This document shows, piece after piece, positions 1 through 64,000 of a stretch of DNA of 64,000 nt. The notes under the pieces are model-generated. The model was not told where the DNA came from and did no database searches. It saw only the letters and a program-made list of their open reading frames with translations. The stretch is from Longimicrobiales bacterium (GTDB lineage: Bacteria > Gemmatimonadota > Gemmatimonadetes > Longimicrobiales > Gaopeijiaceae). The stretch covers positions 224,001-288,000 of the forward strand of contig OZ241892.1 in NCBI GenBank assembly GCA_965203485.1, read 5' to 3'. The translations under genes and the position numbers were made by a program. The number at the start of each line of letters is the position of its first letter. Positions within the stretch are counted from its first letter, which is position 1.

Positions 1-326
1 CGCGCGGCGGCGTCCCGGACGTCGAAGGCCGCCGACCGTGCCGACTCCCGCACGTTCCGGGCGCGAATCCACTCCTCCCGCAGCAACGGCAACCCCTCCT
101 TGGGATCGCATCCGGCCGGGCCGGCCGTGTCGTAGACTCGCAGGGGCGGCTCGCCTCCCGAAAGGATGATTTCGCGCATTGGAACGCCCACGCCGCCGGG
201 GCCTTCGACGAACACGCGGCGCGACGAGGGGAAGGCGTCCCCGTACGTGGATGCTTCGCCGTCCGCCACCGGGTTGCCGGCCGCCGGACCGTCGGTTGCG
301 GAACGGGCGCTTCTGGGCTTGATCAT
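1..326 (-). CDS. thiC: Phosphomethylpyrimidine synthase ThiC, N-terminal part (runs off the window start)
   Basis: Manual translation from ATG at 326: ...DAFPSSRRVFVEGPGGVGVPMREIILSGGEPPLRVYDTAGP...KEGLPLLREEWIRAR, which matches the ThiC N-terminal pattern (FPxSRK/RxYV, VPMREI, YDTSGP, GLPxLRxxWI). Not in the ORF track because it is truncated. Confidence 0.85.
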   Translation of the reverse strand, partial: MIKPRSARSATDGPAAGNPVADGEASTYGDAFPSSRRVFVEGPGGVGVPMREIILSGGEPPLRVYDTAGPAGCDPKEGLPLLREEWIRARNVRESARSAAFDVRDAAA

Positions 327-775
327 CGTGCAACGGTCCCTTCGGCCGTAGGCCACGCCGCCGCGCGATGCGTCGGCGCCGCCGGTTGGTGGGCCGGGCC
401 GTCGCGCTCCCTGGGCCGCTGGGTCTGCGGAGCCCGACGCGATCGCCGACGAAGCGGCCCGGCGACCCGGCCAAGTTAGGGCCGTCGACTGCGAGAGGCG
501 AACAAGGCCGCGGGGCGGACCCGGCACGGCGGGCCGGCGCGAACGCTCGTTCAGCGGGAGACGGCCGACTTGTTCTTGATCGAGCAGGAAGCCGATTGCC
601 GAGCAAGCAGTCGCGGCCGTGGGCGAGTCGAGACGGCGGACTCGAGAAGATCGAGGCGCGTTGTTTCGAGCGTTCTCGTTCGCCGCGCGGCCAAGGTGGG
701 CGAGTCGCGCTCGCGGGCGGCCCCACACCTCGGCGGGCGGCTCTTCGCTGGTTCGTTTGGGCAGGTCCGGCCTGG

Positions 776-1882
776 CTAGCGCGCGCCGCCGGCGACGGCC
801 AAGCCGGCGCGGACGAACGCCCACTGCAGCCGCATCTGGTCGGCAACGGGCATTGGCGCCAGCCCCGCTTCGGCGGCCTCGCGGCTCACGGACCTTGTCG
901 CGGCGCAGGGCTGGCCGCCGCCACGACCCTTGCGACCGGGTCCCTCGGCGCCGGTTGCTTCTCGGCGGCCCGCGTCGGCGGCCGCGATGCGGGCATCCCA
1001 TTCGGCGATGCGTTCCTTCCACCGCTCCAACGCCGGATCCGGCGGTCCCAGAGTCTCGCCCACGCCGGGGAGCAAGAACAGCGGCATCTCGGTCACCAGC
1101 GTGAGCGTATCGCCGCCGAGCGCTCGAATCGCTTCCATGGAACTCGGCCTGAAGCGATCCGCCGTGCCGAACTCGCCCCTGGCCGAGAAGTGGCGCCTCA
1201 TCGCCTCCGAATCGGGCCGGCAGCAGAAGCCGGGCGCCAAGCGATGGAAGCCCTTCTCGCCCCGCCTGTCCACGTCGTGGAGCACGTATCCCATCCGACG
1301 CACCAAGCCTGCCAGCCGGCGGCCCGCTCCAGCGAAGCGGTCCCACCAGGAGGGCTCCAGCAGGAAGTACGGTCCCGCCGCCACGCTCATGCCGTGGAAG
1401 CTGGCGTGGAGATCGAACGGGCCGGCGGTTCTCCACCACGCGGCCGCTGCCCGGTTCTCCGGCCGGGCGCCGACGTCGCCGGTGGACCTGGGAAAGCCGA
1501 ACTCGACGTCGTCTCCCGGAAGCTCGCGGACCCTGTGGCGGAGGTAGGACGCGAAGTCGTACCGGCTCGCGTTCGTCCTTTGCCACGGCGCGTTTCGTGC
1601 TGCGCCGTCCGGGTTGACGTGAGGGACGACGTGCCACGTCGCCGCGCGCCGCAAGGAGGCCCCGTCGGCGCTCGCCAAGTAGCCGGCCAGACGCCGCAGA
1701 AAGCGAGGGCCTACGGGTTCGTCGGCGTGGCAACCGCCCAACAGGCTGACGCGCAAGCGTCCCCCGCCGACGCGCAATGCCTCGATGGGCCGCCCTTCGC
1801 GCGAGCGCCCTATCACGTCCATGGGCGGCCGGGGCCTGCCGCTTGCCAGAATGGAATCGGCTTCCCGACTATACGCCTCCAT
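776..1882 (-). CDS. M14 family zinc carboxypeptidase
   Basis: IGRSREGRPI, Zn motif GCHADEP, VPHVNPDG, HASFHGM, VTEMP. Start uncertain (1882 or 1963). Confidence 0.8.
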   Translation of the reverse strand: MEAYSREADSILASGRPRPPMDVIGRSREGRPIEALRVGGGRLRVSLLGGCHADEPVGPRFLRRLAGYLASADGASLRRAATWHVVPHVNPDGAARNAPWQRTNASRYDFASYLRHRVRELPGDDVEFGFPRSTGDVGARPENRAAAAWWRTAGPFDLHASFHGMSVAAGPYFLLEPSWWDRFAGAGRRLAGLVRRMGYVLHDVDRRGEKGFHRLAPGFCCRPDSEAMRRHFSARGEFGTADRFRPSSMEAIRALGGDTLTLVTEMPLFLLPGVGETLGPPDPALERWKERIAEWDARIAAADAGRREATGAEGPGRKGRGGGQPCAATRSVSREAAEAGLAPMPVADQMRLQWAFVRAGLAVAGGAR

Positions 1883-2154
1883 TGAGTTCGGAACCTTCGT
1901 CACCGGCCTCACGCTCCCAGCTTCGACGACATGCGCGCCCTGTGCCACGCCATGCTGCACCATAGGACGACGGCTCCAAGCGTGGAAGCGCGCGGGCTAG
2001 GCCGCTTGGCCGGGACGGGGCCCAGGCCGCGTTCCCGGAGCGTCGGTTGCGGCCACGGATGTCCCGTGCGCAACGCCGCGCTGGACCCGCGAGCGACGGG
2101 CGCAGGCGCGAAGGGGCCGCTGTTGCGCCGGCGGGCGCTGGAGGGAGTGGTTGG

Positions 2155-3447
2155 ATGGCACGGTCCGTGACGGCGGCAGGCGCGAGGGCGCCGCTGTTGC
2201 GCTTGTCTTCGGAAGAGGCCGCGATGCTCGACGGCGGCGCCGGGCCGGCGGTCCAGCTGGCGATGCGGATCGTGGTGCGAATGGCCGGCATCCTGGGCGC
2301 GCGCGACCTGGCGAGGATCGCGTCCGCCCACATCGACGGTTGCCTGCACCACGGCGACGGCGGAGTGGAGTTCGCCGAGCGGCTGGTGGAACTCGGGGGA
2401 GCTTCGGCGGTGCCGGCCACGCTGAACGTGGGCGCCCTGGACCTGCTGCATCCTGGGCGCGTGCGGGTTGGCGCGCACAGGCGGCAGATGGCGCTTCGGC
2501 AAATGAGAGCGTACGAGGCGCTCGGCTGCCGTCCCACGTGGACCTGCGCCCCCTACCAAGCCGGACACAGGCCGCGCCTGGGCGAAGACGTGGCTTGGGG
2601 CGAGAGCAATGCCGTGGCCTTCGCCAACTCGGTGCTTGGAGCCCGGACGAACCGGTACGGCGACTTCATGGACATCTGCTGCGCGCTGGCCGGGCGCGCG
2701 CCGCGCACGGGTCTCCACCTCGCCGAGAACCGCCGGGCGACCGTCCTCGTCGAAACGGCCGCCTTGGCGCCCGAGCTCAAGGAGCGCGACGTGTTCTTTC
2801 CGGTCCTGGGGACTTGGCTGGGCCGGGCGGTGGGCGACCGCGTAGCCGTGGTGACGGGGTTGCCCGAGACGACGACGGAGGACCAGCTGAAGGCCATGGG
2901 CGCGGCGGCCGCTTCTTCGGGCGCCGTGGGGCTGTTTCACGTGGAGGCCGTGACGCCCGAGGCGCCGGACGCGACGACGGCCATGGGCGGTGGCCCGGCC
3001 GAGACCGTGCTGGCCGCGGCTCCCCCGACTCTCCGGCGCGTCCGCGACGGCCTGAGCACGGTTCCCGCCGGCCGAATCGACGCCGTCGCCGTCGGCAGCC
3101 CGCACTTCTCCCTTCGCGAGTTCGCCCACTTGGACGCTCTCCTGCCCGCGGCGCCGTTCGCCGTTCCGTTTTATGCGTGCACGGGCAGGCACGAGCACGG
3201 GAGCCTGTCCAAGGCCGGGCGCCTGCGGCGCCTTGAAGACGCGGGCGTGCAGGTCGTCGTGGACACGTGCGTCGTCGTCACCCCCGTGCTGCCGGCGCGC
3301 GGCGGCGTGCTCATGACCAACTCGGGCAAGTTCGCCCACTACACTCCCGCCAACACGGGCTACGGCGTCGTCTACGGCAGCCTGGAGGACTGCGTCGCCT
3401 CCGCGAAGCAGGGACGCGTGGTTCGCGACGAGACGCTGTGGAGCTGA
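2155..3447 (+). CDS. Aconitase X large (catalytic) subunit, DUF521
   Basis: AHIDGCLHHG, TWTCAPY, AWGESNAVAFANSVLGARTNR, GLFHVEAVTPEA, GSPHFS, DTCVVV, MTNSGKFAHY. Confidence 0.9.
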   Translation: MARSVTAAGARAPLLRLSSEEAAMLDGGAGPAVQLAMRIVVRMAGILGARDLARIASAHIDGCLHHGDGGVEFAERLVELGGASAVPATLNVGALDLLHPGRVRVGAHRRQMALRQMRAYEALGCRPTWTCAPYQAGHRPRLGEDVAWGESNAVAFANSVLGARTNRYGDFMDICCALAGRAPRTGLHLAENRRATVLVETAALAPELKERDVFFPVLGTWLGRAVGDRVAVVTGLPETTTEDQLKAMGAAAASSGAVGLFHVEAVTPEAPDATTAMGGGPAETVLAAAPPTLRRVRDGLSTVPAGRIDAVAVGSPHFSLREFAHLDALLPAAPFAVPFYACTGRHEHGSLSKAGRLRRLEDAGVQVVVDTCVVVTPVLPARGGVLMTNSGKFAHYTPANTGYGVVYGSLEDCVASAKQGRVVRDETLWS

Positions 3448-3700
3448 AGGGCCGGATCGGGACCGTCGCGAGCGGCGATCCGCTTCCGAATGGTCCCGTC
3501 GCGTTCACGGGGTTCCGCCTCGGGCACGGCTGGGACGCTCGCGGGCAGCGATCTGCTTCCGGGTGGGTCCCATCCGGCCATGGGAGCGTCCCGAGGGCCG
3601 CCTCATCTTTCTTCCGGGGGCGCCGAGGCCCGCGGCTCGGGCGGGACGACTCGCCGCGCGCTACTTTCTTGACCGAACCAATCCGCCGGAAGGAACGATC

Positions 3701-4177
3701 ATGGAGTACTGGGCCGCAACGTTGACGACGACGGTGATCGTCGGGGGAGCGACGCTCAGCCTGGGACGTTGGTTCGGCAGTCGCCTTGCGGAGATGAGGG
3801 AGGACATGGACCGTCGTTTCCGCGAAGCGGGGGAGGACATGGACCGCCGCTTCGCCGAGGTCGACCGCCGCTTTGGCGAGGTCGACCGCCGCTTCGGCGA
3901 AGTTGACCTCCGCTTCGGCGCAGCCGGAAGAGATGCCGACCGCCGTTTCCGGGAGACGATGGGACTCATTCAGCGTCATGCCGAGGAAAACAGGGAGGCG
4001 CACGCGGCGATCGGGCGGAGCATCAAGGATTCCGAGACGCGCATCGTCACGGTCATGAACCAGCGTTTCGAGGACGCCGGCAAGCGGGTCGACGAGATGA
4101 GCAAGCGGATCGACGATCTGCGGTCCACGGAACTGATTCAGGACCTGAGAAAGCACTTCGGTTCTTCCGGCGGCTGA
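3701..4177 (+). CDS. Small membrane-anchored coiled-coil protein with DRRFxEV heptad repeats
   Basis: RBS AAGGA before the ATG; N-terminal hydrophobic segment; repeated MDRRF/VDRRFGE heptads. Confidence 0.7.
   Translation: MEYWAATLTTTVIVGGATLSLGRWFGSRLAEMREDMDRRFREAGEDMDRRFAEVDRRFGEVDRRFGEVDLRFGAAGRDADRRFRETMGLIQRHAEENREAHAAIGRSIKDSETRIVTVMNQRFEDAGKRVDEMSKRIDDLRSTELIQDLRKHFGSSGG
3825..3955 (+). repeat. Imperfect 21-bp tandem repeats encoding heptads
   Basis: gtcgaccgccgc(t/c)tt(c/t)ggcga(g/a)-type units repeated; translate as DRRFAEV/DRRFGEV/DLRFGAA. Confidence 0.8.
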
Positions 4178-4217
4178 GGCGCCCAGACTGGTGCGGGAGG
4201 GGCGAGAAACGAATGCC

Positions 4218-4736
4218 GTGGAGCTGACCGGCCGGCCGGTCAGCGGCGGCAAGGCCCAAGCGCGGCTGCTCGTGCTGAGCGAGCCTCTGAGCTTCTGGGG
4301 CGGCGTCGATCCTCGCTCAGGGCTCGTCGCGGACCCGCGCCATCCGCATCACGGCGAGAGCCTGCAGGGCCGCATCCTGGTGATGGAACGCACCATCGGC
4401 TCCAGCTCGTCGAGCGCGATCATGCTGGAAATGCTCCGCTCGAGCACCGCGCCGTCCGGGATCGTGGTGGGTGCGCCCGACGCCATTCTGGTGCTGGGCG
4501 TCCTGGTCGCCGAAGAGCTCGGCTATCCCACGATACCGTGTCTCGAAATCGGAACTGGCGCCGCCCGGCGGTTGCGGCGACAAAGCGGATCCTGGGCGGA
4601 ATTGCGGGACGACCGCCTGAGCATCCGGCCGAGAGCGAACCGAACCGGCCGAGTTGCGGACAACGGGGCGGAAGTTGCGCAGACGCAGCCTGCGCACCCC
4701 CGACTTAGCGGCCGATGGAGTCCAGCGGAAGGCTGA
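4218..4736 (+). CDS. Aconitase X small (swivel) subunit, DUF126
   Basis: EPLSFWGGVDPRSGLVADPRHPHHGESLQGRILV...GSSSSS; lies downstream of the large subunit. Confidence 0.88.
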   Translation: MELTGRPVSGGKAQARLLVLSEPLSFWGGVDPRSGLVADPRHPHHGESLQGRILVMERTIGSSSSSAIMLEMLRSSTAPSGIVVGAPDAILVLGVLVAEELGYPTIPCLEIGTGAARRLRRQSGSWAELRDDRLSIRPRANRTGRVADNGAEVAQTQPAHPRLSGRWSPAEG

Positions 4737-5307
4737 CGTTCACCCCGCAGAAATCGCCCGCGACCGTTCCCGAGAGAACGAGTTCTCCGTCGGTTCCGAT
4801 CTCGCCGCGACCGGTCAAGTCCATGTCGAGTGGGCACGAACCGGCCCGGGACGGGTTCGCGACCCGCCAGTCGAAGCCGCCCGTGATCTCGTAGGCCAAG
4901 TCTATGGACTCGAAGAAGCCGTGAACGATGGTCGTCCCTTGCTGGTTCACGCCGGGGGCGCCGTCCAACGTGAAGACGACATCGTCGACATCCATGCCGC
5001 ATTGCGTGAGACCCATGACAAGGTTTACCGCGAGGATGCTGTCGGCGAGGGGATCGGGAGCGACGGACCCGGATACGGCGGCAGTTCCTCCGCGGGGGCA
5101 TGCGAACGTCGTGTCGGACACAGGGGGGCCGACTGCCGTCAATCTCGCAATTCCGTACGCCAACCCCGTGGCCTCGGCTGGGGAAAGCGAGTCCTCGGCA
5201 GCAGGTTCGGCGTTGTTCCCGCACGCCGACAGCGCGGTCGCGCAGGCAAACGCGGCGATGGCGCCGGTCTTCTTCCGGTCGGGAGCGGGCGCAGTGCAGC
5301 GAATCAT
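4705..5307 (-). CDS. Hypothetical lipoprotein
   Basis: Lipobox ALSAC; beta-rich body; RBS GAGGA upstream. Confidence 0.6.
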   Translation of the reverse strand: MIRCTAPAPDRKKTGAIAAFACATALSACGNNAEPAAEDSLSPAEATGLAYGIARLTAVGPPVSDTTFACPRGGTAAVSGSVAPDPLADSILAVNLVMGLTQCGMDVDDVVFTLDGAPGVNQQGTTIVHGFFESIDLAYEITGGFDWRVANPSRAGSCPLDMDLTGRGEIGTDGELVLSGTVAGDFCGVNVSLPLDSIGR

Positions 5308-5344
5308 GGAGTCCTCTCGTCTCGAGTTGGGGCAGACCGCGACA

Positions 5345-6520
5345 TCAGGGCAGAACGTAGCGCTCCAAATGCTGCATTCCGAGTTCGTCCGTGTGCACTA
5401 CGTAGGCCCTGCCGGGGCCGAAGGCCGCGACCCGGCGGCCCGGACGCAGGTGAACCCGGGCCTCGCGCTCGCCCGACGGGCCGAACAGGTCGTAGGCCGA
5501 CGCGGCGTCGGCTCCCGTGTGCACGCGCACCCAAGCGCGGCCGACGGAGTCGACCCTGATCGGCGAATCGTAGAAGGGGGGCAGCGCGTCGGGCCAAGGC
5601 TGGGCGTCGAGATCGGTGTTGGACGGTCCGCCTCGCGACGCCTGCACCGACATCCCGCCGTCGCTCGACTCCGAAATGCCTATGCTGAGGGAACTCCCGG
5701 AGCTGGTTGCCAGCCATTCCTCCTTCTCTTCTCGGCCGATGGGGAGCGGATCGTATTCGACCGGCGGGCCGTGCACGATCGAACCCTCGAGCATGACCCA
5801 CTCGACGCTGTAGTCTTCGGCGCGCGCGATCACCAACCTGCCGTCCTCCGCGACGCCCCACGCGTCGGCCGGCGACAACGGAACCTGCCGCACGGACGCT
5901 CTCCGGTTGTTCTCGGGGCCGGACGAGGTCCGAATTGTCGAGGGCGTCTTGATGCGCGCCAGCGAATCGACGGTCCCGGTGGCCAGGTCCACGCGCAGCA
6001 CGTAGGCGGAGTCCACGCCCGTCCGCATTCCGCCAAAACCGCGGAGATAGACGCGGCCGTCGCGGTCCACTGCGTTCGGCAACGCCAAGATGAGCGGCCG
6101 GCCCGGCGTCATGCCGCCGACCACGAAGGAGCGGGAGTCCTCGAACGCCAGGTCGGGCCCGAGTTCCGTGAGCCTCGAGTTGCCCAGGTCCACCAGCAGC
6201 GTCTTGCCGCCGGGCAGCGGCCACACGGCGTCCGGCTGCATGTACTCGTCCGGGCCGGGGCCGACCCCCCCGAGCGTGTCCGCCGTGCCGGCCTCCATGT
6301 CCGCGAGCGCCAGGACCTGGCCCAGCGGATCGGCCACGAGGACTTTGCCGTCCGGCATCTCGCGCACTGTGCGCACGAGCGCGAACGCCTCCGGGAAGAC
6401 GGCGTCCGGATCGTCCATTTCCAGATGGCTCGCGCCGCCCCCGTCCATCGGCCCTCCGTCGGCGCAACCGGTTGCCAAGATGGCCGACGCAACCAGCGCC
6501 CGTCCCGTCCTCTTCGTCAT
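5345..6520 (-). CDS. Beta-propeller (6-bladed, NHL/TolB-like) lipoprotein
   Basis: Lipobox LATGC; GxGPGEY-like GVGPGPDEY blade; C-terminal TDELGMQHLERY. Confidence 0.7.
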   Translation of the reverse strand: MTKRTGRALVASAILATGCADGGPMDGGGASHLEMDDPDAVFPEAFALVRTVREMPDGKVLVADPLGQVLALADMEAGTADTLGGVGPGPDEYMQPDAVWPLPGGKTLLVDLGNSRLTELGPDLAFEDSRSFVVGGMTPGRPLILALPNAVDRDGRVYLRGFGGMRTGVDSAYVLRVDLATGTVDSLARIKTPSTIRTSSGPENNRRASVRQVPLSPADAWGVAEDGRLVIARAEDYSVEWVMLEGSIVHGPPVEYDPLPIGREEKEEWLATSSGSSLSIGISESSDGGMSVQASRGGPSNTDLDAQPWPDALPPFYDSPIRVDSVGRAWVRVHTGADAASAYDLFGPSGEREARVHLRPGRRVAAFGPGRAYVVHTDELGMQHLERYVLP

Positions 6521-6569
6521 CTTCTCTCCGTTCTTCGCTTGTGTCGAGCCTTCTCTCCGCCCGTTGCCG

Positions 6570-8756
6570 CTACTTGACGAACAACATATCGCGGTAGTTG
6601 GGCAAGGGCCACATGTCGTCGGGGATCACGGCCTCCAAGCGGTCGACGACGTCGCGGACCGCGTTCATGGCCGGAATCACGTTGTCCCTCATGTGGATCG
6701 TCTTGGACGCCATGTCGGCGCCCCCCAGCTCGGCGTTCTGCATGTCCAGCGCGTCGAGCGCGGCCACCAGTTCGTCCACGAGTGCCCCGGTGCGCCGGGC
6801 GGAGGCGGCGAGTCCCTCGGTCGCGAGCCCGGCCCGGTCGGCCTTGTCGCAGGCCGACAGCAACTGGTCGAAGTACCGCACCGCGGCGGGAAGAATCATG
6901 GTGCGGCCCATGCTGGCCGCGGTCTCGCCCTCGATGTTGACCCGGATGAAGTACTGCTCCAGGCGCACTTCGAGGCGCGACTCCAGCTCGCGCGGGCTCA
7001 GCACGCCGAACTTCTCGAACAGCGTTCGGTTCTTGGGCGACGCCATGGCCGGAAGGGCGTCCACGGCGGTGCGCAGGTTGAGCAGGCCTCGCCCCTCGGC
7101 CTCGGCGACCCATTCGGACGAATAGTTGTCGCCGTTGAAGACGATGCGCTTGAACGACTTGGCCTCGCGCGAAAGGAGCTTCCGCAGTGCGTCCTTGCGG
7201 TCGGCGCCCGAGTTGGCGGCTTCCTCCAGCTGCTCGGCCAGCTCGTCGATGGATTCGGCCACGACCGCGTTCAGGACCGTCGCTGGAAACGACACGCTGA
7301 TCGACGACCCCAGGGCCCGGAACTCGAACTTGTTGCCGGTGAACGCGAACGGCGACGTGCGGTTGCGGTCGCCGGAGTGCTTGGGCAGCACCGGCAGCAC
7401 GTCCACTCCCAGGCCCAGCAGTCCTTCGCGGCGTTCCGCCTGGGCGGACCCGGCCCGCTCGAGCTGCTCGAATACGTCCTGTAGCTGGTCGCCCAGGAAC
7501 ACCGAGATGATCGACGGCGGCGCTTCGTTGGCGCCGAGGCGATGGTCGTTGCCGGCGCTGGCGATCGAGGCGCGGAGCAGGTCTTGGTGGCGCTCGACCG
7601 CGCGCAGGACCGCGGTGCAGAAGAAGAGGAACTTCTCGTTGTCGTGCGGCGTGTCGCCCGGCTCGAGCAGGTTGCGGTCGGCAGTGCCGAAGGACCAGTT
7701 GAGGTGCTTGCCGCTCCCGTTGAGGCCCGCGAACGGCTTTTCGTGCAGCAGGCAGACGAAGCCGTACTTGCGGGCGTTCTTCTCCAGGATGCGCATCATC
7801 AGCTGCTGGTGGTCCGACGCCACGTTGGCGTTCTCGTGCACGGGGGCCATCTCGAACTGGTGCGGCGCGACCTCGTTGTGGCGCGTCTTCATCGGAACGC
7901 CGAGGCGGTAGAGGGCGACTTCCACCGACTGCATGAACGCGAGCACGCGGTCGTGAATGGAGCCGAAGTAGTGGTCGTCGAGCTCCTGTCCGCGCGGGGG
8001 CTCCGCTCCGAACAGCGTGCGGCCGGCGGTCATCATGTCGGGCCGCCGGTAGTAGAACTCCTGGTCGATCAGGAAGAACTCCTGCTCGGGCCCCAGACTG
8101 GCCGTGATCCGTCCGCTCTCCTCGCCGAAGAAGCGCAACGCGCGGCGGGCGGCGCGATCCAGCGCATCCATCGACCGCAACAGCGGAATCTTCTTGTCCA
8201 GGCTGTCGCCGGCCCAGCTGGAGAAGGCCGTCGGGATGCACAGGAAGGTCGCGGCCTCGCCCTCGAGGATGAACGCGGGCGACGTCGGGTCCCAGGCGGT
8301 GTATCCCCTCGCCTCGAAGGTGGCGCGCAGGCCGCCGGACGGAAACGACGAGGCGTCGGGCTCTCCCTGCACCAGCTCGGTGCCGCCGAACGCGGTGAGC
8401 GCCCTGCCCTCCTCGCCGACCTTGAGGAACGAGTCGTGCTTCTCGGCCGTGTTGCCGGTGAGCGGCTGGAACCAGTGCGTGTAGTGGGTCGCGCCGCGCG
8501 CGAGCGCCCACTTCTTCATGGCGTCGGCCACCGTCTCGGCGATGGAGGCGTCGAGCGGGCTGCCGTCGCGGATCGTCGCGGTCAGCCGGTCGAAGACGTC
8601 GCCCGGCAGGAAGGCTCGCATTTGGGGGACGCCGAAGGCGTTCTCGCCGAACAGTCGCTCCAGGTAGCCCGGATCGGCGGGGCGGGAGGTCTCGGGATCG
8701 GGTCGCCAAGTCTTCGCGGCCCTCAAGGAGTCGAAGCGTCCTTGGGTGGTGATCAT
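6570..8756 (-). CDS. glnN: Glutamine synthetase type III
   Basis: GATHYTHWFQPLTG, EKHDSF, GEPDASSFPSGGLRATFEARGYTAWD, HNEVAPHQFE, HEKPFAGLNGSGKH, DRNRTSPFAFTGNKFEFR; ~728 aa from ATG 8756. Confidence 0.95.
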   Translation of the reverse strand: MITTQGRFDSLRAAKTWRPDPETSRPADPGYLERLFGENAFGVPQMRAFLPGDVFDRLTATIRDGSPLDASIAETVADAMKKWALARGATHYTHWFQPLTGNTAEKHDSFLKVGEEGRALTAFGGTELVQGEPDASSFPSGGLRATFEARGYTAWDPTSPAFILEGEAATFLCIPTAFSSWAGDSLDKKIPLLRSMDALDRAARRALRFFGEESGRITASLGPEQEFFLIDQEFYYRRPDMMTAGRTLFGAEPPRGQELDDHYFGSIHDRVLAFMQSVEVALYRLGVPMKTRHNEVAPHQFEMAPVHENANVASDHQQLMMRILEKNARKYGFVCLLHEKPFAGLNGSGKHLNWSFGTADRNLLEPGDTPHDNEKFLFFCTAVLRAVERHQDLLRASIASAGNDHRLGANEAPPSIISVFLGDQLQDVFEQLERAGSAQAERREGLLGLGVDVLPVLPKHSGDRNRTSPFAFTGNKFEFRALGSSISVSFPATVLNAVVAESIDELAEQLEEAANSGADRKDALRKLLSREAKSFKRIVFNGDNYSSEWVAEAEGRGLLNLRTAVDALPAMASPKNRTLFEKFGVLSPRELESRLEVRLEQYFIRVNIEGETAASMGRTMILPAAVRYFDQLLSACDKADRAGLATEGLAASARRTGALVDELVAALDALDMQNAELGGADMASKTIHMRDNVIPAMNAVRDVVDRLEAVIPDDMWPLPNYRDMLFVK

Positions 8757-8982
8757 TGTCTCCGTGGCTCTTGGGGGTGGGGTGGATGGAGGCCGGGGTC
8801 GGCGGGCGGGGTGCGCGCGTCGGTGCGCGGACGACGGCGGCTGACTAGGCCGCGTCCATGACGTAGTGAGGACTGGCGCCTTGCTCGTGCTCGCGCGGGC
8901 CGTTCGTTTGGATAAAAGATGGGGCCCGGCGGACGGAAGCGGAAGCACTTTTGGCAGTATTTCATTTAAGTTATTTTTGATT

Positions 8983-10536
8983 ATGATATTCGACTTGGCC
9001 AAGGATCGGCTTCGGGGGCTGGCCCGGCGGGCAGGGCCCGTCCTGGCCTCGGTGGAAGGGCGTCCTGGCCTCTCGCCTCTGCCGTTCGTGCTGGAGGCGA
9101 CGCAGTCGTTCCGCCGGGTCGTGTTCGAGCCGCCGGGGCTGAGCGACCGAGCCAATCTGGCGGCCTTCGCGGAGCAGGTCCGTCCCCTCGTGAGCGATGC
9201 CCGGGCGGCCTCGCCGCGACGGCGGACGGACGTCTGGAACCTGCCTGCGTGGGACCCGTGGTCGTCTGCGCCTGCGGCGTCGGCGCTTCCCCGAGAGTGG
9301 CCCGGCCTGCTGGCCCTCCTGCCGCGGTCGGCGCCGCTCACGCTGGTGATCAACGAGCCGGACGGGCTCGCGGCGGTCAACCGGAGGTTCTGGCGGCTCT
9401 TGGGCGACGCGTGGCTGGCCGCTCGCCGCCGGGGCCAGCGCGTCCACGTCTTCCTCGTTCGGGCCGAACGCGGGCTCGGCCGCCGGCTGAACGCGCCCGG
9501 ATCTCCCTTTCGCGAGCCCAGCGCGGCCTTGGGATCCCGGCCGGTCGCCGATCCGGCCGAAGTCATGGAGGTCGGCGTCGGCAGCCACTACGACTTGGCG
9601 AGCGCGTTCCCCGAGTGGCGCGGCCGGCATCTGCTGCTGGGCTGGGCTCTCTTCGGCGGCCTTCCGAGCACGTGGGCGGCGGTACGGAGCGTCGCGGAGC
9701 CGAACGCGAACCCGCCCTTCGGCCCGGCGGACGCGCTGCGCGCCTGCTTGGCCCGCGCGGACAGCCCGCTCGCGTCGGCGCCCAGGGACCGCCTCGAACG
9801 GCGAGTCCAGAAGGTGTCCCGCTACGCGTCGATCCTGAGCGCGGTGGCCCAAGGCGCCGCCAGCTGGGGCCAAGTGTCGGCGGCTCTCGGCGCCAGCGCG
9901 CCCGGCGCGGCGGGCCCGTACCTGCACCGGCTTCGGCGCTTGGGCCTGATCGACGCCGAGCGGCCCTTGGGAGCGTCTCGCTCCGGCCGGCGCACGCGCT
10001 ACCGCTTGGCCGACCCCTTCGAGGCTCTCTGGTGGTCCGCGCTGCACCCGTTGCGCTCGGCGCTCCTGACCCCGGGCGGCGCCGAACGCGCTTGGGCCGA
10101 CCGCCTGGAACCCGCCCTGCAGGCGGTTCTCGCTGCCGCCCTGCCGGCGATCTGCCGCAACTTCCTCCGCTTCGGATGCGGGGCTCTGCTGGGCGCCACG
10201 GCGCGGCGCGCAGGGCCGTTGTGGGGAGACGACTTCGACTTCCCGGCTGCCGCGACGCTCGAGAACGGCGCCGTTTGCCATGCCCACGTCCATGCGGGTC
10301 CGGGACCCGTGGAATCCTCCGCCCTTGAGGCGCTGGAAGGCGAAGTGCGCAGGTGCCCCTACGGTCGCGGCCGCCAATCCCGCTTTCGCCTTCTCGTGTC
10401 GCTCGGCGGCTTCGCGGAGCCGCTCCGCCGAGAAGCCGCCCGCAATCCCCTCGTCCGCCTAGTCGGCGCCGAAGTTCTCGGGGCGCCCCCCACCTCGGTT
10501 GCGCCGGAAGTGTTGCGCTCGACCAGGGGGGCATGA
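8983..10536 (+). CDS. Degenerate archaeal-type ATPase / wHTH / DUF234-like protein
   Basis: Layout matches the family: GRPGLSP at the Walker A position, LVINEP at Walker B, FGGLP, YLHRLRRLGLI...RYRLADPF (wHTH), GPLW..DFDF, LVSLGGF. Catalytic residues are substituted. Confidence 0.6.
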   Translation: MIFDLAKDRLRGLARRAGPVLASVEGRPGLSPLPFVLEATQSFRRVVFEPPGLSDRANLAAFAEQVRPLVSDARAASPRRRTDVWNLPAWDPWSSAPAASALPREWPGLLALLPRSAPLTLVINEPDGLAAVNRRFWRLLGDAWLAARRRGQRVHVFLVRAERGLGRRLNAPGSPFREPSAALGSRPVADPAEVMEVGVGSHYDLASAFPEWRGRHLLLGWALFGGLPSTWAAVRSVAEPNANPPFGPADALRACLARADSPLASAPRDRLERRVQKVSRYASILSAVAQGAASWGQVSAALGASAPGAAGPYLHRLRRLGLIDAERPLGASRSGRRTRYRLADPFEALWWSALHPLRSALLTPGGAERAWADRLEPALQAVLAAALPAICRNFLRFGCGALLGATARRAGPLWGDDFDFPAAATLENGAVCHAHVHAGPGPVESSALEALEGEVRRCPYGRGRQSRFRLLVSLGGFAEPLRREAARNPLVRLVGAEVLGAPPTSVAPEVLRSTRGA

Positions 10537-10614
10537 CTCGATTCGCGCTGCTTGCAAGCCTGCCGGTCGGCGCCGGCGCCCGCTTCGCGTCCTGGACGTT
10601 GCCGATGCCCGTCG

Positions 10615-12315
10615 TCAGCCTTCCACGGCAAAGTGCGTCATCATTCCCGCGTGCAAGTGCTCCGCGATGTGGCAGTGCAGCATCCAAGCGCCCGGGTTCG
10701 ACATCTCGACGAGAATGTCCATCGTGGACCCTACCGGGACGATCGCCGTGTCCTTCCACGCGAGGTTGTCGTTGGGCACGTCGTCGCGGGCGAGGACGAC
10801 GAAGCGCTGCCCGTGCACGTGCACGGGGTGGTTCATGGGGTGAAACGAGTTGGGCGAGTTGAAGACGCGAATCTTCACTAGGTCGCCCAGCTTGAACCGC
10901 CACTGAATCTCTTCGTTCTCCCGGCCCGTCTCGGCGTCGCGAAGAATCCACTTCACCTGCGTGCCCGTCGACAGCCAGTTCATCATCGGCATGGCGTCGT
11001 TCCATTCGACGGGGGGCACGTAGAGCGTGTCCGCTTCCATCGAGCGCACGATCGGCAACGGGAGACCCTGCACGCGGACGTCTGCGACCAGGGTGTGATC
11101 GGGCGGGCGGGCCACGTGTGCGCGCAGCGGAGCGAGCTCGGCGGCGACGGCCTCGTTGCGGCGCAAGACGGCGTGCGCTTCGGCGACGGCGTCGCGGACG
11201 GGCGGGCCGGAGACTTCGACCAGTGCGAGCGTGTCCACGCGCGGATAGAACTCGCCGCGGAAGTGGTTGACGGCCTGGATCGTGTTGGCGATCGCGACGC
11301 GCCCCGCCTCGGGGAACGAGACGTCCACCACGTAGCGCTCGGCGGGAGCGACCACGACGCTCCGCACCCAGGTCTCCCTCTCGAACAGGCCCACGTCGGA
11401 CGCCACCAGCTTCACGCTCGCCGAGCCGAAGGTGACGTTGAAGGTGCGCGTGTTGGCCACGTTGGTGATGAAGAAGCGAATCACCTCGCCGGGGGCCGCG
11501 TCCAGCGAATGGCCGGTCGCGCCGTTGACCAGCATCACGTTGCCGAACCGGCCCATGAGCGCGTGCGTGGGAGCTTCCTTGCCCCACGGCGCCAACCCCT
11601 GCTCGTCCATCAGGATGTCGTCGAGCGCCAGCAGCTCGTCGCGGTGGGCCGGCCCGTAGTGCTCCGGGTCGGGCGACGAAACAAGGAGGTTGCCGTACAG
11701 GCCCAGGTCCTGCTGCACGTCCTCGCGCACGTGCGGATGATACCAGAACATGCCCGCGTCGGGGACCTTGAGTTCGTAGGTGAAGGACTCGCCGGGCTGG
11801 ATCGGCGCTTGCGTGAGGCCGGGCACGCCGTCGAAGCGGTTGTCGAGGCGAAGGCCGTGCCAGTGAACCGTCGTCGGACCCTCGATCCGGTTGGTGACCC
11901 GCACCACGACGGTCGATCCCTGCGCCGCATGGATGAAGGGGCCGGGGTGCTGGCCGTTGTATCCGTACATCGCGGCGACGTGTCCGCCCAACGCGCGGCG
12001 CACGATCGACACGTCCACGTCCAGCGTGTCGCCATGCGCCATCCGCACGACTTCGCTGGGACGCGCTTCGGGCAAGTCGGCCAAGTCGACGCCCTCTCCC
12101 GCCAGGAATGCGCCCACCGGCGGCTGCGCTCCCGCCAGTCCCGGCAACATGGGCATGTTCGGGTCCATCGGCGGCATCCTCCACCCGGTCGCGGCCGTGT
12201 CGTGCCCGGCGTGCGCTCCATGTTCCATCTGCTGGGCTGCGACGGGGAAAGGAAGCGTCCCTGCCGCGACGAGCCCTGCGCAAGCGAGCCCGCGCGTCTT
12301 CGCGCGACCTGTCAT
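10615..12315 (-). CDS. Multicopper oxidase, exported
   Basis: Four Cu motifs: HWHG, WYHPH, HPVHVHG, HCHIAEHLHAGM; signal peptide; His/Met-rich N-terminus. Confidence 0.95.
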   Translation of the reverse strand: MTGRAKTRGLACAGLVAAGTLPFPVAAQQMEHGAHAGHDTAATGWRMPPMDPNMPMLPGLAGAQPPVGAFLAGEGVDLADLPEARPSEVVRMAHGDTLDVDVSIVRRALGGHVAAMYGYNGQHPGPFIHAAQGSTVVVRVTNRIEGPTTVHWHGLRLDNRFDGVPGLTQAPIQPGESFTYELKVPDAGMFWYHPHVREDVQQDLGLYGNLLVSSPDPEHYGPAHRDELLALDDILMDEQGLAPWGKEAPTHALMGRFGNVMLVNGATGHSLDAAPGEVIRFFITNVANTRTFNVTFGSASVKLVASDVGLFERETWVRSVVVAPAERYVVDVSFPEAGRVAIANTIQAVNHFRGEFYPRVDTLALVEVSGPPVRDAVAEAHAVLRRNEAVAAELAPLRAHVARPPDHTLVADVRVQGLPLPIVRSMEADTLYVPPVEWNDAMPMMNWLSTGTQVKWILRDAETGRENEEIQWRFKLGDLVKIRVFNSPNSFHPMNHPVHVHGQRFVVLARDDVPNDNLAWKDTAIVPVGSTMDILVEMSNPGAWMLHCHIAEHLHAGMMTHFAVEG

Positions 12316-12343
12316 CGGAGTCGTGCCGTGCCTGGAGCGCGCG

Positions 12344-13012
12344 CTATTCGTAGCCGTAGGCGGCGCAGTTCTCCTGCTCGAACGCGCCGTGCCCCGCCAT
12401 CGTGTGCATCATCCCGGAACGCGACATGCCGCGAACGACGACCGGGCCCGTCCAGGCCGTGGCGCCGGGGTCGAATTCGGGCTCCAGCGTGATCACGACC
12501 AGGAACTTGTTCCATGCGACGCTGCCCTTGAAGATGCCGGGATCCTCCAACGGGCCCGCGACGGCCACTTGGTCCAGCGCCGGCGTGGCGGTCCAGACGA
12601 CGAACACGCCCTGCGGCGGCAGCCTCAGCCGCTCGAAGCGCAGCGCGAAGTCGTACTCGTAGCTTCCGTCCTCGCCCAGCGCGACGCCGAAGGGAGAAGC
12701 CGAGAAGGCGACCTCGCCGGTGCCCGTCGCTGCGGCGGTGCCCGGAACGCGCCTCGTGGAGACCATCGGAAAGCGATAGTACTCGGGCCCGCGAATGTTC
12801 GTCGCGCCGCACGGCCCCGGGACGGCCGTCGCCGCCGGTTCCGCCGCGTCGCCACCCGGCGTCGCCCCCGAAATCGCGGCGGCTCCGAAGCCCAGCGCCC
12901 CCAGCGCGACGAGCCGTCTCGCCCGGGCGCCGGCGCGCCGCCGTGCCGCACTCGTGCCGGCCGCGGCCGCAGGAAGCTCCTGCCGCGACGCCGTCTTGCC
13001 GCCGGCCGTCAA
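12344..13012 (-). CDS. Hypothetical exported protein with Met/His-rich C-terminus
   Basis: TTG start overlaps the upstream stop (TTGA); RR plus hydrophobic signal; ends MSRSGMMHTMAGHGAFEQENC. Confidence 0.6.
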   Translation of the reverse strand: MTAGGKTASRQELPAAAAGTSAARRRAGARARRLVALGALGFGAAAISGATPGGDAAEPAATAVPGPCGATNIRGPEYYRFPMVSTRRVPGTAAATGTGEVAFSASPFGVALGEDGSYEYDFALRFERLRLPPQGVFVVWTATPALDQVAVAGPLEDPGIFKGSVAWNKFLVVITLEPEFDPGATAWTGPVVVRGMSRSGMMHTMAGHGAFEQENCAAYGYE

Positions 13013-14376
13013 CTGATCGGACGCCTGACCGGGCCGTTGTCCCAGTCCTGCACCGACGAGATGTTGGGCATCCCCCAGCGCTCGCCGTTCCATCCGCTGA
13101 AGCCCTCCATCTTGAAGGTCCACAGGCCAGTGGTCATGTCGCTCACCACGATCAGGCCGTCGGCGTTGCGCACGTCCACGCCGAAGGCTCCGTTGAACAT
13201 CGGGTAGCGGTCCTTGTTGGGCGGGCCGACGTACGTGTCGTAGTAGCCCACCGTGACGGGATTCTCCGGGTCCATCAGCGAGAAGACCTGCAGGCCGTCC
13301 AGGTAGCCGGACGCAAAGACGTAGGGCCAACGGACTTCGTGGTTGTGCACGAGGTTCTCCCAGTCCGCGGTCCAAGCCGAGATCGGTCGGCTGATGTTGG
13401 TCGTCTCGCCGTCGAGCGCGGGCTGGAGGTCGAAGATGCGGATCGGGGCGTACTGGTACTCGGTCTCGGCGATCACGTAGCGGCCGTCGGGGCTGGGCGT
13501 GAAGGTGTGGCCGTAGCGGACGCCGCTGATCCCCGCGAGCGAGACGCGCAGCTCCGGATTGTCCAGATCGCTCACGTCGTACACGTAGTAGCCGCCCGTG
13601 CCGCCGCCGTAGAAGCGGTCTTCTCCGGTGTCCGGATGATAGCCGACGTAGAAGTCGTGGTAGCCGCGCCCCGCGCCGCTTCCCTCGGCGGACTCCGGCA
13701 CGGGCACCTTCCCGGCCAGCGCGTTCTCCATGTCGCCCGCCACAACGCTGGCCATGTCGTAGACGTGGGCGAAGGGGCCGCGCACGGTGGCGAAGAGCAA
13801 CACGCGGCCGTCCGAATGCTTGTAGACGAAGATGTTGTGGAAGCCGCCGGGCAGACCGGGCTCGCGGATGCGCGCCACCTCGCGGACGGTGGACGGATCG
13901 GGAAGGCCGGTCACGTCGAGGACCACGGCGCCGAGGTCCGGGTTGGGGCCGCCTTGGCCGAACTGCAGGGACTGCACCACGTAGTAGCGCCCGGCCAGCT
14001 TGAAGTGCTTCACGTCCATGCCGCCGGTCCGCATGTGCAGGTCCTGGTTCTCGATCCGCCACTCGTACAGCACTTCGGGACTCTCGGGGTCGGCTATGGA
14101 CACGATGTCCAAGCCCTTGGGGCCGACGTCGCCGTACACCATGCGGCCGACGTAGGCGTAGGGCCGGTCCAGCTCCTGCTCCAGGTCCAGGTCGGAAACC
14201 GACAGCCGCGGGCCGAGCGGGGCGTGGCCGAGGACGTCCATGTTGTCGCTGCCCGGCGCCGAGGGCGTCCACTGCTGGGCGTGGGCGGCGGGGGCGGGGA
14301 GCGCGAGGAGGAGGGCGACGGCGAGCGCGGCGACGGAACGCCCGGCGCCGAGGTGACGGCAAGCGAGTACGTGCAT
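13009..14376 (-). CDS. LVIVD-repeat beta-propeller protein
   Basis: Signal peptide; repeated blades GLDIVSIADP, AVVLDVTG, YYVYDVSD, GLQVFSLMDP; HNIF, HDFY, HTF and HNHEV motifs. Confidence 0.8.
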   Translation of the reverse strand: MHVLACRHLGAGRSVAALAVALLLALPAPAAHAQQWTPSAPGSDNMDVLGHAPLGPRLSVSDLDLEQELDRPYAYVGRMVYGDVGPKGLDIVSIADPESPEVLYEWRIENQDLHMRTGGMDVKHFKLAGRYYVVQSLQFGQGGPNPDLGAVVLDVTGLPDPSTVREVARIREPGLPGGFHNIFVYKHSDGRVLLFATVRGPFAHVYDMASVVAGDMENALAGKVPVPESAEGSGAGRGYHDFYVGYHPDTGEDRFYGGGTGGYYVYDVSDLDNPELRVSLAGISGVRYGHTFTPSPDGRYVIAETEYQYAPIRIFDLQPALDGETTNISRPISAWTADWENLVHNHEVRWPYVFASGYLDGLQVFSLMDPENPVTVGYYDTYVGPPNKDRYPMFNGAFGVDVRNADGLIVVSDMTTGLWTFKMEGFSGWNGERWGMPNISSVQDWDNGPVRRPIS

Positions 14377-14536
14377 GGTTTGGGGCTCCTGCTGCTTGGG
14401 GACTTCGCGGCTTCGGGAGATGCTTCCTCAAGATGGCGAGTCGGCGCGTCTTCCGAAACCTTGGGTTGCCGGACAGCCGACCGGGGCGCATTCTGGGCAA
14501 CGGCGCATTCCGATTCGGGAACGACATCACTTGGCG

Positions 14537-15288
14537 TATGGAGGCAAACGATGGACCGGACGGCAACCGGCGCTTCGGCGGAGATTCGATGCTACTCGGC
14601 AGGGCCGAAACAAGTCTACGCCACCGAGCTGGTGCGCTCCGGCGAGGCTGGGCGGCCGGGCCGCAGGTGGGTGGGACACAGCGCCGAGGGCGAGACGGCG
14701 GACACGGTCGAGGCGCTGCCGGGGGCGGGGGAACCGGGGCGTCATGTGCGAGTGGGGCGAAGGCATGATCGGCTTCTTCGAGGTTCCGTTTGGCGCGAGG
14801 CGCGTCCAGCACCCGGGCCCGGACGGCTTGCGGTACTCGGCCATGACCGACGAGTACAAGATCGTCGCGACCCGCGGAGCCGACACCGTGCGGGTGATCT
14901 AGCGCGTATTGCCCGCGGAGCAGGTGAGCGACGCGGAATGGAGCGCCGTGGAAGAGGAATGGGACCAGTGGATCGCGGAGCGTCCCGGCGCATCCTGCGA
15001 TCCTCGGCGTTCGGTCCGCCCAGTCGCAAAGCCCGTCGTGGTCGATCTCTTTTTGGGACCTCGGCGGCACGATGTTCGTCGAGGTTGAGCACGACGGCGG
15101 GAACTACTGGGAAGCCTTCGACCCCCGGCGCGCTGGTGGGCCGCCTGCCGGCGCCGCGCCGAAAAGAGGGCATCGGAACCTCGTCGCTCGTGCCCCCCGC
15201 CTTCGGAGACGATCTCGTCGCGGCGATCCGACAGGACAGCCTCGACCTGGACCACATGGACGTCTTCGGGATCGGAGGGAGACGCTGA
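14537..15288 (+). pseudogene. Fragmented beta-propeller protein gene (3' remnant)
   Basis: Pieces in different frames (AMTDEYKIVATRGADTVRVI*, MFVEVEHDGGNYWEAFDP, AIRQDSLDLDHMDVF) resemble the C-terminus of the 5345-6520 type of protein. Confidence 0.5.
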
Positions 15289-15474
15289 CGGCCGCCGAGT
15301 CAGCGTCGACTGCGCCGCGGCCGCGTGTCCGCCCCCCGACCTCGGCCGCTCTCCTTGCAGCGTGGGCCGCTCGATCGTAGATTCCTGCATTGTGCGTGCG
15401 TCCGTGCAACTCCAACCCACTCGCTCCGGCCGTGTTCCGGCGAGATGATGGACAACCCTAACGCCGAGGCTGCA

Positions 15475-16650
15475 ATGTTCCTCCACGAGGTTATTCTCAG
15501 CAATGTTCTGTCGTTCGGTTCTGAGACTACCCTAGGGATGAAGCCCCTGAACGTCCTCGTCGGACCAAACGGCTCTGGCAAGTCTAACTTCATCGAGGCC
15601 CTTGGGTTGGTACGCGCCGCGCCAACCGACATTCGCGTACCAATCCGAGAAGGGGGAGGCATTGTGGATTGGCTGTGGAGAGGGAAGTGCCGACCCTCGT
15701 CGGCTCGCCTGGAAGTCGTGGTGGACAACCCTGGAAGGCAACAGTCGCTCCGCTATAGTCTGGAGTTTGGGGCAAGCGCCGGGCGCTTCGAGCTATTGAC
15801 CGAAAAACTCGAGAATCAACACCCATATCCTGGCAAGAACGACCCGTACATTTACCTGACCTCCACCGGCGGACGGGCCACGTTGAACTACCGTGACCCC
15901 CACAATGAGCAGCAACGTCGACAACTCCGACCGGAAGATGTCGATTTCGATCAATCCATCCTAGCGCAGAGGAAGGATCCAGATCACTATCCAGAGATCA
16001 CATACTTGGGACGCCAGCTAGGCAAGATGCGTCTGTATCGTGAGTGGACCTTTGGGCGCAACACGCCTCCGAGACTGCCGCAGAAGCCCGACCTTCCCAA
16101 CGACTTTCTCTTGGAAGACGGCAGCAATCTTGGACTCATCCTCAGCCGCTTGGCGTTGGATGTCGAGACGAAGCAAGCCGTGCTGGAGGCGTTGCATCAG
16201 CTATACGACGGCATATCTAACTTTCACGTCGTTGTCCAAAATAACGCCGCCCAGTTGTTCTTGCAGGAAGGCAACATGATGATTCCCGCGACGAGATTGT
16301 CAGACGGCACTCTGAGGTACCTGTGCTTGTTGACCGTGTTGTGCGACCCCGAGCCGCCCCCGCTAGTGTGCTTGGAGGAGCCGGAGCTGGGTCTTCACCC
16401 GGACGTGTTGCCGCAGTTGGCCGACCTTCTGCGCGACGCTTCCCGGCGATGTCAGTTGGTCGTCACCACGCATTCGGACACGTTGGTCGATGCGCTCACT
16501 GAAGACGCGGACGTGGTCGTGGTGTGCGAGAAGCATGACGGCAAGACAACTATGAAGCGGCTGGATCCGGCAAAACTGTCCGATTGGCTGAAGGAATACC
16601 GCTTGGGCCAACTGTGGAGTGCAGGAAAGATCGGGGGGAACAGATGGTGA
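15475..16650 (+). CDS. ABC-type ATPase (AAA_21 / COG4637-like)
   Basis: Walker A GPNGSGKSN, signature LSDGTLR, Walker B LEEPELGLHP, H-loop TTHS, C-terminal LGQLW..GKIGG. Confidence 0.9.
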   Translation: MFLHEVILSNVLSFGSETTLGMKPLNVLVGPNGSGKSNFIEALGLVRAAPTDIRVPIREGGGIVDWLWRGKCRPSSARLEVVVDNPGRQQSLRYSLEFGASAGRFELLTEKLENQHPYPGKNDPYIYLTSTGGRATLNYRDPHNEQQRRQLRPEDVDFDQSILAQRKDPDHYPEITYLGRQLGKMRLYREWTFGRNTPPRLPQKPDLPNDFLLEDGSNLGLILSRLALDVETKQAVLEALHQLYDGISNFHVVVQNNAAQLFLQEGNMMIPATRLSDGTLRYLCLLTVLCDPEPPPLVCLEEPELGLHPDVLPQLADLLRDASRRCQLVVTTHSDTLVDALTEDADVVVVCEKHDGKTTMKRLDPAKLSDWLKEYRLGQLWSAGKIGGNRW

Positions 16651-17249
16651 CGGTGTTTGTCGAAGGAGGAGGAGATACACGCGAACTGAAAAGCCGTTGC
16701 CGCAAAGGGTTTAGCGAGTTCTTTCGCCACGCCGGCCTTAAGAACCGAATGCCTCGCGTTGTAGCGTGCGGTGGGCGGGGCAACGCCTACGACAAATTCT
16801 GCCGTAGCTTGGACATTCCGGTGGACGGCCATGTTGCCATCCTGCTCGTCGACAGTGAGGAGCAAGTCAGCCAAGAAGTTGGGCCATGGTCCCACTTGCG
16901 AAAGCGGGATGGGTGGCAGAAGCCGCCGGGTGCCACTGACGACCAGGCGCAACTGATGGTTCAGTGCATGGAGGCGTGGTTCTTGGCGGACAGGGAATGC
17001 TTGGCGAAGGTCTTTGGCAAGGATTTTCGAGCAAAAGCGCTTCCGGGCAGTAAAGACATCGAAGGAATCGCGAAGGAAGACGTGATGGCCGGCCTCAAGA
17101 AAGCGACACGCCGTGGCGGAAAGCTGTACCACAAGGGCCGTCATTCATTCGTCTTGTTGGCGAAGATCGACCCGAAGAAGGTTGCCGACGCCTCGCCACA
17201 CGTAAAGCGACTGCTTGACTGCCTCGACCGGGTGTCGTGCGCGACGTGA
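16644..17249 (+). CDS. DUF4276 family (TOPRIM-like) protein
   Basis: VFVEGGG, VVACGGR, LLVDSE, LMVQCMEAWFLAD, YHKGRHS; overlaps the ATPase stop. Confidence 0.8.
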   Translation: MVTVFVEGGGDTRELKSRCRKGFSEFFRHAGLKNRMPRVVACGGRGNAYDKFCRSLDIPVDGHVAILLVDSEEQVSQEVGPWSHLRKRDGWQKPPGATDDQAQLMVQCMEAWFLADRECLAKVFGKDFRAKALPGSKDIEGIAKEDVMAGLKKATRRGGKLYHKGRHSFVLLAKIDPKKVADASPHVKRLLDCLDRVSCAT

Positions 17250-17347
17250 GCGTTACGCGACTTGACGGATTGACACAGTAATCTGGCGGAGAATCTGTCA
17301 ACGACGCCTCTGCACGGCAGAAAGCGCCGGAGCCGAGATCAGGAAAG

Positions 17348-17750
17348 TTAGTTGGTGACCAAGGGCACGCCTTCTGCCGAAGCCGCACTTCGGAGTCGGT
17401 TGTCCAGGGTAGCCAGCGGGAGCCGTCGTCGGCCAGCGAGCGCCAAATAGGCGGCGTCATAGGCCGACAGCTTCCGGCGGCGCGCTACTTCCAGGATGTC
17501 CGCGTCCTCGTCGCCTTCGTCGACTGTGATCGGAAGTTGGGCCAAAAAGGCCAGCGTATCGGCTACCTCCCGGGAGTTCTATTCGCCCTCGTCGCTCGGC
17601 AACCAGCAGTGCGTTCAGCATCTCGTATCGCCATATCCTGGGAACGACAGCGCCGGTCCGCACGACTTGTCGCATCACTTCCTCGGTTTCCGGGGTGCCC
17701 TCGTCGGCCAGGACCCAGGACAGCGCGACCGAAGCGTCCAGAACGATCAA
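17348..17750 (-). pseudogene. vapC: VapC (PIN) toxin, frameshifted
   Basis: IVLDASVALSW...WRYEMLNALL in one frame and LSAYDAAYLALA...LATLD in another; removing one base near 17577 restores the frame. Confidence 0.8.
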
Positions 17751-17915
17751 CGGCGACGCCCCTCGTGAATCCAGCGCACCAGTTCGGCAAGCGGAACGGT
17801 CCGCAGGCGCGCGCGCCGTGTTTCGAATCCGCCCTGCGGCTTGGGAAGCTCTCCGCCTTGCGTCGTCTTCCACGGGCACTAGCCGGGCGATGGGGCATCC
17901 GTGTCTCGTAGTCGG
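17747..17915 (-). pseudogene. Phd/YefM antitoxin remnant
   Basis: TTRHGCPIARLVPVE, then a frameshift to ...LAELVRWIHEGRRR* whose TGA overlaps the vapC TTG; N-terminus missing. Confidence 0.65.
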
Positions 17916-17946
17916 CACGGCTGGCCTCCTTCTGGCCGCATAAATC

Positions 17947-17968
17947 GACTGGTCGTTTAAGACTGGAC
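17947..17968. promoter_or_regulatory. Candidate TA operator (two near-palindromic boxes)
   Basis: GACTGGTC-GTTTAA-GACTGGAC just upstream of the antitoxin remnant. Confidence 0.35.
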
Positions 17969-18042
17969 GGTTCTGACGGTACTGGCTCCTCTCGGATTCG
18001 ATCAAGCCCGCGACCTGTGCGCCAAGGTCCCGGAACCATACC

Positions 18043-19824
18043 TTGGTCCCCGTGACCGCCCCCGACCTCATCCGCCGCCTGGTGCGCGAAGCCGTGGCGC
18101 GCCCGCTGACCGCCCCCGGCGCCGAAGCGCTCCCCCGCGCCACCATCGGCGACATCGACCTTGCGGCTTCCGCCTCAACCACCGACGCCGCCATGCGAGC
18201 CGAATGGCGCGTGCTGTCCGCAGCCGTCGCCCGGCGTTGCCTGCTGCTGGCCGACGACCCCAAGCGCCCCGGCCGCCTCCGCGTCCTGGGCCCGGTCACG
18301 CACCAAGGCCCAGTGCGCTCCGTGGACGCCAGCCACCTGGCCAAGTCGCTCGAATCGCTGGCGGACCTGTCGCCCCTGGAAGCGGTGCGCCGGCTGACGG
18401 CCGAGCTGAACCGCGCCGCGGGGAACGGGCTGGCCTTCAACGGCCTCCTCACCCGTCACACGCTGGAATCCCGCTGTCGGCGCGACCCTGCCCGATGGGA
18501 GCGCGCCCGCCGCGCGGTGGCCGACCTCCCGCCCGCGCCGAGCTCGTGGCGCCAGACGTTGTCGGCGCTGGGCTACCGCCTGGACCGCCTTCCGCGACGG
18601 GGATACTTGGCCGTCCACGAAGGCCGGCCGGTGGCGGTCGTGCATCCCAAGAAGACGAGCGCGCTGGCCCGCTTGGACAGCGACGGCCGCCCGCCCGAGG
18701 GACTGCTGGCGGCGGACTGCAAGCAACGAGGCGCTCGCTACGGCATTCTGGCGTTTCGCGGCTACTTCCGTCTGTTCGACATGGAGTCCCCCGGCGGAAC
18801 CCGTCACTGGCTCGAACTGGACGACGACCTGCTGGACGACGACCGGCGCGCCTTCCTGGCGTTGCTGGCGCCCCCGTCCCTGGTCGGCGACGGCTTCGCC
18901 AACCTGCAACAGGAGGCGATCAACTTCGGCGTCCGGCTGCGTGCCCGGCTGGACCGCACGATCCGTCAGGAGGCCCTTCCCGCGCTGGCCGCCGACATGG
19001 AGCACTGGGCCAAGGAGCACGGCCTGGACCTGCACGACGACGCCCAGCGCGACAAGCTGGAGAAGGCCGCGATGACGCTGGGCTTCCGCGCCGTCTTCAT
19101 CCTCTTTGCGGAAGCCGCCGACCATCTGCCGATGAACAACGAATCCTACCGCAAGGCGTCGCTGTCGGAGCTTGTAACCGAGGCCCACGCGACCAAGGGC
19201 AAGCTGAGCCCGGCGTCGTCCGCGCTGTGGAACGGGTTCACGCGGCTGGTCAAGGCGATGCGATCCGGCAACCCGGCGTGGGACGTGCCCGCCTACAACG
19301 GCGCACTCTTCGCGGCCAAGGACTTCGCGGGCGCCGAGCTGCTGGAGCGGATGGAGCTGCGCGCCCCCGAGTTCGGGCGCGTGCTGTCGGCCGTCGGCCA
19401 CGACGCCGAGCAAGGGAGGGGAGTGGACTTCTCGACGCTGGAGATCGCCCACATCGGCCATACCTACGAGTCCCTGCTGGGCCTGCGCCTGTCGCTGGCC
19501 GCCCGCCCGCTCCGCTACGACGCCGCCCGTAGCGACGCCCCCGTCAGTGGCCGCTCCTCCGCTCTCCGTGCCGAGGACGCCTTCCCGAGGCTCCACTGGG
19601 TGATCGTCCGGGGCGAGAGCGGCCACGATGCCCGTCAGATGGCCCCTGAGTGGGCGCGCACCGTCCGGGACCATTGTGCCGCTAGCGGCGTACCGTTCTT
19701 CTTCAAGCAGTGGGGCGGTCGGACCCCGAAGGCGGGTGGCCGGGAACTGGACGGTACGACCCGGGACGGCTTTCCCGTCCCCGACAACACGGTCCTGCTC
19801 GTCGGCAACGCAGCGTTTCCGTAG
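18043..19824 (+). pseudogene. In-frame chimera: N-terminal half of a type IIG RM enzyme fused to the C-terminus of a DUF5131 (Gp37/Gp68) protein
   Basis: Up to ~19527: FRAVFILFAEA, PAYNGALF, DFSTLEIAHIGHTYESLL (region preceding IIG MTase motifs, which are absent). From ~19573: LHWVIVRGESG..AR.M..EWAR.VRD.C...GVPFFFKQWGG.TPKAGGRELDG (DUF5131 end). Confidence 0.75.
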
Positions 19825-19962
19825 CGCCCCTCCCGGCCATGCCGCTTGTTGATCCCAGGTGGTGATGTTATCGTGTAGGATACGATGAGTACCATTGGGG
19901 AGAGCGAATGTCACACGAGGTGGCACACACAATCCAAGGGACATTCCAACAGGAGTCGACGA

Positions 19963-20457
19963 ATGAAACGACGAGTATTCTACAGCTTCCACTACCAGCC
20001 GGACAGCTGGCGTGCGAGCCAAGTGCGCAACATGGGTGTCGTTGAGGGCAACCAGCCCGCATCCGACAATGATTGGGAGGCGATCACCGAGGGGGGTGAA
20101 AACGAAATCGAGGACTGGATCGACGATCAGATGCACGGTAGGTCCTGCGTTGTCGTATTGGTCGGCACCAACACGGCAGAGCGAAAATGGATCGACTACG
20201 AGATCAGAAAGGGATGGAAGGACGGCAAGGGCGTGGTCGGGATTCGCGTCCACGGGCTTAGGGACCAGGACCGCCAAGTATCAAGGCCAGGCAAGAATCC
20301 TTTCGCTCACATGTCGATAGGCGACAAATCTTTTTCGTCCATCGTAAAGTGTTACAATCCCGCCGGTTCGACCAGTCAGGATCGCTATGCCTGGATCAAT
20401 GAAGACCTTGTATCGACAATCGAGGAAGCGATACAGATACGCAACGACTACAGCTAA
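19963..20457 (+). CDS. thsB: ThsB-type TIR domain protein (MTH538/DUF1863)
   Basis: MKRRVFYSFHY..DSWRASQVRNMG, DNDWE, SCVVVLVG..TAERKWIDYEI (catalytic Glu), GKGVVGIRVHGL; RBS AGGAG. Confidence 0.9.
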   Translation: MKRRVFYSFHYQPDSWRASQVRNMGVVEGNQPASDNDWEAITEGGENEIEDWIDDQMHGRSCVVVLVGTNTAERKWIDYEIRKGWKDGKGVVGIRVHGLRDQDRQVSRPGKNPFAHMSIGDKSFSSIVKCYNPAGSTSQDRYAWINEDLVSTIEEAIQIRNDYS

Positions 20458-20471
20458 CAGGAAGAACTCCA

Positions 20472-21629
20472 ATGTCGTGCTCCTATGAAGTTGTTCTTCT
20501 GCACCGTGGTCTCGACCAGTTTGCCGATGAGGTTGCTAATGATGTGAATCAGGCGGCAGACGGGGTCTTGGGACGTTCCGGTGTTTTGCGATGTAGCACG
20601 GCACTCCCTCAAGCAAACAACACGGCCCACGTCGTGGTTGTCTACCTGGGCAACAAAGCTGGCCAACGGGATGATGCCATTCGCAGAGCACTGAGTCGAG
20701 CACTCAAGTCACATTTCCCGATTCTTCCAATCGTGCGACGAGAAGATTTTGGTGATATCCATGAGAAGCTTCCGTCAGCTATCTCGCAAGTCAATACGAT
20801 CAACTGGAACGACACCCCGGATCGAGCGGTGACAACTATTCTGGGGATGCTTGGGCTTGTGACGCAAGAGCGCAGGGTGTTTCTGTCATACGTTCGACGC
20901 GATTCAGGCCCAGTGGCGGAACAGCTACACGGGTTGCTCGTGCAGTCCGGCTTCGACGTGTTTTTAGATCGATTCACCGTTCCACCGGGAAGTGACTTCA
21001 GCGAACGAATCGACGACGAGCTGGCCGACAAAGCTTTTGTGGTTCTTTTGGAGAGTCCTGGACTAGCGGAATCCAAGTGGGTCGAACACGAGATTTCATA
21101 CGCTCTACAACATCGAATCGAAATACTGGCTGTCGCATTGCCCAGTGCGAGCGAACCGACTCCATTGATTGACGATGCCTTCCGCATTGACCTTGGGGAA
21201 CAAGATTTCTCGGGTGGCAAGCTCACCGAGAGTGCATCGAATGCGCTTATCGGGAAGATTGAATTTGCCCACGCACGCGCAATTCGGAGACGTCGTGAGC
21301 AGATACTTGGCACGCTTACCGGGAGGCTCGATGAATTTGACCACACTTGGACTCCGATTGGGACATGGACGATTCAGGCTTTGTCGCCTGACAGCGTTTC
21401 CTCGGTGTACCGCGTCACGCCCCGTCGCCCACGATCGCATGATATGTATGCACTTGACATCGAACGGACCAAGGTCAGTTCGCCTAATGCTACCAGCACG
21501 CGGGCATCCGTCGTGCATGGTGGGGGACGCATCGACGAGCGAAAGCAAGCTGTATTGGAGTGGATTGGCCAGGCAACTCACATGGCGGTCAGGTCGATCG
21601 ACACATGGACTCAGGATGTGGCGGCTTAG
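20472..21629 (+). CDS. Multi-domain TIR protein (degenerate TIR-like + TIR + unknown C-terminal domain)
   Basis: Central VFLSYVRRD...FDVFLDRF...FVVLLESPGLAESKWVEHEI; the N-terminal part has TIR-like VVVYLG/ILPIV/LPSAIS elements. Confidence 0.82.
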   Translation: MSCSYEVVLLHRGLDQFADEVANDVNQAADGVLGRSGVLRCSTALPQANNTAHVVVVYLGNKAGQRDDAIRRALSRALKSHFPILPIVRREDFGDIHEKLPSAISQVNTINWNDTPDRAVTTILGMLGLVTQERRVFLSYVRRDSGPVAEQLHGLLVQSGFDVFLDRFTVPPGSDFSERIDDELADKAFVVLLESPGLAESKWVEHEISYALQHRIEILAVALPSASEPTPLIDDAFRIDLGEQDFSGGKLTESASNALIGKIEFAHARAIRRRREQILGTLTGRLDEFDHTWTPIGTWTIQALSPDSVSSVYRVTPRRPRSHDMYALDIERTKVSSPNATSTRASVVHGGGRIDERKQAVLEWIGQATHMAVRSIDTWTQDVAA

Positions 21630-21631
21630 CG

Positions 21632-22258
21632 ATGGATTCCCTTGGGGGGCGCCACGTCTTTCTGTCGGCGAGCTTTCCTTCCGGCGAAAGGGGAGAAGCA
21701 GTGCGGCCGTACGATCCATCAGCCGTCGCCGATGCCGTAACGGCCCTGGTGCGGGCTGTACTATCCCGCGACGGCAGGTTGCTGTTCGGAGGGCATCCTA
21801 CCATTACGCCGCTGGTGCTCGCGATCGCCATGGAGCATCGCTCCAAGCACTCGGTGGACGTCTTCCAGTCGGAATGGTTTCGGGGGCGGGTTACATCGGA
21901 AACCAAGAGGCTGGCAAGCCTTGGCTATGGAGACGTCCATTGGACAGAGAGGCGTGGTGACCTGGATCGCACACTGAGGACGATGCGGCGGCGGATGCTG
22001 AGTTTTGGACAGATCGCCGGGGCGGTGTTCGTGGGTGGGATGGATGGTATCGAAGAGGAGCACCGAATGCTTGGGCACATGCTGCCGGGTGTTCCGAGGA
22101 TACCCGTGCGTGGCCCAGGCGGAGCGGCGGCACGGTTGCAGACGATGGAGGCTGAGGTTCCAGAATACTTGGCGCGACAACTCGATTCGAGAGCCTATCC
22201 GCTCCTTTCGTCGAAGATCGTGGAATACCTGATTGCCTCTGATTCGAGGCCTCGCTAG
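21632..22258 (+). CDS. Stand-alone SLOG-family nucleotide-binding protein
   Basis: VFLSASFP, LLFGGHPTITPLV, FQSEWF, LRTMRRRML, AVFVGGMDGIEEE, IPVRGPGGAAA; starts 2 nt after the TIR gene stop. Confidence 0.78.
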   Translation: MDSLGGRHVFLSASFPSGERGEAVRPYDPSAVADAVTALVRAVLSRDGRLLFGGHPTITPLVLAIAMEHRSKHSVDVFQSEWFRGRVTSETKRLASLGYGDVHWTERRGDLDRTLRTMRRRMLSFGQIAGAVFVGGMDGIEEEHRMLGHMLPGVPRIPVRGPGGAAARLQTMEAEVPEYLARQLDSRAYPLLSSKIVEYLIASDSRPR

Positions 22259-22530
22259 CTACCGCCGCCCCCCGGGTTCGTCGGCGGGCACTTGCGCAGG
22301 GAATTCAACGAGGCATGGCGGGCTCCGTGACTTGCTAGGAGGCTGGCGGCGGAGGCGAGGCCGCCCCCGAAACGCGACGTGTCTTGGGAATGTACAGCGG
22401 GCGAGCGAGCCGGGCACGTCCTGCAGACGGCTCAAGTCCGGGTCGAAGGCACCGGCGGCTTCCCGAAGCGGCAAATCGGCAAATGGGACTTGGCGCGGCC
22501 AAGGCGCGGAAGCGGGAAGACGGAATGGAC

Positions 22531-22835
22531 GTGCTTCACCACGAAATCGTCGCGGTGCCAGGGGCGACCCGCGTCCGGAGCGGACGCTGATCGTGCCGCA
22601 CGGCATCTTCGGCCATGGGCGCAACTGGAAGTCCGTCGCTACGCGCCTCGTCCGCGACCGGCCGCGACTGGGCTGTGGCGCTGGTGGGACCTGCGAGGGC
22701 ACGGACGATCGCCCGGCTGGCCGGAGACGCCGACGGTCGAGGCGTGCGCCCGCGACGTGCAACGGCGGCCACTGGTTGCACGTCGACAATCCGGACGCGC
22801 TGCACCGGCTCCTCATTCGACGCCTGCCCGGCAAT
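22531..22835 (+). pseudogene. Alpha/beta hydrolase (YbfF-like esterase) remnant with internal deletion
   Basis: HGIFGHGRNW, DLRGHGRS and GHWLHVDNP in shifting frames; the GxSxG core is missing. Confidence 0.7.
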
Positions 22836-22953
22836 CGCAGGCGGTCCTCGCACGAAGCCTTCGGCCGGCACCGTCCGACCAAACTGAACGGCCCAAGCGG
22901 CCCGGCCGGATCACGTCGTCGCGCCCCGGCCGGCCGCCTTGGTCGTACTCGCG

Positions 22954-25698
22954 TCAGTGGAAGATCTGGAAGCCGAAGTTGAACGACCGCGGGTATCCGA
23001 GGAAGATCTCTGCGTCGTCGGCCTTGTGGCTCGGTCGGCCGCGGGCCCTCTCGGCGTCGTCGCGGTAGGCGTTGAATCTGGAGTTGTCGGTCGCGTCCTG
23101 CACGTACACTGCGTCCGTGACGTTGAAGATGTTCATGAACAGCCTCACGTTGCCTCCGAAGGCCGCCGCCACGTCGGACGCCAATCGGTAGGACATGTGG
23201 ACGTCGAAGACCGTGTATCCGGGAGGACTCCACGACTGCACGCCTTCGTCCGCGCCGTCCGTCCGATCGAAGGGATTGTAGTTTGCATAGTGCTTGCCGA
23301 AGGTCTTGCCGACGCCTTGCACGTACAGCCCGCCGGTGGGGAACAGAGACAGCGCGTACGCGACTTGGAACTGCGGCGCGTCGCCTACGTACAGGTCCCT
23401 GACGTAGAAGGTGTACTGCTCCGTCTCCGATCGCCGGTCGTCGGGCCGGTACTCGCCCTCGGCGTTGGCGGTGTGCTTCCAGTCGCCCCAGGAGAGCGCG
23501 GCGTCGAAGCGCATGTAGTCCGTCGGCTGAAACGCGCCTTCCAGCTCCACGCCCATGTGGCGGGCGTCCAGGCCCAGCAGGTTGATCAAGCCTTCGGTGT
23601 CCTCGTCGAGACGGATGTTGCGCGTGCGCGTCCGGTCGTTCCACTGCGTGAAGTAGATGTTCCCGTCGAGAGAGAAGCGGCGATCCAGCGAGCGGAACCG
23701 AGCGCCCGCCTCGAACGACAGGAAGGTCTCGTTCCTGGGATTGGCGTTGAGAAGGCCGTTGTTGTCGTCGATCACGCCGTCGAAGATCGGAACCTTGGAC
23801 ACGTACCCGGCGTTGCCGTAGACGGACCACTCGGAGTTGACGTTGCGCATTGCGCCGCCCTTGAGCTGGTAGCCGGTCAGTCCGCCGCTGCTGAGCTCAA
23901 GGAATCCCCCGCCCATGCCCCTCCTGAAGAAGTCGGTGTAGTCGTAGGAGATGCGCGAGACGCCCATCATGCCGTAGAGGGAACCGGCCAGCGTGGACCG
24001 CTCGGCCTGCACGTGGGCGCCGATCCAGTTCACGTCGTTCTCGTTGTGGTAGTGAATCTTGTCGCCCAGACCCCGGTCGCCTTCGGCCTCCGTCCAGAAC
24101 TCGGAACTGCAACCGCGGAAGCAGTCGTTGTAGAACGAGCCGCCCAACAAGTCCCGGACTTCGCGGTAGTGCTCGATCGTGGCGGTGCGCCAGTCGACGC
24201 CGAGCTCGGCGGCCCAATCCCCGCCGAAGTCCTTGTGCATCTTGGCGATGGCGCCGTACGTGTCCTGGTTGTTGACCGAGTTGCGGAGAATGCCGCGCGA
24301 CGCGCCTTCGTCGCTGCCGCCGTTGCGCGCAATCGTCGCATTCCAGTTGGGGAACCTCTGGCCGTAGGTGTTGTCCCAGACAAGCGATCCGTACGTTCCT
24401 GTTCCGCCGCCTTGGCCGCCCGAGTAGTAGGCCACCGTGTTGAGCGTCCATCCGCCGCCGAAGGCCGAGTACCAGTTGAGGTTGACCTGCGGCTTGTGGA
24501 AGTAGTTCTCGCGCTCGTTGATGAAGTTGGCGCTGTGCCTGCTGAAGACGCCGGCGCCGGGCCCGGTGCTGGTGAACTGGCGCCCCCTGTAGCTCGGGTC
24601 GACACCTCCGAAGTTTGGGCTCCAATAGCGGCCGGCCTCCGTGGAAAACCTCTCCAAGCCGCCCGGGTCGTAGCCTTCGAGGCCGGCGGCAAAGTCGCGG
24701 TTCAGAGTGGCGGCGTTGAGCTTGTACAGATTCTGCCCGTGCCGCTGGGGCGCGCCGACCGCGTAGAGTTCGACGCGGTTGTGGTCGCTGATCCTGTACT
24801 GCGAGGCCAGATAGTACGACCACGCGTCGGTCCACGTGCCGTCGATCAAGCCGTCGCCCGTCTTGCGCACGCCCGAGGCCGTCAGGGCGAACTTGCCGAT
24901 CTGCCCGGTGGACGCCGTCATCGTCGTCTTGCGGAAGTTCCCGCTTCCAAACTCTTGCTTGAGGTTGTAGCCGGCCGACTGCTGGCTCGGGTCGGTGATC
25001 ACGTTGAGCGTGCCGCCGATCGACGGCGTGGCCAGGTTGACCGCGCTCAGGCCGCGTTGCAACTGAATGCTCGTGGCGGCGTCGCCGAGTCCGTCCCAGT
25101 TCGACCAGTAGACCCAGCCGTTCTCCATGTCGTTGACGGGCACGCCGTTGATCATGACGGCCGTGTTGCGCTGGCTGAACCCGCGCACGTTGATGCGGGC
25201 GTCGCCTGCCCCGCCGCCTTGGGCCGTCGAGTACACGGACGGCGTGACGCTCAGCACCAGCGGCAGGTCGCGCGAGCCCAGCTGGCGCTGGATCTGCGGC
25301 TTGGCCACGTCGGTGAACGCCACCGGCGTCCGGCGCTCTTCGGCCCGCTCGGCGAGCACATCGATGCTTCCGAGCGCCACCGCGTTCGACGTCATCGCGA
25401 AGTCCACGACCGTGGCGCCGCCCGATTCGACCGCGACGTCCCGGCTCTCGGACACGAAGCCGATCATGCGCGCCGTCACGTGGTACGCGCCGGCGGGCAC
25501 GCCCATCACGTTGAAGCGCCCGTTGGCGTTCGTGATGCCGCCGTACTCGGCGCCGGTCTCGGTCTGCGCGACCACCACGTGCACGCCTTCCAACCCTCCC
25601 CCCTCCGCGGTGACCGCCCCGGTCACCGATCCCGTCTCCTGGGCGGTCGCGGGCATCGCGACCAGCCACAGGAGCCCCACAGCGCACATCGACTTCAT
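22954..25698 (-). CDS. TonB-dependent receptor with N-terminal carboxypeptidase-regulatory-like domain
   Basis: Signal peptide; plug motifs INVRGFSQRN, INGVPVND, IQLQRG, IGGTLNVIT; beta-barrel ending in FNFGFQIFH. Confidence 0.93.
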   Translation of the reverse strand: MKSMCAVGLLWLVAMPATAQETGSVTGAVTAEGGGLEGVHVVVAQTETGAEYGGITNANGRFNVMGVPAGAYHVTARMIGFVSESRDVAVESGGATVVDFAMTSNAVALGSIDVLAERAEERRTPVAFTDVAKPQIQRQLGSRDLPLVLSVTPSVYSTAQGGGAGDARINVRGFSQRNTAVMINGVPVNDMENGWVYWSNWDGLGDAATSIQLQRGLSAVNLATPSIGGTLNVITDPSQQSAGYNLKQEFGSGNFRKTTMTASTGQIGKFALTASGVRKTGDGLIDGTWTDAWSYYLASQYRISDHNRVELYAVGAPQRHGQNLYKLNAATLNRDFAAGLEGYDPGGLERFSTEAGRYWSPNFGGVDPSYRGRQFTSTGPGAGVFSRHSANFINERENYFHKPQVNLNWYSAFGGGWTLNTVAYYSGGQGGGTGTYGSLVWDNTYGQRFPNWNATIARNGGSDEGASRGILRNSVNNQDTYGAIAKMHKDFGGDWAAELGVDWRTATIEHYREVRDLLGGSFYNDCFRGCSSEFWTEAEGDRGLGDKIHYHNENDVNWIGAHVQAERSTLAGSLYGMMGVSRISYDYTDFFRRGMGGGFLELSSGGLTGYQLKGGAMRNVNSEWSVYGNAGYVSKVPIFDGVIDDNNGLLNANPRNETFLSFEAGARFRSLDRRFSLDGNIYFTQWNDRTRTRNIRLDEDTEGLINLLGLDARHMGVELEGAFQPTDYMRFDAALSWGDWKHTANAEGEYRPDDRRSETEQYTFYVRDLYVGDAPQFQVAYALSLFPTGGLYVQGVGKTFGKHYANYNPFDRTDGADEGVQSWSPPGYTVFDVHMSYRLASDVAAAFGGNVRLFMNIFNVTDAVYVQDATDNSRFNAYRDDAERARGRPSHKADDAEIFLGYPRSFNFGFQIFH

Positions 25699-26209
25699 CG
25701 TGCCGTCCTCTCCTTATGGAATGCTGGGTTTGCGCTCCCCGAGCCGGACGCGCCCGAACCCTCGCGGCGGTTGCCTGACCGAGCGCGCGGCTTCGCGGCA
25801 AGCGACGGATGGGCACGGACGGACCCTCGAGGTCAAGGAGCAATCTACGGACTTCAGCTTATGGTGCGCGCAACGTTTCGGCAACGACTTCGCTACGCGG
25901 GAAGAGGGCGGGCGGGGCGAGGCCGGCGCCGGATGCTCGGCGAGCCGCGCGCCCCGGCCCCTGCGGACCGGCGGCAACCTGGACACGCTCCGCCGCGTCT
26001 CGTATAATCGGTGCCCGCAAGAACGGCTTCGAGGCGTGGCCTTGCCCGGATTGCCCGGTGATCGCGATGGACCGGACGCAATGAGCCGGGGGGCCGAACG
26101 CGCTTGCGGCCCAGCGGCTTCGCAGGACTGGGAATGGCCGGCCCGACCGTGCGCCGACGGCGGCGCGGGCCCGGTTGCGAGCAAGGAGAGCATCAAGAGG
26201 AGGAGGCGA

Positions 26210-27241
26210 ATGATCTCGGTCGAGGGCGCTACCAAGCGGTTCGGCCCGATCGCGGCGGTGAACCAAGCCAGCTTCGAGGTGGGCCGGGGAGAGGTGGTCG
26301 GCTTCCTGGGACCGAACGGGGCGGGCAAGACCACGACGATGCGGTTGATCACGGGCACGCTTCAGCCGGACGAGGGCCAGATCCGGTTCGACGGCGCCCC
26401 GATCGGCGACGACCTGACGGCGGCCAAGGCCCGCATCGGCTATCTGCCCGAAGCGAACCCGCTCTACGACGAGATGCTGGTTTGCGAGTACTTGGAGTTC
26501 GTGGCGCGGCTCCGCGGCTTGGGGGGCGCGGAGGCGCGCTCGGCGATCTCGGCGGCGGTCGACGAGACGGGCCTGGACGCCGTCTTCTTCCGGCCCATCA
26601 GCCAGATCTCGAAGGGCTACCGGCAACGGACGGGGATGGCCGGAGCGATCCTGCACCGGCCGGAAATCCTCGTCCTCGATGAACCCACCGAGGGCCTCGA
26701 TCCCAACCAGCGAGTCGAGATCCGCAAGCTGGTGAGTTCGCTGGGCAGCGAGCGGACCGTGATCCTGAGCACGCACGTCATGCAGGAAGTCGAGGCCACT
26801 TGCGGGCGGCTCCTGGTGATCTCGCAAGGGGCGATCGTGGCGGACGGGACCGTCGCGCAGCTGCTCGAAGGCGGCCGAGGCCGGGCGCGGTACCACGTCG
26901 AAGTCGAGGGCGAAGGAGCGGCCGAGGCGTTGCGGGCGTTGCCGGGGGCCGTGAGTTGCGAGGCCAAGGCGGTCAACGGGCGGACGCGGGCGTGGATCGA
27001 GGGTGCGGAAGGGCACGAGCTTCGACCGGAGATATTCAAGCTGGCGGCGGCCCAGGGCTGGGTGCTCTGGGAACTCGGGCGCGAACAGGCGTCGCTGGAG
27101 CAGGTCTTCCACCAGCTTACCGCGACCGCCGGGGAAGAGACCGCGGAAGCGGACGAAGGAGCCGCGCCCTCCGGGAGGGCGGAAACGGCAACGGCGGCTC
27201 GAGACGCCGGCGAAGGGACCGCCGCAGGAGATACCCGATGA
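26210..27241 (+). CDS. ABC transporter ATP-binding protein (GldA-like)
   Basis: GPNGAGKTT, ISKGYRQR, LDEPTEGLDPNQ, STH; RBS AGGAGG. Confidence 0.92.
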   Translation: MISVEGATKRFGPIAAVNQASFEVGRGEVVGFLGPNGAGKTTTMRLITGTLQPDEGQIRFDGAPIGDDLTAAKARIGYLPEANPLYDEMLVCEYLEFVARLRGLGGAEARSAISAAVDETGLDAVFFRPISQISKGYRQRTGMAGAILHRPEILVLDEPTEGLDPNQRVEIRKLVSSLGSERTVILSTHVMQEVEATCGRLLVISQGAIVADGTVAQLLEGGRGRARYHVEVEGEGAAEALRALPGAVSCEAKAVNGRTRAWIEGAEGHELRPEIFKLAAAQGWVLWELGREQASLEQVFHQLTATAGEETAEADEGAAPSGRAETATAARDAGEGTAAGDTR

Positions 27242-29568
27242 CGGCGCGCCAGACCTTCCTCGTGGCCCGCAAGGAATTGCGGAGCTTCTTCGACCAGCCC
27301 ACCGCCTACGTGCTGGCGGTGGCGTTCCTCGGGCTCAGCCTGTACTTGACGTTCCGCTCTCTCTACGCCATGGAGAGGGCCACGCTGCGGCCCTTCTTCG
27401 ACCTGCTGCCCTGGCTCCTCGTGGTCTTCGTGCCCGCCGCGGCGATGAAGGCTCTCGCGGAGGAGCGGCGCAGCCGGACGCTCGAATGGCTCGTGGCGCA
27501 GCCGCTCACCGAGACCGACATCGTGCTGGGCAAGTTTCTGGGCACGTGGGCGTTCGTGGGGCTGACGCTGGCGGGCACGCTCCCGGCGGCGGCGGGCGTG
27601 CTGGCGGCCTCGGAGGCCGACCCCGGGATCATGGCGGCCCAGTACGCGGGCGCCGCGCTTCTCGCCGCGCAGATGATCGCGATCGGATTGTGGGCCTCGG
27701 CGATGACCGGCAACCAGATCACCGCCTTCATCCTCGGCGCGTTCACGTGCTTCGGCCTCGTGCTGGCCGGGACGCCGGTCGTGCAGATCGGTCTGCCGCA
27801 GCCGGTGGGGGGATGGGTGTCCCAACTGGCGGTCCTCGGCCACTTCGAGAACGTGGCGCGCGGCGTGGTCGATCTGAGGGACCTGCTCTACTTCGCATCG
27901 ACGAGCGGCCTGTTTCTGCTGCTGGCGACGGCGGTGCTCAGCCGCAACCGCCTGAGCCTGCGCGACCCGGCGTACCGGCGGCTCCGCATCGGGGTGGGGG
28001 TGATCGCGGCGACCGTGCTGCTCGCCAACTTGGCCGGCGAACGCGTGCGCGGACGGCTCGACCTGACCCGCGACAACCTCTTCACGCTTTCCGCGGGAAG
28101 CCGCGACATCCTCGGCGGGCTCGACGACATCGTGAACCTGAGCCTCTTCGCGAGCGACGACCTGCCCCAGCAGATCGAGGTCACGATCCGCGACGTGAGG
28201 GACTTGGTGGCGGACATGGCAGACGCGTCCGACGACATGCTCGCAGTGCGCGAACTGAACCCGGACGACGACGAAGACGCCGCCGCCGAAGCCTCCTCGC
28301 TCGGAATCTCCCCGATCGAGTTCAACGTCCTGCGCGAGGACGAACTGCAGGTCAAGCGCGGCTACTTCGGCCTCGCGTTGACGTACGCCGACGAACAGGA
28401 GGTCATCCCCGTCATCGACCGCGTGCACGACCTGGAGTTCCGGCTGGTGTCGGCGGTCGCCCAGATGACCAGCGACGAGATGCCCACGGTGGCCTTCATG
28501 AGCGGCTTCCAGGCCAAGGAGGCGTACCAGTACGGCCAGTTCCGCGAGAGCATCTCCGACCGGTACCGCATCACGTCGATCGACGTCGCCAACGACAGCG
28601 CCGGCGCGCTTCGCCCGGACTCGATCGGCGTGCTCGTGGTCGCGGCTCCGGCGGAGCCCGTGTCGCCAGCGGTTGCGGACGCCGTCGGCGCCTACGTGGA
28701 CGCGGGCGGCAAGGCGTTCTTCCTGATGGAGCGTCACTTGCCCGATCCCCAGAGTCCCATCGCGAGGCCCGTCGTGACCGGCCTCGAGAGCGTCTTGGCG
28801 CGCTACGGCGTGGAGGCGCCGGGCGACATGGTCTTCGACCTCGTCTCTTCGCAGGCGGTGTCGATGCGGCGCGGATTCTTCGATGTCGTGCAGCCCTACC
28901 CGCTGTGGCCGATCGCCATGCGGGGCGACGAGCATGCCACCAACCGCGACCTCGGCAACGTGACCTTCGGCTGGGCGGCGCCGTTCACGTGGGACGACTC
29001 GGTGCGGGCAACCGCCCTGTGGACGACGACGGAAGGCGGAGGCACCAGGCCGGGCGGCGGGATGATCGATCCGTCGATGCAGCTGGCCTCCAGCGAGGAC
29101 GAGCTGGGCGTGCACGTGCTGGCGGTGGCCGTGGAGACGGGGGCGGGCGCGGATGCCGGCGATGCCGGGGATGCCGGGGAAGGCGACGGCGAAGAAGACG
29201 CGGCGGCGGGCGGGCGGATCGTCGCGGTGGGCGACGCCGACTTCCTCGAGGACCGGTTTGCGCAGGCCAGTCCGCAGAACCTGATCTTCGCGGCCAACGC
29301 GATCGACTGGCTGGCCCAGGACGAGTCGTTGATCGCGATCCGGTCGAAGGACCGCACGCCGCCGGCGCTGGTCTTCGAGTCGGAGTTCAGCAAGTCCGCC
29401 CTCAAGTGGGGGATGCTGGCAGGCGTGCCGCTGGTCTTCGTGGCCGTGGGCTTCGCGCGGGTGACGGGCCGGGCGGCGCGGGCCGAGCGGCGATGGACGG
29501 AGGCAGGCGGGGGCGAAGCCGCAAAGGGGAGAGCGGCGGGAGGACCGAAGGGAGGAGATGTCTCGTGA
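27238..29568 (+). CDS. ABC permease GldF fused to a GldG-like domain
   Basis: KELRSFF, EERRSRTLEWL, VLGKFLG, ARGVVDLRDLLYF, then RLDLTRDNLFTLS, YFGLAL, VGDADFL, NAIDWL..IAIRSK. Confidence 0.88.
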   Translation: MTARQTFLVARKELRSFFDQPTAYVLAVAFLGLSLYLTFRSLYAMERATLRPFFDLLPWLLVVFVPAAAMKALAEERRSRTLEWLVAQPLTETDIVLGKFLGTWAFVGLTLAGTLPAAAGVLAASEADPGIMAAQYAGAALLAAQMIAIGLWASAMTGNQITAFILGAFTCFGLVLAGTPVVQIGLPQPVGGWVSQLAVLGHFENVARGVVDLRDLLYFASTSGLFLLLATAVLSRNRLSLRDPAYRRLRIGVGVIAATVLLANLAGERVRGRLDLTRDNLFTLSAGSRDILGGLDDIVNLSLFASDDLPQQIEVTIRDVRDLVADMADASDDMLAVRELNPDDDEDAAAEASSLGISPIEFNVLREDELQVKRGYFGLALTYADEQEVIPVIDRVHDLEFRLVSAVAQMTSDEMPTVAFMSGFQAKEAYQYGQFRESISDRYRITSIDVANDSAGALRPDSIGVLVVAAPAEPVSPAVADAVGAYVDAGGKAFFLMERHLPDPQSPIARPVVTGLESVLARYGVEAPGDMVFDLVSSQAVSMRRGFFDVVQPYPLWPIAMRGDEHATNRDLGNVTFGWAAPFTWDDSVRATALWTTTEGGGTRPGGGMIDPSMQLASSEDELGVHVLAVAVETGAGADAGDAGDAGEGDGEEDAAAGGRIVAVGDADFLEDRFAQASPQNLIFAANAIDWLAQDESLIAIRSKDRTPPALVFESEFSKSALKWGMLAGVPLVFVAVGFARVTGRAARAERRWTEAGGGEAAKGRAAGGPKGGDVS

Positions 29569-30461
29569 CCGAGAAGACGTTGCGCGGATCGCTCTACGCC
29601 CTGGTGGGCGTGGCGGCGCTGTACGTGGTGATCACGCTGAGCGGCGGCCGGGGCGGAGACGGTCCGTCCGGAAGTTCGCGGCTGGCGGAGGCGCTGGAGG
29701 ACATCGATCGCGCGGAGGTCGGGCGCGCCGACGTCGAGGGCCCGAGCGACACCGTCCGCCTGGCTCGCGAAGGCGACGCGTGGGTCGTCAACGGCTTTCC
29801 CGCGGACTCTGCCGCCGTGGAGCGGTTCCTGCGCGCCTTGGACGAGACGTCGGTGAGTTCGGTCGCGTCCACCAACGCCGACAATCACGCGCGCTTGGGC
29901 GTGGACGCCGACAGCGCGTGGACGCTCTCGGTGGACGGCGCGCCGCCGATCCTGCTGGGCAAGTCCGGCGCCCGCTACCGAACCGCGTTTGCGCGCATGC
30001 CCGGCGAGGACGTGGTAAGCCTGCTCTCGGGCGACCTGCGCTCGGCGGCGGCGCGCCCGCTCCTGGACTGGCGCGACAAGACGATCCTGCGCGTGGACAC
30101 GGCCGCGGCGGCCGCCATCCGCATCACCCGGGACGGCGGCCGCACCGACTACGAGCGCGGCGACTCGGCTTGGACCGCGGGCGGCGCGATGGCCGAGGAC
30201 GCCACCATCCGCGGCATCCTGCAGGAACTCGCCCATCTGCGGGCGAGCCGTTTTGCGCCCCCGGACTACGAGATGCCCGCGAGCCCGGAACGGGCCGTTC
30301 AGGTCTTGGACGCGGAGGGCGCCGAGATCGCCTCGCTCTCGTTGGCCGAAGCGGACGGCGACTTCCACGTGGTCACGCCGGCCAGCCCCTACGTGTTCGT
30401 GGTGGCGGCCTTCCGGGCGAACCGGGTCGCGCCCGGGCCGCCGGACGAGGAGGGGAGCTAA
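29565..30461 (+). CDS. DUF4340 domain protein
   Basis: N-terminal TM segment; WVVNGFPAD, ARLGVD, WRDKTIL; typical third gene of Gld-type ABC operons; GTG overlaps the upstream stop. Confidence 0.75.
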   Translation: MTEKTLRGSLYALVGVAALYVVITLSGGRGGDGPSGSSRLAEALEDIDRAEVGRADVEGPSDTVRLAREGDAWVVNGFPADSAAVERFLRALDETSVSSVASTNADNHARLGVDADSAWTLSVDGAPPILLGKSGARYRTAFARMPGEDVVSLLSGDLRSAAARPLLDWRDKTILRVDTAAAAAIRITRDGGRTDYERGDSAWTAGGAMAEDATIRGILQELAHLRASRFAPPDYEMPASPERAVQVLDAEGAEIASLSLAEADGDFHVVTPASPYVFVVAAFRANRVAPGPPDEEGS

Positions 30462-30467
30462 GTCCGC

Positions 30468-32249
30468 GTGGGCCGCCGCCAGGAACGCTACGACGCGGTC
30501 GTAGTCGGGTCGGGGGCGGCGGGCGGCATGACGGCGTTCGTTCTCGCCGTGTCGGGGTTGCGGGTGCTCTTGCTGGAGGCGGGACGCCACTACGACCCCC
30601 TGCGCGAGACGCCCATGTTCCAGTTGCCGCGCGAGGCGCCGTTGCGGGCGGCGGGCACGCGCCACAAGCCGTTCGGCTTCTACGACGCCACCGTGGACGG
30701 CGGCTGGGAGGTGCCGGGCGAGCCGTACTCGGTGGCCGAGGGATCCGAGTTCTTGTGGTGGCGCTCGCGAATGCTGGGCGGGCGCACCAATCACTGGGGC
30801 CGCATCTCGTTGCGCATGGGCGAGTACGACTTCAAGCCGAAGAGCCGGGACGGGCTCGGCTTCGACTGGCCGATGAGCTATGGGGACTTGGCGCCCTACT
30901 ACGACAAGACCGAGGCGCTGATCGGCGTCTACGGCTCGAACGAGGGCCTGGAGAACACGCCCGACTCCTCTCCCGGCGTGCTCCAGCCGCCGCCCAAGCC
31001 GCGCGCCTACGAGTTGCTGACCCGCAAGGCGTGCCGCCGCATGGGGATTCCGGTCGTCCCGGCGCACTTGGCCATCCTCACCGAGATGCAGGACGCGGAC
31101 CGGCTCCCGGCTCGGCTCTTCCCGGGAAATCCGCTGGCCCAGCGCGTGACCGCGGATTCGATGCGCGGCCGCGCCGCCTGCTACTGGGCGACGCCTTGCG
31201 GCCGAGGCTGCTCGATCCGGGCCAACTTCCAGTCCACGACCGTGCTGCTGCCGCCCGCGCTGGCCACGGGGAACCTCGACGTGCGGAGCGGCGCCATGGT
31301 TCGCGAGGTCGCCGTGGACGCGAGCGGGCGAGCCAGCGGCGTCCATTACGTGGACAAGGAGACGTTGCGCGACGAGTTCGCTGGCGCGCGCGTCGTGGTG
31401 TTGGCGGCGAGCGCCTGCGAGTCCGCGCGCATCCTCCTCAATTCCAAGAGCGCCCTCTTTCCGGACGGCTTGGCCAACTCGTCGGGGCTCGTGGGCAAGT
31501 ACGTCATGGACACCGTGGGCGCCGGCGTGCAGGCCCACATTCCGGCGCTGGAGGGACTGCCGCCCCACAACGAGGACGGGGCGTCGGGCATGCACATGTA
31601 CATGCCCTGGTGGCTGTACGGCGAACAACGCGGAGGCGCATTGGATTTCGCTCGGGGATACCACGTGGAGTTCGGCGGAGGCCGCGGGATGCCCGGCTTC
31701 GGCGCGTTCTCCGGCGTCGAGCCGCTGACGGAGGGCAGCTACGGCCGGCAGTTCAAGGACGACTGCCGCCGCTTCTACGGTAGCTTCCTTCACTTCGACG
31801 GACGCGGCGAGATGATTCCCAACGAGGACTGCTACTGCGAGATCGACCCCGAAAAGGTGGACCGCTACGGAATTCCCGTCCTCAAGTTCCACTGGAAGTG
31901 GTCCGAGCACGAGACCAGACAAGCCGCGCACATGCACGGCGCCTTCGCCGAGATCGTCGACGAAATGGGCGGACGGGTGCTGACGCCGTTGCAGACCGAC
32001 GGCGCCAAGGCCATCGCCGCGGGCGGCCAGATCATCCACGAAGTCGGCGGCGCGCGCATGGGCGAGACGTCGAACGATTCGGTGCTCAACCAGTATTGCC
32101 AGTCTTGGGACGTGTCCAACCTGTTCGTGACCGACGGGGCCTGCTTCGTCTCGAACGCCGACAAGAACCCGACCCTTTCGATCCTGGCCATCGCGTGGCG
32201 GGCGGCCGACTACATCGTGGACCAGCTGACGACCCGGAGCATCGGATGA
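30468..32249 (+). CDS. GMC family FAD oxidoreductase
   Basis: VGSGAAGG, RMLGGRTNHWGR, ESARILLNS, HEVGGARMG, NLFVTDG, KNPTLSILA. Confidence 0.93.
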   Translation: MGRRQERYDAVVVGSGAAGGMTAFVLAVSGLRVLLLEAGRHYDPLRETPMFQLPREAPLRAAGTRHKPFGFYDATVDGGWEVPGEPYSVAEGSEFLWWRSRMLGGRTNHWGRISLRMGEYDFKPKSRDGLGFDWPMSYGDLAPYYDKTEALIGVYGSNEGLENTPDSSPGVLQPPPKPRAYELLTRKACRRMGIPVVPAHLAILTEMQDADRLPARLFPGNPLAQRVTADSMRGRAACYWATPCGRGCSIRANFQSTTVLLPPALATGNLDVRSGAMVREVAVDASGRASGVHYVDKETLRDEFAGARVVVLAASACESARILLNSKSALFPDGLANSSGLVGKYVMDTVGAGVQAHIPALEGLPPHNEDGASGMHMYMPWWLYGEQRGGALDFARGYHVEFGGGRGMPGFGAFSGVEPLTEGSYGRQFKDDCRRFYGSFLHFDGRGEMIPNEDCYCEIDPEKVDRYGIPVLKFHWKWSEHETRQAAHMHGAFAEIVDEMGGRVLTPLQTDGAKAIAAGGQIIHEVGGARMGETSNDSVLNQYCQSWDVSNLFVTDGACFVSNADKNPTLSILAIAWRAADYIVDQLTTRSIG

Positions 32250-32998
32250 GCGCCGGCGGGCGAGGGTCGGCGCCGGCGGTGGGGTCGGGCGACGCGCCGG
32301 AGCGGGCATTGGGCGACAGCTCCGCAGGAGGCATGACGCGGCGCACCGCGCTCAAGGTGATGGCGACCACCACGGCGCTGGGCGGAGCTGGCGGTGTTGC
32401 CTGCGCGCCCGAGGCCGAGCCGTCGGCCCACGAGTCGCTATCTGGTTTCCAGCCGCTCCCGCCGCGCAACCCCTTGGCGGCGGGAACCCCCACGGATCCC
32501 GACTTGCTGGCCCCGTCCGTCCCTTGGGAGTTCGTGCTGACCGCCGAAGAGCGCCGCCTCGCCTCGGTCCTGGCCGACGTGATCCTGCCCGGCGACGACC
32601 GTTCCCCGTCGGCCAGCGCCGTCGGCGTGGTGGACTACGTGGACGAGTTCGTCTCCGCGCCCGGCCACGAGGAACTGCTCGCGATGGTGCGTGGCGGCTT
32701 GGTCTGGCTCAACCGGACGGCCCAGGAGCGCTTCGGCGCAGGCTTCGCCGAGATATTGGCCGGCCAGCAACGCGAGATCTGCGACGAAATCTGCTTCGAG
32801 CCCGCCGCTCCGCCGCTTCTGAAGCCCCAGGCGCGTTTCTTCGACCTCTTCCGCGACGTCGTCTCAACCGGCTTCTGGACCACCGACGAGGGCATGCGCG
32901 ACCTCGGCTACGTCGGCAACGTGCCGTTGCCCAGCTTCGACGGCCCGCCCCCCGAAGTGCTGGAGCCGCTGGGACTGTCGGGGGAGGACTTGGAGTAG
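32246..32998 (+). CDS. Gluconate 2-dehydrogenase subunit 3 family protein (Tat-exported)
   Basis: TRRTALK Tat motif; LADVILP..SASAVGV.DY; GFWTT..G..DLGYVGN. Confidence 0.88.
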   Translation: MSAGGRGSAPAVGSGDAPERALGDSSAGGMTRRTALKVMATTTALGGAGGVACAPEAEPSAHESLSGFQPLPPRNPLAAGTPTDPDLLAPSVPWEFVLTAEERRLASVLADVILPGDDRSPSASAVGVVDYVDEFVSAPGHEELLAMVRGGLVWLNRTAQERFGAGFAEILAGQQREICDEICFEPAAPPLLKPQARFFDLFRDVVSTGFWTTDEGMRDLGYVGNVPLPSFDGPPPEVLEPLGLSGEDLE

Positions 32999-33112
32999 GC
33001 CCAGGTGGCACGCCGTTGCCGGCTTGCGAAAGACTTGTTTTAGCTTGGGGCCTTAAAGTTTAATAGCGCGATTCGCCATTCAAGCCGCCTTTACTAAAGG
33101 AGGCTCGGGGCC

Positions 33113-34285
33113 ATGAGCCGAAGGAAGACTGGTCGGTACGAGACCACGGCGGCCGGGGGCGAGCGAGTCCGCGCCTTCGTCCCGGCGCCGTTGCCGCCGA
33201 AGCCCCGTCTGCTCCTCGACGGGCCGCTCCTGAGACGGCTGGAATCGGCAACTCTTGCGCTAGGCCGGTTGGACAGCGTCTCGGCCCTTCTCCCCGACGA
33301 GGCCCTCTTCATCTACTCGTACGTCCGCAAGGAAGCCGTCCTCTCCTCCCAGATCGAAGGCACCCAGTCCTCCCTCTCCGACCTCTTGCTCTTCGAGTCG
33401 GGAGAGACGCCGGGAATCCCACGCGACGACGTCCTTGAAGTTTCCAACTACGTTGCCGCCCTCGACCACGGCCTGCGTCGCCTGAAAGAGGGCTTCCCCT
33501 TGTCCAACCGCTTGATCCGGGAGGCTCACGGCGTCCTTCTGTCCACGGGCGGGCAAGCCCGGGCGACTCCCGGCGAGTTCCGGCGCTCGCAAAACTGGGT
33601 CGGGGGTTCCAGACCGGGAAACGCCGTGTTCGTGCCCCCGCCTCACACCGCGGTGCAGGACTGCATGGCGGACCTGGAGCGCTTCCTTCACGCCGAAGAC
33701 GACGGCCTCCCCACACTGGTCCGGGCGGGGCTTGCCCATGTCCAGTTCGAGACGATCCACCCCTTCCTCGACGGCAACGGGCGCGTGGGGCGCCTCCTCG
33801 TCACCCTCCTGCTGAGCCACGCCGGCGTGCTGCGCCAACCGCTTCTCTACCTGAGCCTCTTCCTGAAGCGGCATCGCCAAGAGTACTACAGACTGCTCGA
33901 CCACGTGCGGCAAACGGGCGACTGGGAGGCGTGGCTCGCGTTCTTCCTGGAAGGAGTCGAGACCACGGCGGAGGGCGCCGTCGAGACGGCCCGGCAACTT
34001 CACGGAATCTTCCGGCGCGACTACGACCGCATCAGCGCCGTCGCGGGGCGTCGAACCGGATCGACCCTGCAAGTGCACGAAGTCCTCAAGGCCAAGTTGG
34101 TCGTGTCGATCAGGGGTGCTGCGAACATCACCGGCCTGACGTTTCCCACGGTCTCTCGGGCGATGCAGCTTCTGGTCGAGCGCGGCATCGCCCGAGAGGT
34201 GACCGGAGCGCCGCGCAATCGTCTGTACGTCTACGGGGAGTACATGGAGGCGCTGAACGAGGGGGTGGACGAGCCGCCGGCGTGA
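33113..34285 (+). CDS. Fic family protein with C-terminal HTH
   Basis: KEAVLSSQIEGT, PGEFRRSQNWVG, canonical HPFLDGNGRVGR. Confidence 0.93.
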   Translation: MSRRKTGRYETTAAGGERVRAFVPAPLPPKPRLLLDGPLLRRLESATLALGRLDSVSALLPDEALFIYSYVRKEAVLSSQIEGTQSSLSDLLLFESGETPGIPRDDVLEVSNYVAALDHGLRRLKEGFPLSNRLIREAHGVLLSTGGQARATPGEFRRSQNWVGGSRPGNAVFVPPPHTAVQDCMADLERFLHAEDDGLPTLVRAGLAHVQFETIHPFLDGNGRVGRLLVTLLLSHAGVLRQPLLYLSLFLKRHRQEYYRLLDHVRQTGDWEAWLAFFLEGVETTAEGAVETARQLHGIFRRDYDRISAVAGRRTGSTLQVHEVLKAKLVVSIRGAANITGLTFPTVSRAMQLLVERGIAREVTGAPRNRLYVYGEYMEALNEGVDEPPA

Positions 34286-34417
34286 GCTGGGTTGCGACTG
34301 TTTGCGGGACGCGGCTGGCGGAGCCGCCCGAAATGGTTGACGGAGTCCCACCATCCCATTAAGTTGAATGCCTTGATCATCGGACACACGGCCCGCCCAA
34401 GGGCACCCGACGCAAGC

Positions 34418-34888
34418 ATGAAGAAAGACATCGAGAGCTACGCGCACCGCGACAAGGAGCGCGCCAACAAACCGCCGGTCGGCCTGGTGACGCCCGCCAC
34501 GGACAAGGACGCCGGCAAGAAGACCTACGCCCACGACCCCCACATCGATCCCGAACTCTCGTGGGCGGGCAAGGCCGAGCACATGTCGTTCGAGGTCCCG
34601 ACCGTCTCGCTCCATGTCCACGAGCGGATCGACCCGCGCACCATCGTGGAAGCGGTCCGCAAGCGCAACGGCGACACGGCTCGCAGAACTCCCTGTTCGA
34701 GGACCCCGCCAAGAACCCCCCGATCCGGCAGGCCATCGACTTCTACCGCCACCGACACAACTGGACCAACCGCCTCGTCGCCGGCGACAGCCTGCTGGTC
34801 ATGAACAGCCTGCTGGAGAAGGAAGGCCTGGGCGGCAAGGTGCAGATGGTGTACATGGACTCGCCCTACGGGATTCGGTACGGGTCCT
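34418..34888 (+). pseudogene. Type III RM Mod methyltransferase, 5' remnant
   Basis: DPHIDPELSWAGK, VPTVSLHVHERIDP, frameshift near 34675, then NWTNRLVAGDSLLVMNSLLEKEGLGGKVQMVYMDSPYGI (DPPY changed to DSPY); truncated. Confidence 0.85.
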
Positions 34889-34889
34889 T

Positions 34890-35197
34890 CTGGTGGATCG
34901 GTTTCGCGACAGTAGCCCGGACGCCCGAGAATCTCGATCTTTCGGCTCCCCGAGCTCCTTTCCCTCGATTGCCGGGCGTTGACGGACGAGCAGATCGACC
35001 GGGCGAACGCCATGTTCGACGAGTTCGTGCAGATCGACCTGCTCCCCGCAAGCCTACCGAGACGACAGGAACTCCACGTCGCCATCCTCTGCGACCTGCT
35101 CGGCATGCTTGAGAGCATCTTGGAGCCGCTTGCGACCGTGCGCCTCGCATGGTGCTCGGAGCCGACAGTGCACGGCGGTGAGAGTACGAGACCATGA
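34890..35197 (+). pseudogene. C-terminal fragment of another gene (possibly a large RM enzyme)
   Basis: LTDEQIDRANAMFDEF...WCSEPTVHGGESTRP*; its stop overlaps the next ATG; family call from recollection only. Confidence 0.35.
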
Positions 35198-36297
35198 GTG
35201 CAGAATCTACCACCGCGGAACAACACATCGAAACGTTGATGAACATGCTGTTGGGCCTGCGCCAGCCGGGGGAGCCACCCGATCACAGAGATGCCAAATT
35301 TTGGATTTGCCTTTCCCTTACCAACTACGCATGGGTTGTTTTTCCCGAAGAATCACACTTCATGTGTGCTTTACATATTCCACAATCCGATGATTTTTCG
35401 ATTTTCTGCTCTGATGAAACTGCCGATGATGCCAAGCAAAGAATCAACAACTTGGTCCCCACCGAAATGCAGAAATGGTACCCATGCAGTAGTCGAGATC
35501 ACGCGGTTGCACTATTGCATTTTTTCGAGCTGACACGATATCACTTGAGATGGGGCGGAGTTCATCGTGGATTATGGAAAAATGCTCCATTTACAGGAAA
35601 GACTACCCCGCCCGGCACCTCTAATAAACTTGGCCTCCGATATGGTCATCCCACCGAAAAGTGGCCAGCAAGTGAAACTATATCGATTTGGGCCGGTGCT
35701 ACGCATGTTTTAGATACAGCAATCAACGATCCAACACTCGCCAACAACACTAATCTTCTAGACAACCCACACGTCAAAGAAAGCATCAGCATGTTTTGTC
35801 GACCACTGATCGGACGGGATCGACCTCAAGGTCTACTGACATATCTGAACACCAGCTTTAGGGAACATCAGCCTCTGCTCGAACTGTGGATGAAAATCAT
35901 CCGCAAAATACGAAACAACTGCATAGCTCATCTCCCAAACAAGAGTTTCGTACTCGACCGATTTGGCATTCAGGAATGTATAGCCACCCGCACCTTGATC
36001 TCACAGGCAAAGGTTGCATGGGAACAAGCGAATGTACCCATCCCGGAACAAGTATATGATATATCCCCGGACGATGTGGTAAATCTGGGTTTTGCTGTAG
36101 CGATAAACACGAAAAGACCGGATCTAACAACAACCCTTGGAGACACATTCCAGGATGCTATTAGCATTCTTAATGTGCGCAAGTGCTTTGAGAATGGAAA
36201 CCACACAGAAATGTACAAGGAGTTGGCGAGACTTGGCGCACGATATGTCTTGAAATACAACCGTCGTGTGGAACATTCTCAAGATGCGGTACGCTAA
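35194..36297 (+). CDS. Hypothetical protein with HEPN-like motif (AbiU2-like)
   Basis: Intact 367-aa AT-rich ORF; IRKIRNNCIAH fits the Rx4-6H HEPN motif. Confidence 0.55.
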   Translation: MSAESTTAEQHIETLMNMLLGLRQPGEPPDHRDAKFWICLSLTNYAWVVFPEESHFMCALHIPQSDDFSIFCSDETADDAKQRINNLVPTEMQKWYPCSSRDHAVALLHFFELTRYHLRWGGVHRGLWKNAPFTGKTTPPGTSNKLGLRYGHPTEKWPASETISIWAGATHVLDTAINDPTLANNTNLLDNPHVKESISMFCRPLIGRDRPQGLLTYLNTSFREHQPLLELWMKIIRKIRNNCIAHLPNKSFVLDRFGIQECIATRTLISQAKVAWEQANVPIPEQVYDISPDDVVNLGFAVAINTKRPDLTTTLGDTFQDAISILNVRKCFENGNHTEMYKELARLGARYVLKYNRRVEHSQDAVR

Positions 36298-36523
36298 ATA
36301 TTGCATGGTGAGAAGCAAGATGCATTCATACGAGCATACCAGCATTACAAACAGGCCGGAGATTCAAATCCAATCCAAAGTGCATTAAAGACGACTACCC
36401 CAGCCCCACGGAGAAGCGGTACATCGGGGTCGAGTCGCGCAGGCGCATGAACATCCGGCCGTAGAGGCTACGCGAGAAGAAGACCTTCGATCCGCACCGT
36501 CGGTGCCGATCCCCATGCTCGTA

Positions 36524-37380
36524 GAACCTATCTCAAAAAGCCGAGATGGTTGAAGAAGATGCAGATGGCGGACAGTTGAACGAACGCCAGGAAGTTCTCG
36601 GGATGATATTCCCAACGGACCAACAGCCGGCGCTTCCACTGCATCCACCCGAAGAACCGCTCGACAATCCATCGTCGCTTCGCCCGCCGACGCCGACGAC
36701 CGTCCTGCGTCCGCGGCCGCGTTCGATTGCGCCGGTGCGGCGCGACCATCTCGATGCCTCGCGCACGCAAGGCCGCGTCCAGCGGGTCGCTGTCGTACGC
36801 CTTGTCGCCGATCAAGTTTGCCGGCGTGTCGTCCGTGAACGCCAAGTCCAGCGACAACTGGACGAGCGTCGCCTCGTGAGGATTCGCAGGATGCGTGCTC
36901 AACGACAGCGGAAGACCGCAACGGTCCACGACCGCCATGATCTTCACGCCCTTGCCCGCCTTGGTGTTTCCCACGCCCGCCCCGCCTCCCTTCGCCCGCG
37001 CGAACGACGCGTCCACGCATGCCTCCGTGCCGTCGAAGAGACCCCGTTGCCTCGCTTCCCCCGCCAAGTCCCTCAGCACCCGTTCGAGCACTCCCGTCCG
37101 GACCCAAGTCTGGACCCTCCGGTGCACGGTCTTGTAGTTCGGATAGTGTTGCGGCAGAAAGCTCCACTGGGCGCCCGTGTGCAGAATCCACAGCACAGCC
37201 TCGAACACGCGCCGGGCGGGCACCGGCGGCCGCCCCAGCCGCTTCCCCTTTTGCGCTTCCTCGGGAAAGTGGTGGCGAATCCGCTCCCACTGCTCGTCGC
37301 TCAGCTTCACCGTCGTCATGCCTCGAAGATGAACAACTCCCCGGCCCATCGCAACCCATCATGCTTTTTGAGATAGGCTC
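36524..37380 (-). mobile_element. IS5-family insertion sequence, apparently intact (857 bp)
   Basis: TIRs GAACCTATCTCAAAAAGC / GCTTTTTGAGATAGGCTC (1 mismatch); TA on both flanks. Confidence 0.9.
36528..37319 (-). CDS. IS5 family transposase
   Basis: [52 protein letters not shown]. Confidence 0.92.
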   Translation of the reverse strand: MTTVKLSDEQWERIRHHFPEEAQKGKRLGRPPVPARRVFEAVLWILHTGAQWSFLPQHYPNYKTVHRRVQTWVRTGVLERVLRDLAGEARQRGLFDGTEACVDASFARAKGGGAGVGNTKAGKGVKIMAVVDRCGLPLSLSTHPANPHEATLVQLSLDLAFTDDTPANLIGDKAYDSDPLDAALRARGIEMVAPHRRNRTRPRTQDGRRRRRAKRRWIVERFFGWMQWKRRLLVRWEYHPENFLAFVQLSAICIFFNHLGFLR

Positions 37381-37557
37381 TAGGCATAGTCCTCGGCGAG
37401 GCCAAGCCACCGGTTCACTGCCGCATCATTCCAGTCCGACATCGCAAACTCCGGGAAGTCGGACCGAAATGACGCTAGCAGCTCATGGTCCTCCATGTGC
37501 TACTTCTTCGGAGGTGGCGTTGGCTCCGGCGTCGACCGTCTTCGCCGCGCTGGAGTC

Positions 37558-37800
37558 CGGCGGTCACGACAAGATCGCCACTTGGATGCTCGACCCAGAC
37601 TACGACGGACGAAGCCTCTTGCCCCGCCAAGTGTTCTTCCCGGCCGGCAACGCCCGCCACGACTGGAATCGCCTGGCGAAGAACCTCAAGGCCAAGATTG
37701 ACCCGAGCCTGATCGAAACCTACCGCGGCACCGTTTCCCTGTCGTTCAAGGACGGCAAGTACGGCCACTGCGCCGTCAAGATTGTGGCCGATCGTGGCAT
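37558..37800 (+). pseudogene. Type III Mod methyltransferase, 3' remnant
   Basis: IATWMLDPDYDGRSLLPRQVFFP...W..LAKNLKA.ID......GTVSL.F..G....AVKIV.DRG is the usual C-terminus of this Mod family. Confidence 0.75.
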
Positions 37801-37894
37801 GCCCACCGAGGGTCCTTCTGGACAGCAAGACGCTGGAGGACATGGCAAGATCACATCCGAGAGCACCCTGCTGACGGCTGGAGGGCGAATTGAG

Positions 37895-38465
37895 CGCTGC
37901 GCATCGTGAGGAAGTCCTCCAACGAAGCCACGGCGCGCCTCGGGTCCGACATGTCGGGCTGGTAGGCCTGCAAGTGCGGCCACGCAGGGGAATCGACACC
38001 GGGCAACAACTCCTCGTCCACGGCGATGCCGAACGCCACGGACATCACGCTCTTGGTGACGGACTGTAGCGTGTGAAGGCCGGTGTCGCGGTAGAAGGGG
38101 TGCCAAGCGGGGTGGTCGTAGTTGTACCGGTGGTTGGCCGTGTCCTCTTGCGCGGTCAGGAGCGCAAACGTACCGGGCGGCGTGGTCCCAGTTGCGGTCG
38201 ACGATGACGCGGCCGTGGCGGACGAGGAGGAAGTGATCGATCAGGCCGTAGCACCCAGCGTTGATGTCGACCAAGAGCGAATCGACGGCGGCCGGGTCTA
38301 CGCCCTCGGCTTCGGGGGTAGCGCCGGGCCACTGGCTCGCTGGTTGCTGGTCCGCGTCGGAGGGATGGCATGCGAGTGCCACTGCCGCGAGGCGAGAGCG
38401 AGAGCATAGGCGGGGACGAAGGACGGCGGGCCGGGCCGGACGGGACTCGGGTTTGGCTTGCTCAT
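37895..38465 (-). pseudogene. Serine hydrolase (beta-lactamase family) 5' remnant
   Basis: WPGATPEAEGVD, LLVRHGRVIV, HTLQSVTKS (SxxK), LEDFLTMRS across frameshifts; truncated. Confidence 0.75.
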
Positions 38466-38672
38466 GGCGAATCCCTTTGGATGTGGAGGGGTTCCGGCCG
38501 ACGTGACCGCCGGCCAAGTGCGTGAAGTCTGAGACGAAATCTGTTGCGAGCCGACCGCCTCGCCGTAGCTTGGAGGCAACAGGTGCGGAGGCTACCTTCG
38601 CACGTCGCCGTCCATGCGGGTAGCGTCCCTCGGTCAACCCCCTTGCCCCTGGAGATTACGGAGCGAGAGCTG

Positions 38673-38940
38673 ATGTTGACCAGACTCACGTCCGACAACC
38701 AACTTACGTTGCCCGAGGCCGTAGCCGACAGACTTTGAGGGTACGGAGCACCTTGAGGTAGCCCTGGAGGCCGACCGCCTCGTCTTGACGCCTGTGCAGG
38801 TTGTTCGCGCCGTTGCGGTTCGTGCCAATCTGGCCGAGATGGGCATCACCGAAGAGGATGTTGCCGACGCCGTGAAGTGGGCGCGCAGTTCCGTTGCTGA
38901 ACCGACTCTAGACGTCGCTCCATCAGGTCGCCGCCCGTAG
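38673..38940 (+). pseudogene. AbrB/MazE-type antitoxin, frameshifted
   Basis: MLTRLTSDNQLTLPEAV then FEGTEHLEVA..RLVLTPV...GITEEDVADAVKWAR; a 4-bp duplication (gacagac) near 38727-38733 breaks the frame; no toxin follows. Confidence 0.7.
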
Positions 38941-39774
38941 CATCACCACCTCCGTGTCCAGCCCATGGTGCGCCACGTCCAGCTGGGGCGACTCGGCGGC
39001 AAGGCCCCGGGCCGTCACGTAGGACACCCGGAAGGGGAAAAGGCCGGGTTGCCCGAGCAGCTCCCGGACGGGCCCGGCAGGCTCGCCGTCTCGGATGTGA
39101 AGAGCGGCCTCCGCCAGCCAAGCGACCAACGCTGGGGCGTGGACCCAGCATGGCTCGCCGGCAACGTATCGACCCTGCGTCTCGGTGTCGGCCAGGATTC
39201 CCCAGTCCACGAACGACCGCACGACGCGTTGCGTGGCCCGGACGACGGTGGGGCGCTCGCCGTACTGCTCCTGGACGCGGCGGTGGACCTGGGCGGCGGT
39301 GGCGACGCCCTGCAGACGGAGGAGCCGGCCGACCTGGGTTGCAACGGCGTTCCAGAAGGGGTAGGCCGCCATCGTCATGCCCCAGTGCACGGCCAAGCGC
39401 CCGGTGGACTCCGTGGTGCCCGCCGGTTCGGTGGTCACCGCCGGTTCCGTGAGCCCGGCTGACTCCATGACCTCCGCTGGCTTGGTGGCCCTCGCCAGCC
39501 TCATGCCGTCCAGAAGGCGTAGGCCGGCGTCGCGCAACGGGAGGAGTCGCGGGGGCGGTCCGCACCAGATTCGCATCAGGATGGTGATCGTCTTTTCGCG
39601 GTTGCCGCGAGGGCTGGTTCCACCCACCGACACCTTCTCTTCAAGCATCTCCGCCAGGGCCGACCAAGCCTGCGCGCGGTCGCGTCCGGCGCGCGCCAAC
39701 CCCGCCGCCTCGTCCAGCCACTCCAGTCGGAGGCGCTGGCTGAGCCCGACCGCTTGCGACGCCGGGCCGCTCAC
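38923..39774 (-). CDS. brxA: BREX type 3 BrxA-family protein
   Basis: VGLSQRLRLEWL, REKTITILMRIW, HWGMTMAAYPF, GRLLRLQG, YGERPTV.RATQRVVRSFVDWG; GTG overlaps the pglZ stop. Confidence 0.75.
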   Translation of the reverse strand: MSGPASQAVGLSQRLRLEWLDEAAGLARAGRDRAQAWSALAEMLEEKVSVGGTSPRGNREKTITILMRIWCGPPPRLLPLRDAGLRLLDGMRLARATKPAEVMESAGLTEPAVTTEPAGTTESTGRLAVHWGMTMAAYPFWNAVATQVGRLLRLQGVATAAQVHRRVQEQYGERPTVVRATQRVVRSFVDWGILADTETQGRYVAGEPCWVHAPALVAWLAEAALHIRDGEPAGPVRELLGQPGLFPFRVSYVTARGLAAESPQLDVAHHGLDTEVVMLRAAT

Positions 39775-41771
39775 GGCTCCGCCCGCTCGATGCCGACCAG
39801 CGGCACGACGACCTCCTCCAACGACGCGCCGCCGTGGGCGACCACTCGCTTCCCCTTGCGAACGAACGCGGAGCGCCCGGGAGCCAGCAGGGGCAGGTAG
39901 TCCTGGGGCAGGCCCGCCGTCGGCCACGGCCGGGCGTCCGGGAACTCGGCGGCGGCCCGCGTGCGCAACGTCGCGCTGGGATAGACGTGGACACGCTTGC
40001 CCCGAAGGTCGGCGACTCCTCCGGTGGCTGGAAGGCCGCAACCCGTCGCTTCGACGTTGCCGTGGTCGGAGGCGAGCCAGACTCGGAAGCCGTTGTCCAG
40101 GAGCAGGTCGAGGAGCGTGGCCAAGTAGGGCTCCCGCGCCCACTGACGGACTTGGCCGTGCATTCCGCGGGCGCCGAGCTCCATGCCGTGCATGATCTTG
40201 TCCACCGTGTCCACGACCAGTCCTGCGGCCCGCACTCGCGGACGAGAGATCAGGTCGGCGACGGCCTCCGGCGAACCGGCGCCCAGGTTCTTCCGGTAGA
40301 CGGCGGCGTCGGCGGCCAGGCCGCGCCCGGTCCAGTACTGACGCCACAGCGCCGGCTCTCGATCCGTGGAGTCGATGCTGCCCGGCGGGAAGTAGAAGGG
40401 CGGCTTCCCGGCGAACGCGGCTTGGCGCGACACGGACGTGATCGTGGGAATCCAGGCGAAGACGGCCCCTTCCCGGAAGCGGTAGGCGGGCCGACGGCGG
40501 GCCAGCTCCTCGCGCACCACGACCCATTGGTCCATTGACAGGCCGTCCACGACCAGCAGGGCGGCCTTGTGCTCCGGCGCGTCGTCCAAGTGTCGCGCAA
40601 GTACGCGCGGCACGTGGTGCAGCATGACGGGCGGAGAAGGCGGCAGGTTGGCCAAGCCCGCATAGCGACGCCCCAGCCACTCGGCGAAGGCGGCGTCGAC
40701 GCGGTCGTGGAGCGCGGCAAGGTTCGGCTCGGTCGTGTCGGCGGCTTCGCGTTCCGGGGACAGGGCGAGTGCCCGAGCTTCCGCCCATGTGCGGGCGAAG
40801 CGTAGCCAATCGCCGTAGCGCGCGTCCGGGTCGGGCAGGGCGTCGGCCGCCGCGTCGAGCAGGCGTTCCAGGTGCTGCGCGTCGGCGTCGTCGCCCGAGG
40901 TCCGCACTCCGGACGCAACCCAACTATCGGCGAAGGTGTCGGCGGCCGCGTGATCGACCGGTCGCAGAAACCCCTCCCGGAACAGGTTGTCGATGTAGAC
41001 GCGAACGTCGTCGTGGTCGAAGGGCAGATTCGCCGGCCCTGGGTAGGCGAAGTTGTGGTCGTGCTCCTCCGGCGTTGTCTGGGACTCGGCGGCACGGCCG
41101 AGGAAGCGAAGCCAGCGTTCTTGAAGGAACGCGAAAAAAGCGTCCGGGTCCGGCACGATCTGCTCCAGGGGCCAGTCCTCGAAGTGGCCGTCCCGGCGGA
41201 GAATCCAAACCAGGCGCTCGCCCAGCGGTGGCGGAATCGACTGGCCGCCGTGATGGATGCGGAGCAGAGCGCGAAGCAGACTCGGAGGTTCGCGCACGAG
41301 TTCGGAGGCGATCCCGAAGACATGGCGAAGAATGAAGTCCTTGGTCGCATTGTCGCCCAGAACGCCCGGCGGCTTGCCTTCCACGGCGTCGTAGAGTGCA
41401 TCGAGTTGCGTGGGATCGAGTGTCGCCACGACCGTCCGGCTCAGGGCGGGGAACAGCGCGTCGAGTCCGAGGGTCAGCGATCTCCCGGCTTGGACTACGT
41501 CGTAGGGCAGATTGGCGGCATCAAGAACGTCCATCCTCGCCACGACGACGGCCTCGATCGGCTTGCCGTCGTCCCAGTAGCGTCGGCATCTCGACTCGTA
41601 GGCGTATCGAAACGCCACGGGTTCATCGAAGACCAGCACCTCGAAGCCCCGGTGCCGAAGCTCGGCAAGGACGGCCTCGTCCAGCACCAAGCCGTCGGGG
41701 TCGGATACGACGGTCAGCCGGGAAGCTCCCGGTGGGAACTCCTTGAGGACACGGTCGCGCCAGTTGTTCAC
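39771..41771 (-). CDS. pglZ: BREX type 3 PglZ phosphoesterase
   Basis: VSDPDGL, LLVVDGLSMDQW, FAWIPTITSVSRQA, VDKIMHG, SDHGN, HGGASLEEVVVP. Confidence 0.93.
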   Translation of the reverse strand: MNNWRDRVLKEFPPGASRLTVVSDPDGLVLDEAVLAELRHRGFEVLVFDEPVAFRYAYESRCRRYWDDGKPIEAVVVARMDVLDAANLPYDVVQAGRSLTLGLDALFPALSRTVVATLDPTQLDALYDAVEGKPPGVLGDNATKDFILRHVFGIASELVREPPSLLRALLRIHHGGQSIPPPLGERLVWILRRDGHFEDWPLEQIVPDPDAFFAFLQERWLRFLGRAAESQTTPEEHDHNFAYPGPANLPFDHDDVRVYIDNLFREGFLRPVDHAAADTFADSWVASGVRTSGDDADAQHLERLLDAAADALPDPDARYGDWLRFARTWAEARALALSPEREAADTTEPNLAALHDRVDAAFAEWLGRRYAGLANLPPSPPVMLHHVPRVLARHLDDAPEHKAALLVVDGLSMDQWVVVREELARRRPAYRFREGAVFAWIPTITSVSRQAAFAGKPPFYFPPGSIDSTDREPALWRQYWTGRGLAADAAVYRKNLGAGSPEAVADLISRPRVRAAGLVVDTVDKIMHGMELGARGMHGQVRQWAREPYLATLLDLLLDNGFRVWLASDHGNVEATGCGLPATGGVADLRGKRVHVYPSATLRTRAAAEFPDARPWPTAGLPQDYLPLLAPGRSAFVRKGKRVVAHGGASLEEVVVPLVGIERAEP

Positions 41772-41928
41772 AACCCTCGAGTGCTACCAGTCACGAAGTT
41801 TCCAGAATCCGACGAGGATGATCCATCAGACTATTCGCGCCATGGGCAAGATCTGCAGTCGAAATCCCGCCTACGCCTATCCGGGGCGGTCAGTGCTTTG
41901 GTGTTCTGCACGGAAGTTCCTTGACGTG

Positions 41929-42843
41929 CTACCGTAGCCTGGGCAACGCCGTCAACCGCTTGCGCGCCCAATCCTCCACCTCTGCCCTTCGGCCGCCTTC
42001 CAGGTAGCCGTCCGGCCCGCCTTTGAGCAATCGTGCTCGATCGAGCACGATGGCGTGATCCATGCGTCGAAAATACCGGATGTACTCTCCGTCCCTCGCC
42101 CACCACCAGGGAACCGCAAATGCCGGCACAGGTCTGGCGTTCCACTGAACGAGTTCGTTCCATCTATCGACCGGCACTCTGTCCTTTGCCATCCAGTTCC
42201 TCCCGGTTGCGCACTGGATCAGGAATACGACGGACCCTGCGGCACTCCCGCCCACTGCATGGCGCGCGGCGACGTCTAATCCGATGTCCTTGTCGTACGG
42301 TTCCACCCTTTTGCCGAGATTATGAGGTTTCAGTCCCAACTCTTGCGCAAAATGCTCAATTCTGTCGCGAACGCTAGACGGCGTGCCTTCGTCAGGCGGC
42401 CAGCCGAACCGTGCTGCCCTCCCTCCCAGAAGCCCCGTAGCCGACGCGGCGACAACATGCTCAAACAACTTCGCCAACTCTTCTCCCTCGCCGCGCCCGT
42501 AATGGCCTGCCGTCGCCGCAAGCAAGAGAAAGGCGAAACTCGGACACGACTTCAAGTCGCTGATCGTTTCCAAGGTGCTGTTGTGGACGGCTAACGGATA
42601 CTGATCGCCAAGAAACGTCTTGCGGCTCCTCAGTTCGGCCCATGTGTCTTCTTCGAGTCGATTCAGGTCGTTGGCGTCACCCGAGTCGGTGTAGTCGTAC
42701 AACCCGGCATCACGATACGCCGTTGCAACATGCTCGCGAGAGAGGACCTCGCCGTCTGCCAACGCGCACAACTCGACCCAGTCCGCAATGACATTGACGG
42801 AGTTCGTGTCTCTGCCCGGAAGGTTGGATGGAAGTTCAATCAT
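41929..42843 (-). CDS. Hypothetical protein with PD-(D/E)XK-like restriction-nuclease features
   Basis: ADWVEL N-terminus; KLFE...KDIGLDV...FLIQCATGRNW; ATG overlaps the ParB-gene stop by 8 nt. Confidence 0.6.
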   Translation of the reverse strand: MIELPSNLPGRDTNSVNVIADWVELCALADGEVLSREHVATAYRDAGLYDYTDSGDANDLNRLEEDTWAELRSRKTFLGDQYPLAVHNSTLETISDLKSCPSFAFLLLAATAGHYGRGEGEELAKLFEHVVAASATGLLGGRAARFGWPPDEGTPSSVRDRIEHFAQELGLKPHNLGKRVEPYDKDIGLDVAARHAVGGSAAGSVVFLIQCATGRNWMAKDRVPVDRWNELVQWNARPVPAFAVPWWWARDGEYIRYFRRMDHAIVLDRARLLKGGPDGYLEGGRRAEVEDWARKRLTALPRLR

Positions 42844-43942
42844 CTCCGAAATACTTGTTTCTGACGTTGGGAAAATGCTCAAGTATCTGACTCATGAAGC
42901 GTGCACACCGCCGAGCACCTTCCACAACATCCTCGTTGGTCTTGTGTTCGGAAACAAGTGCCACAATCTCTTCGAGCTTGTAGGCGGCAGTGTGCATAGA
43001 ATCACCCACGGACTGCGCTTCTCCACCGGATTTTTGCCATGCTCGGTCAAAGCTCGGTTTCTCAGCATTGCGCAAGTAACGGACTGCAGTAGGTGATTCA
43101 AGGATCTGGCCCCACTTGCTCAGCTGTCTGGAATCACTGACAACCGGTTTGAGTTCGTCGGTCCCGAAAGTCCATTCAACGAACTCACGAAAACGATCTT
43201 CATCGGCTTGCACTGGATTGCGTTGTGGTGCGCCTGTATATTCGACAGCGAGAAATCGGTTGATTCCAGGCGAATTGAGCGCACGAAGCAGAACCCCAAA
43301 TCTGCTGTCCATCCGAGTGCTTCCAGGCACGCCCCGAGCGTGGGCTTGGCGCACTATCGTGTAGGCAACGTGATGTCGCTCCACGTGCTTCGCATAGGAG
43401 CCCAATCGATCTGCCACTCTCTTGAAGTCCCAATCATGATCCTCGACTAAAGCGGATATGAATCCAGCTTTTTCGTAAGCCGGCCACTTCAAGACGCCTG
43501 TAACGTGACGAAAGCCAATGAACGCGGAGAGTTTGTGATCGTCCCTGGCATCGAACACCTCAACAGGCACCTGGCTGATCTGCCGTCTCTGGTCACGGGA
43601 GAGACGATTCGCGAAGTTCTTCCACTTGGCGTATTGCTTATGATCCTTCGCCAAGTCGGGGTCGAGCAGCAACTTCAGAGTTGCGACCCGGCGATTGCCC
43701 TCTGCGATCACGACTTTCGCCGCGTCGGCGTCGGACGGAAACCCGACCAACGGATCAAACGTCAAGTATCCGCTCGACAGAATGGACTCGGCCAGTTCCT
43801 CGAGCTTGAATCGGTCGATCAGCAATCGGAGCGTCTCCGCCTGGGGCTTGCCTCGTTCCGACGTTGCGAACCGGGGGTTTTGGGGGTCGAGTTGGAGGTC
43901 GACGGGAGAATGGTCTTGGAGCCTTGGAGTATTTGGAGTCAT
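42836..43942 (-). CDS. ParB/Srx-like N-terminal domain protein
   Basis: LQLDPQNPRF, LAESI...G, VIAEGNRRVATLKLL (ParB GxxR arginine patch), RHVTG..KW..YEKA; ATGA overlap with the MTase stop. Confidence 0.78.
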   Translation of the reverse strand: MTPNTPRLQDHSPVDLQLDPQNPRFATSERGKPQAETLRLLIDRFKLEELAESILSSGYLTFDPLVGFPSDADAAKVVIAEGNRRVATLKLLLDPDLAKDHKQYAKWKNFANRLSRDQRRQISQVPVEVFDARDDHKLSAFIGFRHVTGVLKWPAYEKAGFISALVEDHDWDFKRVADRLGSYAKHVERHHVAYTIVRQAHARGVPGSTRMDSRFGVLLRALNSPGINRFLAVEYTGAPQRNPVQADEDRFREFVEWTFGTDELKPVVSDSRQLSKWGQILESPTAVRYLRNAEKPSFDRAWQKSGGEAQSVGDSMHTAAYKLEEIVALVSEHKTNEDVVEGARRCARFMSQILEHFPNVRNKYFGDD

Positions 43943-45195
43943 GCGGATGCGAGCCTGGGAGAAAGGGGCCGGGGGCCCCGGCCGGGTCCGGGGTGAGCAC
44001 GATGGTCCATCTCGAGGCGAAGGTAGCCGCGAGGCACGGGATGTGTCGGCTCCGGCAAGGGCACGGTTGGTTTGCGGGGAATGGCTAGGGCGGGGGTGCC
44101 CGAGTAGGTCATGGCCCAGAGCTGGCGTCCGAGGGCGCGACCAAGGACTTCGGCCAGGAGCGGAGGCGTGGCGTTTCCGATCTGCTGGACTTGCTGGCGA
44201 TAGCCGCCTGTCAGTCGCCAGTTCCCCGGAAAGCTCTGGAGCCGCAACAACTCTGACGGCGCGAGACGACGGCTGGTCCAGTGAAATGGGCCCGTGCCGG
44301 GTCCCGGAGTAGCGGGCAATGTCCACGAAGGAGAGTTCTTCGCGAGCTTCAGGAGAAACGACCAGTACCGAGTCCGATATCCGAAGAGATTTCGGCCGTC
44401 GCCCCTAGAGGTGTGCCATAGGTAGTTCTGGCCTTCCGGTATGGAGGGCAACAGATCCGCCCAACAGCCCGTCGCGGCCGGCCGTGCGCGAGGACGAAGG
44501 TGTCCGATGGCGTCCCAAGCACGGACGGGCAAATCGGCGTGGGTCTTGTCGGGCCACGCGAACGACTTCGGGCCTCGAACCGCAAGCAGGAAACCTCGCC
44601 GACGAGCTTGCGGCACGCCGTAGTCGGCGGCATTGAGGATCGTGGAGTGAACGTGGTACGAGTCCCTACGGTTGCCGACGGCCTCCAGCGCATGTTGCAG
44701 AACGGGCAACATGGACGTGCGTCCCTTGATCAAGCCGGGCACGTTTTCCAGCAGAACCGCCCGGGGACGGAATGCATCCACGATTCGCAACAAGGCTTGC
44801 AGAGAACCTGCACGTGGATCCTCGCGGCCCCTGCGTCCGTTCTTCGTCCACTGCGCCGCCATCGAGAACGGTTGGCACGGTGGGCCAGCAGCAATCAGGT
44901 CGAGTTCTCCGCAAGCCATTTCGAGCGCAGCGGGCTTCAGTTCCCTGGCGGCGTCCTCGACCCTCCTGCAACCCGACAGAGTCCAGTTCGGCCGATTCCG
45001 GCGCAAGGTGGCACGGACCACAGGGTCCTGCTCCACACAGTGCACGGTGCGGAAGCCAGCGTTTTCCAACCCGAGATCCAGCCCGCCCATCCCCGTAAAT
45101 AGAGACAGGACTCGTGGCCCACCTGCGTTCCTCCCGGTACGTCGGCTCTCCCTGCCAGGGAAAGCTACGGTACGCCTCGGGTCGCTCTGGGCCAC
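43939..45195 (-). CDS. dcm: DNA (cytosine-5)-methyltransferase
   Basis: LFTGMGGLDLG (motif I), GPPCQPFS (IV), ENVPG (VI), YGVPQARRR (VIII), RLQSFP, QIGNATPP. Start uncertain (GTG 45195 or ATG 45309). Confidence 0.93.
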   Translation of the reverse strand: MAQSDPRRTVAFPGRESRRTGRNAGGPRVLSLFTGMGGLDLGLENAGFRTVHCVEQDPVVRATLRRNRPNWTLSGCRRVEDAARELKPAALEMACGELDLIAAGPPCQPFSMAAQWTKNGRRGREDPRAGSLQALLRIVDAFRPRAVLLENVPGLIKGRTSMLPVLQHALEAVGNRRDSYHVHSTILNAADYGVPQARRRGFLLAVRGPKSFAWPDKTHADLPVRAWDAIGHLRPRARPAATGCWADLLPSIPEGQNYLWHTSRGDGRNLFGYRTRYWSFLLKLAKNSPSWTLPATPGPGTGPFHWTSRRLAPSELLRLQSFPGNWRLTGGYRQQVQQIGNATPPLLAEVLGRALGRQLWAMTYSGTPALAIPRKPTVPLPEPTHPVPRGYLRLEMDHRAHPGPGRGPRPLSPRLASA

Positions 45196-45537
45196 GGTCT
45201 GCTTCAGGTCCGCCCGGAGGTCGGACTGGCAGGGGCGCAGGCGGCCAACGCGACGGCGGAACTCATGGCTGGCCTCCTCTTGTGGGGCTTTGGCGACTGA
45301 ACGGAACATCGCCCGTGACGGTATCGTGGTCCGACGGAGCCTGGCCCCGCGTCCTCGGGCCGCGCCGTCTTCTCCACAAGATGAGCATGGCGAGGCAGAC
45401 TGGGCAACCCTCCCTATTGGGCCGAGTCGGGCCTGCGGAGAGCATTCGGGCGGCACTACGGCCTGGAGTCGTCAGGAGATGCGCGTCCATGACGCCCTCC
45501 ATCATGCTCCACGAAGGCATCGTCCCCTGCAGGCTAG

Positions 45538-45776
45538 TAGCCCCGTGGCAAAAGTCCCTTTGCCGGCGCTCCAGTTTGGGTAGGTTCGAGGGAGACGAGG
45601 AACCTCTCGAAGGAGGACGGCGATGGCGATGGGCAGGTAGCGTCGCGGGCCGGAGCAAGCGCTGTTCTTGGCGACCAGCGCGGCGGAGAATCCGTTCTAT
45701 CGGGCCCTGAACGAGTTGCTGGACGAGAACGGCGTCGGCCCGTTCGCCGAGGACCTGTGCGAGGAGTTCTACGCGC
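45538..45776 (+). mobile_element. 5' fragment of an IS1182/IS5-like element, cut by IS21
   Basis: End TAGCCCCGTGGCAAAAGTCCC after CTAG resembles the 56753 end; encodes ENPFYRALNELLDENG...DLCEEFYA as in 55438-56753. Confidence 0.8.
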
Positions 45777-45904
45777 TGTCGAGCGACAACCAAGATGAGA
45801 CGGTAGCGGCAACCAAGATGAGACTGCCGGAGGCGGCCGTGATCTGAGGTCGAGGGATTCGGACGCGGGTTCGGTCCTGTCGTTCGGAGGCCGGCCGTCG
45901 GTGA

Positions 45905-48327
<2,423 letters not shown>

Positions 48328-48949
48328 CCGCCCGGCTGCCCGGCCCAACGCCCGCGCCGACGACCGACCACCTGATCGGCGCCCGGGCTCGCTTCCACAA
48401 CCGCCTCCGACTCGCAACCCCGGCGCCGGCGCTCGTGCGGAAGTCCCATGAAACAACCCGAATTCAGGGGTATCCCAGGTCGGGTCCGTGCGAGACCTCG
48501 CGTTAGACGGCCAGCAGCGGCCTCGAATTCCGGCAAGACCAGCCAACTCTCCGCGATCAAGCGCTTTGGGTCGGACGGGTGCCTGCTCCAGGGCCTCACT
48601 TGCCCCATGCCCAACCCCCTCGTCTTGACCCGTTCCACCTCCGTTGCCATCGTTCCTGTCACGATCCTGGACGTCTCATCCTGATTGTCGCCGGGGTCTT
48701 ATCCTGATTGTCGCTCTACAACTGGGGAAATCGTGCGAAGATCAGAGCTGGTAACGGAATGGCCCGTAGCTTTCCCCCGTCTGGAAAAGAGGAGCGGCAC
48801 GATCCGTTCAATAGGACCGGCCCATGTTCGGCTGAAGCCGTTCGCGGGGCCGGGGTCCGATCTCCGTTGCCGTAGCCGGTCGGCCTCGGCCAAGACCATC
48901 TCCAGCATGATCTGGCCATGTGCTCCCGTTGAGGCCTCGTTCTCGAACC

Positions 48950-49320
48950 CGTGGGACAGTTCGGTGCATCCGTGGCTTGAGGACCGCGGCCCGGCTTGCC
49001 CTGATGCTGATCGCGTCGCCACGATGCGACCAACGAGCTCATGTGCGTACGTGGGGCCGGGGCGGGCACTTCGGCCAGTGCTTCGGCCCGGAGGGCAAGC
49101 CGACTCGGACGATCATCGGCATCGCGCTGGACAAGCTGGGCGTCAAGGTGATCCTGGCGCACTCGCCGCAGGCAAAAAGACGGGTCGACCGAACGTTCGG
49201 TCCGGCACAGGACCGGCTGGTCAAGGAGATGCGCCTAGCGCGGACCACACGCTCGAGGCGGTGCTCCGCTACCTGGTGGAGCGGTGCATGCCGTTCTGGA
49301 CGAGTGCTTCGCGGTGGCGT
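48950..49320 (+). pseudogene. ISNCY-type transposase remnant
   Basis: SVHPWLEDRGP; GIALDKLGVKVILAHSPQAKRRVDRTFGPAQDRLVKEMRLA in broken frames. Confidence 0.7.
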
Positions 49321-49635
49321 CGAGTTCATCGGCACCAACCCGACCCCGCCAGAATCTGAGCCAGCCACATGAAATACTAACCCACGCTATCCACGCCCAT
49401 ACGATTTCGTTCGGAACCGTCAATTCGAATGGAATCGTCATTGCTTCTCTTCCTGTCCATCCACCACCTACAGACAAACTCTCGTTTGCTCTTCTGTAGG
49501 CCTCATCCAAGGCCCTCCCCTTGACGACCAGCATCGAATGTTTAGGATGAACCCATGAACTACCCGGCCTCTACGAGAATGACGCCAAGCTCTCTTCCGC
49601 CTTCCCACAATCCATGATCGAAAGGACCACCAACC

Positions 49636-50394
49636 GTGCTTGAGCTTTTCTTCCAGCACCTTCTTGCCCCGCTTTCCGTCTTGGCCGTCGCCACGGCCTT
49701 TCCGTGGTTGAGGAAGAAGGCGCGAGATGGGGCGACGGTCGCATGGCGATCCGCTGGCAGTCTGTTGCACCGCTTTGCTCACTTGGCGACTGCCGGAACC
49801 AAAGAGCGACGCGATCAGCGATTCGTTGCGCGCGTGAAGGCTGCCCACCAGGCCGACACCGAGATGCTCGGCGAGATTATCGACGCGCACGGCCTGGCAC
49901 TGTCTGCCCTGCATACGGTCGTCGCCACCATGCTCTTGCCCGAAGAGGCAAGCAACGGCAAGAAGCATCTTCCGAACAGCGCAAAGATGCTGTGCTGGTT
50001 CATGCTCTATCGGTACCTGTATCCCGGTGCTCTCGACCTTGGCGACACGAAGACGATAGCCGCATACCGAAAACAACATGCCGAAGAAGGCCCTGGCAGG
50101 TGGACGACGTCCCTGCAAGGCCACTGCACCGACAAGAGCAAACTTCTAGACGAGTTCATTGACGTCATGGACGGAGGTCCGCGCCTGTTCAGCCGCGACA
50201 TGAACAACGGCATACTCAACATAAGGATCGTTCACGCGTTCTACGGATTCCCTGGTCTTGTCATCAAGTGTTACGTCTGGGTCGGCGACTCGTGGTCCGG
50301 CGACAAAGGACCAAAGCTCGACCACAAGCAAGCATATTCGGCCGCCAAGGATAAGTTGGCCGCAGGTGGTGGATGGAAGGAAGAACAGGAATGA
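49636..50394 (+). CDS. Hypothetical protein with N-terminal hydrophobic anchor
   Basis: RBS AAAGGA; 252 aa; no recognised motif. Confidence 0.55.
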   Translation: MLELFFQHLLAPLSVLAVATAFPWLRKKARDGATVAWRSAGSLLHRFAHLATAGTKERRDQRFVARVKAAHQADTEMLGEIIDAHGLALSALHTVVATMLLPEEASNGKKHLPNSAKMLCWFMLYRYLYPGALDLGDTKTIAAYRKQHAEEGPGRWTTSLQGHCTDKSKLLDEFIDVMDGGPRLFSRDMNNGILNIRIVHAFYGFPGLVIKCYVWVGDSWSGDKGPKLDHKQAYSAAKDKLAAGGGWKEEQE

Positions 50395-50714
50395 CCGCAT
50401 TTTTGCAAGGTGCCCTGGGCACGCTCTTTGGTGGTGCCGTACTTGCGTGGGCCATCTGGGTTACCAAGGTGTGCGTAGCCAACAGCAGTCTGCCCAAAAA
50501 TAGGGCGATAATCAACAAGGAGCCCAGTGCTAGCGAGACCACAACCCCGTCACCAGATGGTCTTGCTGCCAACCCGCAACGACCAAAGAAGTTGGCCGAG
50601 TCCGGTAGTAGCAAGCCTGAAAACGAGGGGCCGGGAACGACGGCCCCGACGAGAACGGCGACAGTGACGCCACGGATGAAAAGAAGAGCACCTGATGTAT
50701 CCGAAGAGATCTGA
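50391..50714 (+). CDS. Small hypothetical membrane protein
   Basis: ATGA overlap with the upstream gene; TM segment followed by a low-complexity tail. Confidence 0.45.
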   Translation: MTAFLQGALGTLFGGAVLAWAIWVTKVCVANSSLPKNRAIINKEPSASETTTPSPDGLAANPQRPKKLAESGSSKPENEGPGTTAPTRTATVTPRMKRRAPDVSEEI

Positions 50715-50821
50715 TCGGGGAAGTGATCAATGTGCAGATGTATTCTCCGAAAATCGTGACCGGCTACGTAGTGGTGTTCAACGTAGCCGACCGTGCACCG
50801 GAGATTTCAGGCCTGGGCATG

Positions 50822-51316
50822 CACGGGCGTGCTCGAAGCGGTGCTCGAGGACTTGGCGGGCGAAGCGAAGCAGCGGGGTCTGTTCGACGGCTCGGAGGCG
50901 TACGTCGACACGTCGTTCGCGCGGGCGTGGGAAACACCAAGGCGGGCAAGGGCGTGAAGATCATGGCGATCGTGGACCGTTGCGGGCTTCCGCTGTCGTT
51001 GAGCACGCACTCCTGCGAACCCGCACGAGGCGACGCTGGTGCAGCTGTCGCTGGACTTGGCGTTCGGGAAGGCCGAGCCTGCGAATTTGATCGGCGACGA
51101 GGCGTACGACAGCGATCCGCTGGACGCGGCACTGCGGGTAGCGGGGCGTGGAGATGATCGCGCCGCACCGCCGCAACCGCCGTCGGCCGCGGACGCAGGA
51201 CGGGCGTCGCCTGCGCCGCGCGAAGCGCCGGTGGATCGTCGAGCGGTTCTTCGGCTGGATGCAATGGAAACGCCGGCTTCTGGTCCGCTGGGAGTATCAT
51301 CCGGAGAGCTTTCTGG
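50822..51316 (+). pseudogene. Degraded IS5 copy (5'-truncated), interrupted by IS21 copy 2
   Basis: Similar to 36528-37319 ([33 protein letters not shown]) with frameshifts; continues at 54261. Confidence 0.85.
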
Positions 51317-51709
51317 TGTAGAGCGACAATCAGGATAAGACCCCGGCGACAATCAGGATGAGACGTCCAGGATCGTGACAGGAACGATGGCAACGGAGGT
51401 GGAACGGGTCAAGACGAGGGGGTTGGGCATGGGGCAAGTGAGGCCCTGGAGCAGGCACCCGTCCGACCCAAAGCGCTTGATCGCGGAGAGTTGGCTGGTC
51501 TTGCCGGAATTCGAGGCCGCTGCTGGCCGTCTAACGCGAGGTCTCGCACGGACCCGACCTGGGATACCCCTGAATTCGGGTTGTTTCATGGGACTTCCGC
51601 ACGAGCGCCGGCGCCGGGGTTGCGAGTCGGAGGCGGTTGTGGAAGCGAGCCCGGGCGCCGATCAGGTGGTCGGTCGTCGGCGCGGGCGTTGGGCCGGGCA
51701 GCCGGGCGG

Positions 51710-54132
<2,423 letters not shown>

Positions 54133-54260
54133 TCACCGACGGCCGGCCTCCGAACGACAGGACCGAACCCGCGTCCGAATCCCTCGACCTCAGATCACGG
54201 CCGCCTCCGGCAGTCTCATCTTGGTTGCCGCTACCGTCTCATCTTGGTTGTCGCTCGACA

Positions 54261-54328
54261 TTCTGGCGTTCGTCCAACTGTCCGCGATCTGCATCTTCTT
54301 CAGGAACCTCGGTTTTTGAGACAGGTTC
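54261..54328 (+). mobile_element. 3' end and TIR of the interrupted IS5 copy
   Basis: Encodes LAFVQLSAICIFFRNLGF; ends TTTTTGAGACAGGTTC followed by TA. Confidence 0.85.
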
Positions 54329-54455
54329 TAGTCAATCGTGGCAAAACTGGAGAAGTTGACCATTAGCGGGTCGCTTTCGGCGGAGATTCTTGGAGGACGC
54401 AATCGCGCCAGTTGCGCACTGTCCCCACCTGTAGTCTCCCAGCGTTACCAGCATC

Positions 54456-55433
54456 TCAACCATTATCACCAAGCCAGGGAGGTGCTGCCGAGAAAGGCGG
54501 CAGGGATCGTTGGACCTTGACAAGTTGCTTCGACAAGTAGTGCACATACTCTGCCATGCATCCATCAAACCACCATAGGTCTTGCATCTTTTTTAGTTCT
54601 GCCAAAGCGGCAGTGGGCAAAACCAATCCGGCCTTCCATATCCTAAACAATAGTAAATCTAATCGTGCTTCCATGTCAATAAATTCATCAAATGTTTCAC
54701 GATTTATTGACCAAACCTCTTGAACTAATTGTGGTAGTTGTTCTCCCCAAGATGCGTCAATATCTACCAATACATCAGTGGTGACTGTGGCTGGAAACTT
54801 ATGGAAATCGTATTGATGGCTAATAAACGGAACCAATCCGTCTCCATCAATCCATACGATTCTTTCAACTAAATAAACCACATGGTTTTCAGACCAGTAT
54901 TGAACCTCTGGCTCTGCTTCACTGCTAGTATATAGCCAATGAATCTTCGGAGGAATATGATGCAAGGTTTGCTGGCCAAGAGACAAACCCGATGCTTGCC
55001 ACCGGTCACCAAGCCATACCGGTAAACATCCAAAAGATTCAATCACTACAAGAGATCGTCCAACGATCCAGTTAGACATACCTAGATGGTGATCGTCATT
55101 CATCATCTTGTCTGCTATAGTGGCCTCATGAGCTTCCTTCATCGCAAACAATCTATCAGTAGTATAGGAGAGCGGTTTTTGATCGATCAATCTATGGTGA
55201 GTGGGGCACAAGAGGATAATATTTTTGTGTGAGTTAACGCTATCCCATCGCTGTACGTTCTTGCCGCGTGGACCATCCGGTCGTCTTGCTACAATGTGAG
55301 CTTCTTGTCCAATAACCACATTGCCATCACGACAAGTATCCTTTTCAACTAGGGCTTGACCACATCCCGGAAAAGCACACTGATTTCCCGACCTAACCCA
55401 CAGAATCTTTCTGTCTCGATCTCTAATCGCCAT
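54456..55433 (-). CDS. HNH endonuclease fused to an unknown C-terminal domain
   Basis: LWVRSGNQCAFPGC, EAHIVARRPDGPRG, NIILLCPTHHRLID...L..MK..HE; AT-rich. Confidence 0.82.
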   Translation of the reverse strand: MAIRDRDRKILWVRSGNQCAFPGCGQALVEKDTCRDGNVVIGQEAHIVARRPDGPRGKNVQRWDSVNSHKNIILLCPTHHRLIDQKPLSYTTDRLFAMKEAHEATIADKMMNDDHHLGMSNWIVGRSLVVIESFGCLPVWLGDRWQASGLSLGQQTLHHIPPKIHWLYTSSEAEPEVQYWSENHVVYLVERIVWIDGDGLVPFISHQYDFHKFPATVTTDVLVDIDASWGEQLPQLVQEVWSINRETFDEFIDMEARLDLLLFRIWKAGLVLPTAALAELKKMQDLWWFDGCMAEYVHYLSKQLVKVQRSLPPFSAAPPWLGDNG

Positions 55434-55437
55434 CTAG

Positions 55438-56753
55438 CAGTCCGTGGCAAAAAGGCTTTGCGTGGAGCGCGGGAATACAAGGTTGAGACGGGCGTTCAGA
55501 GGTCCCGACAGCGTGAATGCGGGGAAATTGGGTCCGGAAAAGGTCCCCGAGGCCGCAGAACGCCCTGAGAGCGGCAAAACGACTGCGAATTCGGCGCAAG
55601 ACAGCGGATGCAACCCCTGCCCAGCAGGAGTCGAGCACAACTTGCGCGGCGGCGGGGCGGCCCTGCAGGCTCCGAGGCGTGCCGACTCCGAAGCGTTGTC
55701 GCATCAGCAACCCCAGATTGAAGGCGGCGACGTGAATCAGCATCCGCTTTCGGACTTCCTCCTGGCCTCGAACGTGCACACGCCGCATCCCACCCGTCAC
55801 CAGCAAGTGCGCGAACGTCCGCTCCAGCTTCTCGCCCCGCAACCGCAACAACCACTTGCCGCGCTCCCCTCGAATCCGCCTCCGGTTCGCGTAGACCGGC
55901 TTCTGAGCGTCCTTCGCCTGCTTCCAGTTCCGGCGACCCCGGGCGGGCTCGCTCACGTAGCTGCGCAACCCCCGACCCGCGACCTCCTTCATCGTCTCGT
56001 TCGAGTGGTACCCCTTGTCGCACACCACTTCCGCCGCCGCCCCGCCGCTTCGTCCAGCGTCTCCCCCAGCGACGCCACGTCGCCCCCGTCCATCGTCTGC
56101 ACCGTCACGCCCACCACGGCGCCCGACTCCAGGTCCACCGCCTGCTCCAGCTTGTGCGCCAAGTGCGTGCGGCCGTCCTTCATCTTTGCGATCAGTGCTT
56201 CCGGGTCGCCCGGATGCACCCACTGCGCGTTCGATCCCTTCTTCGACCGCTTCCGGTCCAGCTTCGCCAACTCCTCGCGCGTCGGCGTCTCGATCCCCGA
56301 CGCCCGCGCCAACTCCCGCAACCACTCCTCGTAGCCCCTGCCCCCGTCGCGCCGCACGATCGAGCGCATCGCCGCGTTCGCCTCCAGCGTCGTCGAGCCC
56401 ACCCCCAGCGTGCCGCCGCCCAGCAACCCCGAGTCGTCCAACAGGAACCCCACCATCATCATGCGAAAGTACACCTCGGGGGGGATGCCGAGCCTGCCCA
56501 CGTTGCCTGCGTAGAACTCCTCGCACAGGTCCTCGGCGAACCGGTCGAAGCCGTTCTCGTCCAGCAACTCGTTCAAGGCCCGATAGAACGGATTCTCCGC
56601 CGCGCTGATCTCGCTGATCGCCACGAACAGCACTTGCTCCGCCGCGCCGCTGCCTGCCCATCGCCATCGCCGTCCTCCTTCGAGAGGTTCGTCGTCTCCC
56701 TCTAATCTACTACCCAACTGGAACGCCGACACAGGGACTTTTGCCACGGACTG
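55438..56753 (-). mobile_element. IS1182/IS5-like element with internally deleted, frameshifted transposase
   Basis: Perfect 15-bp TIRs CAGTCCGTGGCAAAA / TTTTGCCACGGACTG; flanks CTAG and ATAG; PFYRALN, PPEVYFRM, STTLEANAAMRSIVRR, CDKGY, ERTFAH. Confidence 0.85.
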
Positions 56754-56769
56754 ATAGCGGCCCCCGGAA

Positions 56770-57104
56770 CTCGCTTCCGCAATCGACTTCGACTCGCAAC
56801 CCCGCCTCCGGTGCCGGTGCGACAGTCCCCTGAACAATCCGAATTCGGGGGGTATCCTAGGCCGGGTCCACTCGAGATATCGCGTCAGACGGCCACCAGC
56901 GGCCTCGAACTCCGGCAAGACTGGCCAACTCTCCGCGATCAAGCACCTCGGCCGGCTGGGCGCCTGCTCCGCGGGCCCCCGCTTCGCTCCATGCCCAAGC
57001 CCTCGCCCTTGACCGGCTCCACCTCCGCTGACATCGTTCCCGTCGCGATCCCGGACGTCTCATCTTGATTGTCGCCGGGGTCTCATACTGATTGTCACTC
57101 TACA
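56770..57104 (+). mobile_element. Right-end remnant of a diverged IS21 relative
   Basis: Aligns by eye to ~48388-48720; ends ...TGATTGTCACTCTACA. Confidence 0.85.
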
Positions 57105-57377
57105 GCCCGAGTCGCCAGCCGACAGGTTCCCTCCAAGCCGCCTCGGCCAGCAAGTGGCGAACCCTACGCATGCTCTCCTCATCGTCGATCCGCCTGCTCA
57201 TCCAACGGCACCCCCCCGGGTGCGTAGCACCTGGCCGCGCGGCCACCCATCCGTGTCGCCTTTCGACCCGTTGGACCAAATTTCAACCCGCATCTACCCA
57301 TTGCACCAATACGAAGCACACATTATCTTCCCGTTTCTGTTGCGTGCGGCAGGTCGCTACCCTTTAGCCCGGTCACC

Positions 57378-58589
57378 ATGAGCTTCATCGAACGCCTTTC
57401 TTCCAAGTGGTTTTTCGATAGCACTAGAAATAGATGGTGTCGAACCAATGATCTGTTGGTTTTCGAGAAACAGGTTGATGTGGAGTATGACAGTAGCGAC
57501 TTGCCGAAACGACGTAATCTTGTATCGATGCCGAACGGTGATTTCCAAATTGACATTCGGCTGTCCAATGCTCATCGCATTGTGGCTACGCTATTCGTCG
57601 ACAGATTCGATCTCGGAAGCGAAGAATACCATTATAAATTCCCGAATGGAGAACAATTTCGATGGGGTGCGAAATGGGGTTTCGGAGACGACAGACCGTG
57701 TCATGGGTTCGGGGGCCACAATCCATCGTATCGCATTATGTTTCCAGATCGTCTTAAAATTGACGAATGGCAATCGAAATATGATATCCTGGTATTGGGG
57801 AGAATCGGAGATATTGAACTTGCTCAAGGTGATTGGACGTGTCAAATAGTCACCACGCCTGGCGGTATGGTCCATGGTACCGTTTTGGGTCCAGCAGAAG
57901 ATCCTGAAGATTTCGTGTCATTGGTTGAGTTGTACCTTACTGCAGTGCAATCGACGCCAGTAGTTATACCATGGATGGGAATGCACAGAGGTGGTCGCAT
58001 GGTACGTAAAGGCTATGATACCAGCGACACGGTGTACATACGAACCGTTATAGACAGTAAATCGCACTTACACCGCGTCAAGGTTCACGAGCACGGATTC
58101 AGAAAATACATGGACAATTCCAAAAACCCCGAAGAATACTTCCCAGTGTTCTGCCGTGCTCTGGAAAGACATGATCGACTGAAAAGTCTCATAGTGGAAT
58201 GGATGCGATTGAGAACAATTTCGCATTCTATTCCAACTATTATTGAGGGGTTCACGATCCTTCGATCGATCGTGGTGGCCCTCAAGAAATGGCCGCATGG
58301 AAGGAGTCGTACGAAGAAGAAAGAACAGTATGACCTCATGAACAATACGACTTCCCAGTGGAGTATTCCAAGTGAGGTGAGCAACTGGATTGAGAAAAAC
58401 AAACCGAGAGCGCAAGTTGATGGTTGGTATGATGCACTTAAAATTCTACGAAACACTGCCGCGCATCGAGAAGCCATAGATGTCAATTGGGACACATTGC
58501 GGGTCATGCAAATAATGTCTCGAGATGTCATCAACCACGTGTGCGAACTCTTGTGGCGACAGATCGAGAAAGTCGGCAAGGAGAACTAA
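57378..58589 (+). CDS. HEPN-domain protein (ApeA-like layout)
   Basis: AT-rich 403-aa ORF; beta-rich N-terminus, helical C-terminus with LKILRNTAAH (Rx4H). Confidence 0.6.
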   Translation: MSFIERLSSKWFFDSTRNRWCRTNDLLVFEKQVDVEYDSSDLPKRRNLVSMPNGDFQIDIRLSNAHRIVATLFVDRFDLGSEEYHYKFPNGEQFRWGAKWGFGDDRPCHGFGGHNPSYRIMFPDRLKIDEWQSKYDILVLGRIGDIELAQGDWTCQIVTTPGGMVHGTVLGPAEDPEDFVSLVELYLTAVQSTPVVIPWMGMHRGGRMVRKGYDTSDTVYIRTVIDSKSHLHRVKVHEHGFRKYMDNSKNPEEYFPVFCRALERHDRLKSLIVEWMRLRTISHSIPTIIEGFTILRSIVVALKKWPHGRSRTKKKEQYDLMNNTTSQWSIPSEVSNWIEKNKPRAQVDGWYDALKILRNTAAHREAIDVNWDTLRVMQIMSRDVINHVCELLWRQIEKVGKEN

Positions 58590-58647
58590 CGAGCACCATT
58601 TTAATGCAATAACGCTATCGATATTTCGTAGCTTAACATCATTGACC

Positions 58648-61449
58648 TCACCTCTCCGCCTCCTTCCGCCTCTTCGCCTGGTCGTACCACATCAGCAGCT
58701 GGAGGTCCTCCCGCAGCACCTTGTCGGGGACCTTCCGGGCGATATCGAGGATCGTGTCGTAGTCGCCCTTTCCCCAGGCGTGGCGGAAGCCGGCGCGAAC
58801 GGCCTCCAGGCGGAACTTTGTCAGGCGTCGTAGCGACGGCTCCCGGTAGGTCTGGAACTCCCGGAGCAGCGTGCGCTCCCGGAGCCGTTCCAGGTCGGTG
58901 GCCTTGTTGACGTCCGGCACGTACCAGCGGTCGCAGGCGCGCTTCCGCAAGGTGGAGTCGTCCTTGGGCAGGTTCCGGGCGTCCTTGTAGTTGCTGGACA
59001 AGTAGCCGTGAATCTGGCAGGGGACCTCGCCCTCGCCGTCGTAGCAGAGGAAGTTCTGCTCAAGGAGGGCGGACAGCTCCAGAAGCTGCTCGTGCCTCTG
59101 CCAGCCGCCGAGTTCGCGGATGAAGTCGGGATGGATCGCCGAGAAGGTCCGGGGGCGGGCCTTCAGCTGGAAGCGTAGCCACTCGATGGCGGACTTTTCG
59201 TCGATCACAAGCAGGGCCAGCTGTTCGATGCGCTGGACCGTGAGGCGCTTTCGGTCGTGCTCGGCGGCTTGCTCCGGGAGGAAGTACATGCCGTTGCGGG
59301 CCGCGAACCGCTGCTTCAGGCCTTCGTAGAACTCGGCGGCCGAGAGGGGGATGATGACGCCTCGCTGGACATGGAACGCCACCATTCGGTCGAAGAGGAG
59401 GTAGTCGAGGCGCTCGGCCACGATCTCCGCCACATCCCCCTTGGCCACGAACACCGGCAGGTTCCTGAGGTGATTGTGGACGAAATCCCAGACGCCGTCC
59501 TCGCTTCCGGCCGTTAGCTTGAAGCGCGCCTCCAGGTCGCGGGATGGCTTGTAGCACGAAATGACCAGGTCTTGCTTCACGGCGCCGCTGGCAACGGCTT
59601 GGTTGTAGGAGCCCACCTTCTTGTCCAGCGTACGCACGTCGGCCACGACCAAGCCGGCGGCGGACAGGCTCTCCTGAATGGTGTTCCAGACTGAGTTCTG
59701 GGAGTTGTGGAACACGACGGTCATCCACCGTCCCGGCTTGAGAACACTGGCGTACTCGCCGAAGCAACGTCCCATGAGCACTTGGTATTCGTCCAGTTGC
59801 TTGCGTTGAGTCGGGCTGACGATCGCTTCCGGGGCTTGGTTCGTGAAGACGCCGTGGAACGCCTCGACGACGAAGTTGAGTTCGCCGTAGGCCAAGTTGT
59901 CGCCGAAGGGCGGGTCAGTGAAGATGTAGTCAACGGAATCCGCCGGAATCGGGATGCGTCCGCAGTCCACGGCCGATACGACAGCATGGCCACGACGCGA
60001 AGGCATGGGCGTGAACGCCTTGGGCAATCGGCCAGTGCGTCCCGTTAGGTTGTAGCGCAGGGAGCATTCCGAGATCTGGGAACTGACGTAGTACACGCCG
60101 GACATCGCACGGTTCACCTGGGAGCCGCCGGGGCGTCCGTGCTGGATCGGCTGGTACCGATTCAAGATGGACATGCCGAGGATCGCCTGCTCCGCCAAGA
60201 ACATGAGCATGTTGCGCAACCGCAGGTCGTCCTGTTGGCGAACCAAGCCCCACAAGCAAGCCAGAGTACGCGCGGCTCGAGGCAAGAACAAGTGGTGCAC
60301 ATGCTGAAACGAGGCCGACCCGGCCCGCCACTTGTCGCCCCACTTCGTCACGCCGTCGGAGACGTGCATCATGCGGTCCAGCGGCACGCCTTGGAGGGGC
60401 TCGATGGTTGCGATTCGCTCGAGAAGTTGAAGATCCGCGCTGTCCGGCTCCTTGTCGTGCCTGTCGTTGCCGATCTGATAGTTGATCAGGACGGGCACTC
60501 GCTTGGGTTCGTCGACGCTCCGTTCAAGGGCTTGATCCCAGCGGGCGGAAGAACTCCGCACGAGCCGTATCTTCGTCAGCACCACCCCGCACTCCGGGCA
60601 CGGAAATTCCTTCTTCACTTTCTTGGTCTGGACGTCCACGGCCTCCCTCCCGAACACCACCTCCCCGCCGCAGTCCGGGCACGAGAACACCTCGCTCCAT
60701 ACCGTGTAGTTGATGCGGCCCTTGGTCTTGCCGTCGGTGTGGAGCGTCTCGTACATCCAGCCGATGTCCTTCTCCACGTCGTCCAGCAGTTGCTTGGCCG
60801 CTTCGGCGAACTCGTCCACGTCGAAGGGGATGTTGTAGTTGGCGGCGATGAACGTGGCCGCGGGGGACAGGTCGCCCAGGACGGTCTGCCTCGCACCCCA
60901 CTTGGGCGGCTCCCGGCCTTGGTCCTTCCATTCCTTCTCGAGCTTGCGGCGGTACTCTTCCGGCGCCGCGCCGCACCACTGGGCGGCCACGCCGGTCATT
61001 CCCGAGCCGCAGAAGCCGTCCAGCACGATGTCGCCGGGTTCGGTGTAGTGCAGGATCGACGGGACGATTGCCAGGTGGGGCACCTTGGTGTGATAGCCGT
61101 GCGCCCGGTAGAGGGGATCGGTCTTGCCCACGCTCACGTCCACGGCGAACGGCTCGCGGTGGTACTCCTCGGCGGGGTCGTGGGGCGTGCCGCAACGCTC
61201 GACGAACTCGGCCAGGAACGGGTTCGGGCAGGCGGTGTAGTACGGCGGGTCCGACATGCGCAGGATGTTCTCGTCTTCCCCCTTGGGAAAGTCGGGACGC
61301 TTGCGCAGCTCGGGGAGCTTCTCGCGCAGCCGTTGCAGGAAGTGCTTGCGCCGGGCGTCGTCGGACTCGAAGGTCATGCCCAGGCACTCGACCTTGTTGG
61401 TCTTCGGGGCGGCCTTCCGCTCGAAGAGCCTGCTCGGCGAGTCGGTCAT
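58648..61449 (-). CDS. pglXI: BREX type 3 DNA methyltransferase PglXI
   Basis: SDPPYYTACPNPF, YHTKVPH, LDGFCGSGMTG (SAM binding), DYIFTDPPF (catalytic), RLEAVRAGF; lies directly downstream of brxC. Confidence 0.85.
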   Translation of the reverse strand: MTDSPSRLFERKAAPKTNKVECLGMTFESDDARRKHFLQRLREKLPELRKRPDFPKGEDENILRMSDPPYYTACPNPFLAEFVERCGTPHDPAEEYHREPFAVDVSVGKTDPLYRAHGYHTKVPHLAIVPSILHYTEPGDIVLDGFCGSGMTGVAAQWCGAAPEEYRRKLEKEWKDQGREPPKWGARQTVLGDLSPAATFIAANYNIPFDVDEFAEAAKQLLDDVEKDIGWMYETLHTDGKTKGRINYTVWSEVFSCPDCGGEVVFGREAVDVQTKKVKKEFPCPECGVVLTKIRLVRSSSARWDQALERSVDEPKRVPVLINYQIGNDRHDKEPDSADLQLLERIATIEPLQGVPLDRMMHVSDGVTKWGDKWRAGSASFQHVHHLFLPRAARTLACLWGLVRQQDDLRLRNMLMFLAEQAILGMSILNRYQPIQHGRPGGSQVNRAMSGVYYVSSQISECSLRYNLTGRTGRLPKAFTPMPSRRGHAVVSAVDCGRIPIPADSVDYIFTDPPFGDNLAYGELNFVVEAFHGVFTNQAPEAIVSPTQRKQLDEYQVLMGRCFGEYASVLKPGRWMTVVFHNSQNSVWNTIQESLSAAGLVVADVRTLDKKVGSYNQAVASGAVKQDLVISCYKPSRDLEARFKLTAGSEDGVWDFVHNHLRNLPVFVAKGDVAEIVAERLDYLLFDRMVAFHVQRGVIIPLSAAEFYEGLKQRFAARNGMYFLPEQAAEHDRKRLTVQRIEQLALLVIDEKSAIEWLRFQLKARPRTFSAIHPDFIRELGGWQRHEQLLELSALLEQNFLCYDGEGEVPCQIHGYLSSNYKDARNLPKDDSTLRKRACDRWYVPDVNKATDLERLRERTLLREFQTYREPSLRRLTKFRLEAVRAGFRHAWGKGDYDTILDIARKVPDKVLREDLQLLMWYDQAKRRKEAER

Positions 61450-61466
61450 GAGGTGAGTGCCGTCAA

Positions 61467-61526
61467 GTTGGTCACTCCGACAGTGACCAACCCCCCTTTA
61501 GGCACGGCAACTTGGTCAGTGACCAA
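61467..61526. repeat. Two related palindromes in the brxC-pglXI intergenic region
   Basis: GTTGGTCACT-N5-AGTGACCAAC (61467-61491) and TTGGTCA-G-TGACCAA (61512-61526). Confidence 0.8.
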
Positions 61527-61570
61527 CCCCGTTCTGCGGCGGTACGTTCCTCTGTCCACCCTGTCCCGCG

Positions 61571-64000
61571 TCATTCGTCTTCCAGCACGATCCTGACCTT
61601 GCCCGGATCCCTCCCCCCAACCTGTTCCTCCAACCAGCCGGCCAGCCGCTTCACCATGTCGGACGGCGTCGAGGGCGCACCGTCGGGAGCCAGGGCGGCG
61701 CACAGCTCGGCCGGCCTCACCGACACCTTCTCGAGCCTCGCCAGCGCCTCGGCCAGGGCGTCGATCAGCTCCTGCTTCGGGTCCTGCGCCAGCCGGCCGC
61801 TGGCCACGAACCGATCCACGAGCGCCTTGGCCGCCGGCTCCAGCAGCTTCAAGCTCTCCTGGGCGGTGGGGTCGGCCAGGTTCTCCAACAGCGTGTCGGC
61901 CCAACGCGCCAGCATTCGGTCCGCCTCCTGGTCGAGAGCGTCCAGCACGGATTGCGCCGACGGCCCTGTCGAGTCCTCGACGCCCAGGCGGAAGCCGCAG
62001 TGGCCGCACGCCGGCGCGGCGCGCAGTTCGGACTCCATGAGAGCCGTGCACGAGGCCAGCCCCTCCAGCCGCTCCCGGTAGTCGTCCAGTTGCCGCTTGG
62101 GCAGGATGTCGATTGCGCACAACTTGGCCAGCCCCTTGAGCCGGGCGCTCGCCAGCAGACGCCGCCTCTGCTCCTCGCCGGCCGCTCCCAGGCGGTGCTT
62201 CGCATGGGCCGCCAAGTAGATGCGCGTGTACTCGCCCTTGAGGTCGCGCAGGTCTCGGTCGGCTTTGCGACGGAACTCGGCGGAACGACGCATCTTGGGA
62301 TCGGCGAAGCGGGCCAACACGTCCCGCCGGACCTTCCCCGCCCGAACAGCCCATCCGTGCTCCGACGGCAGTCCCGCCAGCGCGGCCGTCAAGTAGGACG
62401 CCAGCGGGTCCAAGCTGGTCCGCAGCTTGTTCAGCGCGTCGACCTCCTCCAAGCACGCGATGCCCGCACCGTGGGACTCCACCTCGTCGGCGGAGTGGCG
62501 GAAGTTCTTCAGCTTGCCGGGCGTCGTGTACGCCTGAAGGGACTCCAGGAACGCCTTCGTCCCCTTCATGCCTTCGCGGAGCCGCTGGGCTTCGTCGTCC
62601 GCCAGCAGGGGCGCGCCCCAGAACGGAAGCCCCTCTTGAACCAAGTGCGCGCCCTTGGCCAGCCGCTGCACCACCTCCGTCAGCTTCTCCTGCAGTTGCT
62701 GGACCGCCGCCTGCTGGCCCTGCGTCGCCAACCGAGCCGTACCGGGCTGCAAGCCGACCAGCTCGCACAAGGCGGTCAACGCCGGCAGGTTCCACTCCTT
62801 CGGCGCCTTGTAGTGCTTGAAGTCGACCAGCTCCTTGATCGGGCGCTTCGCCATCTCGGGAAGGCCGACCGCGTCGAACACCGCTCCCGGCACCGCCACC
62901 ACGACATGGCCAGAGTGCACAAGGGCCGCCAGCACGACCACCACCCACTCGGGCTCCAACCGCTGGTCGTTCTTGTCCATGTACTCCACGCCGCGATCCA
63001 CTTCGACGATCTCGCTCCGGTTCACGACCTGCCCGTGCCCCTTCCGCTCCAGCAGATCCAGCACGTGTCCGGCGTAGGGCGAGCCGGAGGGCTCGATGCG
63101 GTCGCCGTCCAGCAGCCCCAGCGCGTCCAGCACGGCGGTGGCCTGGGCGGTCGGGCGCTTGCCGGCCACGACCTGCAGGGCGTCTCGGGCCGCCTGCTCC
63201 CGGCTCTGGTCCGTCACCACCACCGAGAAGCGGGGGTACCCAGGCGCTTGGTCCGCAAAGCGAGGCGAAAGGCAGAGGCCCGCCACCGCGTTGACGAACC
63301 CGCGGAAGTCGACCACTTCGTCGGGGCGAAGGCCCGCGACCTCGCGCACCGACTTCTCCTTGCTCCACTCGACCAGCCTTCGAGCGCGGCCCCGGTACGT
63401 GCCCTGGAAGGCGTCGATCATGTTCTCGCGAAGCCACTTCACGATCTCGCGCAGGAAGCCGTCCGCCTTCTCCTGGTAGGTCTTCTTGGCGTGCCCCGAC
63501 GATGTCAGCGCCAAGTCCGCCGCTGCGGCGTAGCTTGTCAACGCCTCGTCGAACGTCTTGTCGCGGCGGTTCAGTCGCACGAACACCTCGTCGGGCTTCT
63601 GCTCGTCCTTGAACCGGGGCGGCTCGTAGGGCTGGATGAAGTACAGGTAGAAGTCCCTCGGAGGCACGGCGGTGGAACGCTCGTTGGGCGCCCCGAAGAA
63701 CAAGTAGCCCCGCCTCGACGCCTTCCGGTCCGGCCAGACCAGCTCGTGTTCCCAAATCTGGTAGCCGGTGACGTAGGTTTGGTCGGTGCACTCCATGATC
63801 CGGCGGAGCGCGTCGTAGTAGTAGCGGTCCAGCTTGGAGGCGTCCAACGTCTCGGCGCGCGCCTCGATCAAGGCGTCGTAGTCGTCGGTCTTCTTCAGGT
63901 CCAGGTAGTACTGGCCGTTGTCGGGGTTCGACGAGACGAACTGGCCGCTCACCGTCTTGTATATCTCGTGCAGGACGGCTTCGACCTGGGTCAGGAGGTC
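61571..64000 (-). CDS. brxC: BREX type 3 BrxC/PglY ATPase (DUF6079-like), C-terminal part; start lies beyond the window
   Basis: SGQFVS.N.DNGQYYLDLKK..DYD, GYLFFGAPNERSTAVPPRDFY, LEPEWVVVVLAALV..G, CGHCGF, KVRIVLE; context with pglXI/pglZ/brxA. Confidence 0.85.
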   Translation of the reverse strand, partial: DLLTQVEAVLHEIYKTVSGQFVSSNPDNGQYYLDLKKTDDYDALIEARAETLDASKLDRYYYDALRRIMECTDQTYVTGYQIWEHELVWPDRKASRRGYLFFGAPNERSTAVPPRDFYLYFIQPYEPPRFKDEQKPDEVFVRLNRRDKTFDEALTSYAAAADLALTSSGHAKKTYQEKADGFLREIVKWLRENMIDAFQGTYRGRARRLVEWSKEKSVREVAGLRPDEVVDFRGFVNAVAGLCLSPRFADQAPGYPRFSVVVTDQSREQAARDALQVVAGKRPTAQATAVLDALGLLDGDRIEPSGSPYAGHVLDLLERKGHGQVVNRSEIVEVDRGVEYMDKNDQRLEPEWVVVVLAALVHSGHVVVAVPGAVFDAVGLPEMAKRPIKELVDFKHYKAPKEWNLPALTALCELVGLQPGTARLATQGQQAAVQQLQEKLTEVVQRLAKGAHLVQEGLPFWGAPLLADDEAQRLREGMKGTKAFLESLQAYTTPGKLKNFRHSADEVESHGAGIACLEEVDALNKLRTSLDPLASYLTAALAGLPSEHGWAVRAGKVRRDVLARFADPKMRRSAEFRRKADRDLRDLKGEYTRIYLAAHAKHRLGAAGEEQRRRLLASARLKGLAKLCAIDILPKRQLDDYRERLEGLASCTALMESELRAAPACGHCGFRLGVEDSTGPSAQSVLDALDQEADRMLARWADTLLENLADPTAQESLKLLEPAAKALVDRFVASGRLAQDPKQELIDALAEALARLEKVSVRPAELCAALAPDGAPSTPSDMVKRLAGWLEEQVGGRDPGKVRIVLEDE

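Follow-up and report, generated by a model that had tools for sequence, protein, structure and literature searches.

A cassette of a C5 methyltransferase, a ParB-like protein and a predicted nuclease within a BREX locus as a possible restriction-modification variant

The analysis of a 64,000-nucleotide stretch of DNA from a Longimicrobiales bacterium (referred to below as the window) revealed a widespread, mobile cassette of three coupled genes: a C5 cytosine DNA methyltransferase (gene 1), a ParB-like protein (gene 2) and a predicted nuclease (gene 3). The methylase likely marks the DNA of its own cell, while invading DNA without the mark is probably cut by the ParB-like protein together with the predicted nuclease. 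Our tentatively preferred reading is that the cassette is a variant of restriction-modification (RM), in which a separate nuclease needs a licence from an NTP-gated ParB-like clamp. That it encodes a restriction enzyme based on a ParB-type clamp, with an NTP-gated (possibly CTP-gated) ring that loads at unmethylated sites, slides and carries the nuclease along, is possible but doubtful.

All three reading frames are intact on the minus strand and open over their whole length, with overlapping stop and start codons and pglZ downstream, as in the preliminary description of this DNA. Genes 1 and 2 share an ATGA overlap at 43939-43942, genes 2 and 3 share an 8-nt ATGATTGA overlap at 42836-42843, and gene 3 is spaced 157 bp from the start of pglZ (Table 1). 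Neither a sigma-70-like promoter nor a terminator was found in 41700-45800. Contigs from four sequencing runs cover the triplet; no single one of them spans the whole stretch.

Table 1. Positions in the window of the cassette, its features and neighbouring BREX genes
Feature	Position	Strand	Details
Gene 1, C5 cytosine DNA methyltransferase	43939..45195	-	418 aa from GTG; true start uncertain
Gene 2, ParB-like protein	42836..43942	-	368 aa
EGNRR phosphate-binding (Box II) motif of gene 2	43688..43702	-	residues 81-85; 197-homologue alignment
Helix-turn-helix (HTH) of gene 2	43337..43426	-	predicted at residues 173-202; model and ParB alignment
Gene 3, predicted nuclease	41929..42843	-	304 aa
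BREX type 3 pglZ (context, outside cassette)	39771..41771	-	NF033449, E 6.5e-226
BREX type 3 pglXI methyltransferase (context)	58648..61449	-	PADLOC PglXI
brxC (context, upstream of pglXI)	61571 to past window end		PADLOC BrxC
brxF (context, upstream of pglXI)			BrxF family match

The genes around the triplet (brxF, brxC, pglXI, pglZ and brxA) belong to a type 3 BREX system, with IS elements and accessory genes filling the approximately 13 kb between pglXI and the triplet. No brxHII was found in the BREX locus, the ~13-kb stretch between pglXI and the triplet included in the search. An SNF2 gene near a third IS21 copy was considered as BrxHII and rejected as a poor BrxHII match. The triplet is flanked by pglXI and pglZ, shares their orientation and lies in a locus in which brxHII was not found; this could be explained if the triplet were a functional part of BREX and took the place of the BrxHII helicase. 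This is hardly credible. The type 3 brx proteins of the same window, used as queries, found no homologues in any of 213 related loci (80 genome, 80 metagenome and 53 viral), and GC3 of genes 1, 2 and 3 (0.71, 0.60 and 0.69) is lower than the 0.84-0.91 of pglZ, brxA, pglXI and brxC. Moreover, according to published surveys, BREX loci often harbour embedded defence cassettes, and just 77% of type 3 systems contain brxHII. None of genes 1-3 matched a brx family of PADLOC or NCBIfam. The GC content of genes 1, 2 and 3 is 0.65, 0.55 and 0.60, compared with 0.64-0.72 for the same four BREX genes and 0.69 for the genome, which agrees with the earlier remark that the ParB-like and nuclease genes are less GC-rich than the brx genes. 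Overall, the cassette is a mere passenger in BREX and its nesting there is incidental.

Gene 1 matches PF00145 (E 1.1e-46) and passes the TIGR00675 cut-off. It had been credited with all C5-methyltransferase motifs, and six were located, at residues 33, 104, 150, 196, 309 and 340, the catalytic PC motif being residues 106-107.

The AlphaFold2 model of gene 2 (mean pLDDT 94.7) suggests an NTP-binding domain at residues ~3-150, an HTH/DNA-binding region at ~154-283 with HTH helices at 173-180 and 184-202, and C-terminal helices at 307-365; as modelled, gene 2 thus carries the whole ParB layout. The top Foldseek rows for this model are clamp-type ParB, KorB and Noc. It matched ParB-CDP (6sdk) with a Foldseek E of 3e-6 and ParB-parS (6t1f) with a TM of 0.60 by target, and its HTH matched the KorB DNA-binding domain with Z 5.1; the match to SspE reached only Z 5.0. 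In HHalign, residues 5-204 aligned with canonical ParB (probability 97.6), colinear through the HTH. Family profiles of genes 2 and 3, searched against solved structures, gave no match below E 0.6.

The ParB/Srx arginine patch EGNRR that had been picked out in gene 2 is invariant: E81, G82, N83, R84 and R85 are each 100% conserved in 197 aligned homologues. Compared with canonical ParB, the Box I Gln is replaced by Asp/Glu and the Box II Glu by Asn, and the Box III EN is aligned with RH. Gene 2 scores 20.4 on TIGR00180 (cut-off 58.45). No parA partner was found among the 30 window proteins scanned, nor any recurring adjacent ParA across 80 loci, and a separate canonical parB is present in the same genome at C1:3207479-3208012. 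Since Box I and Box II of gene 2 depart from canonical ParB in this way, and since published work indicates that the nucleotide of ParB-fold proteins is not predictable from sequence, use of CTP by gene 2, tentatively suggested earlier as the gating nucleotide, is unsupported.

Searches with gene 3 were blank in Pfam, NCBIfam and PADLOC, and PADLOC was blank for all 149 alignment members too. In the ESM Atlas gene 3 falls in unnamed clusters, HaeII being a weak lead at 0.83; its family comprises ~3,070 clusters at 50% identity. The AlphaFold2 model (pLDDT 93.9) has an N-terminal winged helix (~11-119) and a PD-(D/E)xK-like core (~120-277), and its nearest structural neighbours are mostly restriction-fold nucleases, with VIA-align Z of 7.5 for AF1548, 6.8 for SdaI, 6.3 for FokI and 5.2 for MspJI. 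These scores are middling (Z at most 7.5), and Foldseek gave no match at E 0.001. Gene 3 is predicted from its model to fold as a restriction nuclease, in line with the PD-(D/E)XK-like nuclease proposed at the outset. The E...D-x-G-x-D...QC pattern noted then was found as E128, D186-x-G-x-D190 and Q210-C211, and the putative catalytic centre consists of D190, Q210 and K220. D190 and Q210 are present in 146/146 non-redundant homologues; the lysine of canonical QxK is absent, Q-C-A being found instead, and a conserved Lys follows ten residues further on.

All locus sets were fetched with gene 2 as bait, so that they do not show how frequently gene 3 stands alone. Within them a gene 3 homologue was present in 77 of 80 genome loci, and the gene 2-gene 3 pair was seen in 58/59 metagenome and 36/41 viral loci with at least 1 kb downstream, the viral misses including PD-lambda-5A-like genes. 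In each of the 145 non-redundant loci holding both, gene 3 follows gene 2 on the same strand. The nuclease tree reproduces 53 of the 61 well-supported splits of the ParB tree, against a mean of 0.09 after shuffling. This linkage is far beyond chance, and the congruent trees show that the two genes travel as one unit. The cassette is patchy, being found in 11 of 301 genomes of the phylum. Its relatives are carried by prophages and occupy the P2 defence hotspot, and matches were found in only four plasmid records. The version borne by phage Wphi occurs in E. coli W and in 104 of 5,426 complete E. coli genomes.

The cassette is without a name, yet it has been catalogued before. The preliminary description could not match it to a named system; it is indeed unnamed, but it is not undescribed. 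Rousset et al. (2022) list it as P2-hotspot 'RM-like system' #2 (PMC9122126, Tables S5B and S2B). Wphi and four E. coli P2 loci match the gene 1, 2 and 3 queries, and the same proteins appear in Tables S2B and S5B; for Wphi, orf98 matches the gene 2 profile with E 2e-50, orf96 the gene 3 profile with E 2e-25, and mth matches gene 1 with E 6e-18. In the same tables pFR107, the Wphi homologue of the whole cassette under its native promoters in E. coli MG1655, is entered as tested and not validated, with no defence reported there against eight phages, lambda included (PMC9122126). No mechanism for the cassette was found in the literature searched, in which subscription journals are thinly covered; the PDC/DefensePredictor preprint tables may list the cassette. 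Kerszman et al. are said to have linked Wphi to restriction of lambda in 1967. The E. coli W genome paper terms W restriction-minus.

The negative result with pFR107, the carriage of the cassette by prophages and the use of the same layout for regulation by KorB, VirB and Noc could all be accounted for if the module acted mainly against plasmids or competing mobile elements, or were an addiction or gene-regulatory unit, rather than acting against lytic phages. This is very unlikely: gene 2 has an obligate partner of predicted nuclease fold, the cassette is located in known defence hotspots, and plasmid matches are as few as given above.

An adjacent methylase of 5mC or m6A type was found within the fetched flank in 59/80 genome loci, and a methylase lay within the flank in 26/31 well-flanked metagenome and 29/30 well-flanked viral loci. 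Together with the 77/80 genome loci that hold gene 3, these data support a conserved RM-like unit outside BREX, the linkage for which a survey of homologue neighbourhoods had been suggested. Among the non-redundant loci the methylase is kept in 112/146, nearly always adjacent, and an intact adjacent methylase is missing in 34/146 (in 19/83 when at least 3 kb is present on each side). An m6A (D12) methylase partners a large clade of pairs, and the second cassette copy in the same genome is of this type, with a PD-lambda-5B-like methylase. Of the 5mC-protected unit described earlier, the linked methylase is thus retained (59/80), whereas 5mC is not obligatory, given the m6A clade and the 34 loci. 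The chemistry of the methylase switches only one to two times on the trees, which indicates that each pair holds its methylase class over long times. In genomes whose locus lacks it, a closely related methylase was found elsewhere in 4/10 cases: 3/5 in the m6A clade (two matches contain a stop) and 1/5 in the 5mC clade.

Loss of the methylase could be explained if the ParB-nuclease pair were an abortive guard, which senses a phage signal (for example altered NTP pools, modified DNA or a protein of the phage) and frees the nuclease, the methylase being accessory. D190 and Q210 are intact in 34/34 methylase-less loci, the sole published test (pFR107) gave no plain restriction, and PD-lambda-5 is termed a compacted RM+Abi system by its authors (PMC9519451). 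However, the retention of a nearly always adjacent methylase of clade-stable class in 112/146 loci, and the co-inheritance of Vsr in 12/80 genome loci, are at odds with an accessory role, and we regard the guard as unlikely.

In the RM variant that we prefer, gene 1, whose fold and motifs are those of a C5 methylase, would place 5mC in a short host motif. A gene 2 dimer, having the ParB layout, would bind the unmethylated motif via its HTH together with an NTP, and from its architecture it might close round DNA and slide as ParB does. The loaded clamp would then contact and recruit or activate gene 3, and the predicted D190/Q210/K220 centre would cut DNA, either close to the site or at a distance from it. 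With NTP as a gate, cutting would become conditional, and this may be why methylase loss seems to be tolerated. Several observations count against this reading: the negative result of pFR107 with eight phages, the 19/83 well-flanked loci without an intact adjacent methylase, a closely related methylase found elsewhere in only 4/10 such genomes and intact D190/Q210 in methylase-less loci. The altered Box I/II of gene 2 and the middling fold scores of gene 3 also count against it, as does the HTH of the Wphi and 12474III cassettes. These two have near-identical methylases and differing HTH recognition helices, which does not sit easily with recognition of the methylated site by the HTH. Across the homologues an HTH Gly-Asp versus Gly-Ser tracks m6A versus 5mC (41/41 versus 1/71), a non-significant co-variation for which there is a single independent pair.

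The same RM logic could operate with the winged helix of gene 3 reading the site and the ParB-like protein, fuelled by NTP but not sliding, acting as an allosteric activator or a scaffold for DNA looping, comparable to the NTPase domains of GmrSD or SspE. Gene 3 has its own predicted winged-helix domain, as FokI and SdaI do, the pairing of near-identical methylases with different HTH helices would be accommodated, and published work describes many ParB-fold proteins that bind ATP or GTP and are not clamps. On the other hand, conservation is low in the winged-helix region of gene 3, where few alignment columns reach 80%, and gene 2 retains the clamp-type HTH and C-terminal helices, with clamps as its best matches and SspE at only Z 5.0. 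Such an arrangement is improbable.

Known NTP-driven restriction enzymes use helicase-like or AAA+ motors. Restriction driven by a ParB clamp, if true, would be a new way to power restriction, usable with 5mC or m6A methylases, and would add immunity to the roles of the ParB switch, alongside chromosome segregation and gene regulation. It would also provide a function for a nuclease family of ~3,070 clusters without a Pfam, NCBIfam or PADLOC model, and would bear on the mechanism of PD-lambda-5, which has the same ParB module in common. The question lends itself to direct experiments, as the Wphi version is already present in E. coli W and in the 104 complete E. coli genomes counted above.

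The CTP clamps ParB/Spo0J, KorB and Noc have an NTP domain and HTH colinear with gene 2, plus C-terminal helices. The ParB of ParABS, however, has a parA neighbour and belongs to TIGR00180, whereas gene 2 has no adjacent parA, falls below the TIGR00180 cut-off and keeps the arginines with the Box I Gln and Box II Glu replaced. With type II RM the cassette shares a C5 methylase, a D...Q nuclease of restriction fold (predicted here) and, often, a nearby Vsr; unlike type II RM and the Mrr/MspJI core, it adds a seemingly obligate, putatively NTP-binding ParB-like subunit and has Q-C-A in place of QxK. In GmrSD/BrxU and SspE a ParB-fold NTP domain is likewise coupled to a nuclease, and BrxU is also embedded in BREX. 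There, however, ParB/DUF262 is fused to HNH, while here the nuclease is a separate gene with a predicted PD-(D/E)xK-like fold and an associated methylase; neither DUF262 nor HNH/DUF1524 was matched by Pfam in gene 2 or gene 3.

As to named families in PADLOC, gene 3 has none, and gene 2 has partial matches to PD-lambda-5A and PDC-M38A. The N-terminal half of PDC-M38A (model positions 60-336) matches gene 2 residues 46-329 (PADLOC E 2e-15), while PDC-M38 is defined as a fusion of a ParB-like domain with an ABC-type ATPase (~715 aa). In the full-length PDC-M38A match examined (locus L114) the ParB-like domain is fused to an AbiLi/AriA/GajA-type ATPase, and a search of this locus for gene 3 homologues found none. 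The 'RM-like system' #2 (Wphi orf98-orf96-mth) has three homologous genes and shares the ParB-then-nuclease order. Its mth is convergent and HaeIII-like, whereas in the present cassette the methylase gene precedes the other two on the same strand and belongs to a different C5 subfamily; the published system lies between gpA and gpQ of a P2-like prophage, whereas here the cassette is chromosomal and flanked by BREX-3 and IS elements. The entry in those tables gives no nuclease fold, clamp layout or mechanism (PMC9122126).

The nearest validated relative is PD-lambda-5, a ParB/HEPN protein with a D12 methyltransferase that confers broad protection (Vassallo et al. 2022, PMC9519451). Gene 2 residues 6-262 are homologous to PD-lambda-5A-like proteins (HHalign probability 100), although PADLOC matched no more than residues 15-161 to its 466-position model, and cassettes of the m6A clade have a methylase resembling PD-lambda-5B. 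PD-lambda-5 consists of two genes, its effector being part of the gene A fusion (ParB/HEPN, 430-500 aa), whereas gene 2 is shorter and gene 3 encodes a separate PD-(D/E)xK-like protein unrelated to PD-lambda-5A or its C-terminus (probability 0.2). Its gene B is a D12 adenine methyltransferase, while gene 1 is a C5 methylase and only the second genome copy is D12. Effectors of both the gene 3 type and the PD-lambda-5 type stand beside one methylase in some loci (L055, L063, L149 and L150).

The preliminary description placed three intact, overlapping minus-strand genes upstream of pglZ: a C5 methylase (gene 1), a ParB-like gene (gene 2) and a predicted nuclease (gene 3). Inspection of the sequence verified the coordinates and both junction overlaps (ATGA and ATGATTGA), with 157 bp between the end of gene 3 and the pglZ start. 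The GC content of genes 1, 2 and 3 is 0.65, 0.55 and 0.60 and that of the brx genes 0.64-0.72, so genes 2 and 3 are indeed less GC-rich; the GC3 values are 0.71, 0.60 and 0.69 against 0.84-0.91. A 20-codon ORF whose end lies 9 bp ahead of the GTG proposed as the methylase start codon is a possible leader of that gene.

Coordinates of the triplet and other features (window positions unless another sequence is named)
Feature	Position	Strand	Remarks
Gene 1	45195-43939	minus	ORF without internal stop
Gene 2	43942-42836	minus	ORF without internal stop
Gene 3	42843-41929	minus	ORF without internal stop
20-codon ORF	45204-45266	minus	GGAGG ribosome-binding site
IS21-family copy	45777-48720
IS21-family copy	51317-54260
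Third IS21 copy	genome 371186-374146		adjoins DndB-like fragment
BREX-nested HNH gene	54456-55433	minus	325 aa; GC 0.45; N-terminal HNH domain, C-terminus unrecognised
ORF	57378-58589	plus	403 aa; GC 0.46-0.47
ORF	35194-36297	plus	367 aa; GC 0.46-0.47
ORF	49636-50394	plus	252 aa
SoFic-type Fic protein	33113-34285	plus	downstream of BREX; PADLOC E 6e-117
Second cassette copy	C1:3454971-3458648 (L100:10972-14649)		same genome, outside the window

Gene 1 was confirmed as a C5 methyltransferase by PF00145 (E 1e-46) and TIGR00675 (above cut-off), with its motifs at residues 33, 104, 150, 196, 309 and 340. Its relatives of solved structure match in the catalytic half only and yield no prediction of the target site.

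The folds of genes 2 and 3 are predicted with high confidence. Gene 2 has 537 homologues and no Pfam match. Its AlphaFold2 model (pLDDT 94.7) matched ParB-CDP (E 3e-6), ParB-parS (TM 0.60 by target), KorB and Noc, and VIA-align gave Z scores of 8.5 for PadC (residues 3-150), 7.9 for pNOB8 ParB, 7.3 for Spo0J and 5.1 for the KorB DNA-binding domain; the C-terminal region (307-363) is helical. Over residues 5-204, HTH included, a profile built from 197 homologues is colinear with canonical ParBs (probability 97.6, E 4e-12). The ParB-like identity first proposed was upheld; the triplet failed the test for ParABS membership. The family profile retains the NPR motif and both arginines but differs from canonical ParBs in Box I (Gln to Asp/Glu), Box II (Glu to Asn) and Box III (EN aligned to RH). 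The consulted part of a Le-laboratory preprint (10.1101/2025.10.10.680097) describes ATP, CTP and GTP binders of this fold, the nucleotide not being reliably predictable; that of gene 2 thus need not be CTP. It is improbable that the ParB-like protein is an activator that does not slide.

Gene 3 belongs to no family in Pfam, NCBIfam or PADLOC, matches only unannotated PHROGs, and gave 3,070 clusters at 50% identity in a profile search. Its model (pLDDT 93.9) combines a winged helix at the N terminus with a core spanning ~120-277; the top-scoring structural neighbours of this core are mostly PD-(D/E)xK nucleases: AF1548 (Z 7.5, rmsd 4.0, 110 residues), SdaI (6.8), FokI (6.3), Card1/PaqCI/BspD6I (5.8) and MspJI (5.2). 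Foldseek with this model returned nothing at E 0.001. Since the individual scores are middling, the predicted PD-(D/E)xK-like fold, as originally suggested, is drawn from the consistency of the neighbour list and from the motif. D190 and Q210 occur in 146/146 non-redundant homologues and K220 in 138/146; in the proposed E...D-x-G-x-D...QC pattern C211 is not invariant and position 128 is mostly Glu or Gln.

All sets of homologous loci were fetched by gene 2 alignment. In the GTDB set (best 80 of 471 confirmed matches) gene 3 was present at 77/80 loci, a C5 methylase at 52/80, a D12 adenine methylase at 8/80 and either at 59/80, with Vsr at 12/80 and MORC/Z1/DUF4420 genes at 10/80. Linkage of the three genes outside BREX thus held, with D12 replacing the C5 enzyme in some cases. 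Among loci with room on both sides, the 31 from metagenomes (best 80 of 465) had gene 3 in 31 and a methylase in 26, and 30 of the 53 viral loci had them in 27 and 29 (28 D12). At 145/145 loci gene 3 followed gene 2 in the same orientation; the methylase was on either side and either strand. The gene 3 profile matched in 11/301 genomes of the phylum. The second copy has no BREX, a convergent PD-lambda-5B-like D12 methylase and 400 bp between the pair's genes.

At five fetched loci (L055, L063, L149, L150, L189) a single D12 methylase is shared by the ParB-nuclease pair and a gene of PD-lambda-5A type, hinting at one common protective mark for both effectors. At eight others (L014, L016, L018, L019, L028, L029, L032, L037) the pair is added onto restriction operons of C5 methylase, MORC ATPase, Z1 and DUF4420 genes, and four of the eight have an HhH-GPD glycosylase in between. 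At L114:9663-11858, a full-length PDC-M38A match, a gene 2-family ParB-like domain is fused to an AbiLi/AriA/GajA-type ATPase.

The surrounding locus is a type 3 BREX (brxF, brxC, pglXI, pglZ (NF033449), brxA). Some 13 kb separate pglXI from the triplet and hold an HNH gene, two IS21 copies and remnants of other IS elements; the IS21 copies, 100% identical and inverted, bracket a 2.6-kb segment, a possible invertible or composite element. None of 18 genome-wide BrxHI/HII profile matches fell inside the locus, and tblastn with six SNF2-region ORFs from the genome found no remnant between pglZ and pglXI (window 41771-58648); this BREX-3 may be incomplete, without brxHII there. Three ORFs lacking Pfam/NCBIfam matches (403, 367 and 252 aa) are possibly further defence cargo. 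Contigs of other samples (runs X6 and X7) fuse window 45427-45438, upstream of the methylase, to 39710-39878, where pglZ meets brxA, which suggests that related strains are arranged differently here; the short sides measure only 41-79 bases.

The nested position is thus correct, and the unit also exists outside BREX: no brx homologue was found in the best 80 of 471 GTDB loci or in 133 metagenome (best 80 of 465) and viral loci, with the window's type 3 proteins as queries, which distant BREX types could escape. The triplet failed the test for BREX core membership, and that it acts as a BREX subunit is highly improbable. In the consulted parts of the literature, BREX-embedded cassettes are common and nearly always co-oriented (Payne et al., 10.1101/2024.01.29.577857), and a 2026 survey (PMC12839542) has accessory PD-(D/E)xK nucleases and GmrSD among its entries, the triplet not being found among the accessories there.

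FastTree trees were built for 146 loci, from 167 with both genes minus those of at least 90% ParB identity; HTH columns were left out for ParB. Of 61 well-supported ParB splits, 53 recurred identically in the nuclease tree, against a mean of 0.09 after shuffling, and two were contradicted by a well-supported split. Only two switches between m6A and 5mC partners are seen on the ParB tree and one on that of the nuclease; C5 subfamilies were swapped several times (7 changes, 4 classes). A Gly-Asp HTH turn occurs at 41/41 m6A-paired vs 1/71 5mC-paired loci, which, being one independent pair, is no proof.

A mechanism may be added to what is observed, namely the set of genes, their linkage and shared inheritance, and the motifs they conserve. 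The methylase would mark a host motif, the gene 2 HTH would bind its site, NTP would gate closure of a clamp that then slides, and the nuclease would be brought in to cleave unmarked DNA. Taken whole, such methylation-marked, NTP-gated sliding-clamp restriction is nearly an even call, leaning slightly towards doubt; that a clamp-driven restriction mechanism is true seems rather doubtful. At 34/146 loci (19/83 with 3 kb on each side) no intact methylase is adjacent and the catalytic residues are all retained, which speaks against strict RM logic; 4/10 genomes having such loci carry a close methylase elsewhere. A pair serving as a guard set off by infection is unlikely.

Homologues of all three genes occur in phage Wphi (orf98-orf96-mth), other P2-like phages and E. 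coli prophages, and the Wphi pair is present at 99% or more in 104/5,426 E. coli genomes. The preliminary description could match no named system. In the consulted part of Rousset et al. 2022 (PMC9122126), however, Wphi-type proteins form hotspot system #2, an 'RM-like system' counted 1,136 times in a group that carries HEPN and methylase Pfam labels; its E. coli W copy, cloned as pFR107, was tested with eight phages propagated on MG1655 and is tabulated among additional, not validated systems. The recognition region of the Wphi methylase is HaeIII-like. Masking of restriction by methylation is possible, as the phages came from MG1655, a dam+ dcm+ strain; masking by Dcm is less likely given the HaeIII-like region. 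An anti-plasmid or regulatory role is very unlikely.

A term search did not find 'ParB' in the main texts of Iyer et al. 2008 and DefensePredictor. The triplet failed the membership tests for GmrSD/SspE and PD-lambda-5. PD-lambda-5, described in the consulted part of PMC9519451 as a validated ParB/HEPN and D12 methylase system, has gene 2 residues 6-262 in common with the cassette but not gene 3. The triplet belongs to an RM-like cassette family that has been catalogued but not validated, and is a restriction-modification variant having a ParB-layout subunit.
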